From the NCBI GenBank assembly GCA_934771475.1, contig CAKVMD010000005.1, forward strand, positions 1,328 to 65,327: DNA of 64,000 nt, written 5' to 3'. This DNA is from an uncultured Clostridia bacterium (lineage in GTDB: Bacteria; Bacillota; Clostridia; Christensenellales; UBA1242). The notes under the pieces were generated by a model, which saw only the letters and a list, made by a program, of their open reading frames with translations, was not told the DNA's origin and did not search any database. This document shows positions 1 through 64,000 of the stretch, piece after piece (within the stretch, counting starts at the first letter, position 1; each line of letters starts with the position of its first letter). The translations under genes were made by a program, and so were the position numbers.

Positions 1-10169: not shown

Positions 10170-10865
10170 TTAATTTCCGCTTAATATGCTCACTAGTGCT
10201 AGGGTGGCAACCACTGCTGTATCACAGCGAAGTATTCTTTTGCCGAGGCTGATGGTTTGACTTTTTGCGCTTATTGACTTAGCCTCTTCATCGGTAAAGC
10301 CTGCTTCATTTCCTATCACCACACAAATGTTTTGAGCGCCCTTAATCATTTCCTCGCAAAAAGGAGTTTCCGAATTTTCGTAAGCAAATATTATTTTATC
10401 AAACTCGTCTAATCTTTCAAGCATTTTATTAAAAGCGATAGGTTGGCCCACTTTTACAAGCGCAGAGCGTTCACATTGCTTGCAAGCAGTGGTTACCATG
10501 TTTTTAACGCGTTCTTCCTTAAACGCCTTCACCATTGTCCACTCGCTTGTGAAAAATTGTATTTCGCTCACACCCATTTCAATCGCTTTTGGAATAATGT
10601 TGTCAAAATATTCTTTTTTAGGCATCATTTGAAAAAGCACAATGTTTCGCTTTGGCGCGCCTTCATTTATTTTAACTTCGTCAATGTGGCATCTGCAAAA
10701 ATCTTTCTCAAACTTTTGCAAGGTGCAGTAATAATCATTTTCGTCATTTGTGCAAGCGATAATTTTATCCCCCTCGTTTAGACGCAAAACCTTTTTAAGG
10801 TGAAAATATTCATCGCCATCAATTAAAATGTCGTTATTTTCTTTTTTACCAAAAAATCTTTTCAT
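10170..10865 (-). CDS. rsmE: 16S rRNA (uracil1498-N3)-methyltransferase RsmE
   Basis: 231 aa. It has the RsmE pattern (HL.KVLRL..GD, VVIGNEAGFTDEE, ISLGKRILRCDTA). Confidence 0.85.
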   Translation of the reverse strand: MKRFFGKKENNDILIDGDEYFHLKKVLRLNEGDKIIACTNDENDYYCTLQKFEKDFCRCHIDEVKINEGAPKRNIVLFQMMPKKEYFDNIIPKAIEMGVSEIQFFTSEWTMVKAFKEERVKNMVTTACKQCERSALVKVGQPIAFNKMLERLDEFDKIIFAYENSETPFCEEMIKGAQNICVVIGNEAGFTDEEAKSISAKSQTISLGKRILRCDTAVVATLALVSILSGN

Positions 10866-11142
10866 GTTTCCTCTATGGTGATTATAACATAATTTAATTA
10901 AATTTAAAAGAGATTATTTAATAAATTAAAAAAGCCTATATTTTTTAAGTTTTACACGAAAAAAACAGATCTTTTTAGAAAAAATAGGGATTTTTGCTTT
11001 AATTATTTTGTAAACTTAGTTGAAGCACTTGCTTTCATTGCAAAGTTATTGTGTGCTTTTAAGTAAGGCGCTCACTTTGAGCGCGAAGTCATAGCGTGCC
11101 TGTAAATAACACACCGACATTGCCCATGAAGTTTTGCGGGCT

Positions 11143-11175
11143 AAAAAAGCAGGTTAAATATTAAACCTGCTTTAA
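11143..11175 (-). terminator. Intrinsic terminator after the Cys/Pro-rich gene
   Basis: 10-bp stem aaagcaggtt/aacctgcttt. The U-run is on the minus strand (plus-strand A-run 11143-11148). It lies 8 nt past the stop at 11183. Confidence 0.65.
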
Positions 11176-11182
11176 AAAACTT

Positions 11183-11497
11183 TTATAAGTTGCATTCCCT
11201 ACATATACTTGATGAAAATAGGTATCCAGCGAGGAAGAAAATCGCTGATTTTGGAACTGAGAATTGCACGCAATCACATCTTCTTTCGTTTCCCATGCAA
11301 CCATCTCCGCAAGGAGGGCATGGCTGTGGGCATGGTGGAAACTGTGGGGAAGAGCAAGGAAAGTTGTTCCAAGATGGAAATGAGGTGCAAGGGAAGCAGC
11401 AAGGAGAAGAACATGGAGAAAAGCATGGGTTTTGTCCATAGCAACAGTTTGGACGCAAAGACACGCATTTGCCCATTCTATAAGGACAAGTTTTCAT
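11183..11497 (-). CDS. Small Cys/Pro-rich protein, function unknown (possibly a spore coat-like structural protein)
   Basis: A strong RBS (aaaaggagcaatt-ATG) precedes 11497 and a terminator follows the stop. The sequence is MKTCPYRMGKC...PCFSPCSSPCCFPC...PPCPQPCPPCGDGC. Competing ORFs in four other frames lack an RBS. Confidence 0.6.
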   Translation of the reverse strand: MKTCPYRMGKCVSLRPNCCYGQNPCFSPCSSPCCFPCTSFPSWNNFPCSSPQFPPCPQPCPPCGDGCMGNERRCDCVQFSVPKSAIFFLAGYLFSSSICRECNL

Positions 11498-11553
11498 AAT
11501 TGCTCCTTTTAAAGTAATATACTTTGATTTTGCCTAGTAAAATATAGTGATTT

Positions 11554-12588
11554 ATGTTTTATGCTTTTTTGGCTCTTGTAGGTGGAGTTGTCGGTTCTGG
11601 GTTTATAACGGGCAAAGAAATTGCCGTATTTTTCGCAAGAAATGGTTATTTCGCCATTTTGGGTGCCATATTTTCAACAATCATTTTCTTTTTTCTTTTT
11701 AAATATTTTCTTTTTAATGGTGAAAAGGTGGCAAGGCTTCTTGCTTCGTCAAAATTATTCTTGTTTATATCGATATCGTTAAATGTAATCTTATCTGCCT
11801 CAATGCTGGCAGGCATTGTAGACATATCTTGCGAAATGGGAAAAGCCTCATTTTTGATTATAGCCATAACGCTTATTTCTTGCCTCTTCGTTTTTAAAAA
11901 GGGAATAAAGGCGCTTGACAGGCTCAACATCGCCTTAGTGCCACTTATGATTTTAGCGTTTGTGATAATCTTTGTGCCAAAACTTTCTCTAAACCTAAAT
12001 TTTGAAAAAGGAAGCATCCTTTCATCTTTGTGGTTTAGCATTCTTTACACTTCAATAAATATCGCAAACATGACACTGCTTCTTGCCTCGTTAGGGGCCA
12101 AACTGACAAGCAAGCAGAAAACGCAAGTGGCTTTTTGGGCAACACTTGCGCTTGGTGTTCTGCTTCTTTTAGTGGTGGCAGTTTTACTTCAAAATCAATC
12201 AGTTATAGGGCAAGATATGCCACTTCTTTCCTTGGTAAGTTCGTGGCAAAAGGTGGTTATGAGTGGGCTTATCTTCCTTGGAAGCGTAACCTCACTTTTC
12301 TCGTTTGTGTATTCGAGTTCATCATCCTTAAGAGGGCTGAACAAAAATGAAATGATAAACTTTTTTCTTTCAATTCTTTTGCCATTTATTTTAAGTTTTT
12401 TAGGATTTGGTTTTATCGTAACATATATTTACCCACTCGCAAGTGTTCTTGGCATCTTGCTTCTTGGAATGATTTTTTTGCCTCGATTATTTTTTAACCC
12501 TTTTCTCAAAAATGCCAACAAGAAGATACATTCCGCCCGCAAGAACACAAAGCAGAACGATACTGGTCATGACGATGTCAAGTTTTAA
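11554..12588 (+). CDS. Polytopic membrane protein, YkvI-like transporter family (tentative)
   Basis: 344 aa and hydrophobic throughout. The N-terminal GSGFITGKEIAVFF motif resembles YkvI-type permeases. The 3' end overlaps the convergent permease gene by 102 nt. Confidence 0.5.
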   Translation: MFYAFLALVGGVVGSGFITGKEIAVFFARNGYFAILGAIFSTIIFFFLFKYFLFNGEKVARLLASSKLFLFISISLNVILSASMLAGIVDISCEMGKASFLIIAITLISCLFVFKKGIKALDRLNIALVPLMILAFVIIFVPKLSLNLNFEKGSILSSLWFSILYTSINIANMTLLLASLGAKLTSKQKTQVAFWATLALGVLLLLVVAVLLQNQSVIGQDMPLLSLVSSWQKVVMSGLIFLGSVTSLFSFVYSSSSSLRGLNKNEMINFFLSILLPFILSFLGFGFIVTYIYPLASVLGILLLGMIFLPRLFFNPFLKNANKKIHSARKNTKQNDTGHDDVKF

Positions 12589-13305
12589 GATTTGACTGCC
12601 GTAGTTGATGAGGTATCCAAGCCCGGCTTGTGAGGAAAGGTATTCTCCCATAATTGTGCCGACCCAACTCATTCCTACATTAATTTTCAAAACGCTAACA
12701 AAGTCGGGAAGAGCGGATGGAAGCACAAGTTTAAAAAATGTTTGTGCTTTGCTTGCATGCATTGATTTCATAAGCAAAATTTTATCTTTGTCGCATGAAA
12801 TGAATGCATTGAGAGTGGAAATTATTGTAATGATGACGCAGATAAGCACGCACATAACAATAGTTGCGCTGGTACCAGAGCCCACCCAGAAAATAATCAT
12901 TGGCCCGAGGGCGATTTTAGGAAGGGAATTTAGAATTACAAGATATGGCTCTAACACCTTGCGCAAATTTTCGCTCCACCAAAGTGCAACAGCAATAACG
13001 AAGCCGATTGCGGAAGCAAGCAAAAATCCGATTATGGTTTCATAGAGTGAAGTCCAGATATGAATCCAAAGGTTGTTTTGACTGGCAAGAGCGCCAATAC
13101 AGGAGCAAATTCTAGAAGGGCTTGAAAAGAAAAATGGGTCTAAAACTTCAACGCTTGAAAGAAGTTCCCAAATCCCGAGGAAAATCAAGAAAAGAGCAAT
13201 TCGCCAAAAAATAACCCAAAATTTATTCTTTTTTACATTTTTTAAATAAATTTGGCGTGCTTTTGAAAAATTATTCTCTTTTTGCTTCAACATAAATCTC
13301 TCCAA
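12487..13305 (-). CDS. ABC transporter permease, NitT/TauT (SsuC/TauC-like) family
   Basis: 272 aa and multi-TM, with an EAA-like loop (MKSMHASKAQTFFKLVLPSALP). It is translationally coupled to the upstream ATPase. Confidence 0.8.
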   Translation of the reverse strand: MERFMLKQKENNFSKARQIYLKNVKKNKFWVIFWRIALFLIFLGIWELLSSVEVLDPFFFSSPSRICSCIGALASQNNLWIHIWTSLYETIIGFLLASAIGFVIAVALWWSENLRKVLEPYLVILNSLPKIALGPMIIFWVGSGTSATIVMCVLICVIITIISTLNAFISCDKDKILLMKSMHASKAQTFFKLVLPSALPDFVSVLKINVGMSWVGTIMGEYLSSQAGLGYLINYGSQILKLDIVMTSIVLLCVLAGGMYLLVGIFEKRVKK

Positions 13306-14042
13306 ATTTTTTCAAATAGCGTTCCAAATTTTTTGTCCTCTCGCTTTTCGAGAGGGCTTTTTTGTGGAAAAGACAAGAGGACTTCTTCTTTGACAGACGC
13401 TGGTCGAGATGACAAGATAATGACCTTATCGGACATACTTAACGCTTCCGAAATGTCATGAGTAACAAGTAGCGCTGTTTTTTCTTCCGTTTTTATAATG
13501 TCATACACATCATCGCAGACTTTAAGCCTCGTTTGAAAGTCGAGGGCTGAAAATGGTTCGTCTAGAAGTAAAAGAGCCGGCTCCATAACCAGAGTTCTAA
13601 TTAGGGCAACTCTTTGCCTCATGCCTCCGCTAAGTTGTCGAGGCTTTTTGTTTATAAAGTTGTAAAGGTCATATTTTTTGAGTAGCGAAAGGGCAAATTC
13701 TATCTTTTTTTCGTCCTTTGAAAGTTTGTTTATTTCAAGGCCTAAGGTAACATTTTGCCAAATAGTTCTCCACTCAAAGAGGTGGTCTTTTTGGAACATA
13801 TACCCGATTTTCTCATCGTTTTGTTTGACCTTTTCTCCGTCAAGCAAGATTTCTCCACTTGATGGCGATAAAAGTCCAGCAATGAGTGAAAGAATGGTGG
13901 TTTTACCGCAACCGCTTGGACCTACTAGCGAAGAAAAACTTTTTTCTTCAAGAGAAAAATTTATATCATCTAGTGCCTTTATCTCGCTTTCTTTTGTCTG
14001 GTAGAAAAAAGAGACATTTTTCATTTCTAGCAAGTTATTCAT
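13287..14042 (-). CDS. ABC transporter ATP-binding protein, NitT/TauT (SsuB/TauB-like) family
   Basis: Walker A GPSGCGKTT, signature LSGGMRQRV, Walker B LLLLDEPFSALD, and H-loop VTHD. Confidence 0.9.
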   Translation of the reverse strand: MNNLLEMKNVSFFYQTKESEIKALDDINFSLEEKSFSSLVGPSGCGKTTILSLIAGLLSPSSGEILLDGEKVKQNDEKIGYMFQKDHLFEWRTIWQNVTLGLEINKLSKDEKKIEFALSLLKKYDLYNFINKKPRQLSGGMRQRVALIRTLVMEPALLLLDEPFSALDFQTRLKVCDDVYDIIKTEEKTALLVTHDISEALSMSDKVIILSSRPASVKEEVLLSFPQKSPLEKREDKKFGTLFEKIWRDLC

Positions 14043-14176
14043 TGTTTGACCTCTACAATATCAGTCTAGCAAAAGAAGAGGGGGTTTGTTACAACTTTTC
14101 AAAATTTTTGGCAGTAAAGGTGGAAAAGCGCAACAAAGCGAAGGTATAATGTTGCCAAACTCAAAAAGGGGAACAA

Positions 14177-14467
14177 ATGGACGAGGAGGACATGATTAAA
14201 AAAGCCTTGCTTAAAAAAGCGTTAGGTTATGACGCGGACGATGTTGTTAAAGAGTACACGAGCGGGGAAGATGGTGATATTGTGCTAGCCAAAAAGAAAG
14301 TTACCACCAAACATTATGCGCCCGATGTGTCAGCGGTGAAACTACTTCTTGACAGGTACTATAAGACTTACAAAGAAATTGTGGACGAAATGACAGATGA
14401 AGCCCTTGAAGAGGAAAAGAATAGACTCGAAAGACTTATTAAGGAGGAAGAAGATGGAACTTCATGA
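14177..14467 (+). CDS. Small-terminase-like fragment (resembles the central/C-terminal part of Firmicute phage TerS and lacks an N-terminal HTH)
   Basis: The segment ALGYDADDVVKEYT...KKKVTTKHYAPDVSAVKLLLDRY resembles the ...GY.YEE...K.TTKHVPPDV.A..FWLKNR segment of phage TerS proteins. This is recognition by eye only. Confidence 0.4.
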   Translation: MDEEDMIKKALLKKALGYDADDVVKEYTSGEDGDIVLAKKKVTTKHYAPDVSAVKLLLDRYYKTYKEIVDEMTDEALEEEKNRLERLIKEEEDGTS

Positions 14468-14690
14468 GTGTAATCATTTTTGTAAATGCGACTTTAATGG
14501 CTGTAACAACAGAGCAAAATATACCTTCTCATGCGGTGGAAACATAAGGCGAGACCTTTGTTTTTGCGAAGAGTGCTTGAAAGGGATGTATAACGAAATT
14601 TCAAAAATGTTAGTGCCAAAAGCAATTAAAAGTCCATTTAAGATAAATCAAAGATTAAGGAGAGAAGATGAAAGAAGAAAAGATTGTTAA
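14454..14690 (+). CDS. Cys-rich putative zinc-ribbon protein (78 aa) occupying the slot where TerL normally sits
   Basis: ATG 14454 follows aaggagg. The sequence is MELHECNHFCKCDFNGCNN...FSCGG...CFCEECLKG. It overlaps both neighbouring genes. Confidence 0.55.
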   Translation: MELHECNHFCKCDFNGCNNRAKYTFSCGGNIRRDLCFCEECLKGMYNEISKMLVPKAIKSPFKINQRLRREDERRKDC

Positions 14691-16509
14691 AGAAGTCCTT
14701 GACGACTTTAAAAAGCGCGCCGAAGAGCGCAAAAGTTTTGACCTCATTTGGCAGATTAACTCTAACTTTTTAATGGGAAATCAATACTGCAATGTGGGTT
14801 ATGGTGGCGAACTTGAAGAGCAAGACCGTCAATTCTTTTGGCAAGAGAGGGAGGTTTTTAACCATATTGCGCCAATTTATGATATAAGATTTGCAAAACT
14901 GTCAAAGGTTAAGCCCGACATAAACATTTTACCTGCTACAAACGAAGAAAAAGACAAACAAATAGCCAAAATTTCTAAGAAAATATACCAATCTGTGAAA
15001 AATAAACTTGAAATCAATGAAAAAGTAAACCAAGCAATTAAATGGAGCGAGGTTTGCGGAACTGTGTTTTACAAAGTTGGCTGGAACTCCAATATTGGTC
15101 AGGTTGTTGGAATTGGTGATAACGATAAGAAGATTACTTCGGGTGAGGTTGAACTTAGCGTTGTAAGTCCTTTTGAAATCTATCCAGACTCAGCAACTTG
15201 TGAAAGTCTTGATGAGTGTCAAAGCATAATTCATGCCAAAGCGTATAAAACAAGCCAAATTAAGTCTATGTATGGCATTGATGTCAAGGGGCAAGATGTC
15301 AATGTGTTCTCGCTGGACGGAGTTAGTGGCTCGGTGGGAGGACTTGGCTTTAATGGAACAATGCCAAAGATTATTCAAACCCGCAAAGCAGATTCTGCGG
15401 TGGTTGTTGAAAGATATGTACGCCCTTGCGCAGAGTATCCAAATGGCAGACTTACGATAGTCGCAGGTGATAGGCTGGCATTTGATGGCGACCTTCCATA
15501 CATGATAAAAGACGAAAAGGAGCGTGATTTTCCTTTCATTAGACAAACCAGCATTGAAGAGCCGGGATGTTTCTGGGGAACCAGCGTAATTGAACGCCTT
15601 ATTCCTGTTCAAAGAGCGTACAATGCTGTAAAAAATCGTAAACACGAATTTATCAATCGTATTTCTATGGGCGTGCTTTCGGTTGAGGATGGCTCAGTCG
15701 ACCTTGATAATTTAGAGCAAGAGGGGTTGTGCCCGGGGAAAGTGCTGGTTTATAGACAAGGCGCAAAAGAGCCTCAATACTTGCAAAGCGAGGCTATAAG
15801 CGGAGAATTAGCAAAGGAAGAAGACGCACTTTTAGAGGAGTTTAACAAAATCAGTGGCGTCAGCGATATTTTAGGGACAAGTGGGGTTTCTGCAAATATG
15901 AGCGGGGTTACACTTGAACTTATGATTTCGCAAGATGAAACAAGGCTCAACGCCTCAGTTGAGTCCATCAAGATTGCAATGCGCGATATTGCCAAGAAGA
16001 TTTTAAAACTTTATAGACAGTTTGCAGTTTTCCCACGCCTTGCAAGAATTGTGGGCGAAAATGGCGATGTGGAAATATTCTATTTCTCATCAAGCGATAT
16101 CACAAGCGATGACATAATCGTAGATGACTATGCAGACACAAATCAAACCCTTTCTCAACGCCGAGAAATGATTTTCAACTTGCTAGAAAATGGAATTTTG
16201 ACGGATGAGAAAGGCAATCTTACAAACAAAATGAAAACAAAAATCATGGAGATGCTGGGCGTTGGTGCGTGGGAAAGCGCCCAAGACATAAACGAACTCC
16301 ACATTAAAAAAGCGGATAAAGAAAACTTTAAACTGCTTGATGGCATAAATTTAAAGCCTAGTGAAATTGATGACCACGAACTTCACATAAACGAGCACGT
16401 GGCTTTTATGCTTGGTGAAGATTTTGAGAAGAAAAAAGCCAAAAATCCAAAAATAGAACAAATCTTTTTAGAGCACGTTAAGGCTCACAAGATGATGAAG
16501 GAGGAATAA
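14668..16509 (+). CDS. Phage portal protein
   Basis: 613 aa, positioned immediately upstream of the scaffold and coat genes. The N-terminal ...R.SFDLIWQINSNFLMGNQY and overall size are typical of portals. Confidence 0.75.
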   Translation: MKEEKIVKEVLDDFKKRAEERKSFDLIWQINSNFLMGNQYCNVGYGGELEEQDRQFFWQEREVFNHIAPIYDIRFAKLSKVKPDINILPATNEEKDKQIAKISKKIYQSVKNKLEINEKVNQAIKWSEVCGTVFYKVGWNSNIGQVVGIGDNDKKITSGEVELSVVSPFEIYPDSATCESLDECQSIIHAKAYKTSQIKSMYGIDVKGQDVNVFSLDGVSGSVGGLGFNGTMPKIIQTRKADSAVVVERYVRPCAEYPNGRLTIVAGDRLAFDGDLPYMIKDEKERDFPFIRQTSIEEPGCFWGTSVIERLIPVQRAYNAVKNRKHEFINRISMGVLSVEDGSVDLDNLEQEGLCPGKVLVYRQGAKEPQYLQSEAISGELAKEEDALLEEFNKISGVSDILGTSGVSANMSGVTLELMISQDETRLNASVESIKIAMRDIAKKILKLYRQFAVFPRLARIVGENGDVEIFYFSSSDITSDDIIVDDYADTNQTLSQRREMIFNLLENGILTDEKGNLTNKMKTKIMEMLGVGAWESAQDINELHIKKADKENFKLLDGINLKPSEIDDHELHINEHVAFMLGEDFEKKKAKNPKIEQIFLEHVKAHKMMKEE

Positions 16510-17115
16510 ATGGAAGAAAGAGAACAACCGACAGTGGAACCGGCAAATGTTTTAAACGTAACGGAGGAGGAAAGTGCTGTGAGTGAAGTCGGCTCTCGCG
16601 AAAAAGCAGACCTTGGGAAATTCAAAAGTGTGGAGGACCTTATGGACGCATATAACTCTCTGCAAAGCGAGTTTACAAGGAAATGCCAACAGCTTAGTCA
16701 AACGCTAAAAGATAAAACGGAAATTGAAACGCCAAAAGAAAAGGAAACTTTTGATGAGGGGAAATTCAATGCGTTCCTTGAAGAAAATGACAAGGCAAAA
16801 AACTATGCTGACGAGATTAAAAATCTTGTTACAGAAAAAGGCTCTGCCTCTTATGAGGACGCTTGGGGCAGGGCGCTTTTAAATCGTATTAATAATGACG
16901 AGAACTCTTCAAGCGACCCTCTTATTAATCAGTATGTTTTATCTAACGAAGAATTAAAAAACAAAGTTATCGAAGATTATCTTGAAAGGCTCAAAGGGGC
17001 AAGTGCTCCTTATGTGATGGCTTCTTCTGGTGGTGAGAGACTTTCAAGCGTAAGTGAGCAAAGTCCCACCACGCTTGAAGAAGCGAAACTTCTTACAAGA
17101 AAAATGTTTGAATAA
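16510..17115 (+). CDS. Phage capsid scaffolding protein
   Basis: 201 aa, acidic and predicted helical. The GKFKSVEDLMDAYNSLQSEFTRK motif is common in Firmicute phage scaffold proteins. It lies between the portal and coat genes. Confidence 0.7.
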   Translation: MEEREQPTVEPANVLNVTEEESAVSEVGSREKADLGKFKSVEDLMDAYNSLQSEFTRKCQQLSQTLKDKTEIETPKEKETFDEGKFNAFLEENDKAKNYADEIKNLVTEKGSASYEDAWGRALLNRINNDENSSSDPLINQYVLSNEELKNKVIEDYLERLKGASAPYVMASSGGERLSSVSEQSPTTLEEAKLLTRKMFE

Positions 17116-17196
17116 TTAAAGATTTTCGACAGATTTTTCGTTAAAAAACATCAAAAAACAAGTAAAAACTATAAAAACGAAGAAAAAGGAGAAAAA

Positions 17197-18414
17197 ATGG
17201 TTACTTTACAAACAGCAGATAATGCTTTAAAAAATGTATATCTTGGAGTTGTAGCAAACCAACTCAATGTTAAAGCAAACCCACTTCTTGCAAAAATCAA
17301 ACGCACAAGCAAAGATGTGTGGGGAAAAGAAATTAGAAAACTTGCACCATTCGGAATTAATGGCGGTGTAGGTGCAGGTGGCGAAACCGATGCACTTCCA
17401 GATGCTTCTGGCAATGGATATGTTCAATTCGTAAGCGAACTTAAAAACCTTTATGGCAAAATTGAAATTTCAGACAAGGCAGTAAGAGCAAGTCAAAACA
17501 ATATTGGTGCTTTTGTCAACCTTTTAACTGATGAAATGGAAGGACTTGTTAAGGCAAGTGCTTTCAACCTTGGAAGAATGTTGTACGGTGATGGAACTGG
17601 ACTTCTTGCAACAGTTTCTGCCGTTTCAAGCAAAACTCTTACTTGCGATAAGGTAAACAATCTTATTGAAGGGATGCTTGTTGATGTTTACTCAACCAGC
17701 GGAAAAGTAAATACAACTCCACTCAAAATCACTTATGTAGATAGAGTAAATAAGAAATTCACTTATGCTGGTACATCGGGCACAATTTCAGCAAATTGCA
17801 AAGTTTATGTTCAAGGCTCAAAAGACAAAGAAATCTCAGGTCTTGGCAAAATCTTTGATTCAAGCGCAACTTCAATCTATGGAGTTAGCAAGTCAGACAA
17901 CCCATGGCTTACCCCTTATGTAAGCACAACCGAACAAGAGATTTCTGACATTGTTATCCAACAAGCGATTGACTTCCTTGACATGAATGTTGACAGCCAA
18001 ATCAACTTTATTTCTTGTTCTAGTCAAGTTAGACGCGCATATCAAGAATATCTTGGCGCTTATAGAAGAAACATTGATATTGCAGTTCTTGACGGCGGAT
18101 ACAAAACAATCACTCACAACGGTATTCCAGTTGTTGCAGACAGATTTGTTGATAATGATACTATGTATCTTCTTAACACAAACGACTTTACTCTTCATGA
18201 ACTTTGCGACTGGCAATGGTTACAAGGTGAGGACGGCAGAATTTTGAAACAAAAAGAAGGCTATCCAACATACTCTGCAACCCTTGTTAAATATGCTGAA
18301 CTTATTTGTGATAAGCCATGCGGACAAGCAAAAATTTCTGGAATTAAGTCAACAGTAACAAACCCTTTTGCTACAAATGTTACTGTAAACAATACATCTT
18401 CACAAACTGAATAA
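17197..18414 (+). CDS. Phage major capsid (coat) protein
   Basis: 405 aa with a strong RBS (aaaaaggagaaaaa-ATG), following the scaffold gene. Size and composition are typical of coat proteins. Confidence 0.7.
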   Translation: MVTLQTADNALKNVYLGVVANQLNVKANPLLAKIKRTSKDVWGKEIRKLAPFGINGGVGAGGETDALPDASGNGYVQFVSELKNLYGKIEISDKAVRASQNNIGAFVNLLTDEMEGLVKASAFNLGRMLYGDGTGLLATVSAVSSKTLTCDKVNNLIEGMLVDVYSTSGKVNTTPLKITYVDRVNKKFTYAGTSGTISANCKVYVQGSKDKEISGLGKIFDSSATSIYGVSKSDNPWLTPYVSTTEQEISDIVIQQAIDFLDMNVDSQINFISCSSQVRRAYQEYLGAYRRNIDIAVLDGGYKTITHNGIPVVADRFVDNDTMYLLNTNDFTLHELCDWQWLQGEDGRILKQKEGYPTYSATLVKYAELICDKPCGQAKISGIKSTVTNPFATNVTVNNTSSQTE

Positions 18415-18555
18415 TTAAAAATTTATAAAGGCAAAATTTCTTTTTTAGGGCAAAATGTTTAAGTCTAATTTTAGGGCGAAATTCTGTTTTCAAGACTTAA
18501 ATATGCTTAAAAAATTGATTTTTTGCCTTTTTAATAAATTTTGGAGGCGAAAATC

Positions 18556-18867
18556 ATGAAAAATCTTCTAATTATTGAAGGGGATACTTTTTTTATAAAT
18601 GAAAGACTAAAAGAAATTGATAAGGACTATTTTATCGTTTTCAATCTTGAAAAACAAAAATATGAAGTTCATGTTCACGGGCAAGCGAAAAGTAGTTATG
18701 CTTTTACTTTGCCTTTTGACGGCCTTGACGAGCGGACAATACTGTTTGCTCAAAAAACTCGCATTGCCAATATGGACAAAATTTTAGATGAGATTGAAAA
18801 AGATAACGAAAAGTCTTACGAGCGCCTCATAAAACAGCAGGTGAATTTATTGAAGGAGATAATATGA
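18556..18867 (+). CDS. Hypothetical phage-module protein (103 aa)
   Basis: ATG 18556 follows ggagg. It is coupled to the next gene through the ATGA overlap at 18864-18867. Confidence 0.55.
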   Translation: MKNLLIIEGDTFFINERLKEIDKDYFIVFNLEKQKYEVHVHGQAKSSYAFTLPFDGLDERTILFAQKTRIANMDKILDEIEKDNEKSYERLIKQQVNLLKEII

Positions 18868-19418
18868 AAGTAAAAGATATAATCATTTTAGCGCTAGATT
18901 TTTGTCATGAAGACAGCCTTGCTTCACTTTTAAGGACGGAGAACCCAACCTTGACTGACGAACAGCAAGAAAAAGTAAACTCTTTCACAAGGTGCTTCAA
19001 TCTTGTTTATGAAGAATTGTCAAGCCAATATCTTCCAATAATAAAAACTGAAACTGTTAGTGCTACCGATGGAAAAGTGCTTTATTCTAGTCTATCTCAA
19101 AAAGTGCTAGATGTTGTGGAGGTTAAAAACGCACATGGCAGAAAAATCAAATTTAGAAAGTTTGATTCTTACCTTTTTGCTCTTGCCAGTGAGGTAACAG
19201 TGTCATATAAAACCCTTCCAAACGCTTTGACAGAGTCGAGTGAATTTTCTTGCCCATTGCCCGAGCGAATTTTTGCCTATGGCGTGGCGAGAGAGTTTTT
19301 CTATTTGCAAGGGGCAAGCGATGAAGCTGAAATCTATGACAACCGCTACAAAGACAGCCTTCTTGTTTTGCTTGGTAAGTCAAAAGAGATAAAAATGCCC
19401 GCGAGGGGGTGGATTTAA
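18864..19418 (+). CDS. Putative head-completion / head-tail adaptor protein (184 aa)
   Basis: Its position and size match gp4/gp6-type adaptors that follow the coat gene. The sequence assignment is weak. Confidence 0.4.
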   Translation: MKVKDIIILALDFCHEDSLASLLRTENPTLTDEQQEKVNSFTRCFNLVYEELSSQYLPIIKTETVSATDGKVLYSSLSQKVLDVVEVKNAHGRKIKFRKFDSYLFALASEVTVSYKTLPNALTESSEFSCPLPERIFAYGVAREFFYLQGASDEAEIYDNRYKDSLLVLLGKSKEIKMPARGWI

Positions 19419-20899
19419 TGCTATATTTAAATAAGCACGCCCCAGCCAAGGCGAAAACAAAAGAGGTTTCCATCTCTTTTGCACAAAAGGACACTTTGGC
19501 TGACGACCCAAAAGAGGGAAAAGGTGAACTTGTTTATAATATTACGATAAACAGGGGAGCACTAAAAAGTGGACTAGGTTTTGAAAAACTTGCCTCTTCA
19601 CTTGATACAGAAGACCTTGATGATGAAGTGGTTTTGCCACTGCGAGGGACTCAGGTTAAGGCAATAGACCAACTCTGTTGGCATGACAAATCTGGTGGAA
19701 TAACCTACTATTTTGTTTTCTACTATAACAATGAAGGGTTAATTTGCTATGATGAACTTTTTGCCGAGCGCATACTTACACATATCATTCAAAACGATTT
19801 TACTGATATTCCAACCACATTCCCATATATGAGCAATGGCATCGAACACTTGGTCTTCTCTGGGAAAGGTACAACCTTACTTATAGGGAACGCTGGATAT
19901 AGAAATCTTGAAAATGTTCCGGGTATGCTTTCATGTGTAAGTCATTATGGAATGTTTTTTGGGATAAAAATTGGCACTCCACCAAAACTTATTTACTCAT
20001 CAGTTACCGACCTTACAAAGTGGGATGATACGCTGGTCAAAAACCTTGACTTTACTGACGCAAGGGGAGACCTTACAAGGCTTGTTTCGTTTAATGACTA
20101 TGTCTATATATTTAGAAACTTTGGGATAACTCAACTTTCTAAATATTCGCAGGATGAAGAATTCTCGATAAGTCATATGTATCAAGCCTGCTCTTATATA
20201 AATCCAAACACTATTTGCCAATTTAGAGACGCGGTCTATTTTGTTGAAGATTGCACTTTGAAAGTCTTTAATGGCAACAGCGTAAAGGATATAGAAGTTA
20301 AAAACTTTAAATATATGAAAGGTGTTACAAACACTGCACTTTTTGGAACGTGCTACAAGGGCAAGTACTACCTTGCTTGCAGGTGCGATTTCGGTGATGA
20401 TGAAGTCGTGGGATGCGAGGGGTATACAGCCGGCTACACAAACAATGCACTTATTTCTTACGACCTTACAACAGGTGAAGAAGAAATTTTAAGAGGGGTG
20501 GATATTAAGCAAATTATGAATTTTGTTTCACCTTTTAAGTGCAAACTTTTAGCATGTTTTAGAAATCAGCATATTGATAAAATAGGGCAACTTACTTCTG
20601 ACGGCAAACTTTTTGGTCAAGTGCTAAAAAGCAAGTTTGAAAGTACCTATACTGATTTTGGCGCAAAAAGCGCCCGTAAAACGCTTACAAAAATCACTTA
20701 TAAATGCAATGGAAAAGTTGCGTGTAAGATTATTTGTGATGGACAGGAAAAAACTTTCACACTTGAAGGTAATGGCGTCATGAAAACAAAAAGATTGTCT
20801 ATGACTGGGAGAGAATTTAAATTTGTCTTGACCGGAGACCTTTCACCAATAAATCTTGATGACTTTGTGGTAACGGCTAAAATTCGTGATGAAAATTGA
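19418..20899 (+). CDS. Hypothetical 493-aa phage-module protein (possibly a portal-proximal hub or plug, beta-rich)
   Basis: The TAATG stop/start overlap at 19416-20 couples it to the upstream gene (the ORF track uses the in-frame GTG at 19409). Its size and position parallel P22 gp10. I recognised no motif. Confidence 0.5.
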   Translation: MLYLNKHAPAKAKTKEVSISFAQKDTLADDPKEGKGELVYNITINRGALKSGLGFEKLASSLDTEDLDDEVVLPLRGTQVKAIDQLCWHDKSGGITYYFVFYYNNEGLICYDELFAERILTHIIQNDFTDIPTTFPYMSNGIEHLVFSGKGTTLLIGNAGYRNLENVPGMLSCVSHYGMFFGIKIGTPPKLIYSSVTDLTKWDDTLVKNLDFTDARGDLTRLVSFNDYVYIFRNFGITQLSKYSQDEEFSISHMYQACSYINPNTICQFRDAVYFVEDCTLKVFNGNSVKDIEVKNFKYMKGVTNTALFGTCYKGKYYLACRCDFGDDEVVGCEGYTAGYTNNALISYDLTTGEEEILRGVDIKQIMNFVSPFKCKLLACFRNQHIDKIGQLTSDGKLFGQVLKSKFESTYTDFGAKSARKTLTKITYKCNGKVACKIICDGQEKTFTLEGNGVMKTKRLSMTGREFKFVLTGDLSPINLDDFVVTAKIRDEN

Positions 20900-20988
20900 A
20901 GTTAGATATTTCGTCCGTTTAGTAAGAGCGAGAGAAAAAGAAAGACTTTTTCAAAAGTTTGAATCGTTCTTGCCAAAAGGAGAAATAA

Positions 20989-21216
20989 ATGAATTTTTGG
21001 AATGAACTTGTTAAAATCGTCATAAGCAACGGTGTTTTTGCGACACTCTTTGTTTTCTTGTTTTTCTATCAACTTAAAGATTCTACGCGTAGGGAAAAGG
21101 AGTATCGCACAACGATAGACAACCTTATGAAGCATCTTAAAATTATTGATGAAGTTAGGGCGGAAGTAAGCGACCTGAAAGATTTAGTTTTGGAGAAGCA
21201 AAATGAAAAGGTTTAA
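20989..21216 (+). CDS. BhlA/UviB-family holin-like protein
   Basis: 75 aa with a single N-terminal TM (GVFATLFVFLFFYQLKDSTRREKEY) followed by a coiled-coil tail, the classic BhlA/UviB layout. RBS is aaaaggag. Confidence 0.7.
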   Translation: MNFWNELVKIVISNGVFATLFVFLFFYQLKDSTRREKEYRTTIDNLMKHLKIIDEVRAEVSDLKDLVLEKQNEKV

Positions 21217-21517
21217 AAATTATGGATTTTGGACTGCTCTTTCTGGCGCTCTCGTGCTATTTCTTACAACTTTGGGTGAAGCCTTTGGGTTTTCAATCCA
21301 TCAAGAAACGGTTTCAAATCTTGTTATGGCACTAGCCGAACTTCTTGTAGTTTTTGGGATTGTTGTAATGCCAAAAAATAAAGAGGACAGTTCGACAGGA
21401 GAAAATAAAGGTGGCGATGATGCTACTAGCGAAGACAAACAAGAAGATGACGGAAAAGTGGAAGAAAAAGAAGAGTCGCAAGGCGAAAAGCCAAATGACG
21501 AAAACGAAAAAGAGTAG
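21203..21517 (+). CDS. Phage holin (two TM, SPP1/phi-LC3-like) with an acidic C-terminal tail
   Basis: The sequence MKRFKNYGFWTALSGALVLFLTTLGEAFGFSI....VSNLVMALAELLVVFGIVVMPKNK shows a two-TM holin topology. Confidence 0.65.
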   Translation: MKRFKNYGFWTALSGALVLFLTTLGEAFGFSIHQETVSNLVMALAELLVVFGIVVMPKNKEDSSTGENKGGDDATSEDKQEDDGKVEEKEESQGEKPNDENEKE

Positions 21518-21531
21518 TCTTTTCACAACTT

Positions 21532-21566
21532 AAAAAAGTCGGCATATTTTGTGCCGACTTTTTTGT
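21532..21566. terminator. Strong intrinsic terminator closing the phage-head operon
   Basis: 13-bp stem aaaaaagtcggca/tgccgactttttt with loop tattttg, plus a T-run. The flanking A-run makes it bidirectional. Confidence 0.85.
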
Positions 21567-21616
21567 TTAATTTAAGATAAGAAAACTCAAAATTAATTCT
21601 AGCCTAGTATAATGCG

Positions 21617-21752
21617 GGGGAAGGACTTGTCAAGCAAATTGCGCGGGTTTTTAAAAACTCGCGCAAAAAATCCCCAAAGGGGATAAGCACCTGAGCGCGA
21701 ACGCATGGCGCGCAAGGTTTATGCTTGACAAGGCGCCCCACCATATTTTTTC
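21617..21752 (+). ncRNA. Candidate structured ncRNA of unknown family (closing helix plus three hairpins)
   Basis: This is a GC-rich island in AT-rich intergenic DNA. An 11-bp perfect closing helix (21626-21636 / 21722-21732) is extended by GGGG/CCCC. Hairpins lie at 21641-21664, 21671-21683 and 21689-21718. TATAAT at 21608-21613 lies upstream and a T6 run at 21746-21751 downstream. Confidence 0.4.
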
Positions 21753-21918
21753 AAAAAAACAACTTTCACTAAAATCCGAGTTGTTGCCACAAAAATTTCA
21801 AACGACAAATCGCATTAAATATCGCGTTACACCCCGAATTTAACACTATTTTTCAAAAAAAGTTAAAAATAATGTCATATTTCTTTAATTATTTAATCAA
21901 ATTTGTTAAAATAGCAAT

Positions 21919-24009
21919 ATGAAAAAAGTCGTAAATTATCGTCCACTATTTTTTATCTTTGTTTTTCTTCTTTGCGGAATTGTTATGGCGAGGAAAGTTT
22001 TTGACAAAGATTTTCTTGTTATTGCATTTTTAGCACTGACGATGATAGCGATTATATTATGGTTGAGCCTTGCCAAAAAATTCAAAATATTGTGTCTTAT
22101 TCTATCGGCTTTCATTCTTGGAGGAGGGCTTTTCTTTGCGGGAAAAGCGTGCTACAAAATAAACGAATATTCTGAGCAAGTGGCTGTTGTTGGAAGAGTA
22201 ACCGATTCTATAAAAGAGGGAGAACACTATTACAGAGTTTTGTTAGACGACGTTGTCATCGAAGGCAAAAGCGACAAAAATATTTCTTTATACATAAGCG
22301 TTCGCGATGGCAAAAAGATAAAGGCTGGCGATAAAATTGTATTTGAAACGAAGCTAGAAAGTATTTCGCTGTGGACACTCAAAAATTTCAACTCATATTA
22401 TTATCGAAATAACATTGGATATGTTGCGTCAATTAATTCAAGTTCTATGGTTGTGGTAGAGGGTGGTTTAAAATTCGATGAGACCATAAGGCAAACTGTC
22501 AAAAAGAGACTTGAAGACAATCTTTCAGAGGGAAACGCGGGACTATGCTATGCGCTTTTGTTTGGAGATAAAATAGAAATCTCAAACGACACTTTATTAA
22601 ACTATAAAAATGCTGGAATAATTCATATTTTGGCGGTCAGTGGACTGCATGTAAGTTTCCTTTTGGGGTTACTCCTAGGGCTTATGAAATTATGCAAAGT
22701 TAATAAGTATGTAAGTTTTGTTTTAACCACAATTTTTATCATATTGTTTGCATACCTTTGTTCATTTACTCCTTCGGTTGTAAGAGCGGGGCTTATGGGG
22801 ATATTCTTTATGCTATCCCGTCTTATGGGCAGAAGATATGACACGCTTTCTTCGCTTGGACTTGCGGGAATTATCATTTTGTTATTTAGTCCGCTGACTG
22901 CTTTTGATATTGGCTTTTTGATGAGTGTATTTTGTGTTCTTGGCATAAGTTTGCTTTCAAAACTTTTCACAAAGGTGTTTGTAAAAGCCATGCCTTATCC
23001 GGTTGCGTCAGCCCTTTCAGTTTCCCTTGCAAGTCAAATAATCACATTGCCTTTTACTGCTTATTTCGGCGGAAAATTTAACTTTCTTTCGCCTTTTGTA
23101 AACTTGATAATTGTGCCTTTCTTTGGCTTGCTGTTCCCTTACCTTGTGGTGGCATGCTTTATCAGCGCCATTTTACCTTTTATGGGCTTTATCCTTGCGC
23201 CTGCGGGGTGGGGATTTAGCGGGGTTACTTATGTTGTAAGATTTTTTGGCAACACCAGTTTATATTTGCCGATAGAAAAAGTGCACGTAACTGTGATGAT
23301 AGTATTTTTTGTGCTTATCTTTGTGTTTAGTAAGTTTGTTCTTTTGCCTATCAAGCAAAAATCGGCTGTTATCGGAACACTTGCCATCCTACTTTCTGTT
23401 TGTGGGCTTTTAAGTCCGCTCACCGTAAAAAGTGATTTAAAATCAGCGGTTCAACTTTGCTCAAATTCAAGTCCATGCTATATTCTTACCTCATCTAGCG
23501 GAGAAAGAATGCTGGTTGGATACAATAGCTTAGTTGAAAATTACGCGAGAGAATATAACGCGAAAAAACTTGACTACTTCTTGTCTTTTGAGCCAATAAA
23601 TGAAGAAGATACTCTTGCTCTTGCCTCATTTGGGACAGGACTTTTTGTGGCGTGCAGTGGAGATAATTCTTGTGAAAATACAATGTATTCGTCCGCGGGT
23701 GAGTGCGGTGATTTTTGGTATGAATTTTTAAAAAGTGAAAATAAAATTCTTGGCGTGGGAGTTAAGTTTGGGGAAACAAAAGTTTTTATTGCAACTGAGG
23801 CGAGCGCGCGGTATAATCAAAAATATGAAGAGTACTTCGCCGAATTTAATCCGAGCGTGATATTTGTAGGTGATAATGATGAAATCGGTCATGACTATGT
23901 AACCATTTCGGTAAACAAAAATGGACAGTCTTGGACGAGTTACGAAGAAAGCGGAAATATGAAATTTACTTTTGAAAATATATTTGTTTACAAGGAGGCA
24001 TTAGATTGA
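21919..24009 (+). CDS. comEC: ComEC/Rec2-family DNA internalization channel protein with a degenerate C-terminal domain
   Basis: 696 aa with an N-terminal OB-like region and a polytopic competence domain (GIIHILAVSGLHVSFLLG). The C-terminal ~190 aa lack an HxHxDH motif. Confidence 0.8.
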   Translation: MKKVVNYRPLFFIFVFLLCGIVMARKVFDKDFLVIAFLALTMIAIILWLSLAKKFKILCLILSAFILGGGLFFAGKACYKINEYSEQVAVVGRVTDSIKEGEHYYRVLLDDVVIEGKSDKNISLYISVRDGKKIKAGDKIVFETKLESISLWTLKNFNSYYYRNNIGYVASINSSSMVVVEGGLKFDETIRQTVKKRLEDNLSEGNAGLCYALLFGDKIEISNDTLLNYKNAGIIHILAVSGLHVSFLLGLLLGLMKLCKVNKYVSFVLTTIFIILFAYLCSFTPSVVRAGLMGIFFMLSRLMGRRYDTLSSLGLAGIIILLFSPLTAFDIGFLMSVFCVLGISLLSKLFTKVFVKAMPYPVASALSVSLASQIITLPFTAYFGGKFNFLSPFVNLIIVPFFGLLFPYLVVACFISAILPFMGFILAPAGWGFSGVTYVVRFFGNTSLYLPIEKVHVTVMIVFFVLIFVFSKFVLLPIKQKSAVIGTLAILLSVCGLLSPLTVKSDLKSAVQLCSNSSPCYILTSSSGERMLVGYNSLVENYAREYNAKKLDYFLSFEPINEEDTLALASFGTGLFVACSGDNSCENTMYSSAGECGDFWYEFLKSENKILGVGVKFGETKVFIATEASARYNQKYEEYFAEFNPSVIFVGDNDEIGHDYVTISVNKNGQSWTSYEESGNMKFTFENIFVYKEALD

Positions 24010-24947
24010 AAACATTAAAACAAAGGCTTAAAGAGGGGCTAAAAAATTGTTATATTATGAGTGGTGATGACTACTATCTTTATGATAGGGCGTATGAGAT
24101 GATAAAAAAGGTGGCGAGCATTGAACTTGAAGACTTTAACCTTGTCAAGTTTGATGATGAAAATTTTACAATGAAAGCGCTTCTTGACTCGTGTGAGGTT
24201 ATGCCGATTGGTAGCGACAAACGCCTTATTCTTGTAAAAAATATCGTTAAAATCACCGAAAATGACAAAAAACTTTTAGAAGATTATTTGGAAAGCCCAG
24301 TTGAAAGCACTATTATTGTGATTTTTGATTATTTTGACAAGTTTTCGTCAATCAAGAATTGTGAAAGGGTAGATTGCAAGCGCTTTGATAATAAAACTGC
24401 TCTTGCTGTTATTGCAAGTGAACTTGAAAAGAGGGGCAAACAGATTTCTACTGAGGCGGGGCAAACGCTGTTTGATTACTGCAATGGCTACCTTACAAGG
24501 GTGAACTGCGAACTTGACAAACTTGCCTATTATGATATTACAAGCCCTCTTATTACAAAGAAAATGGTTGAGGACCTAGCCAGCAAAGATACCGATTATG
24601 TGGTTTTTGAACTTACAGAGGCACTCGGTCAAAAAAATGGGGATAAAGCACTCAAAATTCTCGAAAAAATGATTAAAGAGCCGGGGATTTTAGGGCTTAT
24701 CACAAACCATTTTAGAAGACTGTTTTTTATCTCTATAAGCGACATGACAGACAATGCGCTTTCAGGGCTTTTAGGCGTCAAGGAGTATGCAATAAGAAAA
24801 CAGCGCGAACAGGTAAAAAATTTTTCTAAACTTCAACTTAAAAAGATATACGCTCTTTTGGAAGAAGTGGACTATAAGATTAAAAGCGGAGAAATGCTTG
24901 CTGACACTGCGTTAAACTATCTTGCTCTTTCTATTTTATACATTTAA
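24006..24947 (+). CDS. holA: DNA polymerase III delta subunit
   Basis: 313 aa, in the conserved comEC-holA synteny. The N-terminal pattern Y...G.D.YL is present. The TTG start overlaps the comEC stop. Confidence 0.75.
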   Translation: MKTLKQRLKEGLKNCYIMSGDDYYLYDRAYEMIKKVASIELEDFNLVKFDDENFTMKALLDSCEVMPIGSDKRLILVKNIVKITENDKKLLEDYLESPVESTIIVIFDYFDKFSSIKNCERVDCKRFDNKTALAVIASELEKRGKQISTEAGQTLFDYCNGYLTRVNCELDKLAYYDITSPLITKKMVEDLASKDTDYVVFELTEALGQKNGDKALKILEKMIKEPGILGLITNHFRRLFFISISDMTDNALSGLLGVKEYAIRKQREQVKNFSKLQLKKIYALLEEVDYKIKSGEMLADTALNYLALSILYI

Positions 24948-25035
24948 AATGGCTTAAAAGTCGTGTAAATGCTTTATAAAAAGACTTGCAAAAGCGGGGC
25001 AAAGTGTGGTAAGATTAATTTAGGAGAAAATAACT

Positions 25036-26349
25036 ATGTATAAACCCGTGGTGGCGGTGGTTGGTCGTCCAAATGTGGGGAAAAGCACATTTTTTAATAA
25101 AATTTGTGGAAAGCGAATCTCGATTGTAGATGACACCCCGGGGGTAACAAGAGATAGGATTTATGCCGATGCCGAATGGTGTGGGCATACTTTTACTTTG
25201 GTTGATACCGGTGGGCTTGACTCACAAAGTGATGATATTTTTCAAAAAGATATTGCCCAGCAAGCAAAAATTGCTATCCATGAGGCAGATGTAATCGTAT
25301 TTTTGGTGGATGGTAGAGTTGGGGTAACCCCAAACGATGAAGAGGTTGCATCTATATTGCAACGCTCAAAAACTCCTGTTGTGCTGGTTGTAAACAAACT
25401 TGACAATTTTGATGCAGAAAAGACTTATGAATTTTATTCTCTTGGGCTTGGCGACCCAATGCCTTTGTCGGTCATGCAAAGTAAAGGGCTGGGGGATGTG
25501 CTTGACGAAATTGTCAAACATTTTAAGGAAAGAAAACTTTCCGAAGAGGAAGAAAAACTCACCAAAATTGCACTTGTCGGGCGTCCAAATGTTGGCAAAA
25601 GTAGCCTTGTAAATAGACTTATTGGCCAGACGCGGGTTGTTGTAAGCGACCAAGAAGGCACAACAAGAGACAGCGTTTTAGTTCCATTTAGATATAATAA
25701 AAAAGATTACGCACTGGTTGACACTGCGGGACTTCGCCGTCAAAGGTCGGTGGAAAAGGTTTCAATCGAAGGATATTCGGTTTTAAGAACGATGTCGGCT
25801 ATTGACGAGGCTGATGTTGTGGCAATCGTAGTTGACGGAAGCAGTGAAATAATAAGCGAACAAGATGTCCGCATTGCAGGATATGTTCATGAGGCGGGAA
25901 AACCAAGCGTAATAGTAGTAAATAAGTGGGATATTAAATCTCGTAGCAAGGAAAACTTTATGGCTCTTTTAAATGAAGCGCTTTCATTTATGAGTTATTT
26001 TAAAGTGATTTTCGTTTCCGCTCTCACAGGCGCAAGCACTGGGCAAATTATGCAAATGCTTGAAGAAAGTTATACAAATTCTTCAAAGCGCATCACAACA
26101 GGGCTCTTAAATGACCTACTCCATGACGCAATTCTTGGACATGAACCTCCAAGCCATAACGGAGCACGCGTAAAAATCAAATATATTACACAGGCGTCCT
26201 CTAACCCTCCAACTTTTGTGCTTTTTGTAAATGACGCAAAACTTATTAATTTCTCATACAAAAGATACCTTGAAAATAAACTTCGTGAGAGAGTAGACTT
26301 CACTGGCACGCCTATTAGACTAAACATTAAGGGAAAGGGGGACGAGTAA
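25036..26349 (+). CDS. der: Ribosome biogenesis GTPase Der (EngA)
   Basis: Two tandem GTPase domains (GRPNVGKST at residues 10 and 183; DTGG/DTAG; NKLD/NKWD) plus a KH-like C-terminus. Confidence 0.95.
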   Translation: MYKPVVAVVGRPNVGKSTFFNKICGKRISIVDDTPGVTRDRIYADAEWCGHTFTLVDTGGLDSQSDDIFQKDIAQQAKIAIHEADVIVFLVDGRVGVTPNDEEVASILQRSKTPVVLVVNKLDNFDAEKTYEFYSLGLGDPMPLSVMQSKGLGDVLDEIVKHFKERKLSEEEEKLTKIALVGRPNVGKSSLVNRLIGQTRVVVSDQEGTTRDSVLVPFRYNKKDYALVDTAGLRRQRSVEKVSIEGYSVLRTMSAIDEADVVAIVVDGSSEIISEQDVRIAGYVHEAGKPSVIVVNKWDIKSRSKENFMALLNEALSFMSYFKVIFVSALTGASTGQIMQMLEESYTNSSKRITTGLLNDLLHDAILGHEPPSHNGARVKIKYITQASSNPPTFVLFVNDAKLINFSYKRYLENKLRERVDFTGTPIRLNIKGKGDE

Positions 26350-26350
26350 T

Positions 26351-27151
26351 ATGGTTTATTTATATTTTACCCTCATTGCAATAGCAAGTTACTTAATCGG
26401 AACGATAAACTTTTCCAAAATCATCGCTTGGAACGCTAGACGCAAGGATATAACCCAAATTGGTTCGCACAACCCCGGCACTATGAATATGCTTCGCTCT
26501 TTTGGGTTCGGTCTCGCGTTTACCACTTTCGTGGCTGAAATCGTAAAGTCTGGGCTTGTGTGCCTTGCAGTAAAACTTATCTTGCCATCTTATGGTGATT
26601 TGGTTTATTTCTTTGCAGGATTTTTCCTTATGCTTGGGAATGGCTTCCCTGTATGGTCAAAATTTAAAGGTGGCAAGTGCGTGGCTTGCCTTGCGGGAAT
26701 TTTCCTATTTTCTAGTATTTGGTATGCCTCACTTGGCTGGTTTGTGGTTTGCTTTATTCTCCTCATCTTTGTAGATATCGGAAGCGTGATTTCTTTCTCT
26801 TATATTGGTGGGCTTGCAATTTCTTACACAGTGTTTGCTTGGGTTCAACATATCCCTTATGCTTGGGCAGTAACCGCGCTCATCTGGGTTATGTATGCAA
26901 TCATGCTTGCAAAACATCATGCAAATATTGGCAGACTTTTCAAAGGCAAAGAAAACCATGTTGGTTTCAAAGATAAACTCAAATCTTTCTTCTCTAAAAA
27001 GAAGGGAAATGAAGAAGAGGTTGTTACGGAAGAAGGACAATCTTTGCCTGAAAATGAAATTGTTATTGACGACTCTGTTGACGCAAAAGAAGACGGTGAA
27101 ACAGCGCTGAATGATGATACGCCAAAAGATGAAAATAACGAAGAAAAATAG
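26351..27151 (+). CDS. plsY: Glycerol-3-phosphate acyltransferase PlsY with an acidic ~65-aa C-terminal extension
   Basis: Contains GSHNPG(T)MN and the FKGGK motif with a multi-TM core. The der-plsY synteny is conserved. Confidence 0.85.
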   Translation: MVYLYFTLIAIASYLIGTINFSKIIAWNARRKDITQIGSHNPGTMNMLRSFGFGLAFTTFVAEIVKSGLVCLAVKLILPSYGDLVYFFAGFFLMLGNGFPVWSKFKGGKCVACLAGIFLFSSIWYASLGWFVVCFILLIFVDIGSVISFSYIGGLAISYTVFAWVQHIPYAWAVTALIWVMYAIMLAKHHANIGRLFKGKENHVGFKDKLKSFFSKKKGNEEEVVTEEGQSLPENEIVIDDSVDAKEDGETALNDDTPKDENNEEK

Positions 27152-27224
27152 AAGAAACTTATAAATTTATTAAGATTTTACTAAAATTTATCAAAATTTA
27201 TTAAAAAATATTAGATTTTTTATA

Positions 27225-27258
27225 AAAACCTTTCCCTAATTTGTGGAAAGGTTTTTTG
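27225..27258 (+). terminator. Intrinsic terminator after plsY
   Basis: Stem aaaacctttcc/ggaaaggtttt (27225-27235 / 27245-27255) followed by a T-run. Confidence 0.75.
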
Positions 27259-27424
27259 TTGTGATAGATTGCGGGACAAAATAAATGTTTTGTGTCGGGG
27301 CAAAATTGGTAAATTTATTTAATGTCCTTTATTCTATAAAATGCGTAAATAATGCAAGTGTTTTTAAAGTTTCGGGTGAAAAATATAGGTGCGTAATTTA
27401 TTTTAATATCTGCCTTTTATGGTG

Positions 27425-27453
27425 GCATAAAATAGGTTTTGCGGGCATAGATT
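27425..27453 (+). promoter_or_regulatory. Possible sigma-E type promoter for spoIVA
   Basis: gCATAaa (27425-31), a 14-nt spacer, then CATAgAtT (27446-53), compared with the B. subtilis sigma-E consensus KMATAWW-N14-CATACAMT. It lies 20 nt upstream of the spoIVA ATG. The match was made by eye. Confidence 0.35.
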
Positions 27454-27472
27454 ATGGTGTATCGGAGGATTT

Positions 27473-28948
27473 ATGGAAAAATTTGAAATCTATGAGGACA
27501 TCAAATCGCGAACAAATGGCGATATTTATATTGGCGTGGTTGGACCTGTTAGAGTGGGTAAAAGCACTTTTATAAGCCAATTTATGCAAAGGCTTGTTGT
27601 CCCAAACATTACAGAGAAAAACGCAAAGGAAAGAACTCTTGATGAACTTCCTCAAAGTGCAGACGGAAAAACTATTATGACAACTCAACCTCACTTTGTG
27701 CCTAACGAAGCGGTTAAAATCAAAGTTGCTAACGCTGAAATGAGGGTAAGACTTATTGATTGCGTTGGCTATCTTGTGAGTGGAGTTATGGGACACACCG
27801 AGGATGACAAACCTAGACTTGTTAAAACGCCTTGGTCAAACAAAGAAATGCCATTTGAAGAGGCTGCCGAATTTGGAACAACAAAGGTTATTGAGGACCA
27901 TTCAACCATTGGCATTATGGTTACAACAGACGGTTCGGTCGCTGACTTGCCTCGAAGCAGTTATGTTGAAGCCGAAGAAAGGGTTGTAAAGAAACTTAAA
28001 GATGCAGGAAAACCTTTTGTCATCGCTCTCAACTGCAAGAACCCACATTCACAAGACAATAAAAAGTTGGCGCAAAGTTTGTCCACTAAATATGATGCGC
28101 CTGTTATCCCAATTAACGCGCTTGAACTCAAAGATGAAGATGTTGATAAAATCTTTGAAAATGTGCTTATGGAGTTCCCGGTTAAGTCAATTCAAGTGAA
28201 GATGCCTGATTGGCTTCGCGCACTTGATTTTAATGATGACATAATAAGCGAAATCACAAACGAAATGAGAAAAGTTGGGCAAGGTATGCTTAAATTAAGC
28301 GATGCAAACAAAAATCAAATAGCTTTTTCTGAAAGCACCGCCTTTGACCCTATCACGCTTTCAGTAATTGACGCTGGTAATGGAATTATTAAGTTTAATG
28401 TTATTCCAAAAGATGGACTATTTTACAAAGTTCTTTCAAAGGAATGCGGATATGAACTTGCCGATGACTTTGCCCTTGTCAAATATATTAAAGAACTTGC
28501 TGTGGCTAAACTTGAATATGACAAACTCAAAACTGCACTTGAAGAGGTTAGACAAACTGGCTACGGAATTGTTGAACCTCGCCGAGAAGATTTGGAACTT
28601 GGTGAGCCAGAGGTTATCAAACAAGGTGGAAGATATGGCGTTAAAATTAAGGCGTCAGCACCTAGCCTTCACATTATGAGAGTTGATGTTGAAACTGAGG
28701 TTACTCCACTTGTTGGAAGCGAGGACCAAAGCGAAGATTTTGTTAAGAGTTTGCAAGAGCAATTTGAAACTAAACCAGAAACAATTTGGGATACGAATAT
28801 TTTGGGAAAGAGCCTTTATTCACTTGTTGGGGATAATATCAATTCAAAAATTATCACTATGCCAGTCGAGGCTCAACGCAAGATGAGAAAAACTCTTGGC
28901 AGAATTGTCAACGAGGGTAAAGGCGGAGTGCTTTGTATTCTCCTTTAA
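27473..28948 (+). CDS. spoIVA: Stage IV sporulation protein A (spore coat morphogenetic ATPase)
   Basis: 491 aa. The N-terminus is DIYIGVVGPVRVGKSTFI (Walker A) and the conserved C-terminus is GGVLCILL. Confidence 0.95.
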   Translation: MEKFEIYEDIKSRTNGDIYIGVVGPVRVGKSTFISQFMQRLVVPNITEKNAKERTLDELPQSADGKTIMTTQPHFVPNEAVKIKVANAEMRVRLIDCVGYLVSGVMGHTEDDKPRLVKTPWSNKEMPFEEAAEFGTTKVIEDHSTIGIMVTTDGSVADLPRSSYVEAEERVVKKLKDAGKPFVIALNCKNPHSQDNKKLAQSLSTKYDAPVIPINALELKDEDVDKIFENVLMEFPVKSIQVKMPDWLRALDFNDDIISEITNEMRKVGQGMLKLSDANKNQIAFSESTAFDPITLSVIDAGNGIIKFNVIPKDGLFYKVLSKECGYELADDFALVKYIKELAVAKLEYDKLKTALEEVRQTGYGIVEPRREDLELGEPEVIKQGGRYGVKIKASAPSLHIMRVDVETEVTPLVGSEDQSEDFVKSLQEQFETKPETIWDTNILGKSLYSLVGDNINSKIITMPVEAQRKMRKTLGRIVNEGKGGVLCILL

Positions 28949-29046
28949 TAATTGGTTTAAAAATCTATTCACATTAAACAAATGTAAAATTAAAAATTAA
29001 AATATTCGAAAAATATTTAAATTTCAAAAAAAATATCAAAAAAATG

Positions 29047-29077
29047 AAAAAAAGGCTTTTAAAAGCCTTTTTTTGCG
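29047..29077. terminator. Bidirectional terminator between spoIVA and the convergent 164-aa gene
   Basis: Palindrome aaaaaaaggctttt/aaaagccttttttt flanked by A and T runs. Confidence 0.7.
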
Positions 29078-29193
29078 TAAAAAATATAGAATTTATTTAA
29101 TTTTTAACAAGAATGGTTTGTGTAAAGCATTTTTTGCTTTTATAGAAATAAAAAAATATTAAATATTGTTTTAGCGATAAAAGAGACCAAAAA

Positions 29194-29688
29194 TCATTTT
29201 AAGATTTTTAAATCTTTTATATTAACAGAAATGCAATCACCATCATATTCACCATTATTCTTTATGCTTGAAAAGTCCACTTCAACATAGCCTTGAACCG
29301 CCTTGCTGTCCATAACATAACCTTTGGCTCCTTTGTGTATGCCCAATTTAGAATATTTGGGGTTTTCTACGATAAGTTCTACATGGTCAAAATCGTGAAA
29401 AGGGATGTCTTCAAATGACGATTTAGATTTCGTGGTAATTTCAGCAATTTTATTTTCTATTAGTTCTTTCATATTATCAGGGAGTTTTTCTTCGCAAAGA
29501 AGCAAGCCCTTTAATTTTATATTAACAAAAGCATAATCGCCAGTATTTTGAGGGTTTAAAAATAAAACATTTGCACTTATCGTAAAGACATCAGTTATAA
29601 TGCCATGCAAATCTTTATATAAATTGTTTTGCAAGTATGGCTCACTGTTTATTAGTTTCACTAAATCATATCTTTTCATTTTGCCCAT
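29194..29688 (-). CDS. Hypothetical protein with two tandem small beta-barrel (DUF4926-like) halves
   Basis: 164 aa. Both halves follow the pattern [FY]D.V.L........GI..G..G.V......Y.V.F, and the second half (FDHVELI...GIHKGAKGYVMD...YVEVDF) fits best. RBS is ggagg. Confidence 0.5.
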   Translation of the reverse strand: MGKMKRYDLVKLINSEPYLQNNLYKDLHGIITDVFTISANVLFLNPQNTGDYAFVNIKLKGLLLCEEKLPDNMKELIENKIAEITTKSKSSFEDIPFHDFDHVELIVENPKYSKLGIHKGAKGYVMDSKAVQGYVEVDFSSIKNNGEYDGDCISVNIKDLKILK

Positions 29689-29757
29689 CCTCCAAATGGT
29701 GTTGTGTTTTTAATTAGTCCTTGGGGACACAACATCCACCCGCTATAAAATTTTATC

Positions 29758-29838
29758 CTAATGAATTGATGTTGTATTGACATCATCACTTATTTGCAAA
29801 TTATCGCTTATTTGCAATAAATTGTCAAATGCTCCCAT
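29758..29838 (-). CDS. Possible 26-aa small ORF (MGAFDNLLQISDNLQISDDVNTTSIH)
   Basis: A strong RBS (ttaaggaggtttataaaattac-ATG) precedes it. It contains an internal direct repeat (cttatttgcaa x2). It lies 69 nt upstream of the 164-aa gene, with a hairpin between them. Confidence 0.3.
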   Translation of the reverse strand: MGAFDNLLQISDNLQISDDVNTTSIH

Positions 29839-30060
29839 GTAATTTTATAAACCTCCTTAATTTTTTATTTTTTTGATAATTTTGGTGAGTGAATGGGTAA
29901 ATAGAAAAGGTTAATTTTTTTGGGGGTACAAGTGGTTTATTGTTTTGGGTGGGGTGTTTGATATTGCGCTTTTGCCTTTCACCAAGTAGAAATTTTTATT
30001 TCCTAAACAAAAGTTTGTTTTTCTCTTTGAATTGTTTTTAAAAAATGCTATCATATAGTC

Positions 30061-32328
30061 ATGAATTACGATATAAACTCTTTAAATGAAGAACAACTTG
30101 CGCCTCTAAAACAGATTGACGGGGCGGTTTTGGTTACAGCAGGGGCTGGAAGCGGAAAAACTAGACTTTTAACGCATCGCGTGGCTTATCTTATTGAGCA
30201 CGAGGGCGTGAGTCCATTTAATATCCTCGCTATCACTTTTACCAATAAAGCAGCGGGAGAGATGAAAGAAAGAATATCAAATATGGTTGTGGGGGCGGAT
30301 AGAGTTTGGATTTCCACCTTCCACTCTATGTGTGCCAAAATTTTAAGAATGGATATAGAGCACCTTCCACCATTCACCAAAGATTTTTCGATTTACAGCG
30401 AAAGCGATAGTGATAAGGTGATAAAAGAAGTACTTGGAGAGCGTGGAATAAGTGATGATAAAATCAAAAAGGAACTTGTTTATCACATTTCTAATTGGAA
30501 AAATAATGGTCAAAGTTATGTAGATTATATCAAAACTCACGAAAGTGAATATGATATACAGAAAATTGGTTCAATGATGCTGGCATACAACGAAAAACTT
30601 GCAAAAAACAACGCTCTGGACTTTGATGACCTTCTTGTCAAAACAGTTGAACTTTTCACAAAAAATCCTGATGTTTTAGATAAGTATGCAAGGCGATTTG
30701 AATACATTTTAGTTGATGAGTTTCAAGATACAAACCTCGTTCAATATAACCTTGTAAAAATGCTGGCAAGTGTGCACAAAAATGTGTTTGCTGTTGGAGA
30801 TGAGGACCAGTGCATATACTCTTGGAGAGGGGCAAACTTTCAAAATATCTTCAATTTTAAAAAGGATTTTGAGGGCGCAAAAACTTTCAAACTTGAAAGA
30901 AATTACCGCTCGACAAATGAAATTATTTCGGTTGCAAACAATGTGATTAAGCACAACTCTTCTCGTCTTGATAAAAATATGTGGACGGATAAAAACGGAG
31001 GAGAAAAACCGACTCTTTATAACGCCTATGATGAGCGTGATGAGGCGCTCTATGTAGCAAAAACAATTTCTACTCTTAAAAGTGAGGGATATGACTATAA
31101 CGACATAGCGGTTTTGATGAGAATGAACGCTCTGTCGCGTAGCATAGAGGAAGCGCTTTTATCATATAACATTCCTCACCGAATTTTTGGCGGGTTTAAA
31201 TTCTATGAACGCGCCGAGATAAAAAATATAATTGCCTATTTGAGACTTTTTGTAAATCCAAAGGATGACATATCTTTTTCGCGAATAATCAATTTCCCAA
31301 AACGTGGAATTGGAGACGGGACTCTTGCTAAACTGGGTGAAATAAACAGAAACTCTTCTTTGCTTGAAAACTGCATTGGGGAAGAAATAAAAAGTTCGGC
31401 ACTTTATAAAAAGTTTCAGCCTTTTGCGGAAGCGTTTAATCGCGTAAAATTTAAACCACAAAAACCTCTTTCAGCGTTTGTTGAAGAAGTTTTGAATGAA
31501 TTTAATGTTCGCGCCTCTTACAATCCAAGCCTTGAAGAAGAAATGGACAAAATTATGAATATAGACCAGTTTGTAGCATCAGTGAAAGAGTTTGAAGCGC
31601 TAAATCCTGATGCGGGGCTAGGTGAGTATCTTGAAAATATAACCTTGTCAAGTGAAAATGACGAAATTGGACAAGGTGGAGCAGTTACGATTGCAACAGT
31701 TCACGCTGTTAAAGGGCTGGAATTTAAAGTGGTGTTTGTAATAGGTCTTGAAGAGGGGATTTTTCCTATTAAGCGCGCAACCTCCTCCACCGATATTGAA
31801 GAAGAGCGCAGACTTATGTATGTTGCCTTGACGCGTGCAGAAGAAAGGCTTTATTTAAGCCACGCAAGCAAGAGATATATGTATTGTGAAAGCCAATATC
31901 AATCTCCAAGTCGCTTCTGCAAGGAACTCGGGCTTTTAGGCATTGAGAGAAAGGAGAATAGAAGTTACACTGCTGACCGCACTTATGACGGATATTCTCG
32001 CTCGCAAAATGGTTACATAGGCAAGGCGAAATTTCAAAAAGTATATAATTTTGAAGAAAATGGCGATAATTTTAATGATTTTAATGATTTTTCTGCTCCA
32101 AAACCATTATTTAACAAAAATTTGGTGCTAAAAAATGAGGCAAAAGATGAAAAACCAAAGCAGGATGTGAGTCGTTACAAAGTAGGCATGAGGGTCTTTT
32201 ACCAAAAGTTTGGCGAAGGAAAAATTGTCGAAATAAGTGATGACGGTCTTGTTGGAGATATTATTTTTGACGATTTTGGCAAAAAGAGTTTAATGCTTGA
32301 AACAGCAAAACTTGACATACTTTCATAG
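30061..32328 (+). CDS. pcrA: ATP-dependent DNA helicase PcrA (UvrD family)
   Basis: Motifs AGAGSGKT, FTNKAA.EM, DEFQDTN, YRS, VHA.KGLEF and YVA.TRA are present. The pcrA-ligA synteny is conserved. Confidence 0.95.
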   Translation: MNYDINSLNEEQLAPLKQIDGAVLVTAGAGSGKTRLLTHRVAYLIEHEGVSPFNILAITFTNKAAGEMKERISNMVVGADRVWISTFHSMCAKILRMDIEHLPPFTKDFSIYSESDSDKVIKEVLGERGISDDKIKKELVYHISNWKNNGQSYVDYIKTHESEYDIQKIGSMMLAYNEKLAKNNALDFDDLLVKTVELFTKNPDVLDKYARRFEYILVDEFQDTNLVQYNLVKMLASVHKNVFAVGDEDQCIYSWRGANFQNIFNFKKDFEGAKTFKLERNYRSTNEIISVANNVIKHNSSRLDKNMWTDKNGGEKPTLYNAYDERDEALYVAKTISTLKSEGYDYNDIAVLMRMNALSRSIEEALLSYNIPHRIFGGFKFYERAEIKNIIAYLRLFVNPKDDISFSRIINFPKRGIGDGTLAKLGEINRNSSLLENCIGEEIKSSALYKKFQPFAEAFNRVKFKPQKPLSAFVEEVLNEFNVRASYNPSLEEEMDKIMNIDQFVASVKEFEALNPDAGLGEYLENITLSSENDEIGQGGAVTIATVHAVKGLEFKVVFVIGLEEGIFPIKRATSSTDIEEERRLMYVALTRAEERLYLSHASKRYMYCESQYQSPSRFCKELGLLGIERKENRSYTADRTYDGYSRSQNGYIGKAKFQKVYNFEENGDNFNDFNDFSAPKPLFNKNLVLKNEAKDEKPKQDVSRYKVGMRVFYQKFGEGKIVEISDDGLVGDIIFDDFGKKSLMLETAKLDILS

Positions 32329-32336
32329 GAGGTGTT

Positions 32337-34286
32337 ATGGATAAACTTGAAGAAATGAAAGCGCTTATCAGCGAGATTGAGAAGCACAATTACAACTATT
32401 ATGTTAAAGACAACCCTACCATTTCGGATAGTGAATATGATAAACTTTATTATCACCTTGTTGACCTTGAAAAGGAAACGGGGACAACTCTTCCATATTC
32501 GCCAACATTGAGAGTGGGGGATAAAGTCTTAGAAGGTTTTGAAAAAAAGCGTCATGAAGTGCCTTTATATTCGCTTAACAAGGTGCGTGATTTTGAAGAA
32601 CTTGCATCATGGGTGGCGGACATGAAAAAACTTGCGGACAACACTGACTTTGCGGTTGAATATAAGTTTGACGGGTTACAAATTGTAGTTGAGTACAACG
32701 AGGGCGTTTTTGTGAGTGCCACGACCCGCGGGAATGGAACGATTGGTGAAGATGTTTCGTTGCAAGTTAAAACCATCAAAAGTGTGCCTTTGCAAATTCC
32801 ATACAAAGGGAAATTGATTGTGCAAGGCGAAGGCATGATGACAAATAAAAACTTTGAAAAGTACAATCAAACAGCGGAAGAAAAACTTAAAAATCCTCGT
32901 AACGCAGCGGCTGGGGCAATAAGAAACCTCGACCCAAAAGAGACTGCGAAACGAAACCTTGACTATTTTTGTTATTCAATTCTCGCTTGTCCTGACAAAA
33001 CTTTTTCCACTCAACAACAAATGCATCAGTTTTTAGAGGAAAATGGTTTTAAAACTGGCGATTATTTTAAACTTTGCTCTTCGTGCGAGCAAATTATAGA
33101 TTGCATAAATGACATCGACAAAAAGAAAAGCAAACTTGATGTTATGATTGACGGAATGGTTATAAAAATCAACAAGGTCTCTCCTCGTGAAGAAATAGGT
33201 TGGACGGCAAAGTTTCCTAAGTGGGCTCTCGCATACAAATTTGAAGCGCAAGAGGTTACCACTATTCTTCAAAATGTTACTTGGCAGGTTGGAAGAAGCG
33301 GAAGGGTTACACCTATCGCAAACTTACAGCCAGTCTTGCTTGCTGGGGCGACAGTTTCACGAGCAACGCTAAACAATATTGATGATATAAGACGAAAAGA
33401 TGTATATGAAAATTCACGCGTGTTTGTCAGACGCTCAAATGAGGTGATTCCAGAAATAATGGGGCTTGCCGAAAAATTTGACAACTCAGTTCCCGTCTTA
33501 GTTCCACAACTTTGTCCTTGCTGTGGGGGAAAATTAACTCAAAAAGGGCCGCTTCTATTTTGCACAAATCACCTTGGTTGCAAAGAGCAAGTGGTGGATA
33601 GATTAAGTCATTTTGCGAGCAGAGAAGCGTTCAATATCGAAGGTCTTTCAATCAAAACCTGTGAGGCTTTGTATGACAATTTGGGAGTTAGAAGATTAAG
33701 CGACTTATTCAAATTAAATAAGGAAGATTTGTTAAAACTTGATAAATTTAAAGATAAAAAGGCAGAAAATATAGTAAAAAGCCTTCAAAAAAGCAAAATT
33801 ATTGATTTTTACAGATTTTTATTTGCTCTGGGCATAAGTGAAGTTGGCGTGAAAACAGCAAAGGACCTTGCCAAACATTTTAATGGACTTGACGAAATTA
33901 AGACCGCTTCAAAGGAAGATATTTTAGAGGTTGAAGACATAGGTGAGATTATAGCAAACAATATAGTTTCGTTCTTCGAGGACAAGGCAAATTTGGCTGA
34001 AATTGACAGCCTATTAAATCAAGGCGTAACTATTAAAGAAAAAGAAAATCTTGTTCAAAATCAAAAGCTTAAAGGACTGACATTTGTGCTTACTGGCACA
34101 ATCTCTCGAAGCAGAGCGGAGGTTGAAAAAGAAATTGAAAGTATGGGAGGAAAGTGCTCAGGTTCAGTTTCCAAAAACACCGATTATGTTCTGGCTGGTG
34201 AAAGCGCTGGAAGCAAACTTGACAAAGCCCGTTCTCTTGGAATAAAAATCATCACAGAAGAGGAGTATAACGCTCTAAAAGGGTAA
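32337..34286 (+). CDS. ligA: NAD-dependent DNA ligase LigA
   Basis: Has the YY.......SD.EYD motif, the adenylation motif KFDG (V-E-Y-K-F-D-G-L), a Zn finger CPCCGG...C, HhH repeats, and a BRCT C-terminus (FVLTG...). Confidence 0.95.
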   Translation: MDKLEEMKALISEIEKHNYNYYVKDNPTISDSEYDKLYYHLVDLEKETGTTLPYSPTLRVGDKVLEGFEKKRHEVPLYSLNKVRDFEELASWVADMKKLADNTDFAVEYKFDGLQIVVEYNEGVFVSATTRGNGTIGEDVSLQVKTIKSVPLQIPYKGKLIVQGEGMMTNKNFEKYNQTAEEKLKNPRNAAAGAIRNLDPKETAKRNLDYFCYSILACPDKTFSTQQQMHQFLEENGFKTGDYFKLCSSCEQIIDCINDIDKKKSKLDVMIDGMVIKINKVSPREEIGWTAKFPKWALAYKFEAQEVTTILQNVTWQVGRSGRVTPIANLQPVLLAGATVSRATLNNIDDIRRKDVYENSRVFVRRSNEVIPEIMGLAEKFDNSVPVLVPQLCPCCGGKLTQKGPLLFCTNHLGCKEQVVDRLSHFASREAFNIEGLSIKTCEALYDNLGVRRLSDLFKLNKEDLLKLDKFKDKKAENIVKSLQKSKIIDFYRFLFALGISEVGVKTAKDLAKHFNGLDEIKTASKEDILEVEDIGEIIANNIVSFFEDKANLAEIDSLLNQGVTIKEKENLVQNQKLKGLTFVLTGTISRSRAEVEKEIESMGGKCSGSVSKNTDYVLAGESAGSKLDKARSLGIKIITEEEYNALKG

Positions 34287-34792
34287 TGGGGGTGGACTTG
34301 GAAAACTTTGAAAAATTGCTAGATAAAGCTGAACAAATATTGGGCAAGAGGGATAATTTTACGATTGATGATGTTGTAAAGTATTTTGTTGAAAATTTTG
34401 GAGCTAAGGTCTATGATGATATTAAATCAATGATTATATTTGAACATACGCATGAAGACACAACACTTTCTGTTAAAGATTATACTCAACAATCGGTAAA
34501 AAGTGAGCCATATAAAGCTCTATACTTGCATTCTAATTCTGATTTCGACAAAGGAGTTGGATACCAACTTATTATAGGCTATGATAAAGATGGAATCATT
34601 ACAAGTTATTTTGAGGAATATGGCGGAGAGGAGACAGAAATCTTATCAGTCATGTGCAAAGATTGGAGAGAAAGAAGAGAAAAATGGCTGAATGATAGAA
34701 TGGAGTATGAAAAAACGCATACTTTGGAAGGGGATTTAAAGGAATTGTTGGGGGAAATATATCTGGATAAAAAAGATATACATCATGATTAA
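34286..34792 (+). CDS. Hypothetical 168-aa protein, paralog A1 (immunity-protein-like organisation, function unknown)
   Basis: Its start overlaps the ligA stop (TAATG at 34284-88). The N- and C-terminal thirds are nearly identical to the 36040-36540 product, and the centre is divergent. Confidence 0.6.
   Translation: MGVDLENFEKLLDKAEQILGKRDNFTIDDVVKYFVENFGAKVYDDIKSMIIFEHTHEDTTLSVKDYTQQSVKSEPYKALYLHSNSDFDKGVGYQLIIGYDKDGIITSYFEEYGGEETEILSVMCKDWRERREKWLNDRMEYEKTHTLEGDLKELLGEIYLDKKDIHHD
34301..34393 (+). repeat. Direct repeat block 1 (93 bp), with the partner copy at 36049-36141
   Basis: The two copies differ at a single base (atattgggcaag versus atatttggcaag). Confidence 0.9.
34638..34757 (+). 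repeat. Direct repeat block 2 (120 bp), with the partner copy at 36380-36499
   Basis: The two copies differ at a single base (ggaagggga versus ggaaggaga). Confidence 0.9.
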
Positions 34793-34928
34793 ATTATGAT
34801 GATATTCTATTAAATTAAAAACGACGACTTTGTAATTGAAAAATCCTATTTTTAATGTTAATTTTAAATATTATAAAATTATTGACAAATTTTACAATAT
34901 ATTGTATCATTTAAACTGGGAGGGAGAA

Positions 34929-36023
34929 ATGAAGAAATATAATATTTTTAGTATTTTAATGCTTGTATTATGCTTGTCATTAGTACCTATTTTCGCGGTT
35001 CATTTAGCGTCTAAAGAGTTGTCGGTAGATTTTTGTGAAAGGACAATTAATGTTGACGAAATTGGCGAAGTTTCATTTGAAGAAAAAGGTCAAAAGTTTA
35101 TTGATTCCTTACATAATTTAAAAATAGAGGCATCAAGTTCGGGGTTCTCTTATTCTGGGGAATTAAGCACTTTAGGAGTCCAAGCTCTAAGCGATGCAGG
35201 TGCTGATTATGACACTGAAATTTCGGCGGATTTTCGACTTTCGGAAGATAAAGTTGTCCTTTCGAAAATTGTAAAAAATGCAGGCGAAGAATCACTAGAA
35301 GCCATCTACTCTGTAGATGAGAATGATACTATTTGGTTGACGAGCACAAATGGGGATGTGATTAACTTAACTAATGAAATAGAACAAACCAATATTGATG
35401 AATGCTTTGCGGTGACAATCACTTCGGTCACGATGCTAATTATGCTGTTTATCCTTGGTGGCGTTGTGATTTATGGAAGTAATGCGCCAACTTATATATA
35501 CGATGGAACTAGCGTGATAAGCTCAGGAACTAGCGTGATAAGCTCATTAAAAGATGGTGTATGTTCGGTATGGGAGAAGGTTCGATTGGCATGCGGAGCA
35601 ATTACTGCAGAAAGGACTAAAGAAAAAATAGAAATTGGAGCGACGCAGATAGCTACTGTATATACGGCGACAAAGAATAGAAACGATTGTTATTTACTTA
35701 TTGATGCGGTTGTAAAGGGGGTGCCTCTTACAACTCACTATAAAACAACAAGTCAAAAAAATGCTTCAAATTGGATAAAAAAGGGGGGGAGTATTTGGTC
35801 TCCATATTCAACGACATCTGCATCTGCGGTTCAAAATACTGGTTACATTCCTGGAATTCAAAGAAAAGGCGCGTTTTTACCATTTCAATATGAGAATCAT
35901 TATGGAGATGATGCGTCAAGTAGTGTAATATATTTAAATCATTATCACTGTTTGTATAAACAAGGTGGAGTTTATAAAAAACTTGGATGGGTGCATGCGT
36001 TTTTTGGATTACCAGTTGCGTAA
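34929..36023 (+). CDS. Two-TM membrane/surface protein with an unknown C-terminal domain (364 aa)
   Basis: ATG 34929 follows gggaggga. It has an N-terminal signal/anchor (FSILMLVLCLSLVPIFAV), a second TM (VTITSVTMLIMLFILGGVVIYG), and a C-terminal ~170-aa soluble domain ending ...HYHCLYKQGGVYKKLGWVHAFFGLPVA. Confidence 0.6.
   Translation: MKKYNIFSILMLVLCLSLVPIFAVHLASKELSVDFCERTINVDEIGEVSFEEKGQKFIDSLHNLKIEASSSGFSYSGELSTLGVQALSDAGADYDTEISADFRLSEDKVVLSKIVKNAGEESLEAIYSVDENDTIWLTSTNGDVINLTNEIEQTNIDECFAVTITSVTMLIMLFILGGVVIYGSNAPTYIYDGTSVISSGTSVISSLKDGVCSVWEKVRLACGAITAERTKEKIEIGATQIATVYTATKNRNDCYLLIDAVVKGVPLTTHYKTTSQKNASNWIKKGGSIWSPYSTTSASAVQNTGYIPGIQRKGAFLPFQYENHYGDDASSSVIYLNHYHCLYKQGGVYKKLGWVHAFFGLPVA
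35505..35546 (+). repeat. Perfect 21-bp tandem duplication (ggaactagcgtgataagctca x2) inside the CDS
   Basis: Exact adjacent copies at 35505-35525 and 35526-35546. They encode GTSVISS-GTSVISS just after the second TM. Confidence 0.95.
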
Positions 36024-36039
36024 AGAGGTTATGTATTAA

Positions 36040-36540
36040 ATGAATGGGGAAAACTTTGAAAAATTGCTAGATAAAGCTGAACAAATATTTGGCAAGAGGG
36101 ATAATTTTACGATTGATGATGTTGTAAAGTATTTTGTTGAAGTCTGTGGTGGAAAAGCTTATAAGTCTTTGCAAGAAATGGAACGAGACAAAGATGTAGA
36201 TTTGACTTATATCCTTGATGATTTAAAAATTTATACAGACTATAATAAAAATCTAAATAAGTGTATGTCATTTATTGTCCCAACCAAAGATAAATCAGAT
36301 GAAGATTGGGTTTGGGTTATATATGATAAAGATAAAAGAATTACAAGTTTTTTCAGTGAATCCGCTTATGAGGAGTGTAAAATCTTATCAGTCATGTGCA
36401 AAGATTGGAGAGAAAGAAGAGAAAAATGGCTGAATGATAGAATGGAGTATGAAAAAACGCATACTTTGGAAGGAGATTTAAAGGAATTGTTGGGGGAAAG
36501 TTACTCGAAGAGAGATTGTCAAAATAATAAAAATGGTTAA
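36040..36540 (+). CDS. Hypothetical 166-aa protein, paralog A2
   Basis: It shares ENFEKLLDKAEQI.GKRDNFTIDDVVKYFVE and ILSVMCKDWRERREKWLNDRMEYEKTHTLEGDLKELLGE with A1. Confidence 0.6.
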   Translation: MNGENFEKLLDKAEQIFGKRDNFTIDDVVKYFVEVCGGKAYKSLQEMERDKDVDLTYILDDLKIYTDYNKNLNKCMSFIVPTKDKSDEDWVWVIYDKDKRITSFFSESAYEECKILSVMCKDWRERREKWLNDRMEYEKTHTLEGDLKELLGESYSKRDCQNNKNG

Positions 36541-36543
36541 ATT

Positions 36544-37224
36544 ATGAAAAAATACTGTGAAAAAATAATTTTAATTTTGATATTAACTATTAATATAGTG
36601 GGGCTGTTTTTAGTTCTTTTTAATAGTGAGCCTTCCATAAACGAAATTTATGCTCAAAATATACAAAAAGTTGTTGAGATAAAAGTGGATTTTGACGGAG
36701 TTGTCGCCTATGGAACTGGTGCGGTTGTTAAGAGCGATGGGACTATATTGACAAATAGGCATGTTGTTCAAAAAAGTACTTCATTAGAGGTGGCTAACCA
36801 TGTTTATGTTCGTTTTGTAAATGATGAAAATTACCGCGAGGCACAAATATTGAAAATTTCAGAAAAAGATGATTTGGCACTTTTGAAAATAGATGCGAAA
36901 TGTCAATCGTTTAGCATTAAGGCAAAATGGAATGTCGGTCAAATAGTTTATACTATTGGCAATCCAAGCAATTTTGGTTTAAGTTTTTCATCTGGCGTAA
37001 TTTCAAGTGAAGTGCGAAATGTCGTATTAAAAGAAATAAGTCGTAGAGTTATGCAGATTAGTATGGTGGCTAACGAGGGTAATAGCGGAGGCCCCATCTT
37101 CAACGAGTTTGGAGAGCTTTTGGGCATTGTGAGTTTTAGGGTAAGAGATAATAGTGGAGATATTATTCAAGGAATAGTGTTTGCCGTGCCAAGTGATAGC
37201 ATCATTGATTTTTTAATTTTTTAA
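36544..37224 (+). CDS. Membrane-anchored trypsin-like serine protease (S1 family, no PDZ domain)
   Basis: It has an N-terminal TM and a catalytic triad context: TNRHVV (His), DDLALLKI (Asp), GNSGGPIFN (Ser). Confidence 0.8.
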   Translation: MKKYCEKIILILILTINIVGLFLVLFNSEPSINEIYAQNIQKVVEIKVDFDGVVAYGTGAVVKSDGTILTNRHVVQKSTSLEVANHVYVRFVNDENYREAQILKISEKDDLALLKIDAKCQSFSIKAKWNVGQIVYTIGNPSNFGLSFSSGVISSEVRNVVLKEISRRVMQISMVANEGNSGGPIFNEFGELLGIVSFRVRDNSGDIIQGIVFAVPSDSIIDFLIF

Positions 37225-37241
37225 ATTCTTCCAAAAATTTC

Positions 37242-37270
37242 TTGACAACGAGGACGCGGTTTGTTATAAT
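37242..37270 (+). promoter_or_regulatory. Consensus sigma-A promoter of the rpsL operon
   Basis: TTGACA (37242-47), a 17-nt spacer, then TGtTATAAT (extended -10, 37262-70). Confidence 0.8.
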
Positions 37271-37276
37271 ATGCCC

Positions 37277-37521
37277 GTATGCTTCGTTGTCGGAGGCAAT
37301 GCTTGGAATTTCCAACCTCGCATAAACAAACAACAGGTGTTCTTGCTGGAACAAGATATGCCGATTTGCTTAAAAGCAAAGTTACCTAAGAAAGGTAATC
37401 GTGTTGTTCATGTTTTACTAGAAATAAGCATTTTTATGTGCGACAACGCCTGCAAGGATTGTCGCATTTTTTAATCGACAAAAGAATTTCTGCTTATAGA
37501 GCAGTTAAAAGGGGAAATGAT
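37277..37521 (+). promoter_or_regulatory. Long structured 5' leader of rpsL containing an intrinsic terminator (candidate attenuator)
   Basis: About 245 nt lie between the -10 box and the rpsL ATG. Several local hairpins are present. The terminator at 37439-37472 and an upstream 8-nt exact complement (37285-92) to its 5' arm fit an attenuator. Confidence 0.45.
37439..37472 (+). terminator. Intrinsic terminator inside the rpsL leader
   Basis: Stem tgcgacaa/ttgtcgca (37439-46 / 37459-66) with an inner cct/agg extension, then T6 (37467-72). It lies 50 nt upstream of the rpsL ATG. Confidence 0.65.
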
Positions 37522-37902
37522 ATGCCTACAATAAACCAACTTGTTAGAAAAGGAAGAGAAACTTTCGAGAAGAAGAGCAAAGCGCCACTTCTTGACGAGT
37601 GCCCTCAAAAGAGAGGTGTTTGCCTTGTTGTTAGAACTGCAACACCTAAAAAGCCTAACTCAGCTCTTAGAAAAATTGCCAGAGTTAAACTTTCTAACGG
37701 AACAGAAGGAACTTGCTACATTCCTGGTGTTGGACACAACCTTCAAGAGCACAGTGTTGTTCTTGTTCGTGGCGGAAGAGTTAAGGATATCCCTGGTGTT
37801 AGATATCACATCGTAAGAGGTACTCTTGATACAGCCGGCGTTCAAAACAGAAAACAAAGCCGTTCTAAATATGGTGCTAAACGTCCAAAGAAAACTAAAT
37901 AA
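37522..37902 (+). CDS. rpsL: 30S ribosomal protein S12
   Basis: The sequence starts [13 protein letters not shown] and includes [13 protein letters not shown] 37522 follows aaaagggga. Confidence 0.98.
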
Positions 37903-37974
37903 TTAGGTTTGGAACAAATTTGCACAATTCGCCCCTTAGGGCAACAATGATATTAACAAAAGGAGAATAATAAT

Positions 37975-38448
37975 ATGCCAAGAAGAAATAGTGCAGTTAA
38001 AAGAGATGTTCTTCCTGATCCAATCTATTCAAGCAAAGTTGTTACCAAACTTGTTAACCAAATTATGGAGTCTGGTAAAAAAGGACTTGCTCAAAGAATA
38101 GTTTATGGTGCTTTTGACATCATTAAAGAAAAAATGGACCAAGATCCAATGGAAGTTTTCACAACTGCTATCGAAAATGTTAAGCCTGTGCTTGAAACAA
38201 AATCTAGAAGAGTTGGTGGTGCAACCTACCAAGTTCCTATGGAAATTCGCCCAGAACGCAGACAAACTCTTGCCATCAGATGGATGGTTGACTTCGCAAG
38301 AAAGAGAAGCGGAGAAAGAGGAATGGATGCTAAACTTGCTGGCGAAATCATGGACGCTTACAACTCAACTGGTGCTTCTATCAAAAGAAGAGATGAAATG
38401 CACAGAATGGCAGAAGCAAACAAGGCTTTCGCACACTTCAAGTGGTAA
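37975..38448 (+). CDS. rpsG: 30S ribosomal protein S7
   Basis: The sequence starts MPRR and continues ...R.VLPDP.Y.S..V.K..N..M..GKK..A, ending with ANKAFAH..W. Confidence 0.98.
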
Positions 38449-38591
38449 TCATTTGAATATTCACGCGCAAACAATTATGTCTATTTATTTAAAAATATGT
38501 TCATTATTCATTGTGCGTTTAAGGGGCTTGCCCCATAAGAAAATTCGTGGGCAAACATGAGTTTTCGTTAAATTAATTAAGGAGAAAAATT

Positions 38592-40664
38592 ATGGCTAAT
38601 AATCTAGAAATGACTAGAAACGTTGGTATCATGGCTCACATCGATGCTGGTAAGACAACCACAACAGAAAGAATTCTTTTCTATACTGGTAAAAGCCACA
38701 AAATCGGCGAAGTTCATGACGGCGCTGCAACCATGGACTGGATGGAACAAGAGCAAGAAAGAGGTATTACAATCACTTCTGCTTGTACTACTTGTTTCTG
38801 GAAAGACCACAAAATCAACATCATTGATACCCCAGGACACGTTGACTTCACTGTTGAAGTAGAACGTTCTCTTAAAGTTCTCGATGGTGCTGTGCTTGTT
38901 TTGTCTGCTCGTGATAAGGTTCAACCTCAAACTGAAACAGTTTGGCGTCAAGCAAACAAATACAAAGTTCCAACAATCATTTATGTAAACAAGATGGATA
39001 GAGATGCTGCCGACTTTTTTGGCTGTGTAGAGTCTATCGAACGCAGACTTAAAACAAAAGCTCTTCCTATTCAAATGCCTATCGGAGAGGCTGAGACATT
39101 CTCTGGAATTATCGACCTTCTTACAATGAAAGCCGAAATCTATAAGGACGACCTTGGAAAGGAAATCGAAATCACTGATATCCCTGCCGAACTTAAAGAT
39201 AAAGCACAAAAGGCACACGATGAAATGATTGAAAAAATCGTTGAAACAGACGATGACCTTCTTGAAAGATACTTTGGTGGAGAGGAAATCTCTATTGAAG
39301 AACTCAAAAAGGCAATCAGAAAAGCAACTATTAACAAGACATTTGTTCCTGTTCTTTGCGGTTCTTCTTACAAGAACAAAGGTGTTCAAATGCTTCTTGA
39401 TGCTATGGTTGACTATCTTCCAAGCCCACTTGATATTGACCACATCACTGGAATCAACCCAGACACTGGCGAGACTGAAACTCGTGCTCCTGATGCAAAT
39501 CAACCTCTTGCAGGTCTTGCATTCAAAATTATGACTGACCCATTTGTTGGTGGACTTACTTTCTTCCGTGTTTATTCTGGAAAACTCACTGCTGGAAGTT
39601 ATGTTTACAACTCAAACACAGGCAAAACTGAAAGAGTTGGTCGTCTTATCCGTATGCACGCTAACACTCGTCAAGAAATCACTGAGGTGGAAGCAGGTGA
39701 TATTGCCGCTATCGTAGGACTTAAAGATACAATCACTGGACACACTCTTTGTGATGAAAAACACCCAATTCAACTTGAAAGTATGGAATTCCCAGAACCA
39801 GTTATTCAACTTGCTATCGAACCTAAAACAAAAGATATGCAAGAAAAAATGGCTCTCGCTCTTGCAAAACTTTCAAGAGAAGACCCTTCATTCAGAGTTT
39901 CAACAAACCAAGAAACTGGACAAACCCTTATCGCTGGTATGGGCGAACTTCACCTTGAAATTATTGTAGACAGACTTTTAAGAGAATTCAAAGTTGAAGC
40001 AACTGTTGGTAAACCACAAGTTTCTTACCGTGAAGCAATTAAGAAAGCGGTTAGAGCAGAAGGTAAATTCATTCGTCAAAGCGGTGGTAAAGGTCAATAT
40101 GGACACTGCGTTATTGAAATGGAACCACTTCCAGCTGGTAGCGGTTATGAATTTATTGATAAAACTGTTGGTGGATCAGTTCCTAAGGAATATATCCAAC
40201 CTATCAATGTTGGTATCCAAGAGGCTCGTATGAATGGTGTCCTTGCTGGATATGAAACTGTTGATTTTAGAGTTACACTTGTTGATGGTTCTTACCACGA
40301 AGTCGACTCTTCTGAAATGGCATTCAAAATCGCCGGTTCTATGGCATTCCAAGAGGGTGCTAAGGCCGCTGACCCAGTAATTTTGGAACCTATTATGAAA
40401 GTATCAGTTGAAGTTCCTGATGAATACCTTGGAACAGTTATGGGTAACCTCACTTCTCGTCGTGGTATGCTTACAGGTAACGAATCATCTGCTGGAATTC
40501 AAATCGTTAACGCCGAAGTTCCACTTGCAGAAATGTTCGGTTATGCAACTGACCTTCGTTCACAAACACAAGGCAGAGGAAACTATGTAATGGAACCACT
40601 TCGTTACCAAGAAGTTCCTAAGTCCATTGCCAACCAAATCATTGGCGAAAGAGCATCTAGATAA
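38592..40664 (+). CDS. fusA: Elongation factor G
   Basis: Contains [28 protein letters not shown] and NKMDR. The length is 690 aa. Confidence 0.98.
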
Positions 40665-40786
40665 CTCGTCTAGACAAATTCAAACTGTTTTTTCTCGAAA
40701 GGGGATAAATTCTTCCTCTTTCGGAGAGAAATAGCCCTTTATAGGGCAAAAATATTAATTCTAGATGAAAATCTTGCAAAATTGTT

Positions 40787-40814
40787 TTGACTTTGCAAAA
40801 AAATATGCTAGAAT
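40787..40814 (+). promoter_or_regulatory. Internal promoter for tuf
   Basis: TTGACT (40787-92), a 16-nt spacer, then TGcTAGAAT (40806-14), in the fusA-tuf spacer. Confidence 0.6.
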
Positions 40815-40848
40815 ACCATTAGTAAGTTTAAAAAAGGAGATTTTTAAA

Positions 40849-42036
40849 ATGGCAGAAGCTTATGTTAGATCTAAGCCACACGTAAATGTGGGAACAATCG
40901 GTCACGTTGACCACGGCAAAACTACTCTTACCGCCGCTATCACTATGCTTTACGGAACTCAAAAAATGAGATATGATGAAATCGATAAAGCACCTGAAGA
41001 AAGAGCAAGAGGAATCACAATCAACACTGCACACGTTGAATATGAATCAGAGCACAGACACTATGCTCACGTAGACTGCCCAGGACACGCTGACTACGTT
41101 AAAAACATGATTACTGGTGCCGCACAAATGGACGGAGCTATCCTCGTTGTTGCTGCAACTGATGGTCCAATGCCTCAAACAAGAGAGCACATCCTTCTTG
41201 CAAGACAAGTTGGTGTTCCATACATCGTTGTTTTCATGAACAAAACTGATCAAGTTGACGACCCTGAACTTCTTGAACTCGTAGAAATGGAAATCAGAGA
41301 CCTTCTTACTGAGTACGGATTCCCAGGAGACACAACTCCAATCATCAAAGGTTCAGCACTCAAAGCTCTTGAAGCTGCTCAAGCTGGAAATGTAAATGAC
41401 CCTGCTTGCGACTGCATCAGACAACTTGTTGACGCTCTTGATTCTTATATCCCAGAGCCAGCAAGAGAAACTGACAAACCTTTCCTTATGCCTGTTGAAG
41501 ACGTTTTCACAATCACTGGTCGTGGAACTGTTGCAACTGGTAGAGTTGAAAGAGGACAAGTTAAAGTTGGTGATACAGTTGAAATCGTTGGTCTTGGCGA
41601 AAGCAAACAAACAGTAGTTACTGGTGTGGAAATGTTCCACAAGTCTCTTGACGCTGCAATCGCAGGAGATAACGCTGGTCTTCTTCTTCGTGGTATCCAA
41701 AGATCAGATATCGAAAGAGGACAAGTTCTTTGCAAACCAGGTTCAATTCACCCACACACAAAATTCACTGCTGAAGTTTACGTTCTTAAGAAAGAAGAAG
41801 GTGGCCGTCATACTCCATTCTTCAATGGTTACAGACCACAATTCTATTTCAGAACAACAGACATCACTGGTGTTATCGAACTTGAAAAGGGCGTAGAAAT
41901 GGTTATGCCTGGCGACCACGTTAATATGACAATCACTCTTATTAACCCAGTTGCTATCGAACAAGGACTTCGTTTCGCTATCCGTGAAGGTGGCAGAACA
42001 GTTGGTTCTGGTGTTGTTTCTACAATCATCGAGTAA
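40849..42036 (+). CDS. tuf: Elongation factor Tu
   Basis: [32 protein letters not shown]..., 395 aa. ATG 40849 follows aaaaaggag. The ORF-track start at 40765 is an upstream in-frame artefact. Confidence 0.98.
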
Positions 42037-42051
42037 TCTAAATAGAAAAAC

Positions 42052-42085
42052 AAAAAGAACAAACAAATTGTTTGTTCTTTTTTTG
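42052..42085 (+). terminator. Intrinsic terminator after tuf
   Basis: Stem gaacaaaca/tgtttgttc (42057-65 / 42069-77) followed by T7. Confidence 0.85.
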
Positions 42086-42308
42086 TCGTTTTGTTTTCTT
42101 TTACTTTCATCCAAGTGCCTTTTGGGAGATTAGGGAAATATACCTTTATTAAAAAGGCTTAAAGATAAGATTTAAAGGAATAATAAAAAACAAGATTAAA
42201 AGGAATAATTAAAAACAAGCCAAATTAAGTGAATTTGCTGTTCATTTAAAAGGGCTTGTTTTTTTGATTTAAATGATGGCGCGATGCTTTTTTGTTGTTA
42301 AGAACCTA

Positions 42309-42623
42309 TTATTTTAACTTTTTCATAAGTTCGACAATGGTTTTCTTACTTTCGGGAGATAATGCACTATAAAGTTCAAGAATATTTTTATCTTCTTTGT
42401 TATAGTTTTCACCTAGATAGAAAAAGTCTTGTGGAGTTATGCCTACTATTTCACAAAAATCAAGTAAGGTTTTTACTTTAAGTTCTATGCTTTTGTTTTC
42501 AATCGTTTTCATAAATTGAGGATTGTATCCCAATCTTGCGCTTGTTTCTCTTAATGATAAGTTGGCATTCGTTCTAAAATATCCTATTCGATTTATAATC
42601 TCATCGTAATTTATTTCTTTCAT
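42309..42623 (-). CDS. XRE-family helix-turn-helix transcriptional regulator
   Basis: 104 aa. The HTH_3 pattern is present (R....LS.RE.S..LGY....M..IE). Confidence 0.8.
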   Translation of the reverse strand: MKEINYDEIINRIGYFRTNANLSLRETSARLGYNPQFMKTIENKSIELKVKTLLDFCEIVGITPQDFFYLGENYNKEDKNILELYSALSPESKKTIVELMKKLK

Positions 42624-42813
42624 TGCTGGCTCCTAGTTATATTTTAGGATAAGTTGTTAGATTTAATGCGTGAGTGATTACACTAAATAAATCAAAAAAG
42701 TATATAAATGAGTTGACTATTAACTCGTTTTTGGCAAAATGGGTTAATGGTAGTCTCACGGGGAAATAACGATTGTAAAATGTCTACTCAATAACCAATG
42801 AAAAAATCTCATA

Positions 42814-42842
42814 TTGACAATTTTGTCGAATAATAGTATAAT
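42814..42842 (+). promoter_or_regulatory. Consensus sigma-A promoter for the WG-repeat gene, with a 0A-box-like heptamer in the spacer
   Basis: TTGACA (42814-19), a 17-nt spacer, then TATAAT (42837-42). TGTCGAA at 42824-30 matches the Spo0A box TGNCGAA. Confidence 0.65.
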
Positions 42843-42872
42843 GTTGTTAGACAAACACAAGGTGAGGGATAT

Positions 42873-43709
42873 ATGGAATTACAAGATTTGCAACAAAATA
42901 ATTTAAAAGAACTTGAAGGGCGCGTTGCAGGAGAATATGAAAAAATTGTTTCTTGTGCAGACCATGTGCTTTTGGTTGAGCGCAATCCACAAGAATTTCA
43001 ATATGTAGGTAAAAAATGGGAGAGTGGAATTTTGGCAAAAGCAAATCCATTTTCTTATGGTTTGGGTCTTGCTAAAAGGACTGAGGGCAGAGGCTTTGTT
43101 TTTTTCGATAAGCGAGGAAAAGAAAGCGAAGAATTTTATTATGCAGATGATTATCACGGGAAAGTTGCGCTTGTCCAACCTACAAAAAATGGCGCTTACT
43201 ATTTTAGAAGCCCAAAAGGCGACCTTTCTTCTCCTATGGAAATGGCTGGTTCATACAGTGATGGTTACTATGTAGTAAAATTGCCAAGTGAAAATTGTTA
43301 CAGATTTGCAAATGCAGATGGTGAAATTAGCGTAGATTCTTTTGCACAAGCGAATGGCTTTAATGGTGGTTTTGCACTTGTATGCACAGAAGGGGTTGTT
43401 GAGCCTTATTATCGCGATATGCTGGGTCGTCTCAGTGAAAAAGAAACAAAATCTGGAAGAGATTTCTATCTTTTTGTCAATGGCTTATTGAAATTAAATG
43501 AACTTAATGACAAATACTTTGAAGATGAAGATTTTGCTCGTGGCGTGATTGAGTTTGTTAAAAGAAAAACCGCTTGTTATTATAGGGAAGCGATAGAGCG
43601 CAAGGATAAACAAGAAGTGCTTGCAGAGTGTCGCGAAGCTTTTTCTTATGTCATTCAACGCTCACCTTATCTTGGATTTTGCGACCTTATAATCAATCCA
43701 GAAAGATAA
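42873..43709 (+). CDS. WG-repeat (KWG-like) containing protein
   Basis: 278 aa with repeated motifs of the type ...W..I.....F..GLA.V...GK.GFID..G of WG-containing repeat proteins (GKKWESGIL...FSYGLGLAKR.EGRGFVFFDKRGKE; DDYHGKVALV...GAYYF). Confidence 0.6.
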   Translation: MELQDLQQNNLKELEGRVAGEYEKIVSCADHVLLVERNPQEFQYVGKKWESGILAKANPFSYGLGLAKRTEGRGFVFFDKRGKESEEFYYADDYHGKVALVQPTKNGAYYFRSPKGDLSSPMEMAGSYSDGYYVVKLPSENCYRFANADGEISVDSFAQANGFNGGFALVCTEGVVEPYYRDMLGRLSEKETKSGRDFYLFVNGLLKLNELNDKYFEDEDFARGVIEFVKRKTACYYREAIERKDKQEVLAECREAFSYVIQRSPYLGFCDLIINPER

Positions 43710-43804
43710 ATTAATAAATTTCGCACAAAAATTACTATAAAAGGGGTAAATACCCTTTTTATTTTTCTTAAATTATGTTAAAATGATTACACTTGGAGGA
43801 GAAT

Positions 43805-44170
43805 ATGGGATTCTGGGGAGGAATTTTTAAGGCTCTTGGGTTTGAAGGTGATAAAAAGGTTAAGAGTAAGTCTGTCAAACCAAAGGCTACATATAATCTT
43901 AATGAAGAGGGACAAACGCGTCCAGACGAAATAGACGGAGTGCCTGTTTATTATCCAGAAAACACTGAACAGGCAAAAGAATTTTCTATTTTTGTTAAAA
44001 AGGACAAGGCGATTATAATTTCACTTGATTCATGTACGCGTGAGCTTGGCAAAGAAGTCCTTGCTTTTTTAAAAGGATTTTGCCACGGTGCTGACGCGAA
44101 AATGGTCTCTTTAAGAGATGATGAGGGGTTATATCTAATTTTGCCAAAAGGAGTTGAAATTGAAGAATAA
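43805..44170 (+). CDS. sepF: Cell division protein SepF
   Basis: The C-terminal domain pattern is P.N.EQAKEF......K.AIIISLD....ELGKEVLAFLKG...G...K.V.......LILPKGVEI. The sepF-lspA-rluD neighbourhood is conserved. ATG 43805 follows ggagga. Confidence 0.7.
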   Translation: MGFWGGIFKALGFEGDKKVKSKSVKPKATYNLNEEGQTRPDEIDGVPVYYPENTEQAKEFSIFVKKDKAIIISLDSCTRELGKEVLAFLKGFCHGADAKMVSLRDDEGLYLILPKGVEIEE

Positions 44171-44741
44171 AAGACTTTTTTGGAATATTTTTCTTTGTGG
44201 AGTTTTGACGATTGTGGCTTTGACGCTTGACCTCGTGATAAAGGCTGTAATGTTTAAAAAACTTCCAAATGAAGGCGACAGCATGGACGGAATTAACGGT
44301 TTTTTCAATTTTGTTCATGTTGAAAATGGTGGCGCCGGATATGGAGTTTTGAGTGGGAAGAGGTTTTTGCTTATTTCCATTTCAATCATTGTTCTTTCGG
44401 CGTACATTGTGTATTATGTCCTTGATGCCAAAAAGAACAAAAATAAAACGAGTTTCCTTTTGTCAACTTCGCTGGGACTAATCACTGGCGGGTGTTTAGG
44501 CAACCTTGTTGACCGCATTTTCATTGGTAAAGTAAGAGATTTTATACACTTGCAATTTATGACTTTCCCGGTTTTTAATATTGCTGACATTTGCCTTACC
44601 ATAGGCGTGATTTTGGCAATAATTTATTTCATTTTCATTTATCCACGAATAGAAAAGAAGCGTGCACAAGAAATAAAAGATAATTCATCTTCGCCAGCGG
44701 TTACAATTTCGTTGCCAGACGAAGAGAAAGAGGATAAATAA
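44154..44741 (+). CDS. lspA: Lipoprotein signal peptidase (signal peptidase II)
   Basis: GNLVDRI..G.VRDFI and FPVFNIAD motifs with four TM segments. It uses a TTG start that overlaps the sepF end. Confidence 0.9.
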   Translation: MKLKNKRLFWNIFLCGVLTIVALTLDLVIKAVMFKKLPNEGDSMDGINGFFNFVHVENGGAGYGVLSGKRFLLISISIIVLSAYIVYYVLDAKKNKNKTSFLLSTSLGLITGGCLGNLVDRIFIGKVRDFIHLQFMTFPVFNIADICLTIGVILAIIYFIFIYPRIEKKRAQEIKDNSSSPAVTISLPDEEKEDK

Positions 44742-45646
44742 TGCAGGGGCAATTTGTAATTGAAAAAGATGAGGTGGGGCAAAGACTCGACCTGATTTTT
44801 TCGTCTCATTATCCACAGTTGTCGCGCTCGCACATTAAAACTTTGATTGATGAAGGTAAAATCCTTTTAAATGGCAAAGTTGTAAAGAGTGGTGAAAAGG
44901 TTAAAGAGGGGGAAGTTGTCTCATTTGATTTCGAAGAAAACAAGCCTCTTGAAGCGAAGCCCCAGCAGGTTGATTTTGAAATTATTTATGAAGATGCCGA
45001 CTTGCTGGTCATCAATAAACCCCAAGGGCTGGTTGTTCATCCATGTTCATCTACAAAAGACGGAACGCTTGTAAACGGGCTCTTGTACGCTATCAAAGAT
45101 TTGAGTGGCATAAACGGGGTTTTGCGTCCTGGAATTGTGCATAGGCTTGACAAGAACACATCGGGGCTTATGCTGGTTGCAAAAAATGATTTTGCTCACA
45201 AAATTCTTGCCGAAGAAATAAAAAACAAGACTTGTCATCGCATTTATGTCGCTCTTTGTGAGGGTGAATTCAAAACAGATAGTGGCGTAATTGAAACCTT
45301 TATAGACAGGGATAAGAAAGACCGCAAAAAGATGGCCGTTTCTAGCACTGGCAAATGGGCGGTTACAGAATACAAAGTTCTTAAATATTACGAAGGCAAA
45401 ACACTGGTGGAATTTTCTCTCAAAACGGGGCGAACACATCAAATTCGAGTTCATTGCGCTCAGGTTTTGAAGCATCCAATAGTAGGGGATGATGTCTATG
45501 GAAAGGCAGAAAAGTCTCTTAAAGGGCAACTTCTTCATTCTAAGAAAATAGAGTTTGTTCACCCAAGGACGGGGCAAAACATGGCTTTTGAGGTTGATTT
45601 GCCAGATTACTTCAAAAAACAACTTGAAAAATTGAAAGAGGCGTAA
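44741..45646 (+). CDS. rluD: 23S rRNA pseudouridine synthase, RluD subfamily
   Basis: An S4 domain is followed by the catalytic HRLDKNTSGLM motif. The length is 301 aa. Confidence 0.9.
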   Translation: MQGQFVIEKDEVGQRLDLIFSSHYPQLSRSHIKTLIDEGKILLNGKVVKSGEKVKEGEVVSFDFEENKPLEAKPQQVDFEIIYEDADLLVINKPQGLVVHPCSSTKDGTLVNGLLYAIKDLSGINGVLRPGIVHRLDKNTSGLMLVAKNDFAHKILAEEIKNKTCHRIYVALCEGEFKTDSGVIETFIDRDKKDRKKMAVSSTGKWAVTEYKVLKYYEGKTLVEFSLKTGRTHQIRVHCAQVLKHPIVGDDVYGKAEKSLKGQLLHSKKIEFVHPRTGQNMAFEVDLPDYFKKQLEKLKEA

Positions 45647-45687
45647 AAAGAAGCACATTTTGCAAGGGCAAAATGTGCTTTTCTTTC
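45646..45687 (+). terminator. Intrinsic terminator after rluD
   Basis: 13-bp stem aagcacattttgc/gcaaaatgtgctt with loop aagg, then a T-rich run. A second GC hairpin, ggctttggc/gccaaagcc, follows at about 45703-45726. Confidence 0.8.
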
Positions 45688-45956
45688 GCCTAAGGCGAAA
45701 GGTAGGCTTTGGCTTAGGCGCCAAAGCCACTTTTTACGCGCATTCAGTTCAAAGTGTTTAGTGCGCATCAACTAGTTAACAAGGCTATTGTTATAAAACC
45801 TTTCCCTAAGAAAAATCACTTTTTACACCCCACAATAAAAATATCGCAAATTTTCAAGTCTTTTTTAAGCGCAAAAAAACACGGTTATTATTGGGCGCAA
45901 TTTTAAAACCTTTAATAAGGTAACGCTCATATAAAAACCGTGTTTTAAATAGTTGT

Positions 45957-46331
45957 TTATCCCATGAATTCGCGAAGTGTAACTTGTTTTTTCCTTCTCT
46001 CTATTTCAATAAGGTCGCTTATCATATCCCTTATTTTAAGTGGATTTTTAATTCTTCTTAAATGGAAAACTGGTGCATGGTCATCATTTGAAGTAATTTC
46101 AATAGTCCCAGTTCTAAAAAGTCTATCCCAAAATGAGATTTTTAGGCGCACATCTGTGCATCTGTAAACATTGATTTCGTCCACAACAGAGTGAACTAAA
46201 CCCTTGTGGCGGAAGAATTTAACCCATTCATCGCCCTTTTTTACGATATAATATCTGTAAAATGAAATTGGCATACCAAGATATCTTTTTCTATCTTGCC
46301 ATAACACTTGGCAATCGCTATCAAATTTCAT
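45957..46331 (-). CDS. Bacterial PH-domain (bPH_2-like) protein, 124 aa, paralog 1
   Basis: The pattern is MKFDSDCQVLW.DR.RY.GMPISF.RYY.V......V.FF.HKG......DE.N.YRC.D......F.TGT.EITSND...PVFHLR.IKNP. RBS is ggaggag. Confidence 0.6.
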   Translation of the reverse strand: MKFDSDCQVLWQDRKRYLGMPISFYRYYIVKKGDEWVKFFRHKGLVHSVVDEINVYRCTDVRLKISFWDRLFRTGTIEITSNDDHAPVFHLRRIKNPLKIRDMISDLIEIERRKKQVTLREFMG

Positions 46332-46417
46332 ATTTCTCCTCCAAATTTATGGTAATTTTAACATATTTTTGTTAGTTTGTAAATAGAAAAAGAGAAATAT
46401 AAAAAAAATCCAAACTG

Positions 46418-46792
46418 TTAAGCTTGGAATTCTGTGATACCGACATTGCGTTTCTTTCTTTCAAGTTCAATGGTGCTAGAAATTAAATCTCTTACCTTAT
46501 AAGGGTTTTTGATATTTCTTAAATGAAAAACAGGAGAGCTTACATCGTTTGATGTGATTTCGAGTGTGCCTGTCTTAAAAATTTTATCTCCCAAAGTTTG
46601 GCTCATAGAGACATCTTTGCATCTATAAACGTTTGTTTCGTCAATAACTGCGCTAAAAAAGCCTTTATGACGGAAAAATTTGACCCATTGTCCCTCTTTT
46701 TTAACAAGATAATAACGGGTAAAGGAAATAGGCATCCCCCAGTATCTTCTTCTATCATGCCAGATAACTTGGCAATCTTTATCAAATTTCAT
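46418..46792 (-). CDS. Bacterial PH-domain (bPH_2-like) protein, 124 aa, paralog 2
   Basis: It has the same length and architecture as the 45957-46331 product. ATG 46792 follows aaaggag, and the ORF-track start at 46837 has no RBS. Confidence 0.6.
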   Translation of the reverse strand: MKFDKDCQVIWHDRRRYWGMPISFTRYYLVKKEGQWVKFFRHKGFFSAVIDETNVYRCKDVSMSQTLGDKIFKTGTLEITSNDVSSPVFHLRNIKNPYKVRDLISSTIELERKKRNVGITEFQA

Positions 46793-46979
46793 ATGCACTC
46801 CTTTGTAAGGAAAAATTCTTTCAATTTTCTCTTGCATATATTTTATATTAAAATTGTCAGTTTGTAAAGAATTTTTTTGTTTTTTTAACTATTTTATTGT
46901 TTTTACAAGTTTTAGACTAATTGTTTGGCGAGAAAAAGCACAAAGAAAAAACAATTACAATCGCGAAACTCATGCACGC

Positions 46980-47011
46980 AAAAAAAGATAGGCATTGCGC
47001 CTATCTTTTTG
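46980..47011. terminator. Terminator after the small Cys/Gly-rich gene
   Basis: Stem agataggc/gcctatct (46986-93 / 46999-47006) flanked by A and T runs. Confidence 0.7.
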
Positions 47012-47032
47012 TCAAACAAGGTTCGTGCTGTC

Positions 47033-47233
47033 TTATTTGCAGCCACAGCCGTTGCCACATCCGCCACAAAGGAGCAAAATGAGAAGAAGGGTGCATAAAT
47101 CAATTCCGCAACCGCCATTTCCATTACCGCAGAGGCATTGAAGCAAAAGCAAGAGAACAATGATTGAGCAGCAATCACACCCGCCCGTAGTGAAACCGTT
47201 GCCACCACAAGTGTTATTGTTGAAAAAGTTCAT
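47033..47233 (-). CDS. Small Cys/Gly-rich hydrophobic protein (YjcZ-like tiny sporulation membrane protein, tentative)
   Basis: 66 aa. A strong RBS (taggaggaaacaa-ATG) precedes it. Two Leu-rich segments are flanked by CGG/GNG/CGC clusters, and a terminator lies just downstream. Confidence 0.6.
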   Translation of the reverse strand: MNFFNNNTCGGNGFTTGGCDCCSIIVLLLLLQCLCGNGNGGCGIDLCTLLLILLLCGGCGNGCGCK

Positions 47234-47518
47234 TTGTTTCCTCCTAAATCTTATGTAATTGAAAGCATTGCTTTCACACTAACATACTATTTCATTTTTC
47301 GCTTAAATGTTACAAAATAAGCCAAAAAGTTTTTACCCGCGGTTTTTTACAAGAATTTAAAGGATTGAAAATCGTCAAAAATAGACCTTTTTTGACAGCA
47401 TAAATCTTGCTTTAACTCAAACAATAACCTTGAAAAATATTAAACTTATCCGTAAAGAAAAATTCGACCTTTTCTTTTGATTTAAGCTCATGTTTTTCAT
47501 TTAATCTAGCGAATTTTG

Positions 47519-47547
47519 TTGACTTATAGACAAAAATAGTTTAGAAT
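47519..47547 (+). promoter_or_regulatory. Promoter of the 1380-aa surface protein gene
   Basis: TTGACT (47519-24), a 17-nt spacer, then TAGAAT (47542-47). Confidence 0.6.
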
Positions 47548-47590
47548 AGACTTGTTATAAAATAATTATCATTATGCGAGGTTTACAATT

Positions 47591-50500
47591 ATGACTAAAA
47601 CTAAATTAAAATCAAAGAAACTTGCAAAAGGAGTTGCTCTTGGTTTTGCTGCAATGCTTACAACCACTGCTTTGCCAGTAGGTGCAATGGTTGCTCTTGC
47701 AGAAGATTGGAAGGGTGCGACTCTTACCAATAGTACAAACAGAATTGCTGTTGGTGCTGAAAATGTATCAACTTCTTCTTATGTAACAAAGGGGGAAACT
47801 GTTACAATCCCACAAGGACTCTATTATGGAAAGAGCGCAACTGCTCACACAATAGGAAGCGCGGTAAGCGGAACTATCACAAAATCTAATGTGTTTGTTT
47901 CATACTCGGCAACTGGCGACAACATTGAAGTAAACGATGGTAAGTTCATTGCGGACAGAGTTGGTTCATACAAAATCACTTATGCGGTTGTGGACAATGG
48001 CGTTCTTTATACTTACGAACTTGATGTAGTTTGTGAGGCAAGTGATGCAGAATTTGAGTTCGCTTCAAACAGTGAACTTGTTGTGCCATCAGTTTATGAT
48101 GTAGCGATTGCAAACGGAAAAGACATTGTTCTTCCACTTCCAAAAGTTAATAACGAAGACGGAAAAGAAATCCTTTCAAGTGATGTGTCAAACTTTACAA
48201 CCTCAGTTAGTGCTCCACAAGGCAAAAACTCATTTGTTGTTGTATCAATCACAAATGGTAGCGATGACCTTCAAGTTGAAGAAATTAAAGATGCAAACGA
48301 AAATGTAACTGGATTTGCTGTAAAGGGCGAAAATATCACAAGCGACCTTAAAGGCAAAGAATATACTATTGCTTATGACTATTATGAAGTTAAAGATAGC
48401 AAAAACATTTTTGTTGCCTCTACAACAAAAACATTCACAGTTAGAGACGGATACTATCGCAAATCTTCAAAAGAAAATGCTGAAAAGGGTTATGACCTTG
48501 TTGCTACTTTGTCAACTAAGCCAGACAGTGCAGTTGTGGGCGTAGAAAAAACTCTTCCTACAATTTCTGCTAAAACTAAGGCTGAAAACACGCCTTCTGG
48601 TGAAAGCGTAGAAATTTACTATACTTTAAAGGTTTACACAAAGGACGCAAATGGCGCTTACAAGACTGATGTTACTGAAAGCGTTATCACAGAGGATGGC
48701 AAATTCAAAGCAAACGCGGAAGGGGATTACCTCTTTGAATACATCGCACATGACTTCTATGGCAACACAAACGAGGACAGCAAAGCAACTACAACTTTCA
48801 CTATCACAAAAGTGAAAGATACAAAAGAGCCAGATGTTTATATGTATGATGCAGGCGCTCGCACCGAAGAAGAAAAGACTGCCGGAACATACCGTAGCGC
48901 AGAAACTGCTCTTAAAAGCCAAACAACAAACAGAAATATTGTTATGTATGCTGTTGGTGGGGTTGATAATATGCCAACAAACACTCTTACCCTTCGTAGA
49001 GAAATTTGGGATGGCTCTTACATTAAGAGATATGTTATTAAAGAGCAAGCATACAATGATTACAACTTAATCTTTGCGCCAACTGCTGGAACTGGAACTG
49101 ATGTTTATAGTCAAATAGTTGCAGATAACTACGAGATTTATAGACAAATGATTGTTGACGGGAAAAACACTGAGGACACCGCAACTATCAAAACATGGCT
49201 TAAAGAACACAACTATCTTCTTGTAACTAACACCTTTAATAAAGATGTTGAAGGAAATGATATTGTTGATAATATGGACTCACGCGCAGAAGGTGCTGTT
49301 CAAAAACTCCTTAATGGCGAAGAAGTAGACGCAGACCTTAAACAAATCGCAGAAGATGCAGTTAAGAATATGCTTAACGCTGGTTATGCATATATTAAGC
49401 CTGTAACCAAGGATTATGCATTTTCAAAAAATGATACTTATACTTTCTATTTCTATGCTAACGACAATATTAACAACAATAAGGAAGGACAAATATCTTA
49501 CAGCGTAAAACTTTCAGAAGATTTCACTGATGAGTCAGCACCAACATTGACTTTCCCAACAGACCTTCAATCATCTTATCTTCCAAACGACACTATCACA
49601 TTCAAAACAATTAATTCTTCTAATGTGGCAGACAATGGAGTAGATAAGTATCCTGTTGTTGGAACTGCTTATAGATACCTTAAAAATTCTTTATCTGGCA
49701 GAGTTGCGGTTGCAAGCGAAGACACAACTGATACTCTCACTTATGTTGCAAAAGGTAAAACAGCATCAAAAGACGAAAACAAATATTACTATGCAAATAG
49801 AGATGCAAATGGTCTCTTCTCTATGGAAGGCTGGCACATTGACAATGAAGCAACATCTTACAAGATTGATCTTTCAAAGCGTCCAAGTGAGGCTCAATAT
49901 GTAGAAATCCTTGCTTACGCCATTGATGACTTTGGCAACATTGGATTCTACAACAAGGTTATAAGAATTGCATCAACTGACACTGCACTTCCTGAACTTA
50001 AAGTTGTTGCCAATGCACCAACTGGAACAGTTTATCAAGCGCCAGAAACAATTAACCTTCCAACTCTTCAATATAGTGATGACAGAGTAGAAGGAATGCA
50101 CGCTCGCGTTGACCTTTACAGAATCACAAGAAATGAAGAAAACGAAGAAACTTCAAGACAAAAATTGGCAACGAGTGATATGACAACATACTATGACACA
50201 ACAAGAGGCGTGTTCACTGTTGACGCAGGTTCATTTAATGCTTCAAGCGCCGGTGAATATCAAGTTGTTGTTACAGTTATCGACTCTGCAAATCATACTC
50301 TTTCAACCTACTTTAACTATAATGTTACAGGTGCAACCGTTGTTGAAGAGCCAGAAATTTCAAATGTCTCAACTGAAACAAAAGAACTTGAACTTGGAAA
50401 ATCTTTGTATCTTCCAGCTCCAACTCTTTCAGTTAGCGAGTCAAGTGAATATGGCTATATCGGACTTGGGGACGAAGATGATTCTAACAATGCAACATAC

Positions 50501-51733
50501 TACTTCCCACAAGTTATCTCAGCAACAAGCAGTGATTATGACCTTGATGGACAATATTTCACTGGAAACACAAAGGGAACATACAAACTTCAATACAATG
50601 TGTTCTTGCTTCGTTACAGCAAGGCAGAGGCAAACTTTGCAGAAACTGCAACTGACAACAAACTCTCTCTTGATGCCAACGGAAAACTCGTGTTTACAAC
50701 AGGTGGCGTAAACTACTATGTTTATATTGCTAAGACTGATAATGAATTTGTTCTCCATGCAAATACTCAGTTAGATGGAACAGGTGAAGACCTTGCAGAT
50801 AGCACAAGACTTAGCCAAATCGTTAAGACTTTTGCTCTTAAATCAAAGACTATCACAATTTCAGTTAAAGATGTTGTCATTGATGTAACAATGCCAAACA
50901 ACGCTTATGCTAAAACTGACTATCCAACGGTTGGAGGAAGTATTGAAATCGTTAAACCTGAGGTTGTAGTTGGTGGTTCATATTCCGTAAACAAGAAAGA
51001 TTCATTAGTTACAATCACTTATTCTTCAAACTCTTCTAGCAGTGAAACTCTTGCTAAAATAAGTCTAGAAAAATGGGAAAAGGCTATTGAGTCAACAAAC
51101 GCTAACTTTACCGTAAATGGTTCTAAAATCAGCCTTAATCTTTCTAAAAATGGTCAATATAAGATTGCTTACTCAATTCAAGCACAAAATGCTTATGGCG
51201 AAAATGTTGGCGATCCAAAAGAACTCTCATATACTATTAAGAGCGGTGATAATACTAAACCTACTCTTGAAGTTAAGTCAGGCAAAATCGCAACAGACTT
51301 TGCTTTGGGCGATACTATGACGATTGAATTTACTGGTGCAACTGCACAAGACATTTTCAATTTGGAAGACAACAAGACTGGTCTTGAAGAACTCCTTAAA
51401 ACCTTAAAAGTAACTTTGAAAGGACCAAGCAAGACTGAAACCTTAGACAATAAGGCAGAGGGAGATAATCAGTATAAATACACTTGCAGTTTTGAAGAGG
51501 CTGGTGATTATACTCTTACTTTCCAAGTTACAGATGAAGCGGGCAATTTAAGTGCTCCTGAAAAGATTTCATTCACAGTAAAAGCAAAAGAAACTAAACC
51601 TGTAAATGTAAAAAATGTAATGGGTGGTGTTCTTATTGGCGTATCCGTAGCACTTCTTGGAGGAGTTGTAATTTACTTCATTGTAAGCAAAGTTAAACTC
51701 GATAAGAAAGAACGCTCATATAAGAAGAGATAA
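47591..51733 (+). CDS. Large secreted, C-terminally membrane-anchored surface protein (1380 aa, beta-rich repetitive domains)
   Basis: It has an N-terminal signal peptide (KKLAKGVALGFAAMLTTTALPVGAMVALAEDW) and a single C-terminal TM plus basic tail (VMGGVLIGVSVALLGGVVIYFIVSKVKLDKKERSYKKR). There is no LPXTG. Repeated motifs of the type ...G.Y...Y.A.D..GN... are consistent with Ig-like modules. Confidence 0.8.
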   Translation: MTKTKLKSKKLAKGVALGFAAMLTTTALPVGAMVALAEDWKGATLTNSTNRIAVGAENVSTSSYVTKGETVTIPQGLYYGKSATAHTIGSAVSGTITKSNVFVSYSATGDNIEVNDGKFIADRVGSYKITYAVVDNGVLYTYELDVVCEASDAEFEFASNSELVVPSVYDVAIANGKDIVLPLPKVNNEDGKEILSSDVSNFTTSVSAPQGKNSFVVVSITNGSDDLQVEEIKDANENVTGFAVKGENITSDLKGKEYTIAYDYYEVKDSKNIFVASTTKTFTVRDGYYRKSSKENAEKGYDLVATLSTKPDSAVVGVEKTLPTISAKTKAENTPSGESVEIYYTLKVYTKDANGAYKTDVTESVITEDGKFKANAEGDYLFEYIAHDFYGNTNEDSKATTTFTITKVKDTKEPDVYMYDAGARTEEEKTAGTYRSAETALKSQTTNRNIVMYAVGGVDNMPTNTLTLRREIWDGSYIKRYVIKEQAYNDYNLIFAPTAGTGTDVYSQIVADNYEIYRQMIVDGKNTEDTATIKTWLKEHNYLLVTNTFNKDVEGNDIVDNMDSRAEGAVQKLLNGEEVDADLKQIAEDAVKNMLNAGYAYIKPVTKDYAFSKNDTYTFYFYANDNINNNKEGQISYSVKLSEDFTDESAPTLTFPTDLQSSYLPNDTITFKTINSSNVADNGVDKYPVVGTAYRYLKNSLSGRVAVASEDTTDTLTYVAKGKTASKDENKYYYANRDANGLFSMEGWHIDNEATSYKIDLSKRPSEAQYVEILAYAIDDFGNIGFYNKVIRIASTDTALPELKVVANAPTGTVYQAPETINLPTLQYSDDRVEGMHARVDLYRITRNEENEETSRQKLATSDMTTYYDTTRGVFTVDAGSFNASSAGEYQVVVTVIDSANHTLSTYFNYNVTGATVVEEPEISNVSTETKELELGKSLYLPAPTLSVSESSEYGYIGLGDEDDSNNATYYFPQVISATSSDYDLDGQYFTGNTKGTYKLQYNVFLLRYSKAEANFAETATDNKLSLDANGKLVFTTGGVNYYVYIAKTDNEFVLHANTQLDGTGEDLADSTRLSQIVKTFALKSKTITISVKDVVIDVTMPNNAYAKTDYPTVGGSIEIVKPEVVVGGSYSVNKKDSLVTITYSSNSSSSETLAKISLEKWEKAIESTNANFTVNGSKISLNLSKNGQYKIAYSIQAQNAYGENVGDPKELSYTIKSGDNTKPTLEVKSGKIATDFALGDTMTIEFTGATAQDIFNLEDNKTGLEELLKTLKVTLKGPSKTETLDNKAEGDNQYKYTCSFEEAGDYTLTFQVTDEAGNLSAPEKISFTVKAKETKPVNVKNVMGGVLIGVSVALLGGVVIYFIVSKVKLDKKERSYKKR

Positions 51734-51826
51734 ATCTCATTAAGAATTTAATAAAAAGAGCCTAAGCTTGAAAAGTCCCACTTTATGGGTCTTTCCAAAC
51801 ATGACTCTTTTTTATTCAAGATAATC

Positions 51827-52005
51827 TATGTACAACGAACACTATGTACAACGGATACTATGTACGCCGACATTTTTGTACAACGATATTCTATGCACGC
51901 CGATGTGCTTGCGCAACGATAATCTTTGTACATTATTATTCTTGTTTAACGCATTCCAGGCACAACGGAACTGAGAATCATTGCTCACCGAATTCTATGG
52001 GCAAC
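51827..52005. repeat. Array of about 10 degenerate 16-17-bp tandem repeats (consensus tATGTACAACGAnAnn)
   Basis: Copies start at 51827, 51843, 51859, 51875, 51892, 51908 and 51925, then decay at 51942, 51958 and 51994. The array lies in the convergent intergenic region. Confidence 0.8.
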
Positions 52006-52035
52006 AAAAAAGACAGGTTAAATCCTGTCTTTTTG
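52006..52035. terminator. Bidirectional terminator between convergent genes
   Basis: Stem aagacagg/cctgtctt (52010-17 / 52024-31) flanked by A and T runs. Confidence 0.75.
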
Positions 52036-52162
52036 CTTAATTTTGTAAGTAATTGTGAGCAAAACCTATCTTTTCTCATAAGTTTTCTTTATAAATTTGT
52101 TGTTATTTTGCCTTAGAAGTTTGTTTTACTCATTTTTTCTAAATGCGATTTAAAAACTCAAT

Positions 52163-52735
52163 TTAGAATGCTGTGTTAGAAAGTTTAATGTTGAAAGAGA
52201 AGTTTCCACTTACTGACTTTTCAAGGTCTGTTACTTTCATAGTTATGACAAGAGATTTTGTTGTTTCTTTTTCAACTGTGAAAGTTGTGTTTGTTTCAGT
52301 TCCAACTTTGTAATTATAAGTTATGTTGTCGATTGTGCTAAGATTGTCTGAATATTGAACATACATTGGGTTTTCTGTGCTCTTATTTTGGAAAGTGATA
52401 GTGAATACGATTTCAGTATTGTTTACAAATGTGAAATCAATGTTTTGCCAAGATTCAGGTGTAACTGAACTTTCTGATGAAGCTGAGTCAAAGTTAAGAG
52501 CTGCAAATGTGTGTCCCGTTTTGGCACCAGTGATTGAACCTGTAACCTGAGCGTAAACATTTGTTGCATCATAAGTGAAAGTTCCGCCTCCGCTAACATT
52601 TAAGAGTGAAAGTGCGAATGCCACAGCAATGGCAGAAAAACCAGCCAAAATCATGAAAGCAACCGAGAAAGTTGCAAGTGCCTTTGAGCGTCTTGGACTT
52701 TTTCTATCTTCTATTTCTCTATCATAAAATTTCAT
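52163..52735 (-). CDS. TasA/camelysin-like protein with a SipW-type signal peptide (tentative)
   Basis: ATG 52735 follows caaaggaggaaata. The N-terminal anchor is followed by ...LSLLNVSGGGTFTYDA, resembling the (A/V)GGGT(F/Y)A(Y/F)F(S/T)D SipW-cognate motif. The remainder is beta-rich. Confidence 0.5.
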   Translation of the reverse strand: MKFYDREIEDRKSPRRSKALATFSVAFMILAGFSAIAVAFALSLLNVSGGGTFTYDATNVYAQVTGSITGAKTGHTFAALNFDSASSESSVTPESWQNIDFTFVNNTEIVFTITFQNKSTENPMYVQYSDNLSTIDNITYNYKVGTETNTTFTVEKETTKSLVITMKVTDLEKSVSGNFSFNIKLSNTAF

Positions 52736-53034
52736 TATTTCCTCCTTTGCGGGCATAACGCCTTATCTTGACTTTATTATACATTTTTAGATAAAATGTG
52801 TCAACAAATACAAGGCTGTGAAATTATTTTTTTAAAAATTTTTAATTTTTTCTCAGTTTAGTTTGTGTAATTTAAGTGAAAATATCCATTTTTATGAGAG
52901 AGCGCTTTTGTCGCAAATAAAACGTGGTGTAGAATTTTATATCTTGCTTAATTGCTTTGCAAGGGATCCAATTTTTGAACCAATAATGGAGGCTGATTTC
53001 GCGTTAAAGGAAACAATCGACCTGTAAAAATTAC

Positions 53035-53063
53035 TTGACAAATGCCTTTATTTATGCTATATT
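53035..53063 (+). promoter_or_regulatory. Promoter of the rplU-prp-rpmA operon
   Basis: TTGACA (53035-40), a 17-nt spacer, then TGcTATATT (53055-63). An 85-nt leader follows and may correspond to an L21-type leader, which I could not verify. Confidence 0.6.
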
Positions 53064-53148
53064 TATAAGCGTATCCGCATGGGAAAGGTTTTGAAGATTA
53101 CTTTTGTAACACCTGAGCCAGCGAGTTTGGATAGAGGAGGTATAAAAA

Positions 53149-53457
53149 ATGTTCGCAGTAGTACAAACTGGTGGCAAACAATACAAGGTTAGCGAAAACG
53201 ATGTTATCACAGTTGAAAAACTTGAAAACGAAGTTGGAGATAAAATCAATCTTGAAGTTTTGCTTGTAAGTGATAATGGAACAGTTGTTGCTGGAAACCC
53301 TGTCGTTGCTGGTGCTGTATGTGAAGCAGAAGTTGTTGCTCACGGAAAAGGCGATAAAATCGTCGTTTTCAAATATAAACCAAAGAAGAACGAAAGAAAA
53401 AAACAAGGGCACAGACAACCATTCACTCAATTAAGAATTTTATCAATTAAAAAGTAA
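53149..53457 (+). CDS. rplU: 50S ribosomal protein L21
   Basis: [14 protein letters not shown]...[11 protein letters not shown]. Confidence 0.97.
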
Positions 53458-53465
53458 GGTTTAAA

Positions 53466-53795
53466 ATGACAAATATTACTTTTTACAAAAAAAATGGAAT
53501 CGTTTTAGGATTTGAAATCTCTGGACATACCGGTAAGGATGACTATGGCAAAGACTTACTTTGCTGTCAAATTTCCACAATCGCTCAACTTGCTGTTGTT
53601 GGAATAGATGAAGTAAAAAAAGTCGCAAATTTTCATGAAATAAGTGATGGATATTTAAAAATTCTTCTCAATGAAAAGGACGCTGAGTCCAAAGATGTTC
53701 AACTCCTTTTTGAAAGTTGTTTGCAATCGTTAAAATCAATTATTGCAGACGAAAAGAAATATGCAAAATTGGAGGTAAAAAATGTTAAAGTTTAA
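53466..53795 (+). CDS. prp: Ribosomal-processing cysteine protease Prp (YsxB family)
   Basis: Contains the GHTG....G.D..C..IS motif and sits between rplU and rpmA. Confidence 0.85.
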
Positions 53796-54057
53796 TGCTC
53801 AACTTTTTGCTCACAAGAAGGGTGGTGGTAGCACTAAAAACGGTCGTGATTCTCAAAGTAAGCGCCTTGGCGTTAAAGCTTATGGTGGCGAGACTGTAAC
53901 TGCTGGAAGCATCATTGTAAGACAAAAAGGAACAAAGATTTACCCAGGAAAAAATGTTGGAATGGGTAAAGATTATACTTTATTTGCACTTGTTGATGGA
54001 GTTGTTAAATTCGGTCAAAGCAACGCAAAGAAAGTTGTATCAGTAGTAACTGAATAA
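53782..54057 (+). CDS. rpmA: 50S ribosomal protein L27 with an N-terminal propeptide
   Basis: [24 protein letters not shown].... The Prp cleavage context F-A|H-K-K-G is present. Confidence 0.97.
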
Positions 54058-54065
54058 TAATTTTA

Positions 54066-54090
54066 AGCGAGGGTAAGCCCTCGCTTTTTG
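54066..54090 (+). terminator. Intrinsic terminator after rpmA
   Basis: Stem agcgaggg/ccctcgct with loop taag, then a T-run. Confidence 0.85.
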
Positions 54091-54280
54091 TTTGGCATTT
54101 TAAGGCGGGGCTAAAACCAAGAAAGGGTCTTTTTAAAATAAATAAGCCAAGCACTTTTAAAAAGAAATAAAAGGTTAAAATTAAAAAAGGTTTTTGTTTA
54201 AATGAACAAAAATAGCATAATTATATGATAAATTTAATGAATAAATTGTTTAATCTGCCAAGGTGTGCTAAAATAGTTGT

Positions 54281-55111
54281 ATGAAAATATACGAGCAAGG
54301 AAAAGATTTTATAAAGATTTTAGACCCATCTTCATTTAATATTGAGCATATTTTGGAATGTGGACAAGTTTTTTGTTTTGATAAGGTGGACGGGCATTAT
54401 GTGGTTTTTCCTCAAAACAAATATGCTGAAATATTTTTTGAAAATGGGCAATATCTGTTAAAAACGAGCACGCCCGACTTTTTTATCCAATGGTTTGACC
54501 TTGATAAAGACTACGGAGAAATTAAGAAAGCCCTTAATAAATTCCCTATTATGTCAAAGCCAATTAAATTTGGATATGGAATAAGGATATTAAATCAAAA
54601 CCTTTTTGAAACTTTAATATCCTTTATAATTTCAGCAAACAACAACATAAAAAGAATAAAGAGTATTCTGTTAAAGCTTCGAGAAGCACTTGGAGAAAAG
54701 ACCTCAAATGGTTATGCTTTCCCTTCCCGCGAAAAAATGCTTGAAAAGGATGAAGCGTTTTATAAAAATCTAGGGGTGGGATATAGAGCGTCATATATCG
54801 TCAAGGTTTTGAGACAAGTCGACGAAAAAATACTTGAAGAGTGGCGCGGGCTGGATACAGGAGATTTAAGAAATCACCTGATTGCACTTGCCGGCGTTGG
54901 ACCAAAGGTTGCAGATTGTGTTTTGCTTTTTGGCTATCATAAGGGGGATGTTTTCCCAGTCGACACATGGATTGAACAGATGTACAACGAAAATTTTTCG
55001 CCACTTAAAAATCGTAATGAAATAAGAGACAATCTGACAAAAATGTTCGGCGGGCTGTCTGGTTATGCTCAACAATATTTATTTTACTATCAAAGGTCAT
55101 TTTTAGGTTAG
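54281..55111 (+). CDS. ogg: 8-oxoguanine DNA glycosylase/AP lyase (Ogg, HhH-GPD superfamily)
   Basis: HhH-GPD core LIALAGVGPKVADCVLLFG....VFPVDTW, plus an N-terminal OGG-like beta domain. The length is 276 aa. Confidence 0.75.
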   Translation: MKIYEQGKDFIKILDPSSFNIEHILECGQVFCFDKVDGHYVVFPQNKYAEIFFENGQYLLKTSTPDFFIQWFDLDKDYGEIKKALNKFPIMSKPIKFGYGIRILNQNLFETLISFIISANNNIKRIKSILLKLREALGEKTSNGYAFPSREKMLEKDEAFYKNLGVGYRASYIVKVLRQVDEKILEEWRGLDTGDLRNHLIALAGVGPKVADCVLLFGYHKGDVFPVDTWIEQMYNENFSPLKNRNEIRDNLTKMFGGLSGYAQQYLFYYQRSFLG

Positions 55112-55279
55112 TGGCCTTTTTTCGATTTTTGGGATAAAAAATCTAAAAAAATCAACTTTTTTCAATAAAAAAACTATTTTTTCGGGTTAATTTAGGCTAA
55201 AATTCAATTTATCAATAATTTTGACTATTTACAATCCTTCTATGTTGTGATATAATAAAAGGGTAAATTGGAGGTGAAA

Positions 55280-56317
55280 ATGATGTCATTGTTAAACGCA
55301 CTATCTACTGCGCAAATCACATTAATTTCAGTTTTTGGAGGCATAGCACTCCTAGGAATTATCTATTTATGTTTTGTTCCTCTTAAAACATACTTTATGG
55401 TTGTTTTTTCAGGTTGTTATATCTCAACGGCAAAACTTATTGGGCTTAAAAGCAGAAAATTAGATGTCAAAGAAATTGCACTTTTGTATGTTTCTGCCCG
55501 CAAAGCAAAAATAAAGATTACACTTAAAGATATTGAAAAGGCATATCAATCGGGTGCTAACCTTAAAGCCATCATCGAAGCAATAACTCTTCTTGACTCG
55601 GCAAACAAACCACTTGACTATGACAAGGCAGTTGCAGTTGAAATGGCAACAAAAAATATTGTAGAACTTGCAAAAGATAGCCTTGTAAGCAAAGCGTTAA
55701 ATATTGAAGGCATAACTGCAACGACAATAGACGGATATGAAATAAGCGCAAGCGTTAATATTTCTATCAAAGCCGACCTTGAAAAGTTTGCAAATGGGCT
55801 GGGGCTTGACGACCTTAAAAATGCTATTTCTGCTTATGTTATTGATAAGATTTCTTCAACTGAAAACCATAAAGAACTTCTTGCAAAACCAAACGAAACA
55901 TTATTTGAAAATGTGGATTTAAATGCCATTGCTCAAAAATCAATGTTTTCACTTGAAGATATCCAAATAGGTTCAATTTCAATAATTAAAGATTTAAATG
56001 CTGAAAAAGAGATAAAATCAGCCGAAAAAGAGAAAATTTATGCTTCTATTGAGGCTGACCGAATGAAAAACGCTGAGGAAATTCGATTAATTCAAACCAA
56101 GACCAAAATTGAAGATATGAAGGCGAGTGTTCTTGAAGCAGAGGCAGAGGTGCCACGCGCGCTTTCAGAGGCAATTAAAGAGGGAAGATTCTCAGTTATG
56201 GATTATTACAAACTTATGAATCTTCAAGCTGACACCGCTCTTAGAAGAGCAATCATTGGGGATAACGACGAAGAAGATAATGATGATAGTGATGATGAAG
56301 ACGGCGAAGGAGAATAA
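55280..56317 (+). CDS. floA: Flotillin-like protein FloA (YqfA/UPF0365) with an acidic tail
   Basis: An N-terminal TM is followed by ...LIGLKSRKL......L.Y..A.KA.I, AEAEVP.ALSEA...G...VMDYY and related segments that align by eye to B. subtilis YqfA. ATG 55280 follows ggaggtg. Confidence 0.85.
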   Translation: MMSLLNALSTAQITLISVFGGIALLGIIYLCFVPLKTYFMVVFSGCYISTAKLIGLKSRKLDVKEIALLYVSARKAKIKITLKDIEKAYQSGANLKAIIEAITLLDSANKPLDYDKAVAVEMATKNIVELAKDSLVSKALNIEGITATTIDGYEISASVNISIKADLEKFANGLGLDDLKNAISAYVIDKISSTENHKELLAKPNETLFENVDLNAIAQKSMFSLEDIQIGSISIIKDLNAEKEIKSAEKEKIYASIEADRMKNAEEIRLIQTKTKIEDMKASVLEAEAEVPRALSEAIKEGRFSVMDYYKLMNLQADTALRRAIIGDNDEEDNDDSDDEDGEGE

Positions 56318-56319
56318 TT

Positions 56320-56880
56320 ATGTTAACAATTATTTTATCGGTTGCTGGCGGAATTGTGGCGTTTATCATTCTTTGTATCGTTATTGCAACAATTCATGGT
56401 AAAAAGAAAGAGCTCGCGTTAGACGAAAACATCAAAAAACTTAAAGCCGAAAAAGAAAGTCTTAAAGATTCTGGTTCACTTACTATTGCAAGTGATGAAG
56501 CGCCAGCGCAGACGGAAACCCCAGAGGGAGCAACCATTGAAAGCATCAACATAGAAGATAATGAAAGCGCCAAATCAAATGAAGTAAAAAATGAAGAAGA
56601 CAATATGCAAACAGCACATTTAAATCATGATGATATGTTTAACATTGCAGATGACAAAGCGCTCGAAGACTTTTTAAAAGATTTAGATGATGATTTTGAT
56701 TATAAGCCTAAAAAGACGACCAAAAAGAAAAAAAATACAGATGAATTTGAAAAATTCCTTGATAAACATTCATACACAAGAAGAATTTTAGATAAAGATA
56801 TTTTAAAGAAATTGCAAGAACTTCCACCTGAAATAAAAGCAATCGTAATTTCAAACATATTTACTAGGCCACAAGATTAA
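56320..56880 (+). CDS. Hypothetical single-TM protein with an acidic linker (YqfB position)
   Basis: 186 aa with N-terminal TM ILSVAGGIVAFIILCIVIATI. It directly follows floA with a 2-nt gap. Confidence 0.55.
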   Translation: MLTIILSVAGGIVAFIILCIVIATIHGKKKELALDENIKKLKAEKESLKDSGSLTIASDEAPAQTETPEGATIESINIEDNESAKSNEVKNEEDNMQTAHLNHDDMFNIADDKALEDFLKDLDDDFDYKPKKTTKKKKNTDEFEKFLDKHSYTRRILDKDILKKLQELPPEIKAIVISNIFTRPQD

Positions 56881-57108
56881 AAGAGGACAGCTTAAAGCCC
56901 TCTTTTTTTGTGCACACGGTTTTTTGGTTGATTTTTAATTTTAAAAGGTGTAACTCTACTTAGTTTATTTTGCAAACATATTGATTTTTTATTGTAAATC
57001 TATATTGCTCTATTAAAATTGTTTCTTCATCAAATGTCAAAGGTTAAGGCAATTAAGTTTTTGAAATTTTTTTTGAAAATTAAACATATATTATTGCGTT
57101 GGAGGAGT

Positions 57109-57366
57109 ATGTTTAATTTCTTAGAAGAAATCAAAAAGAAAGCGCGAAAAAGTAAACTTGCAACCGACTACAATGTTATTCTTGTTTCGGGGCGACTTTT
57201 GTATATAGAAGGACATCAGGGACTTACAATCATAAGCCCTACTTTAATGGCACTTAAAGTCAAAGGTTCAAGGATTGAAGTTGCAGGGCAGGAATTAAGC
57301 ATAACTGAATTGACTGAGAATACTCTCCTTATTGAAGGGTACATCAACGAGGTGCGAAGAGGGTGA
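57109..57366 (+). CDS. yqfC: Sporulation protein YqfC
   Basis: 85 aa with the pattern ...VILVSGRLLYIEGHQGLTII....M.LKV.GSRIEV.G..L.I.EL. ATG 57109 follows ggaggag. It is followed by yqfD. Confidence 0.8.
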   Translation: MFNFLEEIKKKARKSKLATDYNVILVSGRLLYIEGHQGLTIISPTLMALKVKGSRIEVAGQELSITELTENTLLIEGYINEVRRG

Positions 57367-58478
57367 ATAGAAGTCAATTTACAGTGAAAGGTTTAAACCA
57401 AGAGAAAGCGTTTAACAATCTTTCAAAAGAAATAAAAGTGTACAAAATAAAACGCTCCGAATACAATTTGTCCACATTTGAAGTGGATAGCAAGAACGAG
57501 AAAAAAGCAACTTCTATCCTTTCGTCAATGGGACTTGAAGTGTCGGTCGTTGGACGCAAAGGATTTACTAAAAAGATAAAGACTTTTTTTTCTTTTTACG
57601 GAATTATTTGCGGACTTATTATATCAATCTTTTTTTATATTTTGCAGTATAACTTTATCCTAAAAATCGAGGTTTGGGGAAGCAAAAATCTTTCGGCAAG
57701 CGAGGTTAAAGATTATGCCGACAGTCTCCTTGGTAGCCATTTTAAGTCCAAAATAGACACAAAAGAAATAGAGAATAAAATCAAAGATAAATTTCACCTT
57801 GCTAGCAGTGTAAGCGTTGCGATTGTCGGACAAACACTTATTATTAATCTTAACGAAGGCATTTTGCCACCAGAAATGGAGGAAGAGTTTTTGCCTATTG
57901 TAAGCGAAGAAGAGGGGCTTGTTACCGCCATCACGCTAGTTCAAGGTACACTGAATGTCAAAGTGGGCGACATAGTTAAAAAGGGAGATGTTTTAGTTTT
58001 TCCATACATTATAGACGCCGATGGAAATGAAAGAAAAGTTAAACCGCAGGCGCAAATAGAGGCCGAAGTGTGGCTACGGAAAGAGTATTGCCATAAAGAT
58101 TATGTTGTAAAATCGCAACGCACTGGGCAAAAAGCAGTTTGTAATAGAATTCTTCTTAATGGCAAGGAAATATACAAATATGAAAGTAAAACACAATTTG
58201 ATTGTTATGAGGAGGAAACAACTTGTCAAAATTTAATTTTAAACAATCTTCTTCCGTTTAAATTTGAGCGAACCACGCGCTACGAACTCGAAACAGTCGA
58301 GATAAGCAAACCTTTTGAAGAAAATAAAGATGAAATTGTAAGTTTAGCACGCCAAAATGTATTGATTTTTTTGCAAAAAAATGAGATAATTAAGGAGGAA
58401 AAGTATTTCGTGCGAGAGGGTGGCGGATGTTATTTTATTGATTACATTATCACCACTTGCCGAGACATTGGAGGATAA
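57363..58478 (+). CDS. yqfD: Sporulation protein YqfD (stage IV)
   Basis: 371 aa with one TM near residue 80. The yqfC-yqfD-ybeY-era synteny is conserved. The GTG start overlaps the yqfC stop. Confidence 0.8.
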   Translation: MNRSQFTVKGLNQEKAFNNLSKEIKVYKIKRSEYNLSTFEVDSKNEKKATSILSSMGLEVSVVGRKGFTKKIKTFFSFYGIICGLIISIFFYILQYNFILKIEVWGSKNLSASEVKDYADSLLGSHFKSKIDTKEIENKIKDKFHLASSVSVAIVGQTLIINLNEGILPPEMEEEFLPIVSEEEGLVTAITLVQGTLNVKVGDIVKKGDVLVFPYIIDADGNERKVKPQAQIEAEVWLRKEYCHKDYVVKSQRTGQKAVCNRILLNGKEIYKYESKTQFDCYEEETTCQNLILNNLLPFKFERTTRYELETVEISKPFEENKDEIVSLARQNVLIFLQKNEIIKEEKYFVREGGGCYFIDYIITTCRDIGG

Positions 58479-58961
58479 ATGATAATCAATTTCAATAAAG
58501 TGCATTTGGGCAAGAGAAATTTAATTCGCAAAATCTACAATAAGGCGCTGGAAGAGACAAAAAATGATGATATGAATATAGTTGTAAGCGTAACTTTTGT
58601 AAATGAAGAGAAAATAAGGGAACTTAACAAAATCAGTAGAAATGTTGATAGAGTAACAGATGTTTTGTCTTTTCCTATGCTTGATATAAAATATCCACAA
58701 AAAGTGAACTCGTTTTCAGATGAGGTGAACCCGGACGGGACTTTATATCTTGGAGATGTTGTGATATGCACGAAACGCGCAAAAGAGCAGGCGAAAGAGT
58801 ATGGGCACAGTTTCAAAAGAGAAATTGGGTTTTTGGCTTTGCACGGATTATTGCACATTTTGGGATATGATCACATTGAAAAGGAAGATGAAGAAATCAT
58901 GTTTTCGACAGCAGATAAAATCTTAAACAGCGTTGGTTTGAAAAGAGGTAAAAATGTTTAG
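58479..58961 (+). CDS. ybeY: rRNA maturation endoribonuclease YbeY
   Basis: Zinc motif HGLLHILGYDH. The length is 160 aa. Confidence 0.92.
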   Translation: MIINFNKVHLGKRNLIRKIYNKALEETKNDDMNIVVSVTFVNEEKIRELNKISRNVDRVTDVLSFPMLDIKYPQKVNSFSDEVNPDGTLYLGDVVICTKRAKEQAKEYGHSFKREIGFLALHGLLHILGYDHIEKEDEEIMFSTADKILNSVGLKRGKNV

Positions 58962-59790
58962 GGCTGGATTTATAGCATTGGTTGGGAAACCAAATGCGGG
59001 GAAAAGTACTTTAATAAATGCTCTTGTTGGCGAAAAAGTTGCGATAATATCTCCAAAACCTCAAACCACAAGAGATAACATTCTTGGTATTTTAACCACC
59101 GATGACTATCAAATGGTTTTTGTTGATACGCCTGGGGTGCATAAAACCAAAAATTCTCTTGACAAGGCGATGATGAAAAATGTTCGCAGTGCAATCGCTG
59201 GGGTAGACCTCGTTTTGTATTTAATTGACGGCACAAGTCAGCCAGACGAAGAAGAATTGGCTTATATCGAAAATTTGTCAGTTCCAAAACTGGTGGTTAA
59301 AACCAAAACAGACTTGCCTAGTCAAGCAGAATTTAATTTTGATGCTAGTTTGTCGGCTTTTAATGGCGAAAATTTAGACCTTTTAAAAGAAAAGATATTG
59401 TCGTTTCTGCCAGTTTATGAAGATAAACATTATCTTTACGATCCGGAGTTTTATACAGATAAGTCGTTAAAATTTTTGATTGCTGAGGAGCTTCGAGAAA
59501 AAGCACTTTTATCACTTCATCAAGAGGTTCCACATGGCATTGCGGTAGAAATAATTAGGTTTTATGAAGACGAAAAATTAGTTGAGATAGATGCAGATAT
59601 AGTCTGTGAAAATGAACGCCATAAAGGCATGATTATCGGCAAGGGTGGCATTAATTTGAAAGACATGGGAGCAAAGACGCGCAAATTCGCGGAAGAACTT
59701 TTAGGTAAAAAGGTTATGCTAAAAATATTTGTTAAAGTAGAAACTGATTGGAGAAATAAACCTCAAAAAGTAAAAAATTTGGGTTATTGA
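58954..59790 (+). CDS. era: GTPase Era
   Basis: G1 GKPNAGKST, G3 DTPG, and a KH domain (IIGKGG..LK). Confidence 0.93.
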   Translation: MFRAGFIALVGKPNAGKSTLINALVGEKVAIISPKPQTTRDNILGILTTDDYQMVFVDTPGVHKTKNSLDKAMMKNVRSAIAGVDLVLYLIDGTSQPDEEELAYIENLSVPKLVVKTKTDLPSQAEFNFDASLSAFNGENLDLLKEKILSFLPVYEDKHYLYDPEFYTDKSLKFLIAEELREKALLSLHQEVPHGIAVEIIRFYEDEKLVEIDADIVCENERHKGMIIGKGGINLKDMGAKTRKFAEELLGKKVMLKIFVKVETDWRNKPQKVKNLGY

Positions 59791-59803
59791 TATTAAAAAA
59801 TAT

Positions 59804-59832
59804 AAAAAACGCATTTTTAAATGCGTTTTTTG
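59804..59832. terminator. Terminator between era and the convergent murB
   Basis: aaaaaacgcattt/aaatgcgtttttt palindrome with flanking A and T runs. Confidence 0.75.
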
Positions 59833-59898
59833 TGTATTTATGATTAAAAATTTTAAAAATATTGTCGAATTTAATTAATAATTTAAAATTAACAAATT

Positions 59899-60765
59899 TT
59901 AAATTATTTCGACCTCTCTTTCCAGTTTTATATTAAATTTTTCGTACACGCAGTTTTCGCACAGCATTATTAAGTCGTAAATATCTTGGAAACTCGCATC
60001 GCGTTGGTTCATTATAAAATTTGCATGCTTATTTGAAATCACTGCGCCATTTTTTGAGATGCCTTTAAGTCCGCATTGCTCAATAAGCCACCCAGCGCTT
60101 TTTTTAGGTGGATTTTTGAATACGCTCCCACAACATTTGCCGGAAGGTTGTCGAGAAAGACGGTCATCTACAAGCATGGTATGTTTCTTTAATATTTCGC
60201 ATTTTGGCGTTTTGGTTAATATTATTGAGCCACCTAAAATAAGTACATCTTTGAGGTTTGTTTTGTGATAACCATACTTGACTTGCTCTTTTTTTATCGC
60301 CAGAACTTTTCCATTTTGTAGAATTTTTATTTTGTCAAGTATGTCAAATATGCATTTACCATACGCGCCAGCATTCATTTTTATAAGCCCGCCCAGCGTC
60401 CCGGGAATGCAAGAAAGTTCTTCAAGTCCGCCCAGAGACTTTTCGTAGCAACGGCGGTAGAGAATTGGCATCGCAACTGCCGAAGAAAAGTACACCTTTT
60501 CACCTTTAAAATTAATTTTATTTTCCATTAATTTCGTTGAAAGCACAAAAATTTCTTCACTTTTGGGAGAAAAAAGCAAATTACTGCCATTTCCTACTAT
60601 TTTAAAAGGAATATCGTTTATTTTGAGATAATTGTAAGTGGCTATAAGTTCTTGCTCGTTTTTGGGATAAAAAGCCCCTTTAACCTTCCCCTCTGTTCCA
60701 TAAAAGCTAAGCCTGCGCGTGCTTTCGTTTGCGACAAAATGAACTGAATTTAAAATATTATCCAT
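59899..60765 (-). CDS. murB: UDP-N-acetylenolpyruvoylglucosamine reductase
   Basis: 288 aa with an FAD-binding domain (GNGSNLL), plus ...GSVFKNP and AGWLIEQCGLKG. Confidence 0.92.
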   Translation of the reverse strand: MDNILNSVHFVANESTRRLSFYGTEGKVKGAFYPKNEQELIATYNYLKINDIPFKIVGNGSNLLFSPKSEEIFVLSTKLMENKINFKGEKVYFSSAVAMPILYRRCYEKSLGGLEELSCIPGTLGGLIKMNAGAYGKCIFDILDKIKILQNGKVLAIKKEQVKYGYHKTNLKDVLILGGSIILTKTPKCEILKKHTMLVDDRLSRQPSGKCCGSVFKNPPKKSAGWLIEQCGLKGISKNGAVISNKHANFIMNQRDASFQDIYDLIMLCENCVYEKFNIKLEREVEII

Positions 60766-60833
60766 GTTAATTAATATGATTTAATTTTACTTTTGTTGAA
60801 AGCAAACTTTAAACTGAAAGCATATACAATAAC

Positions 60834-62186
60834 ATGGAAAATTCGAAAAAAGTTTACATAATTGGAATTGGTGGAATAAGTTTGTCCGCGCTTGCGGTTC
60901 TTTTAAGGGATAGGGGCGCGCTTGTAAAAGGAAGCGACCTTACAGATGGAGAAAGGGTAGAAGCGTTAAGAAAAAAGGGGTTTGATGTTGTGGTCGGTCA
61001 TAGCAATGAGTTTGTTTCTTGGGCTGATGAAATTATTATTTCTTCCGCTGTGCCAGACCGAGACGAAGATTTGGTTTTTGCTAGAAAGCTGGGTAAAAAG
61101 ATTGTTACTCGCGCAGAGGTGTTGGGGGACTTGTCCAGAAAATACAAAACCATATCTGTGGCGGGGTGCCACGGAAAAACAACCACAACTGGAATGATTG
61201 CTTCTGTTATGCTAGGTATTGACAAAAAACCGAGCATACATATCGGTGGGCTTATGTCTCAACTTCACGACAATGTGTTTGAGGGGCAAAGCGAATATTT
61301 TATTACTGAGGCTTGTGAATATAAGGATAGTTTCCTCAAACTTTCAAGCGAGGTTGGCGTAATCTTAAATATTAAACCTGACCACTTAGATTATTTTAAA
61401 ACTTTTGATAATGTCAAAAAGAGTTTTTATAAGTTTGCCCAGAATATTAACAATGGCGGGACTTTGGTCGTAAATGGAGACGATATTTCTTGCAAAGAAA
61501 TGATTAATTCATTTCCTAGCCAACGCAAAATAGTAACCTTTGGTATGGGGGAGAATTGCGATTTTAAAGCAACTAGTGTAGAAGAATACCGCGCGGGTCA
61601 GTATAAATTTTGTTGTGAGACAAATTATGGATGCATTAAAATAGAACTTCCCGTTTATGGTTTTCATAACATTTATAACGCTCTTGCCACGATTGCTGCG
61701 TGTATCAGCGTTGGCGTCAGCATAGATAAAATAAAAAGTGGGATTGAGAATTTTAAAGGAATATCTCGTCGTTTTGAGAAGGTGTATGAAGATGACAACA
61801 AAACAATAATTCATGATTATGCGCACCATCCCGATGAGATAAAAGTGGCTATCGAAGCGGGGAGAAAATTAAAGAAAGAAAAACTGGTGGTTGTTTTTCA
61901 GCCCCATACTTTTTCGCGCACACGGGATTTTTTTGATGGTTTTTGTAACAGCCTATCTTTGGCTGATGAAGTGTGGCTTTTGCCAATTTATCCTGCAAGA
62001 GAAAAACCGATAATTGGGGTTTCTTCTTATAAAATTTACGAAAAAATCAAAGAAAAAAGCAAAAAAACGCGATATTTTGCGAACTTTTCCACGGTTTATG
62101 ATAAAATAAGCTCATTAAAAGATAATTGCTTGATATTAATTCTTGGCGCGGGAGATATAGAACAACTCGCCAGAATGTTCGAATAA
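60834..62186 (+). CDS. murC: UDP-N-acetylmuramate--L-alanine ligase
   Basis: Motifs IGIGGISLSALA, VAGCHGKTTTT and DYAHHP are present. The length is 450 aa. Confidence 0.93.
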   Translation: MENSKKVYIIGIGGISLSALAVLLRDRGALVKGSDLTDGERVEALRKKGFDVVVGHSNEFVSWADEIIISSAVPDRDEDLVFARKLGKKIVTRAEVLGDLSRKYKTISVAGCHGKTTTTGMIASVMLGIDKKPSIHIGGLMSQLHDNVFEGQSEYFITEACEYKDSFLKLSSEVGVILNIKPDHLDYFKTFDNVKKSFYKFAQNINNGGTLVVNGDDISCKEMINSFPSQRKIVTFGMGENCDFKATSVEEYRAGQYKFCCETNYGCIKIELPVYGFHNIYNALATIAACISVGVSIDKIKSGIENFKGISRRFEKVYEDDNKTIIHDYAHHPDEIKVAIEAGRKLKKEKLVVVFQPHTFSRTRDFFDGFCNSLSLADEVWLLPIYPAREKPIIGVSSYKIYEKIKEKSKKTRYFANFSTVYDKISSLKDNCLILILGAGDIEQLARMFE

Positions 62187-62256
62187 TAAACGCGGGAATG
62201 TGGAAACTTTAAAAGATTTTGTTTAATAATTTATTTTACTCAAATTATCTATATAC

Positions 62257-62285
62257 TTGACAAATAATTATCATCTTGCTATACT
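62257..62285 (+). promoter_or_regulatory. Consensus sigma-A promoter upstream of the tRNA-Thr locus
   Basis: TTGACA (62257-62), a 17-nt spacer, then TGcTATACT (62277-85). There is no ORF downstream, and the tRNA fragment starts about 240 nt later. Confidence 0.55.
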
Positions 62286-62525
62286 CTATCTGTAATCTTT
62301 AATGGTAGGGTGTTTTTCTTAAAGTATATATAATTTTGCTGATTAATCCAGGCACAAATGCAAATAACAAACCAGAATGCTTTTTGTAGAGAGATTTAAA
62401 ATTGCGCTAACAAATCATAAAGCACAATGATTATTATTGGTCTTTAATTAACATCATTAACTTTGCGAAAAACAATACTGAACAAATAAAGATACAAAAC
62501 AAAAATCGTAAAACATTTGCTTCGT

Positions 62526-62564
62526 GCTGGTGTGGCTCAGCGGTAGAGCACCACCTTGGTAAGG
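62526..62564 (+). pseudogene. 5' half of a canonical tRNA-Thr(GGU), broken just after the anticodon loop
   Basis: It retains the acceptor GCTGGTG, the D-arm GCTCAGCGGTAGAGC, and the anticodon stem-loop CCACC-TTGGTAA-GG. The sequence then diverges into AT-rich non-tRNA DNA, and no T-arm is present. Confidence 0.7.
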
Positions 62565-62622
62565 AATTTTTGGACAAAAATTACAACTTAATAACATCAA
62601 AATTTATGGAGCAACAAATTAT

Positions 62623-62697
62623 GCTGGTATGGCTTAATGGGAAAGCGCGGCCTTGGTAAGGCCGAGAGAGCGGGTCCGATCCCCGCTACCAGCTCCA
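62623..62697 (+). tRNA. tRNA-Thr (anticodon GGU) with encoded CCA and an atypical T-loop
   Basis: It folds as a cloverleaf by hand: acceptor GCTGGTA/TACCAGC, D-arm GCTT-AATGGGA-AAGC, anticodon arm CGGCC-TTGGTAA-GGCCG, and T-arm GCGGG-TCCGATC-CCCGC (TCC instead of TTC). The 3' end is T-CCA. Confidence 0.75.
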
Positions 62698-62703
62698 GAT
62701 ACA

Positions 62704-62757
62704 AAAACCCTTTATTTATCGGCATTTCAGCCATATTTAAGGGTTTTATTTTTTTGC
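62704..62757 (+). terminator. Probable terminator after the tRNA
   Basis: aaaaccctt...aagggtttt stem with a 25-nt loop, followed by a T-run. Confidence 0.45.
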
Positions 62758-62916
62758 AAATTTTCTAAAATTTTAATAAATTTTATGGAGCAAAATCTAT
62801 TTTTGGACTACGGAGTAAACAGGGCTTTTTTCTTCACTTAAAAAATTTTCAAAACTCCACATTGGCGAGTTTTGGCGAGTTAAAGCGGGTATCGTTGCTC
62901 TCATTTGCTCCATTGA

Positions 62917-63996
62917 TTACTTAAACGCATCTTGTATAATTTTTAGCATTTCATCATTGTAAATATTAACATTATTATAGATTTCAAGTGTGGTTTTAAC
63001 GGACTTATGTCCAAGCAGTAATTGTATAATTTTAGGATTTACTTTCTTTTCAAAAAGTAAAGTTGCAAATGTATGTCTAAAACTATGAAAATGAATATTA
63101 TAATTTTCATAGCCATATTTCTTATTAAATCTATCTAATAATCTTTTAGTGCCAGAATAACTACGCAATAAACTATCATTCCCAAATAACAAAGATTTTT
63201 GTGAGTATTTATGTTTATATCCTTGTATTATTTTCCATTCAATCAAGGCTTTAAACAATTCATCAATAATAGGAACAACCCTTAAACTGCATTGTGTTTT
63301 TGTTGTTCCTATTTTCTTTTTAGATAAAATGGTATTGCCATTTTTATCAAAAGTATAATCATTAACAAGAGATGAATTTACATAAATTGCTCTTTTATCT
63401 AAGTCTATATCATCCCATTTTAGCGATAATATCTCACCAATTCTTAATCCAGCATACAATCCAAGCACACATATTGTTTTCAATGGTAGATGATTGTTTA
63501 AATTTGCTATAAAACTTTGTCTTATTTCTATTGGTAAAGCCTTATATTTATTTTCACACTTTTCATAGGGATATTTGATATTATTTAAAATTATTGGATA
63601 TGTACCAATGTAATTATTTAGCACTAAAAATCTTGAAAATTGGTTTACTAAGAATTTTGTTTTCATAAACGAATTTTTAGATAACTGTTTATTTAATAAG
63701 TAGTTAAAATAAATTAGAATTGTATTGTTGTTTACCACATTTATGTATTTATTTTCAAAATAAGGTTTTATGTATAATCTATAAACGATTAAATTGCTAT
63801 AAAATGTGGATGAACTTACACATAATTTCTTGATATTCATGAGCCAATACAAAAACACTTCATTGAATAGAATTGTTTCTTTATCTTTTGCAGATAAACT
63901 ATTATCATCTCCATATTTTTCATAAAACTTTCTTATAGCTTCAATCTTAGTATTTGCTCGTGTTTTTACTCTCTTTTTTACTCCGTTAATGCTCAT
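62917..63996 (-). CDS. Tyrosine-type site-specific recombinase/integrase
   Basis: 359 aa. The C-terminal catalytic region is ...GLRIGEILSLKW.DID... HSFRHTFATLLF......IQ.LLGH.S...T..IY. The gene is markedly AT-rich relative to its neighbours. Confidence 0.9.
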   Translation of the reverse strand: MSINGVKKRVKTRANTKIEAIRKFYEKYGDDNSLSAKDKETILFNEVFLYWLMNIKKLCVSSSTFYSNLIVYRLYIKPYFENKYINVVNNNTILIYFNYLLNKQLSKNSFMKTKFLVNQFSRFLVLNNYIGTYPIILNNIKYPYEKCENKYKALPIEIRQSFIANLNNHLPLKTICVLGLYAGLRIGEILSLKWDDIDLDKRAIYVNSSLVNDYTFDKNGNTILSKKKIGTTKTQCSLRVVPIIDELFKALIEWKIIQGYKHKYSQKSLLFGNDSLLRSYSGTKRLLDRFNKKYGYENYNIHFHSFRHTFATLLFEKKVNPKIIQLLLGHKSVKTTLEIYNNVNIYNDEMLKIIQDAFK

Positions 63997-64000
63997 ACTT

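Follow-up and report, generated by a model that had tools for sequence, protein, structure and literature searches.

Ten plus-strand ORFs occupy positions 14177-21517 of the window, the 64,000-nt stretch of DNA analysed here, and are translationally coupled. Their products are a truncated TerS-like protein, a four-cysteine protein, a portal protein, a coat protein, a predicted tail nozzle, a member of the BhlA family, and a holin, together with three proteins that could not be placed in any family. The features of the block are as follows.

14121..14150, + strand, candidate sigma-70-like promoter (TGGAAA, 18-nt spacer, TATAAT; 10/12 consensus matches), 27 nt upstream of g1
14177..14467, + strand, g1, truncated small-terminase-like (TerS) protein, 96 aa (phrog_309, E = 1.4e-5)
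14454..14690, + strand, g2, zinc-ribbon-like small protein with four cysteines, 78 aa (cysteine pattern; without family match)
14668..16509, + strand, portal protein of the P22/SU10 type, 613 aa (PF16510, PF23899, phrog_156)
16510..17115, + strand, putative scaffolding protein, 201 aa (position between portal and coat)
17197..18414, + strand, major capsid protein (coat) of the podovirus-type HK97-fold family, 405 aa (NF033394, phrog_14242)
18556..18867, + strand, g6, conserved small protein, 103 aa (position of P22 orf69)
18864..19418, + strand, g7, probable head-to-tail adaptor, 184 aa (position only)
19418..20899, + strand, g8, podovirus tail nozzle/hub with beta-propeller and beta-sandwich, 493 aa (predicted fold)
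20989..21216, + strand, BhlA-family small membrane protein, holin-like, 75 aa (PF10960, phrog_2429)
21203..21517, + strand, phage holin, 104 aa (PF04531, phrog_297, TIGR01598)
21531..21565, + strand, intrinsic-terminator-like hairpin closing the block (16 pairs, loop of 3, T-run; sequence)

The ATG of g2 at 14454 precedes the end of g1 at 14467 and follows a strong RBS, AAGGAGG. The portal gene starts at 14668, inside g2 (end 14690), and ends at 16509, where it abuts the scaffold gene at 16510. Further downstream, g7 starts at 18864 before g6 ends at 18867, the sequence TAATG at 19416-19420 combines the stop of g7 with the start of g8, and the holin gene starts at 21203 before the BhlA gene ends at 21216. 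The start that gives g8 493 residues is also the one called in public assemblies (P0241). The G+C content of the block is 0.33-0.43, compared with 0.37 for the whole window. Homology to Pfam-annotated relatives identifies the flanks as an ABC ATPase/permease and comEC-holA, one at each end of the block. This layout agrees with the initial annotation of this DNA, which described ten co-directional, overlapping or abutting ORFs between housekeeping genes; all ten lie where it placed them, and the promoter-like box and the terminator that it reported are both present as sequence-level candidates.

The phrog_309 match of g1 covers only positions 198-280 of the 319 in the TerS profile, and 38 of 40 g1 orthologs match the same profile (best, 1.9e-8). 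Judged by this coverage, g1 corresponds to the C-terminal part of the profile only, without the N-terminal DNA-binding part, in line with its earlier description as a 96-residue TerS-like fragment. In relatives, g1 directly follows the gene for the large terminase (TerL). In g2, residues C12, C17, C38, and C41 are invariant across 68 orthologs, and profile searches of Pfam, PHROG, and NCBIfam gave no family match. The portal protein matches PF16510 (3.2e-18), PF23899 (4.7e-9), and phrog_156 (7.9e-37). The 201-residue protein has no family match and is encoded by the least conserved large gene of the block (31-94% identity); its P22-like position between portal and coat suggests a putative scaffold. 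The coat protein matches NF033394 capsid_maj_Podo (1.7e-78), phrog_14242 (1.7e-52), and, weakly, TIGR01554. It has more than 6262 homologs (more than 6000 protein clusters), the top 120 of which are at least 76% identical, and the nearest cultured phages, which infect Arthrobacter, Microbacterium, and Cellulosimicrobium, show only 24-28% coat identity. Gene g6 is found in all loci compared and has no informative match in profile searches. The BhlA-family protein matches PF10960 (2.4e-14) and phrog_2429 (2e-10), and the holin matches PF04531 (1.9e-4; 22.4 bits with a cut-off of 22), phrog_297 (2.3e-10), and TIGR01598 (1.7e-6).

To assign g8, we built an AlphaFold2 model from a 67-sequence alignment (pLDDT 87.9, pTM 0.88) and searched it against the PDB with Foldseek. 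The matching structures include the tail of Pa223 (9nwi_Y; E = 1.7e-18, TM 0.71), VP1 (8zkk_O; TM 0.70), and the P22 tail complex (9jg6_a; E = 2e-12, TM 0.60), with further matches to SU10, GP4, the PhiM1 nozzle, and T7 gp12. A profile search also matches g8 to the SU10 tail protein (7z47_G; E = 0.0075). The predicted g8 fold is that of a podovirus tail nozzle of the P22 gp10 / T7 gp12 class. Gene g7 directly precedes the nozzle gene, with which it is coupled in translation, and from this position g7 is probably a head-to-tail adaptor like P22 gp4 and T7 gp11. Sequence and profile searches gave no adaptor match for g7, and its single-sequence structure model has a pLDDT of 40. The P22-like gene order proposed initially is upheld, in that P22 runs coat-orf69-gp4-gp10 and g8 resembles the gp10/gp12 class. 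The accompanying claim that the block has no tail is not, as nozzle and positional adaptor would form a podovirus tail core. Among the ORFs then left unassigned, structure and profile searches placed g8, and profile searches gave no family for g2 and g6.

TerL is absent from the window in tblastn searches with two TerLs as queries. It is also absent from a further 10 kb to the left and 8 kb to the right, which extends the interval to -24 kb to +50 kb around the block and agrees with the initial reading, and it is not found within 10 kb on either side of about 60 related loci. None of six TerL matches that were looked up comes from the window's lineage. The ten proteins have no Pfam, PHROG, or NCBIfam match to replication, integration, or lysogeny genes, and comparison of the two flanks gave no att-like direct repeats, its single match being an 18-nt near-repeat inside two coding regions; the reported lack of an integrase and of att repeats thus stands. 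The block contains no endolysin, fibres, needle/plug, ejection proteins, tailspike, or repressor, and DUF7934 and a GLUG-motif protein, both conserved in relatives, are missing from the locus. A PADLOC search for known anti-phage defence systems returned two marginal matches only (E = 0.0025 and 0.0098), and we rejected that assignment.

About 134 species-level genomes encode a relative of the coat protein. The ten genes occur in the same order in all 80 species-level genomes fetched (uncultured Clostridia/Christensenella-like MAGs), and both flanks and order are retained in about 60 species-level loci. Portal, scaffold, coat, g7, and g8 are full-length in 56 of the 57 fully covered loci. Locus L039 is without the upstream half of the block, and a related contig, L173, has an internal deletion.

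Selection was estimated as dN/dS by the NG86 method over 16 close pairs. The values are 0.01-0.06 for the portal, 0.02-0.06 for the coat, 0-0.12 for g1, 0-0.14 for g2, 0.03-0.13 for g8, 0.04-0.23 for g6, and 0.08-0.33 for the scaffold. The flanking ABC ATPase and comEC give 0.01-0.21 and 0.05-0.14, so that the block is constrained as strongly as its housekeeping neighbours or more so. Compared with clades that carry TerL, blocks of the window's type show no relaxation of selection by dN/dS. Mean pairwise identity is 0.76 for the coat and for the adjacent ABC ATPase alike, and pairwise identity of the ABC ATPase correlates with that of the portal (Spearman 0.87) and of g8 (0.90). The dS inside the block is similar to that outside, which, together with the co-divergence with the flanks, argues against recent horizontal copies. 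The block is intact, ordered, under strong purifying selection, and co-diverging with neighbouring housekeeping genes; it is inherited vertically and fixed at one chromosomal locus.

In sister lineages, the genes directly upstream of g1 are those for a phage late-transcription activator, the divergent c45, an intact TerL, and a large GLUG-motif surface protein of about 800 residues, and DUF7934 follows the nozzle gene. These loci with TerL in cis always lie between housekeeping genes, without integrase or replication genes, and represent the ancestral architecture. Basal members keep only a DUF7934 remnant of about 100 residues. Lone loci with activator, c45, and TerL, in part with the GLUG-motif protein, occur in some lineages related to those with the window's architecture, and the lone TerLs form their own subclades. 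In one related lineage, the TerL module and the head block are about 13 kb apart. In L250, 8 genes separate the TerL module from a downstream run of five syntenic genes (38-64% identity), whose counterparts in L056, L071, L072, and L080 lie next to the head block on its upstream side. Complete relatives of the element are present in the same metagenomes. Contrary to the initial proposal, the block is therefore not self-contained, the relatives revealing a larger element, and a particle made from the window's block may be reduced in function because DUF7934 and the GLUG-motif protein are missing. Across the family, the loci grade naturally from compact operons of 8-15 genes with TerL in cis to split arrangements, which allows testing how a phage is dismantled yet retained in domestication and asking whether selection can persist on a head module that has lost its motor.

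The closest known system is FpGTA of Faecalibacterium prausnitzii, a podovirus-like GTA with split loci and a TerS without DNA-binding domain (Borodovich et al., Nat Commun 2026, PMC12946183), compared here by description and annotation. For FpGTA, experiments demonstrated particles with 8.4-8.9-kb DNA and determined the particle proteome (PMC12946183), whereas the block is known from its genes. Both are chromosomal podovirus-type operons of about ten genes in Gram-positive gut anaerobes, and both contain a TerS-like gene without the DNA-binding domain, a portal, a scaffold-position gene, a coat, and a tail nozzle, and no replication or integration genes. FpGTA, like the element in some related lineages, is spread over more than one locus, and it is conserved across its host genus. 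However, its TerL lies in operon I and its holin, endolysin, and fibres in operon II, while the block has its holins next to the head genes and no TerL at the locus. The FpGTA coat (RCH50849.1) is annotated as N4-gp56 family; the block coat belongs to NF033394 capsid_maj_Podo and matches no N4-gp56 model at E<=0.1 in the NCBIfam search. We therefore do not classify the block as an FpGTA family homolog: nozzle and truncated TerS are shared, but an N4-gp56 coat and TerL in the head operon are not.

RcGTA-type agents of Alphaproteobacteria are domesticated, vertically inherited head-tail clusters under purifying selection, with a TerS that lacks a specific DNA-binding domain, genes over several loci, and lysis genes under host control. 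The block resembles them in domestication, vertical inheritance, purifying selection, and the TerS, and differs in that they have a siphovirus-like long tail, an unrelated gene set, TerL in the main cluster, and a proteobacterial host. Compared with P22, SU10, and T7, the block shares the order TerS-(TerL)-portal-scaffold-coat-small ORF-adaptor-nozzle, the portal families PF16510/PF23899, and the predicted nozzle fold, but has no cis TerL, needle, ejection proteins, tailspike, or surrounding phage genome. Only portal, coat, nozzle, and positional scaffold and adaptor are present, and the block does not qualify as a P22-like podovirus prophage. Like cf-PICIs and PBSX, it is a chromosomal set of phage-derived particle genes that falls short of a full phage; PBSX, however, is a complete, myovirus-like defective prophage with TerL and tail.

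Of the hallmarks of a GTA, the block shows a vertically inherited fixed locus, purifying selection, and no replication, integration, or lysogeny genes. With moderate confidence, we propose that it is probably one half, with the structural and holin genes, of a split podovirus-like GTA-type element that was domesticated long ago and is fixed in a large clade of spore-forming, uncultured Clostridia of the gut. In the window's lineage too, the TerL module would be separated from the head module, in parallel with the split loci of RcGTA and FpGTA. Upon induction, portal, scaffold, and coat would assemble proheads, which TerL and the DNA-binding-less g1 would fill by the headful with non-specific host DNA. 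The putative adaptor g7 and nozzle g8 would then close the portal with a stub tail, and BhlA, holin, and an unlinked lysin would release the particles. GTA-like packaging of host DNA has recently been reported to be the most frequent form of capsid-mediated DNA mobilisation in the human gut, Christensenellales included, and such packaging of host DNA fragments of about 6.3 kb was reported for Christensenellales MAGs, for which the gene cluster was not identified (PMC12946183). The block and its TerL-bearing relatives are a concrete and very widespread candidate for this packaging in uncultured Clostridia.

A less probable reading, which we regard as unlikely, is that the motor is truly lost and that the conserved head, neck, nozzle, and holin genes give rise to particles that contain no DNA or carry another load and that serve another selected purpose, for instance by acting on other cells after release or as a cargo shell. 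It would account for the absence of TerL from -24 kb to +50 kb and near the related loci, for the stepwise loss of activator, c45, TerL, GLUG-motif protein, and DUF7934 from the locus, with the remnant in basal members, and for the unrelaxed selection on the remaining genes. However, g1 is strongly constrained, and we know of no role for a TerS-like protein without TerL; portal, adaptor position, and nozzle make up a DNA channel; in related lineages whose head block has the same architecture, TerL is kept at a separate locus; and the part inspected is a small fraction of each genome. We find it slightly more doubtful still that the window's lineage is without any large terminase while portal, coat, TerS-like protein, nozzle, and holins have stayed at housekeeping-level constraint through the radiation of the clade. 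If so, a stub-tailed phage head would have been exapted for a function without terminase-driven DNA packaging.

It is improbable that the block is a helper-dependent, satellite-like capsid module that obtains TerL, fibres, and lysin from a phage residing in the same host or from a second complete copy, as the lack of these genes and the complete relatives in the same metagenomes might suggest. The mobile cf-PICIs are equipped with integrase, replication genes, and att sites, none of which the block has. Its fixed position and co-divergence with the host over dozens of species are the opposite of a mobile satellite, and a vertically fixed block cannot depend for so long on a variable helper; the capsid-forming satellite suggested initially is thus abandoned. 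An eroding, functionless prophage remnant is the least probable reading, and hardly credible, despite the missing TerL, fibres, lysin, integrase, and repressor and the damage in L173 and L039. It is contradicted by dN/dS of 0.01-0.1, by ORFs intact in 56/57 loci, by co-divergence, by a coat as conserved as the adjacent ABC ATPase, and by the retained translational coupling. Synteny, completeness, low dN/dS, and co-divergence, with the same block between the same flanks in relatives, bear out the earlier view of a streamlined, selected unit.

The head block of the window, ten plus-strand genes at 14177-21517, is an old, vertically inherited, selected part of the genomes that carry it. The ten ORFs, their junctions and the promoter-like site proposed in the initial annotation are all present at their coordinates, and the internal starts have good ribosome-binding sites. 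A hairpin with a T-run closes the block, as had also been proposed, but it has 16 pairs rather than a 13-bp stem at 21532-21566. The features of the block and the matches of its proteins in family searches are as follows.

Features of the head block
14454/14467, 14668/14690, 16509/16510, 18864/18867, 19416-19420 (TAATG) and 21203/21216, + strand: ORF overlaps or abutments
ending at 14150, + strand: promoter-like site TGGAAA-18-TATAAT, a consensus match
21531-21565: terminator-like hairpin, 16 pairs and T-run
portal: PF16510 (3e-18), phrog_156 (8e-37)
coat: NF033394 'capsid_maj_Podo' (1.7e-78), phrog_14242 (2e-52)
BhlA: PF10960 (2e-14)
holin: phrog_297 (2e-10)
g1, 96-aa protein: phrog_309 TerS, weak (1.4e-5)

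The other genes of the window belong to an ordinary chromosome (HrcA, DnaJ, RsmE, ABC transporter, ComEC, HolA, Der, SpoIVA, PcrA, LigA, EF-G and EF-Tu), and the G+C content of the block is unremarkable compared with that of the window. In agreement with the initial annotation, no att-like repeats are found around the block. An 18-nt direct repeat (17/18 bases; 13922-13939 and 21423-21440) was considered as att and judged to be a chance match because both copies are coding, one in the ABC ATPase gene and one in the holin gene.

The coat protein has more than 6262 homologs in a collection of 5.8 billion proteins; the best 120 are all at least 76% identical, many on contigs of 100-370 kb. In a scan with one genome per species, all 134 coat relatives are from MAGs of uncultured Clostridia, Eubacteriales or 'Christensenella sp.', with gut sources in human, mouse, rabbit, deer and yak. 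When the ten window proteins are searched against 80 fetched loci by tblastn, the ten genes occur in identical order at every locus covering them, with identities to the window of 66-97% (coat), 52-98% (portal) and 28-87% (g8). The window's lineage also includes contig CAKVOP010000001.1, at 97% coat identity, and a 134-kb contig from a Hadza assembly. Portal, scaffold, coat, g7 and g8 are full-length in 56 of the 57 loci holding the whole block. The dN/dS values, obtained by the Nei-Gojobori method from 16 close pairs, are listed below.

Ranges of dN/dS in the block and its flanks
portal: 0.01-0.06
coat: 0.02-0.06
g1: 0-0.12
g2: 0-0.14
g8: 0.03-0.13
g7: 0.03-0.26
scaffold: 0.08-0.33
holin: 0.12-0.40
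flanking ABC ATPase: 0.01-0.21
flanking comEC: 0.05-0.14
flanking 344-aa gene: 0.10-0.25

The dS values are of similar size within the block and in the flanks. Pairwise identities of portal and g8 follow those of the flanking ABC ATPase (Spearman 0.87 and 0.90), at least as tightly as one housekeeping gene follows another; since pairwise identities are non-independent, these values describe a pattern and are no formal test. The intact ORFs, the dN/dS and dS values and the co-divergence with the flanks therefore exclude random decay, and the earlier view of the block as a selected, streamlined unit is borne out by its intactness, low dN/dS and co-divergence. Two exceptions, which could be real decay or assembly artefacts, are an internal deletion from mid-portal into the g8 region on a metagenome contig of the TerL-bearing type (L173 7667-9617) and a MAG contig on which the coat-to-holin half has unrelated genes in front (L039 1-4965).

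The predicted all-beta structure of g8 (493 aa; 67-sequence alignment, pLDDT 87.9, pTM 0.88) combines a propeller with a sandwich. The top matches to it in the PDB are nozzle or hub proteins of podovirus tails: the Pa223 tail (E=1.7e-18, TM 0.71), the VP1 portal-tail (TM 0.70) and a 470-residue chain of the P22 tail complex (E=2e-12, TM 0.60), with further matches to SU10, GP4, the PhiM1 nozzle, the crAss001 muzzle and T7 gp12. The sequence profile of g8 also touches the SU10 tail protein. Therefore, the block encodes the core of a short tail, and its initial description as tail-less does not hold. A profile comparison of g8 with P22 gp10 by hhalign is negative despite the matching folds, indicating that sequence methods are blind at this distance. 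The 184-aa g7 occupies the position of P22 gp4 and T7 gp11 and is coupled to g8, from which we infer that it is the adaptor. Profile searches against PDB sequences and PHROGs (40 orthologs) and hhalign against P22 gp4 give no support for this assignment, and a single-sequence AlphaFold model is unusable (pLDDT 40). TerS-related matches are obtained for 38 of 40 g1 orthologs (best 1.9e-8), covering only positions ~198-280 of a 319-position profile; g1 thus is without the DNA-binding part of full-length small terminases. Against the PDB, g1 gives spurious repeat-protein matches only. The 78-aa g2 has four invariant cysteines, and neither g2 nor the 103-aa g6 has a match in family searches.

Contrary to its initial description as self-contained, the block is seen in relatives as one part of a larger element with an activator, the c45 gene and the terminase large subunit (TerL). 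Clade A, a sister clade that includes 'Christensenella sp. UBA5893' (L067), has the same genes as the block, preceded by c44, c45, TerL and an ~800-aa protein.

Additional element genes in clade A
c44: phage late-transcription regulator (phrog_36, 1.9e-12), with a sigma-70 region-4-like helix-turn-helix
c45: divergently transcribed gene
TerL: intact (Terminase_6N 1e-17, and 6C), with conserved Walker and nuclease motifs and dN/dS of 0.02
~800-aa protein: GLUG/M26_N/InlB-repeat
DUF7934 protein: after the nozzle gene

One gene order is common to about 45 contigs from IMG/VR and dozens from metagenomes: activator, c45, TerL, g1, g2, portal, scaffold, coat, g6, g7, g8, (extra gene), DUF7934, BhlA, holin. 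A minimal element of 8 genes and ~8 kb (L176 10001-18045; L178 10001-17950) consists of TerL, g1, portal, scaffold, coat, g7, a shorter g8 of ~400 aa and DUF7934, and has no g2, g6 or holins; its neighbours on both sides are housekeeping genes, those downstream including IspG/GcpE in both genomes. Wherever longer flanks are visible in relatives, housekeeping genes lie on both sides (GyrB/GyrA/SSB; MurJ; ThyA/DHFR; IspG, RimP, NusA; RNase J), and no integrase or replication gene is found in them. Therefore, the entire family, beyond the window's clade, looks domesticated. The nearest cultured phages reach only 24-28% coat identity. At its locus, the window's clade is without c44, c45, TerL, the GLUG-motif protein and DUF7934, and its basal members keep a DUF7934 remnant of ~100 aa.

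TerL is found neither in the window nor within 10 kb of ~60 related loci. It is also not found in the 10 kb to the left and the 8 kb to the right of the window, two stretches that contain nothing but housekeeping genes and a tRNA-Thr island. The TerLs of Microbacterium phage Shocker and clade A, searched by tblastn against the window and all loci, match only in clade A. When an alignment of diverse TerLs was used for a profile search of the 5.8 billion proteins, all six matches examined, from among the best 120, proved to be cis-type elements, as is everything recovered by IMG/VR scans with TerL alignments. A metagenome scan reveals lone activator-c45-TerL(-GLUG protein) modules without head genes downstream, whose TerLs make up subclades of their own. 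In one of them, L250, which covers bases 1-14,618 of the 29,559-bp contig ERZ1643251 NODE-1260, eight genes come after TerL, and the next five are syntenic (38-64% identity) with genes that directly precede the head block in four basal loci (L056, L071, L072 and L080); this synteny would place TerL ~13 kb upstream of g1 in that lineage. Another (L191) adjoins homologs of the genes upstream of g1 in L066, including a 714-aa gene (71% identity), and a third (L198) adjoins a homolog (59%) of the gene between dnaJ and rsmE in L032. Therefore, lineages near that of the window include some in which the architecture is split and TerL is intact. In the window's own lineage, the constraint on the TerS-like protein and portal is not relaxed relative to TerL-bearing clades, which argues indirectly for TerL in trans.

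The block is probably, though by no great margin of confidence, part of a split-locus, podovirus-like gene transfer agent, the most likely mechanism. A TerL-free exaptation is doubtful. Simple decay is unlikely in view of the dN/dS, the intact ORFs and the co-divergence, and a helper-dependent module is likewise unlikely; the capsid-forming satellite suggested initially fails on the lack of att-like repeats and the co-divergence with the flanks. The block also fails as a complete prophage when tested as one, and a known defence system was rejected on a defence-system search.

The closest described system is FpGTA of Faecalibacterium, a ten-ORF podovirus-like operon with a TerS without DNA-binding domain, TerL, portal, coat and nozzle, and a second locus 125 kb away with fibres, holin and endolysin; its 40-nm particles contain 8.4-8.9 kb of host DNA (PMC12946183). 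GTA-like packaging is also reported in Christensenellales MAGs (QANA01, ~6.3-kb reads), the genes not having been found (PMC12946183). On paper, the window's element family works like FpGTA, of which it is not a demonstrated homolog: the coat families differ, TerL lies within the FpGTA operon but is absent from the window's block, and the FpGTA holin is in the second locus, whereas the window's holins are beside the head genes.

In different lineages, the element occupies different spots of one chromosomal neighbourhood (ileS, c40, c30, c23 ... dnaJ, rsmE, ABC transporter ... comEC, holA). In one lineage it is directly upstream of c40-c30, and in the window's clade several genes downstream (L235, L237, L242, L244 and L261 compared with L046, L048, L053, L055 and L060), which suggests local rearrangement rather than independent insertions. 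A candidate second copy directly upstream of ileS-c40-c30-c23 was ruled out, since its ORF corresponds to the C-terminal end of a tRNA-synthetase-like gene and not to the element's 165-aa protein. Most relatives of the window's clade have a conserved gene pair in either orientation, c16 (~360-560 aa) and c14 (~660-736 aa), between the holin gene and comEC (L008 13539-17028; L001 14497-16665; most loci L008-L048). Neither has a family match, and the two may represent either a lost module for fibres or receptor binding or surface proteins unrelated to the element. The window and L007 are without the pair, comEC directly following the terminator.

After a tRNA-Thr gene (62623-62697) come a phage-type integrase (62917-63996, - strand) and, just beyond the window end (L269 12084-19194), AAA_23/DUF2326, MC6/MC7 and CTD11 domain proteins and an SMI1_KNR4/SUKH immunity-type protein. 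The region has the appearance of an integrated island for defence or conflict, with no relation to the head block. Between the U32 peptidase gene and hrcA, a 441-aa protein (2097-3422, - strand) consists nearly entirely of ankyrin repeats (Ank_2 2e-64), with 376 versus 441 aa in near-identical assemblies. The 1380-aa product of 47591-51733 is probably a large protein of the cell surface; its sole domain match is to a Big_13/PKD Ig-like domain at the C-terminus.
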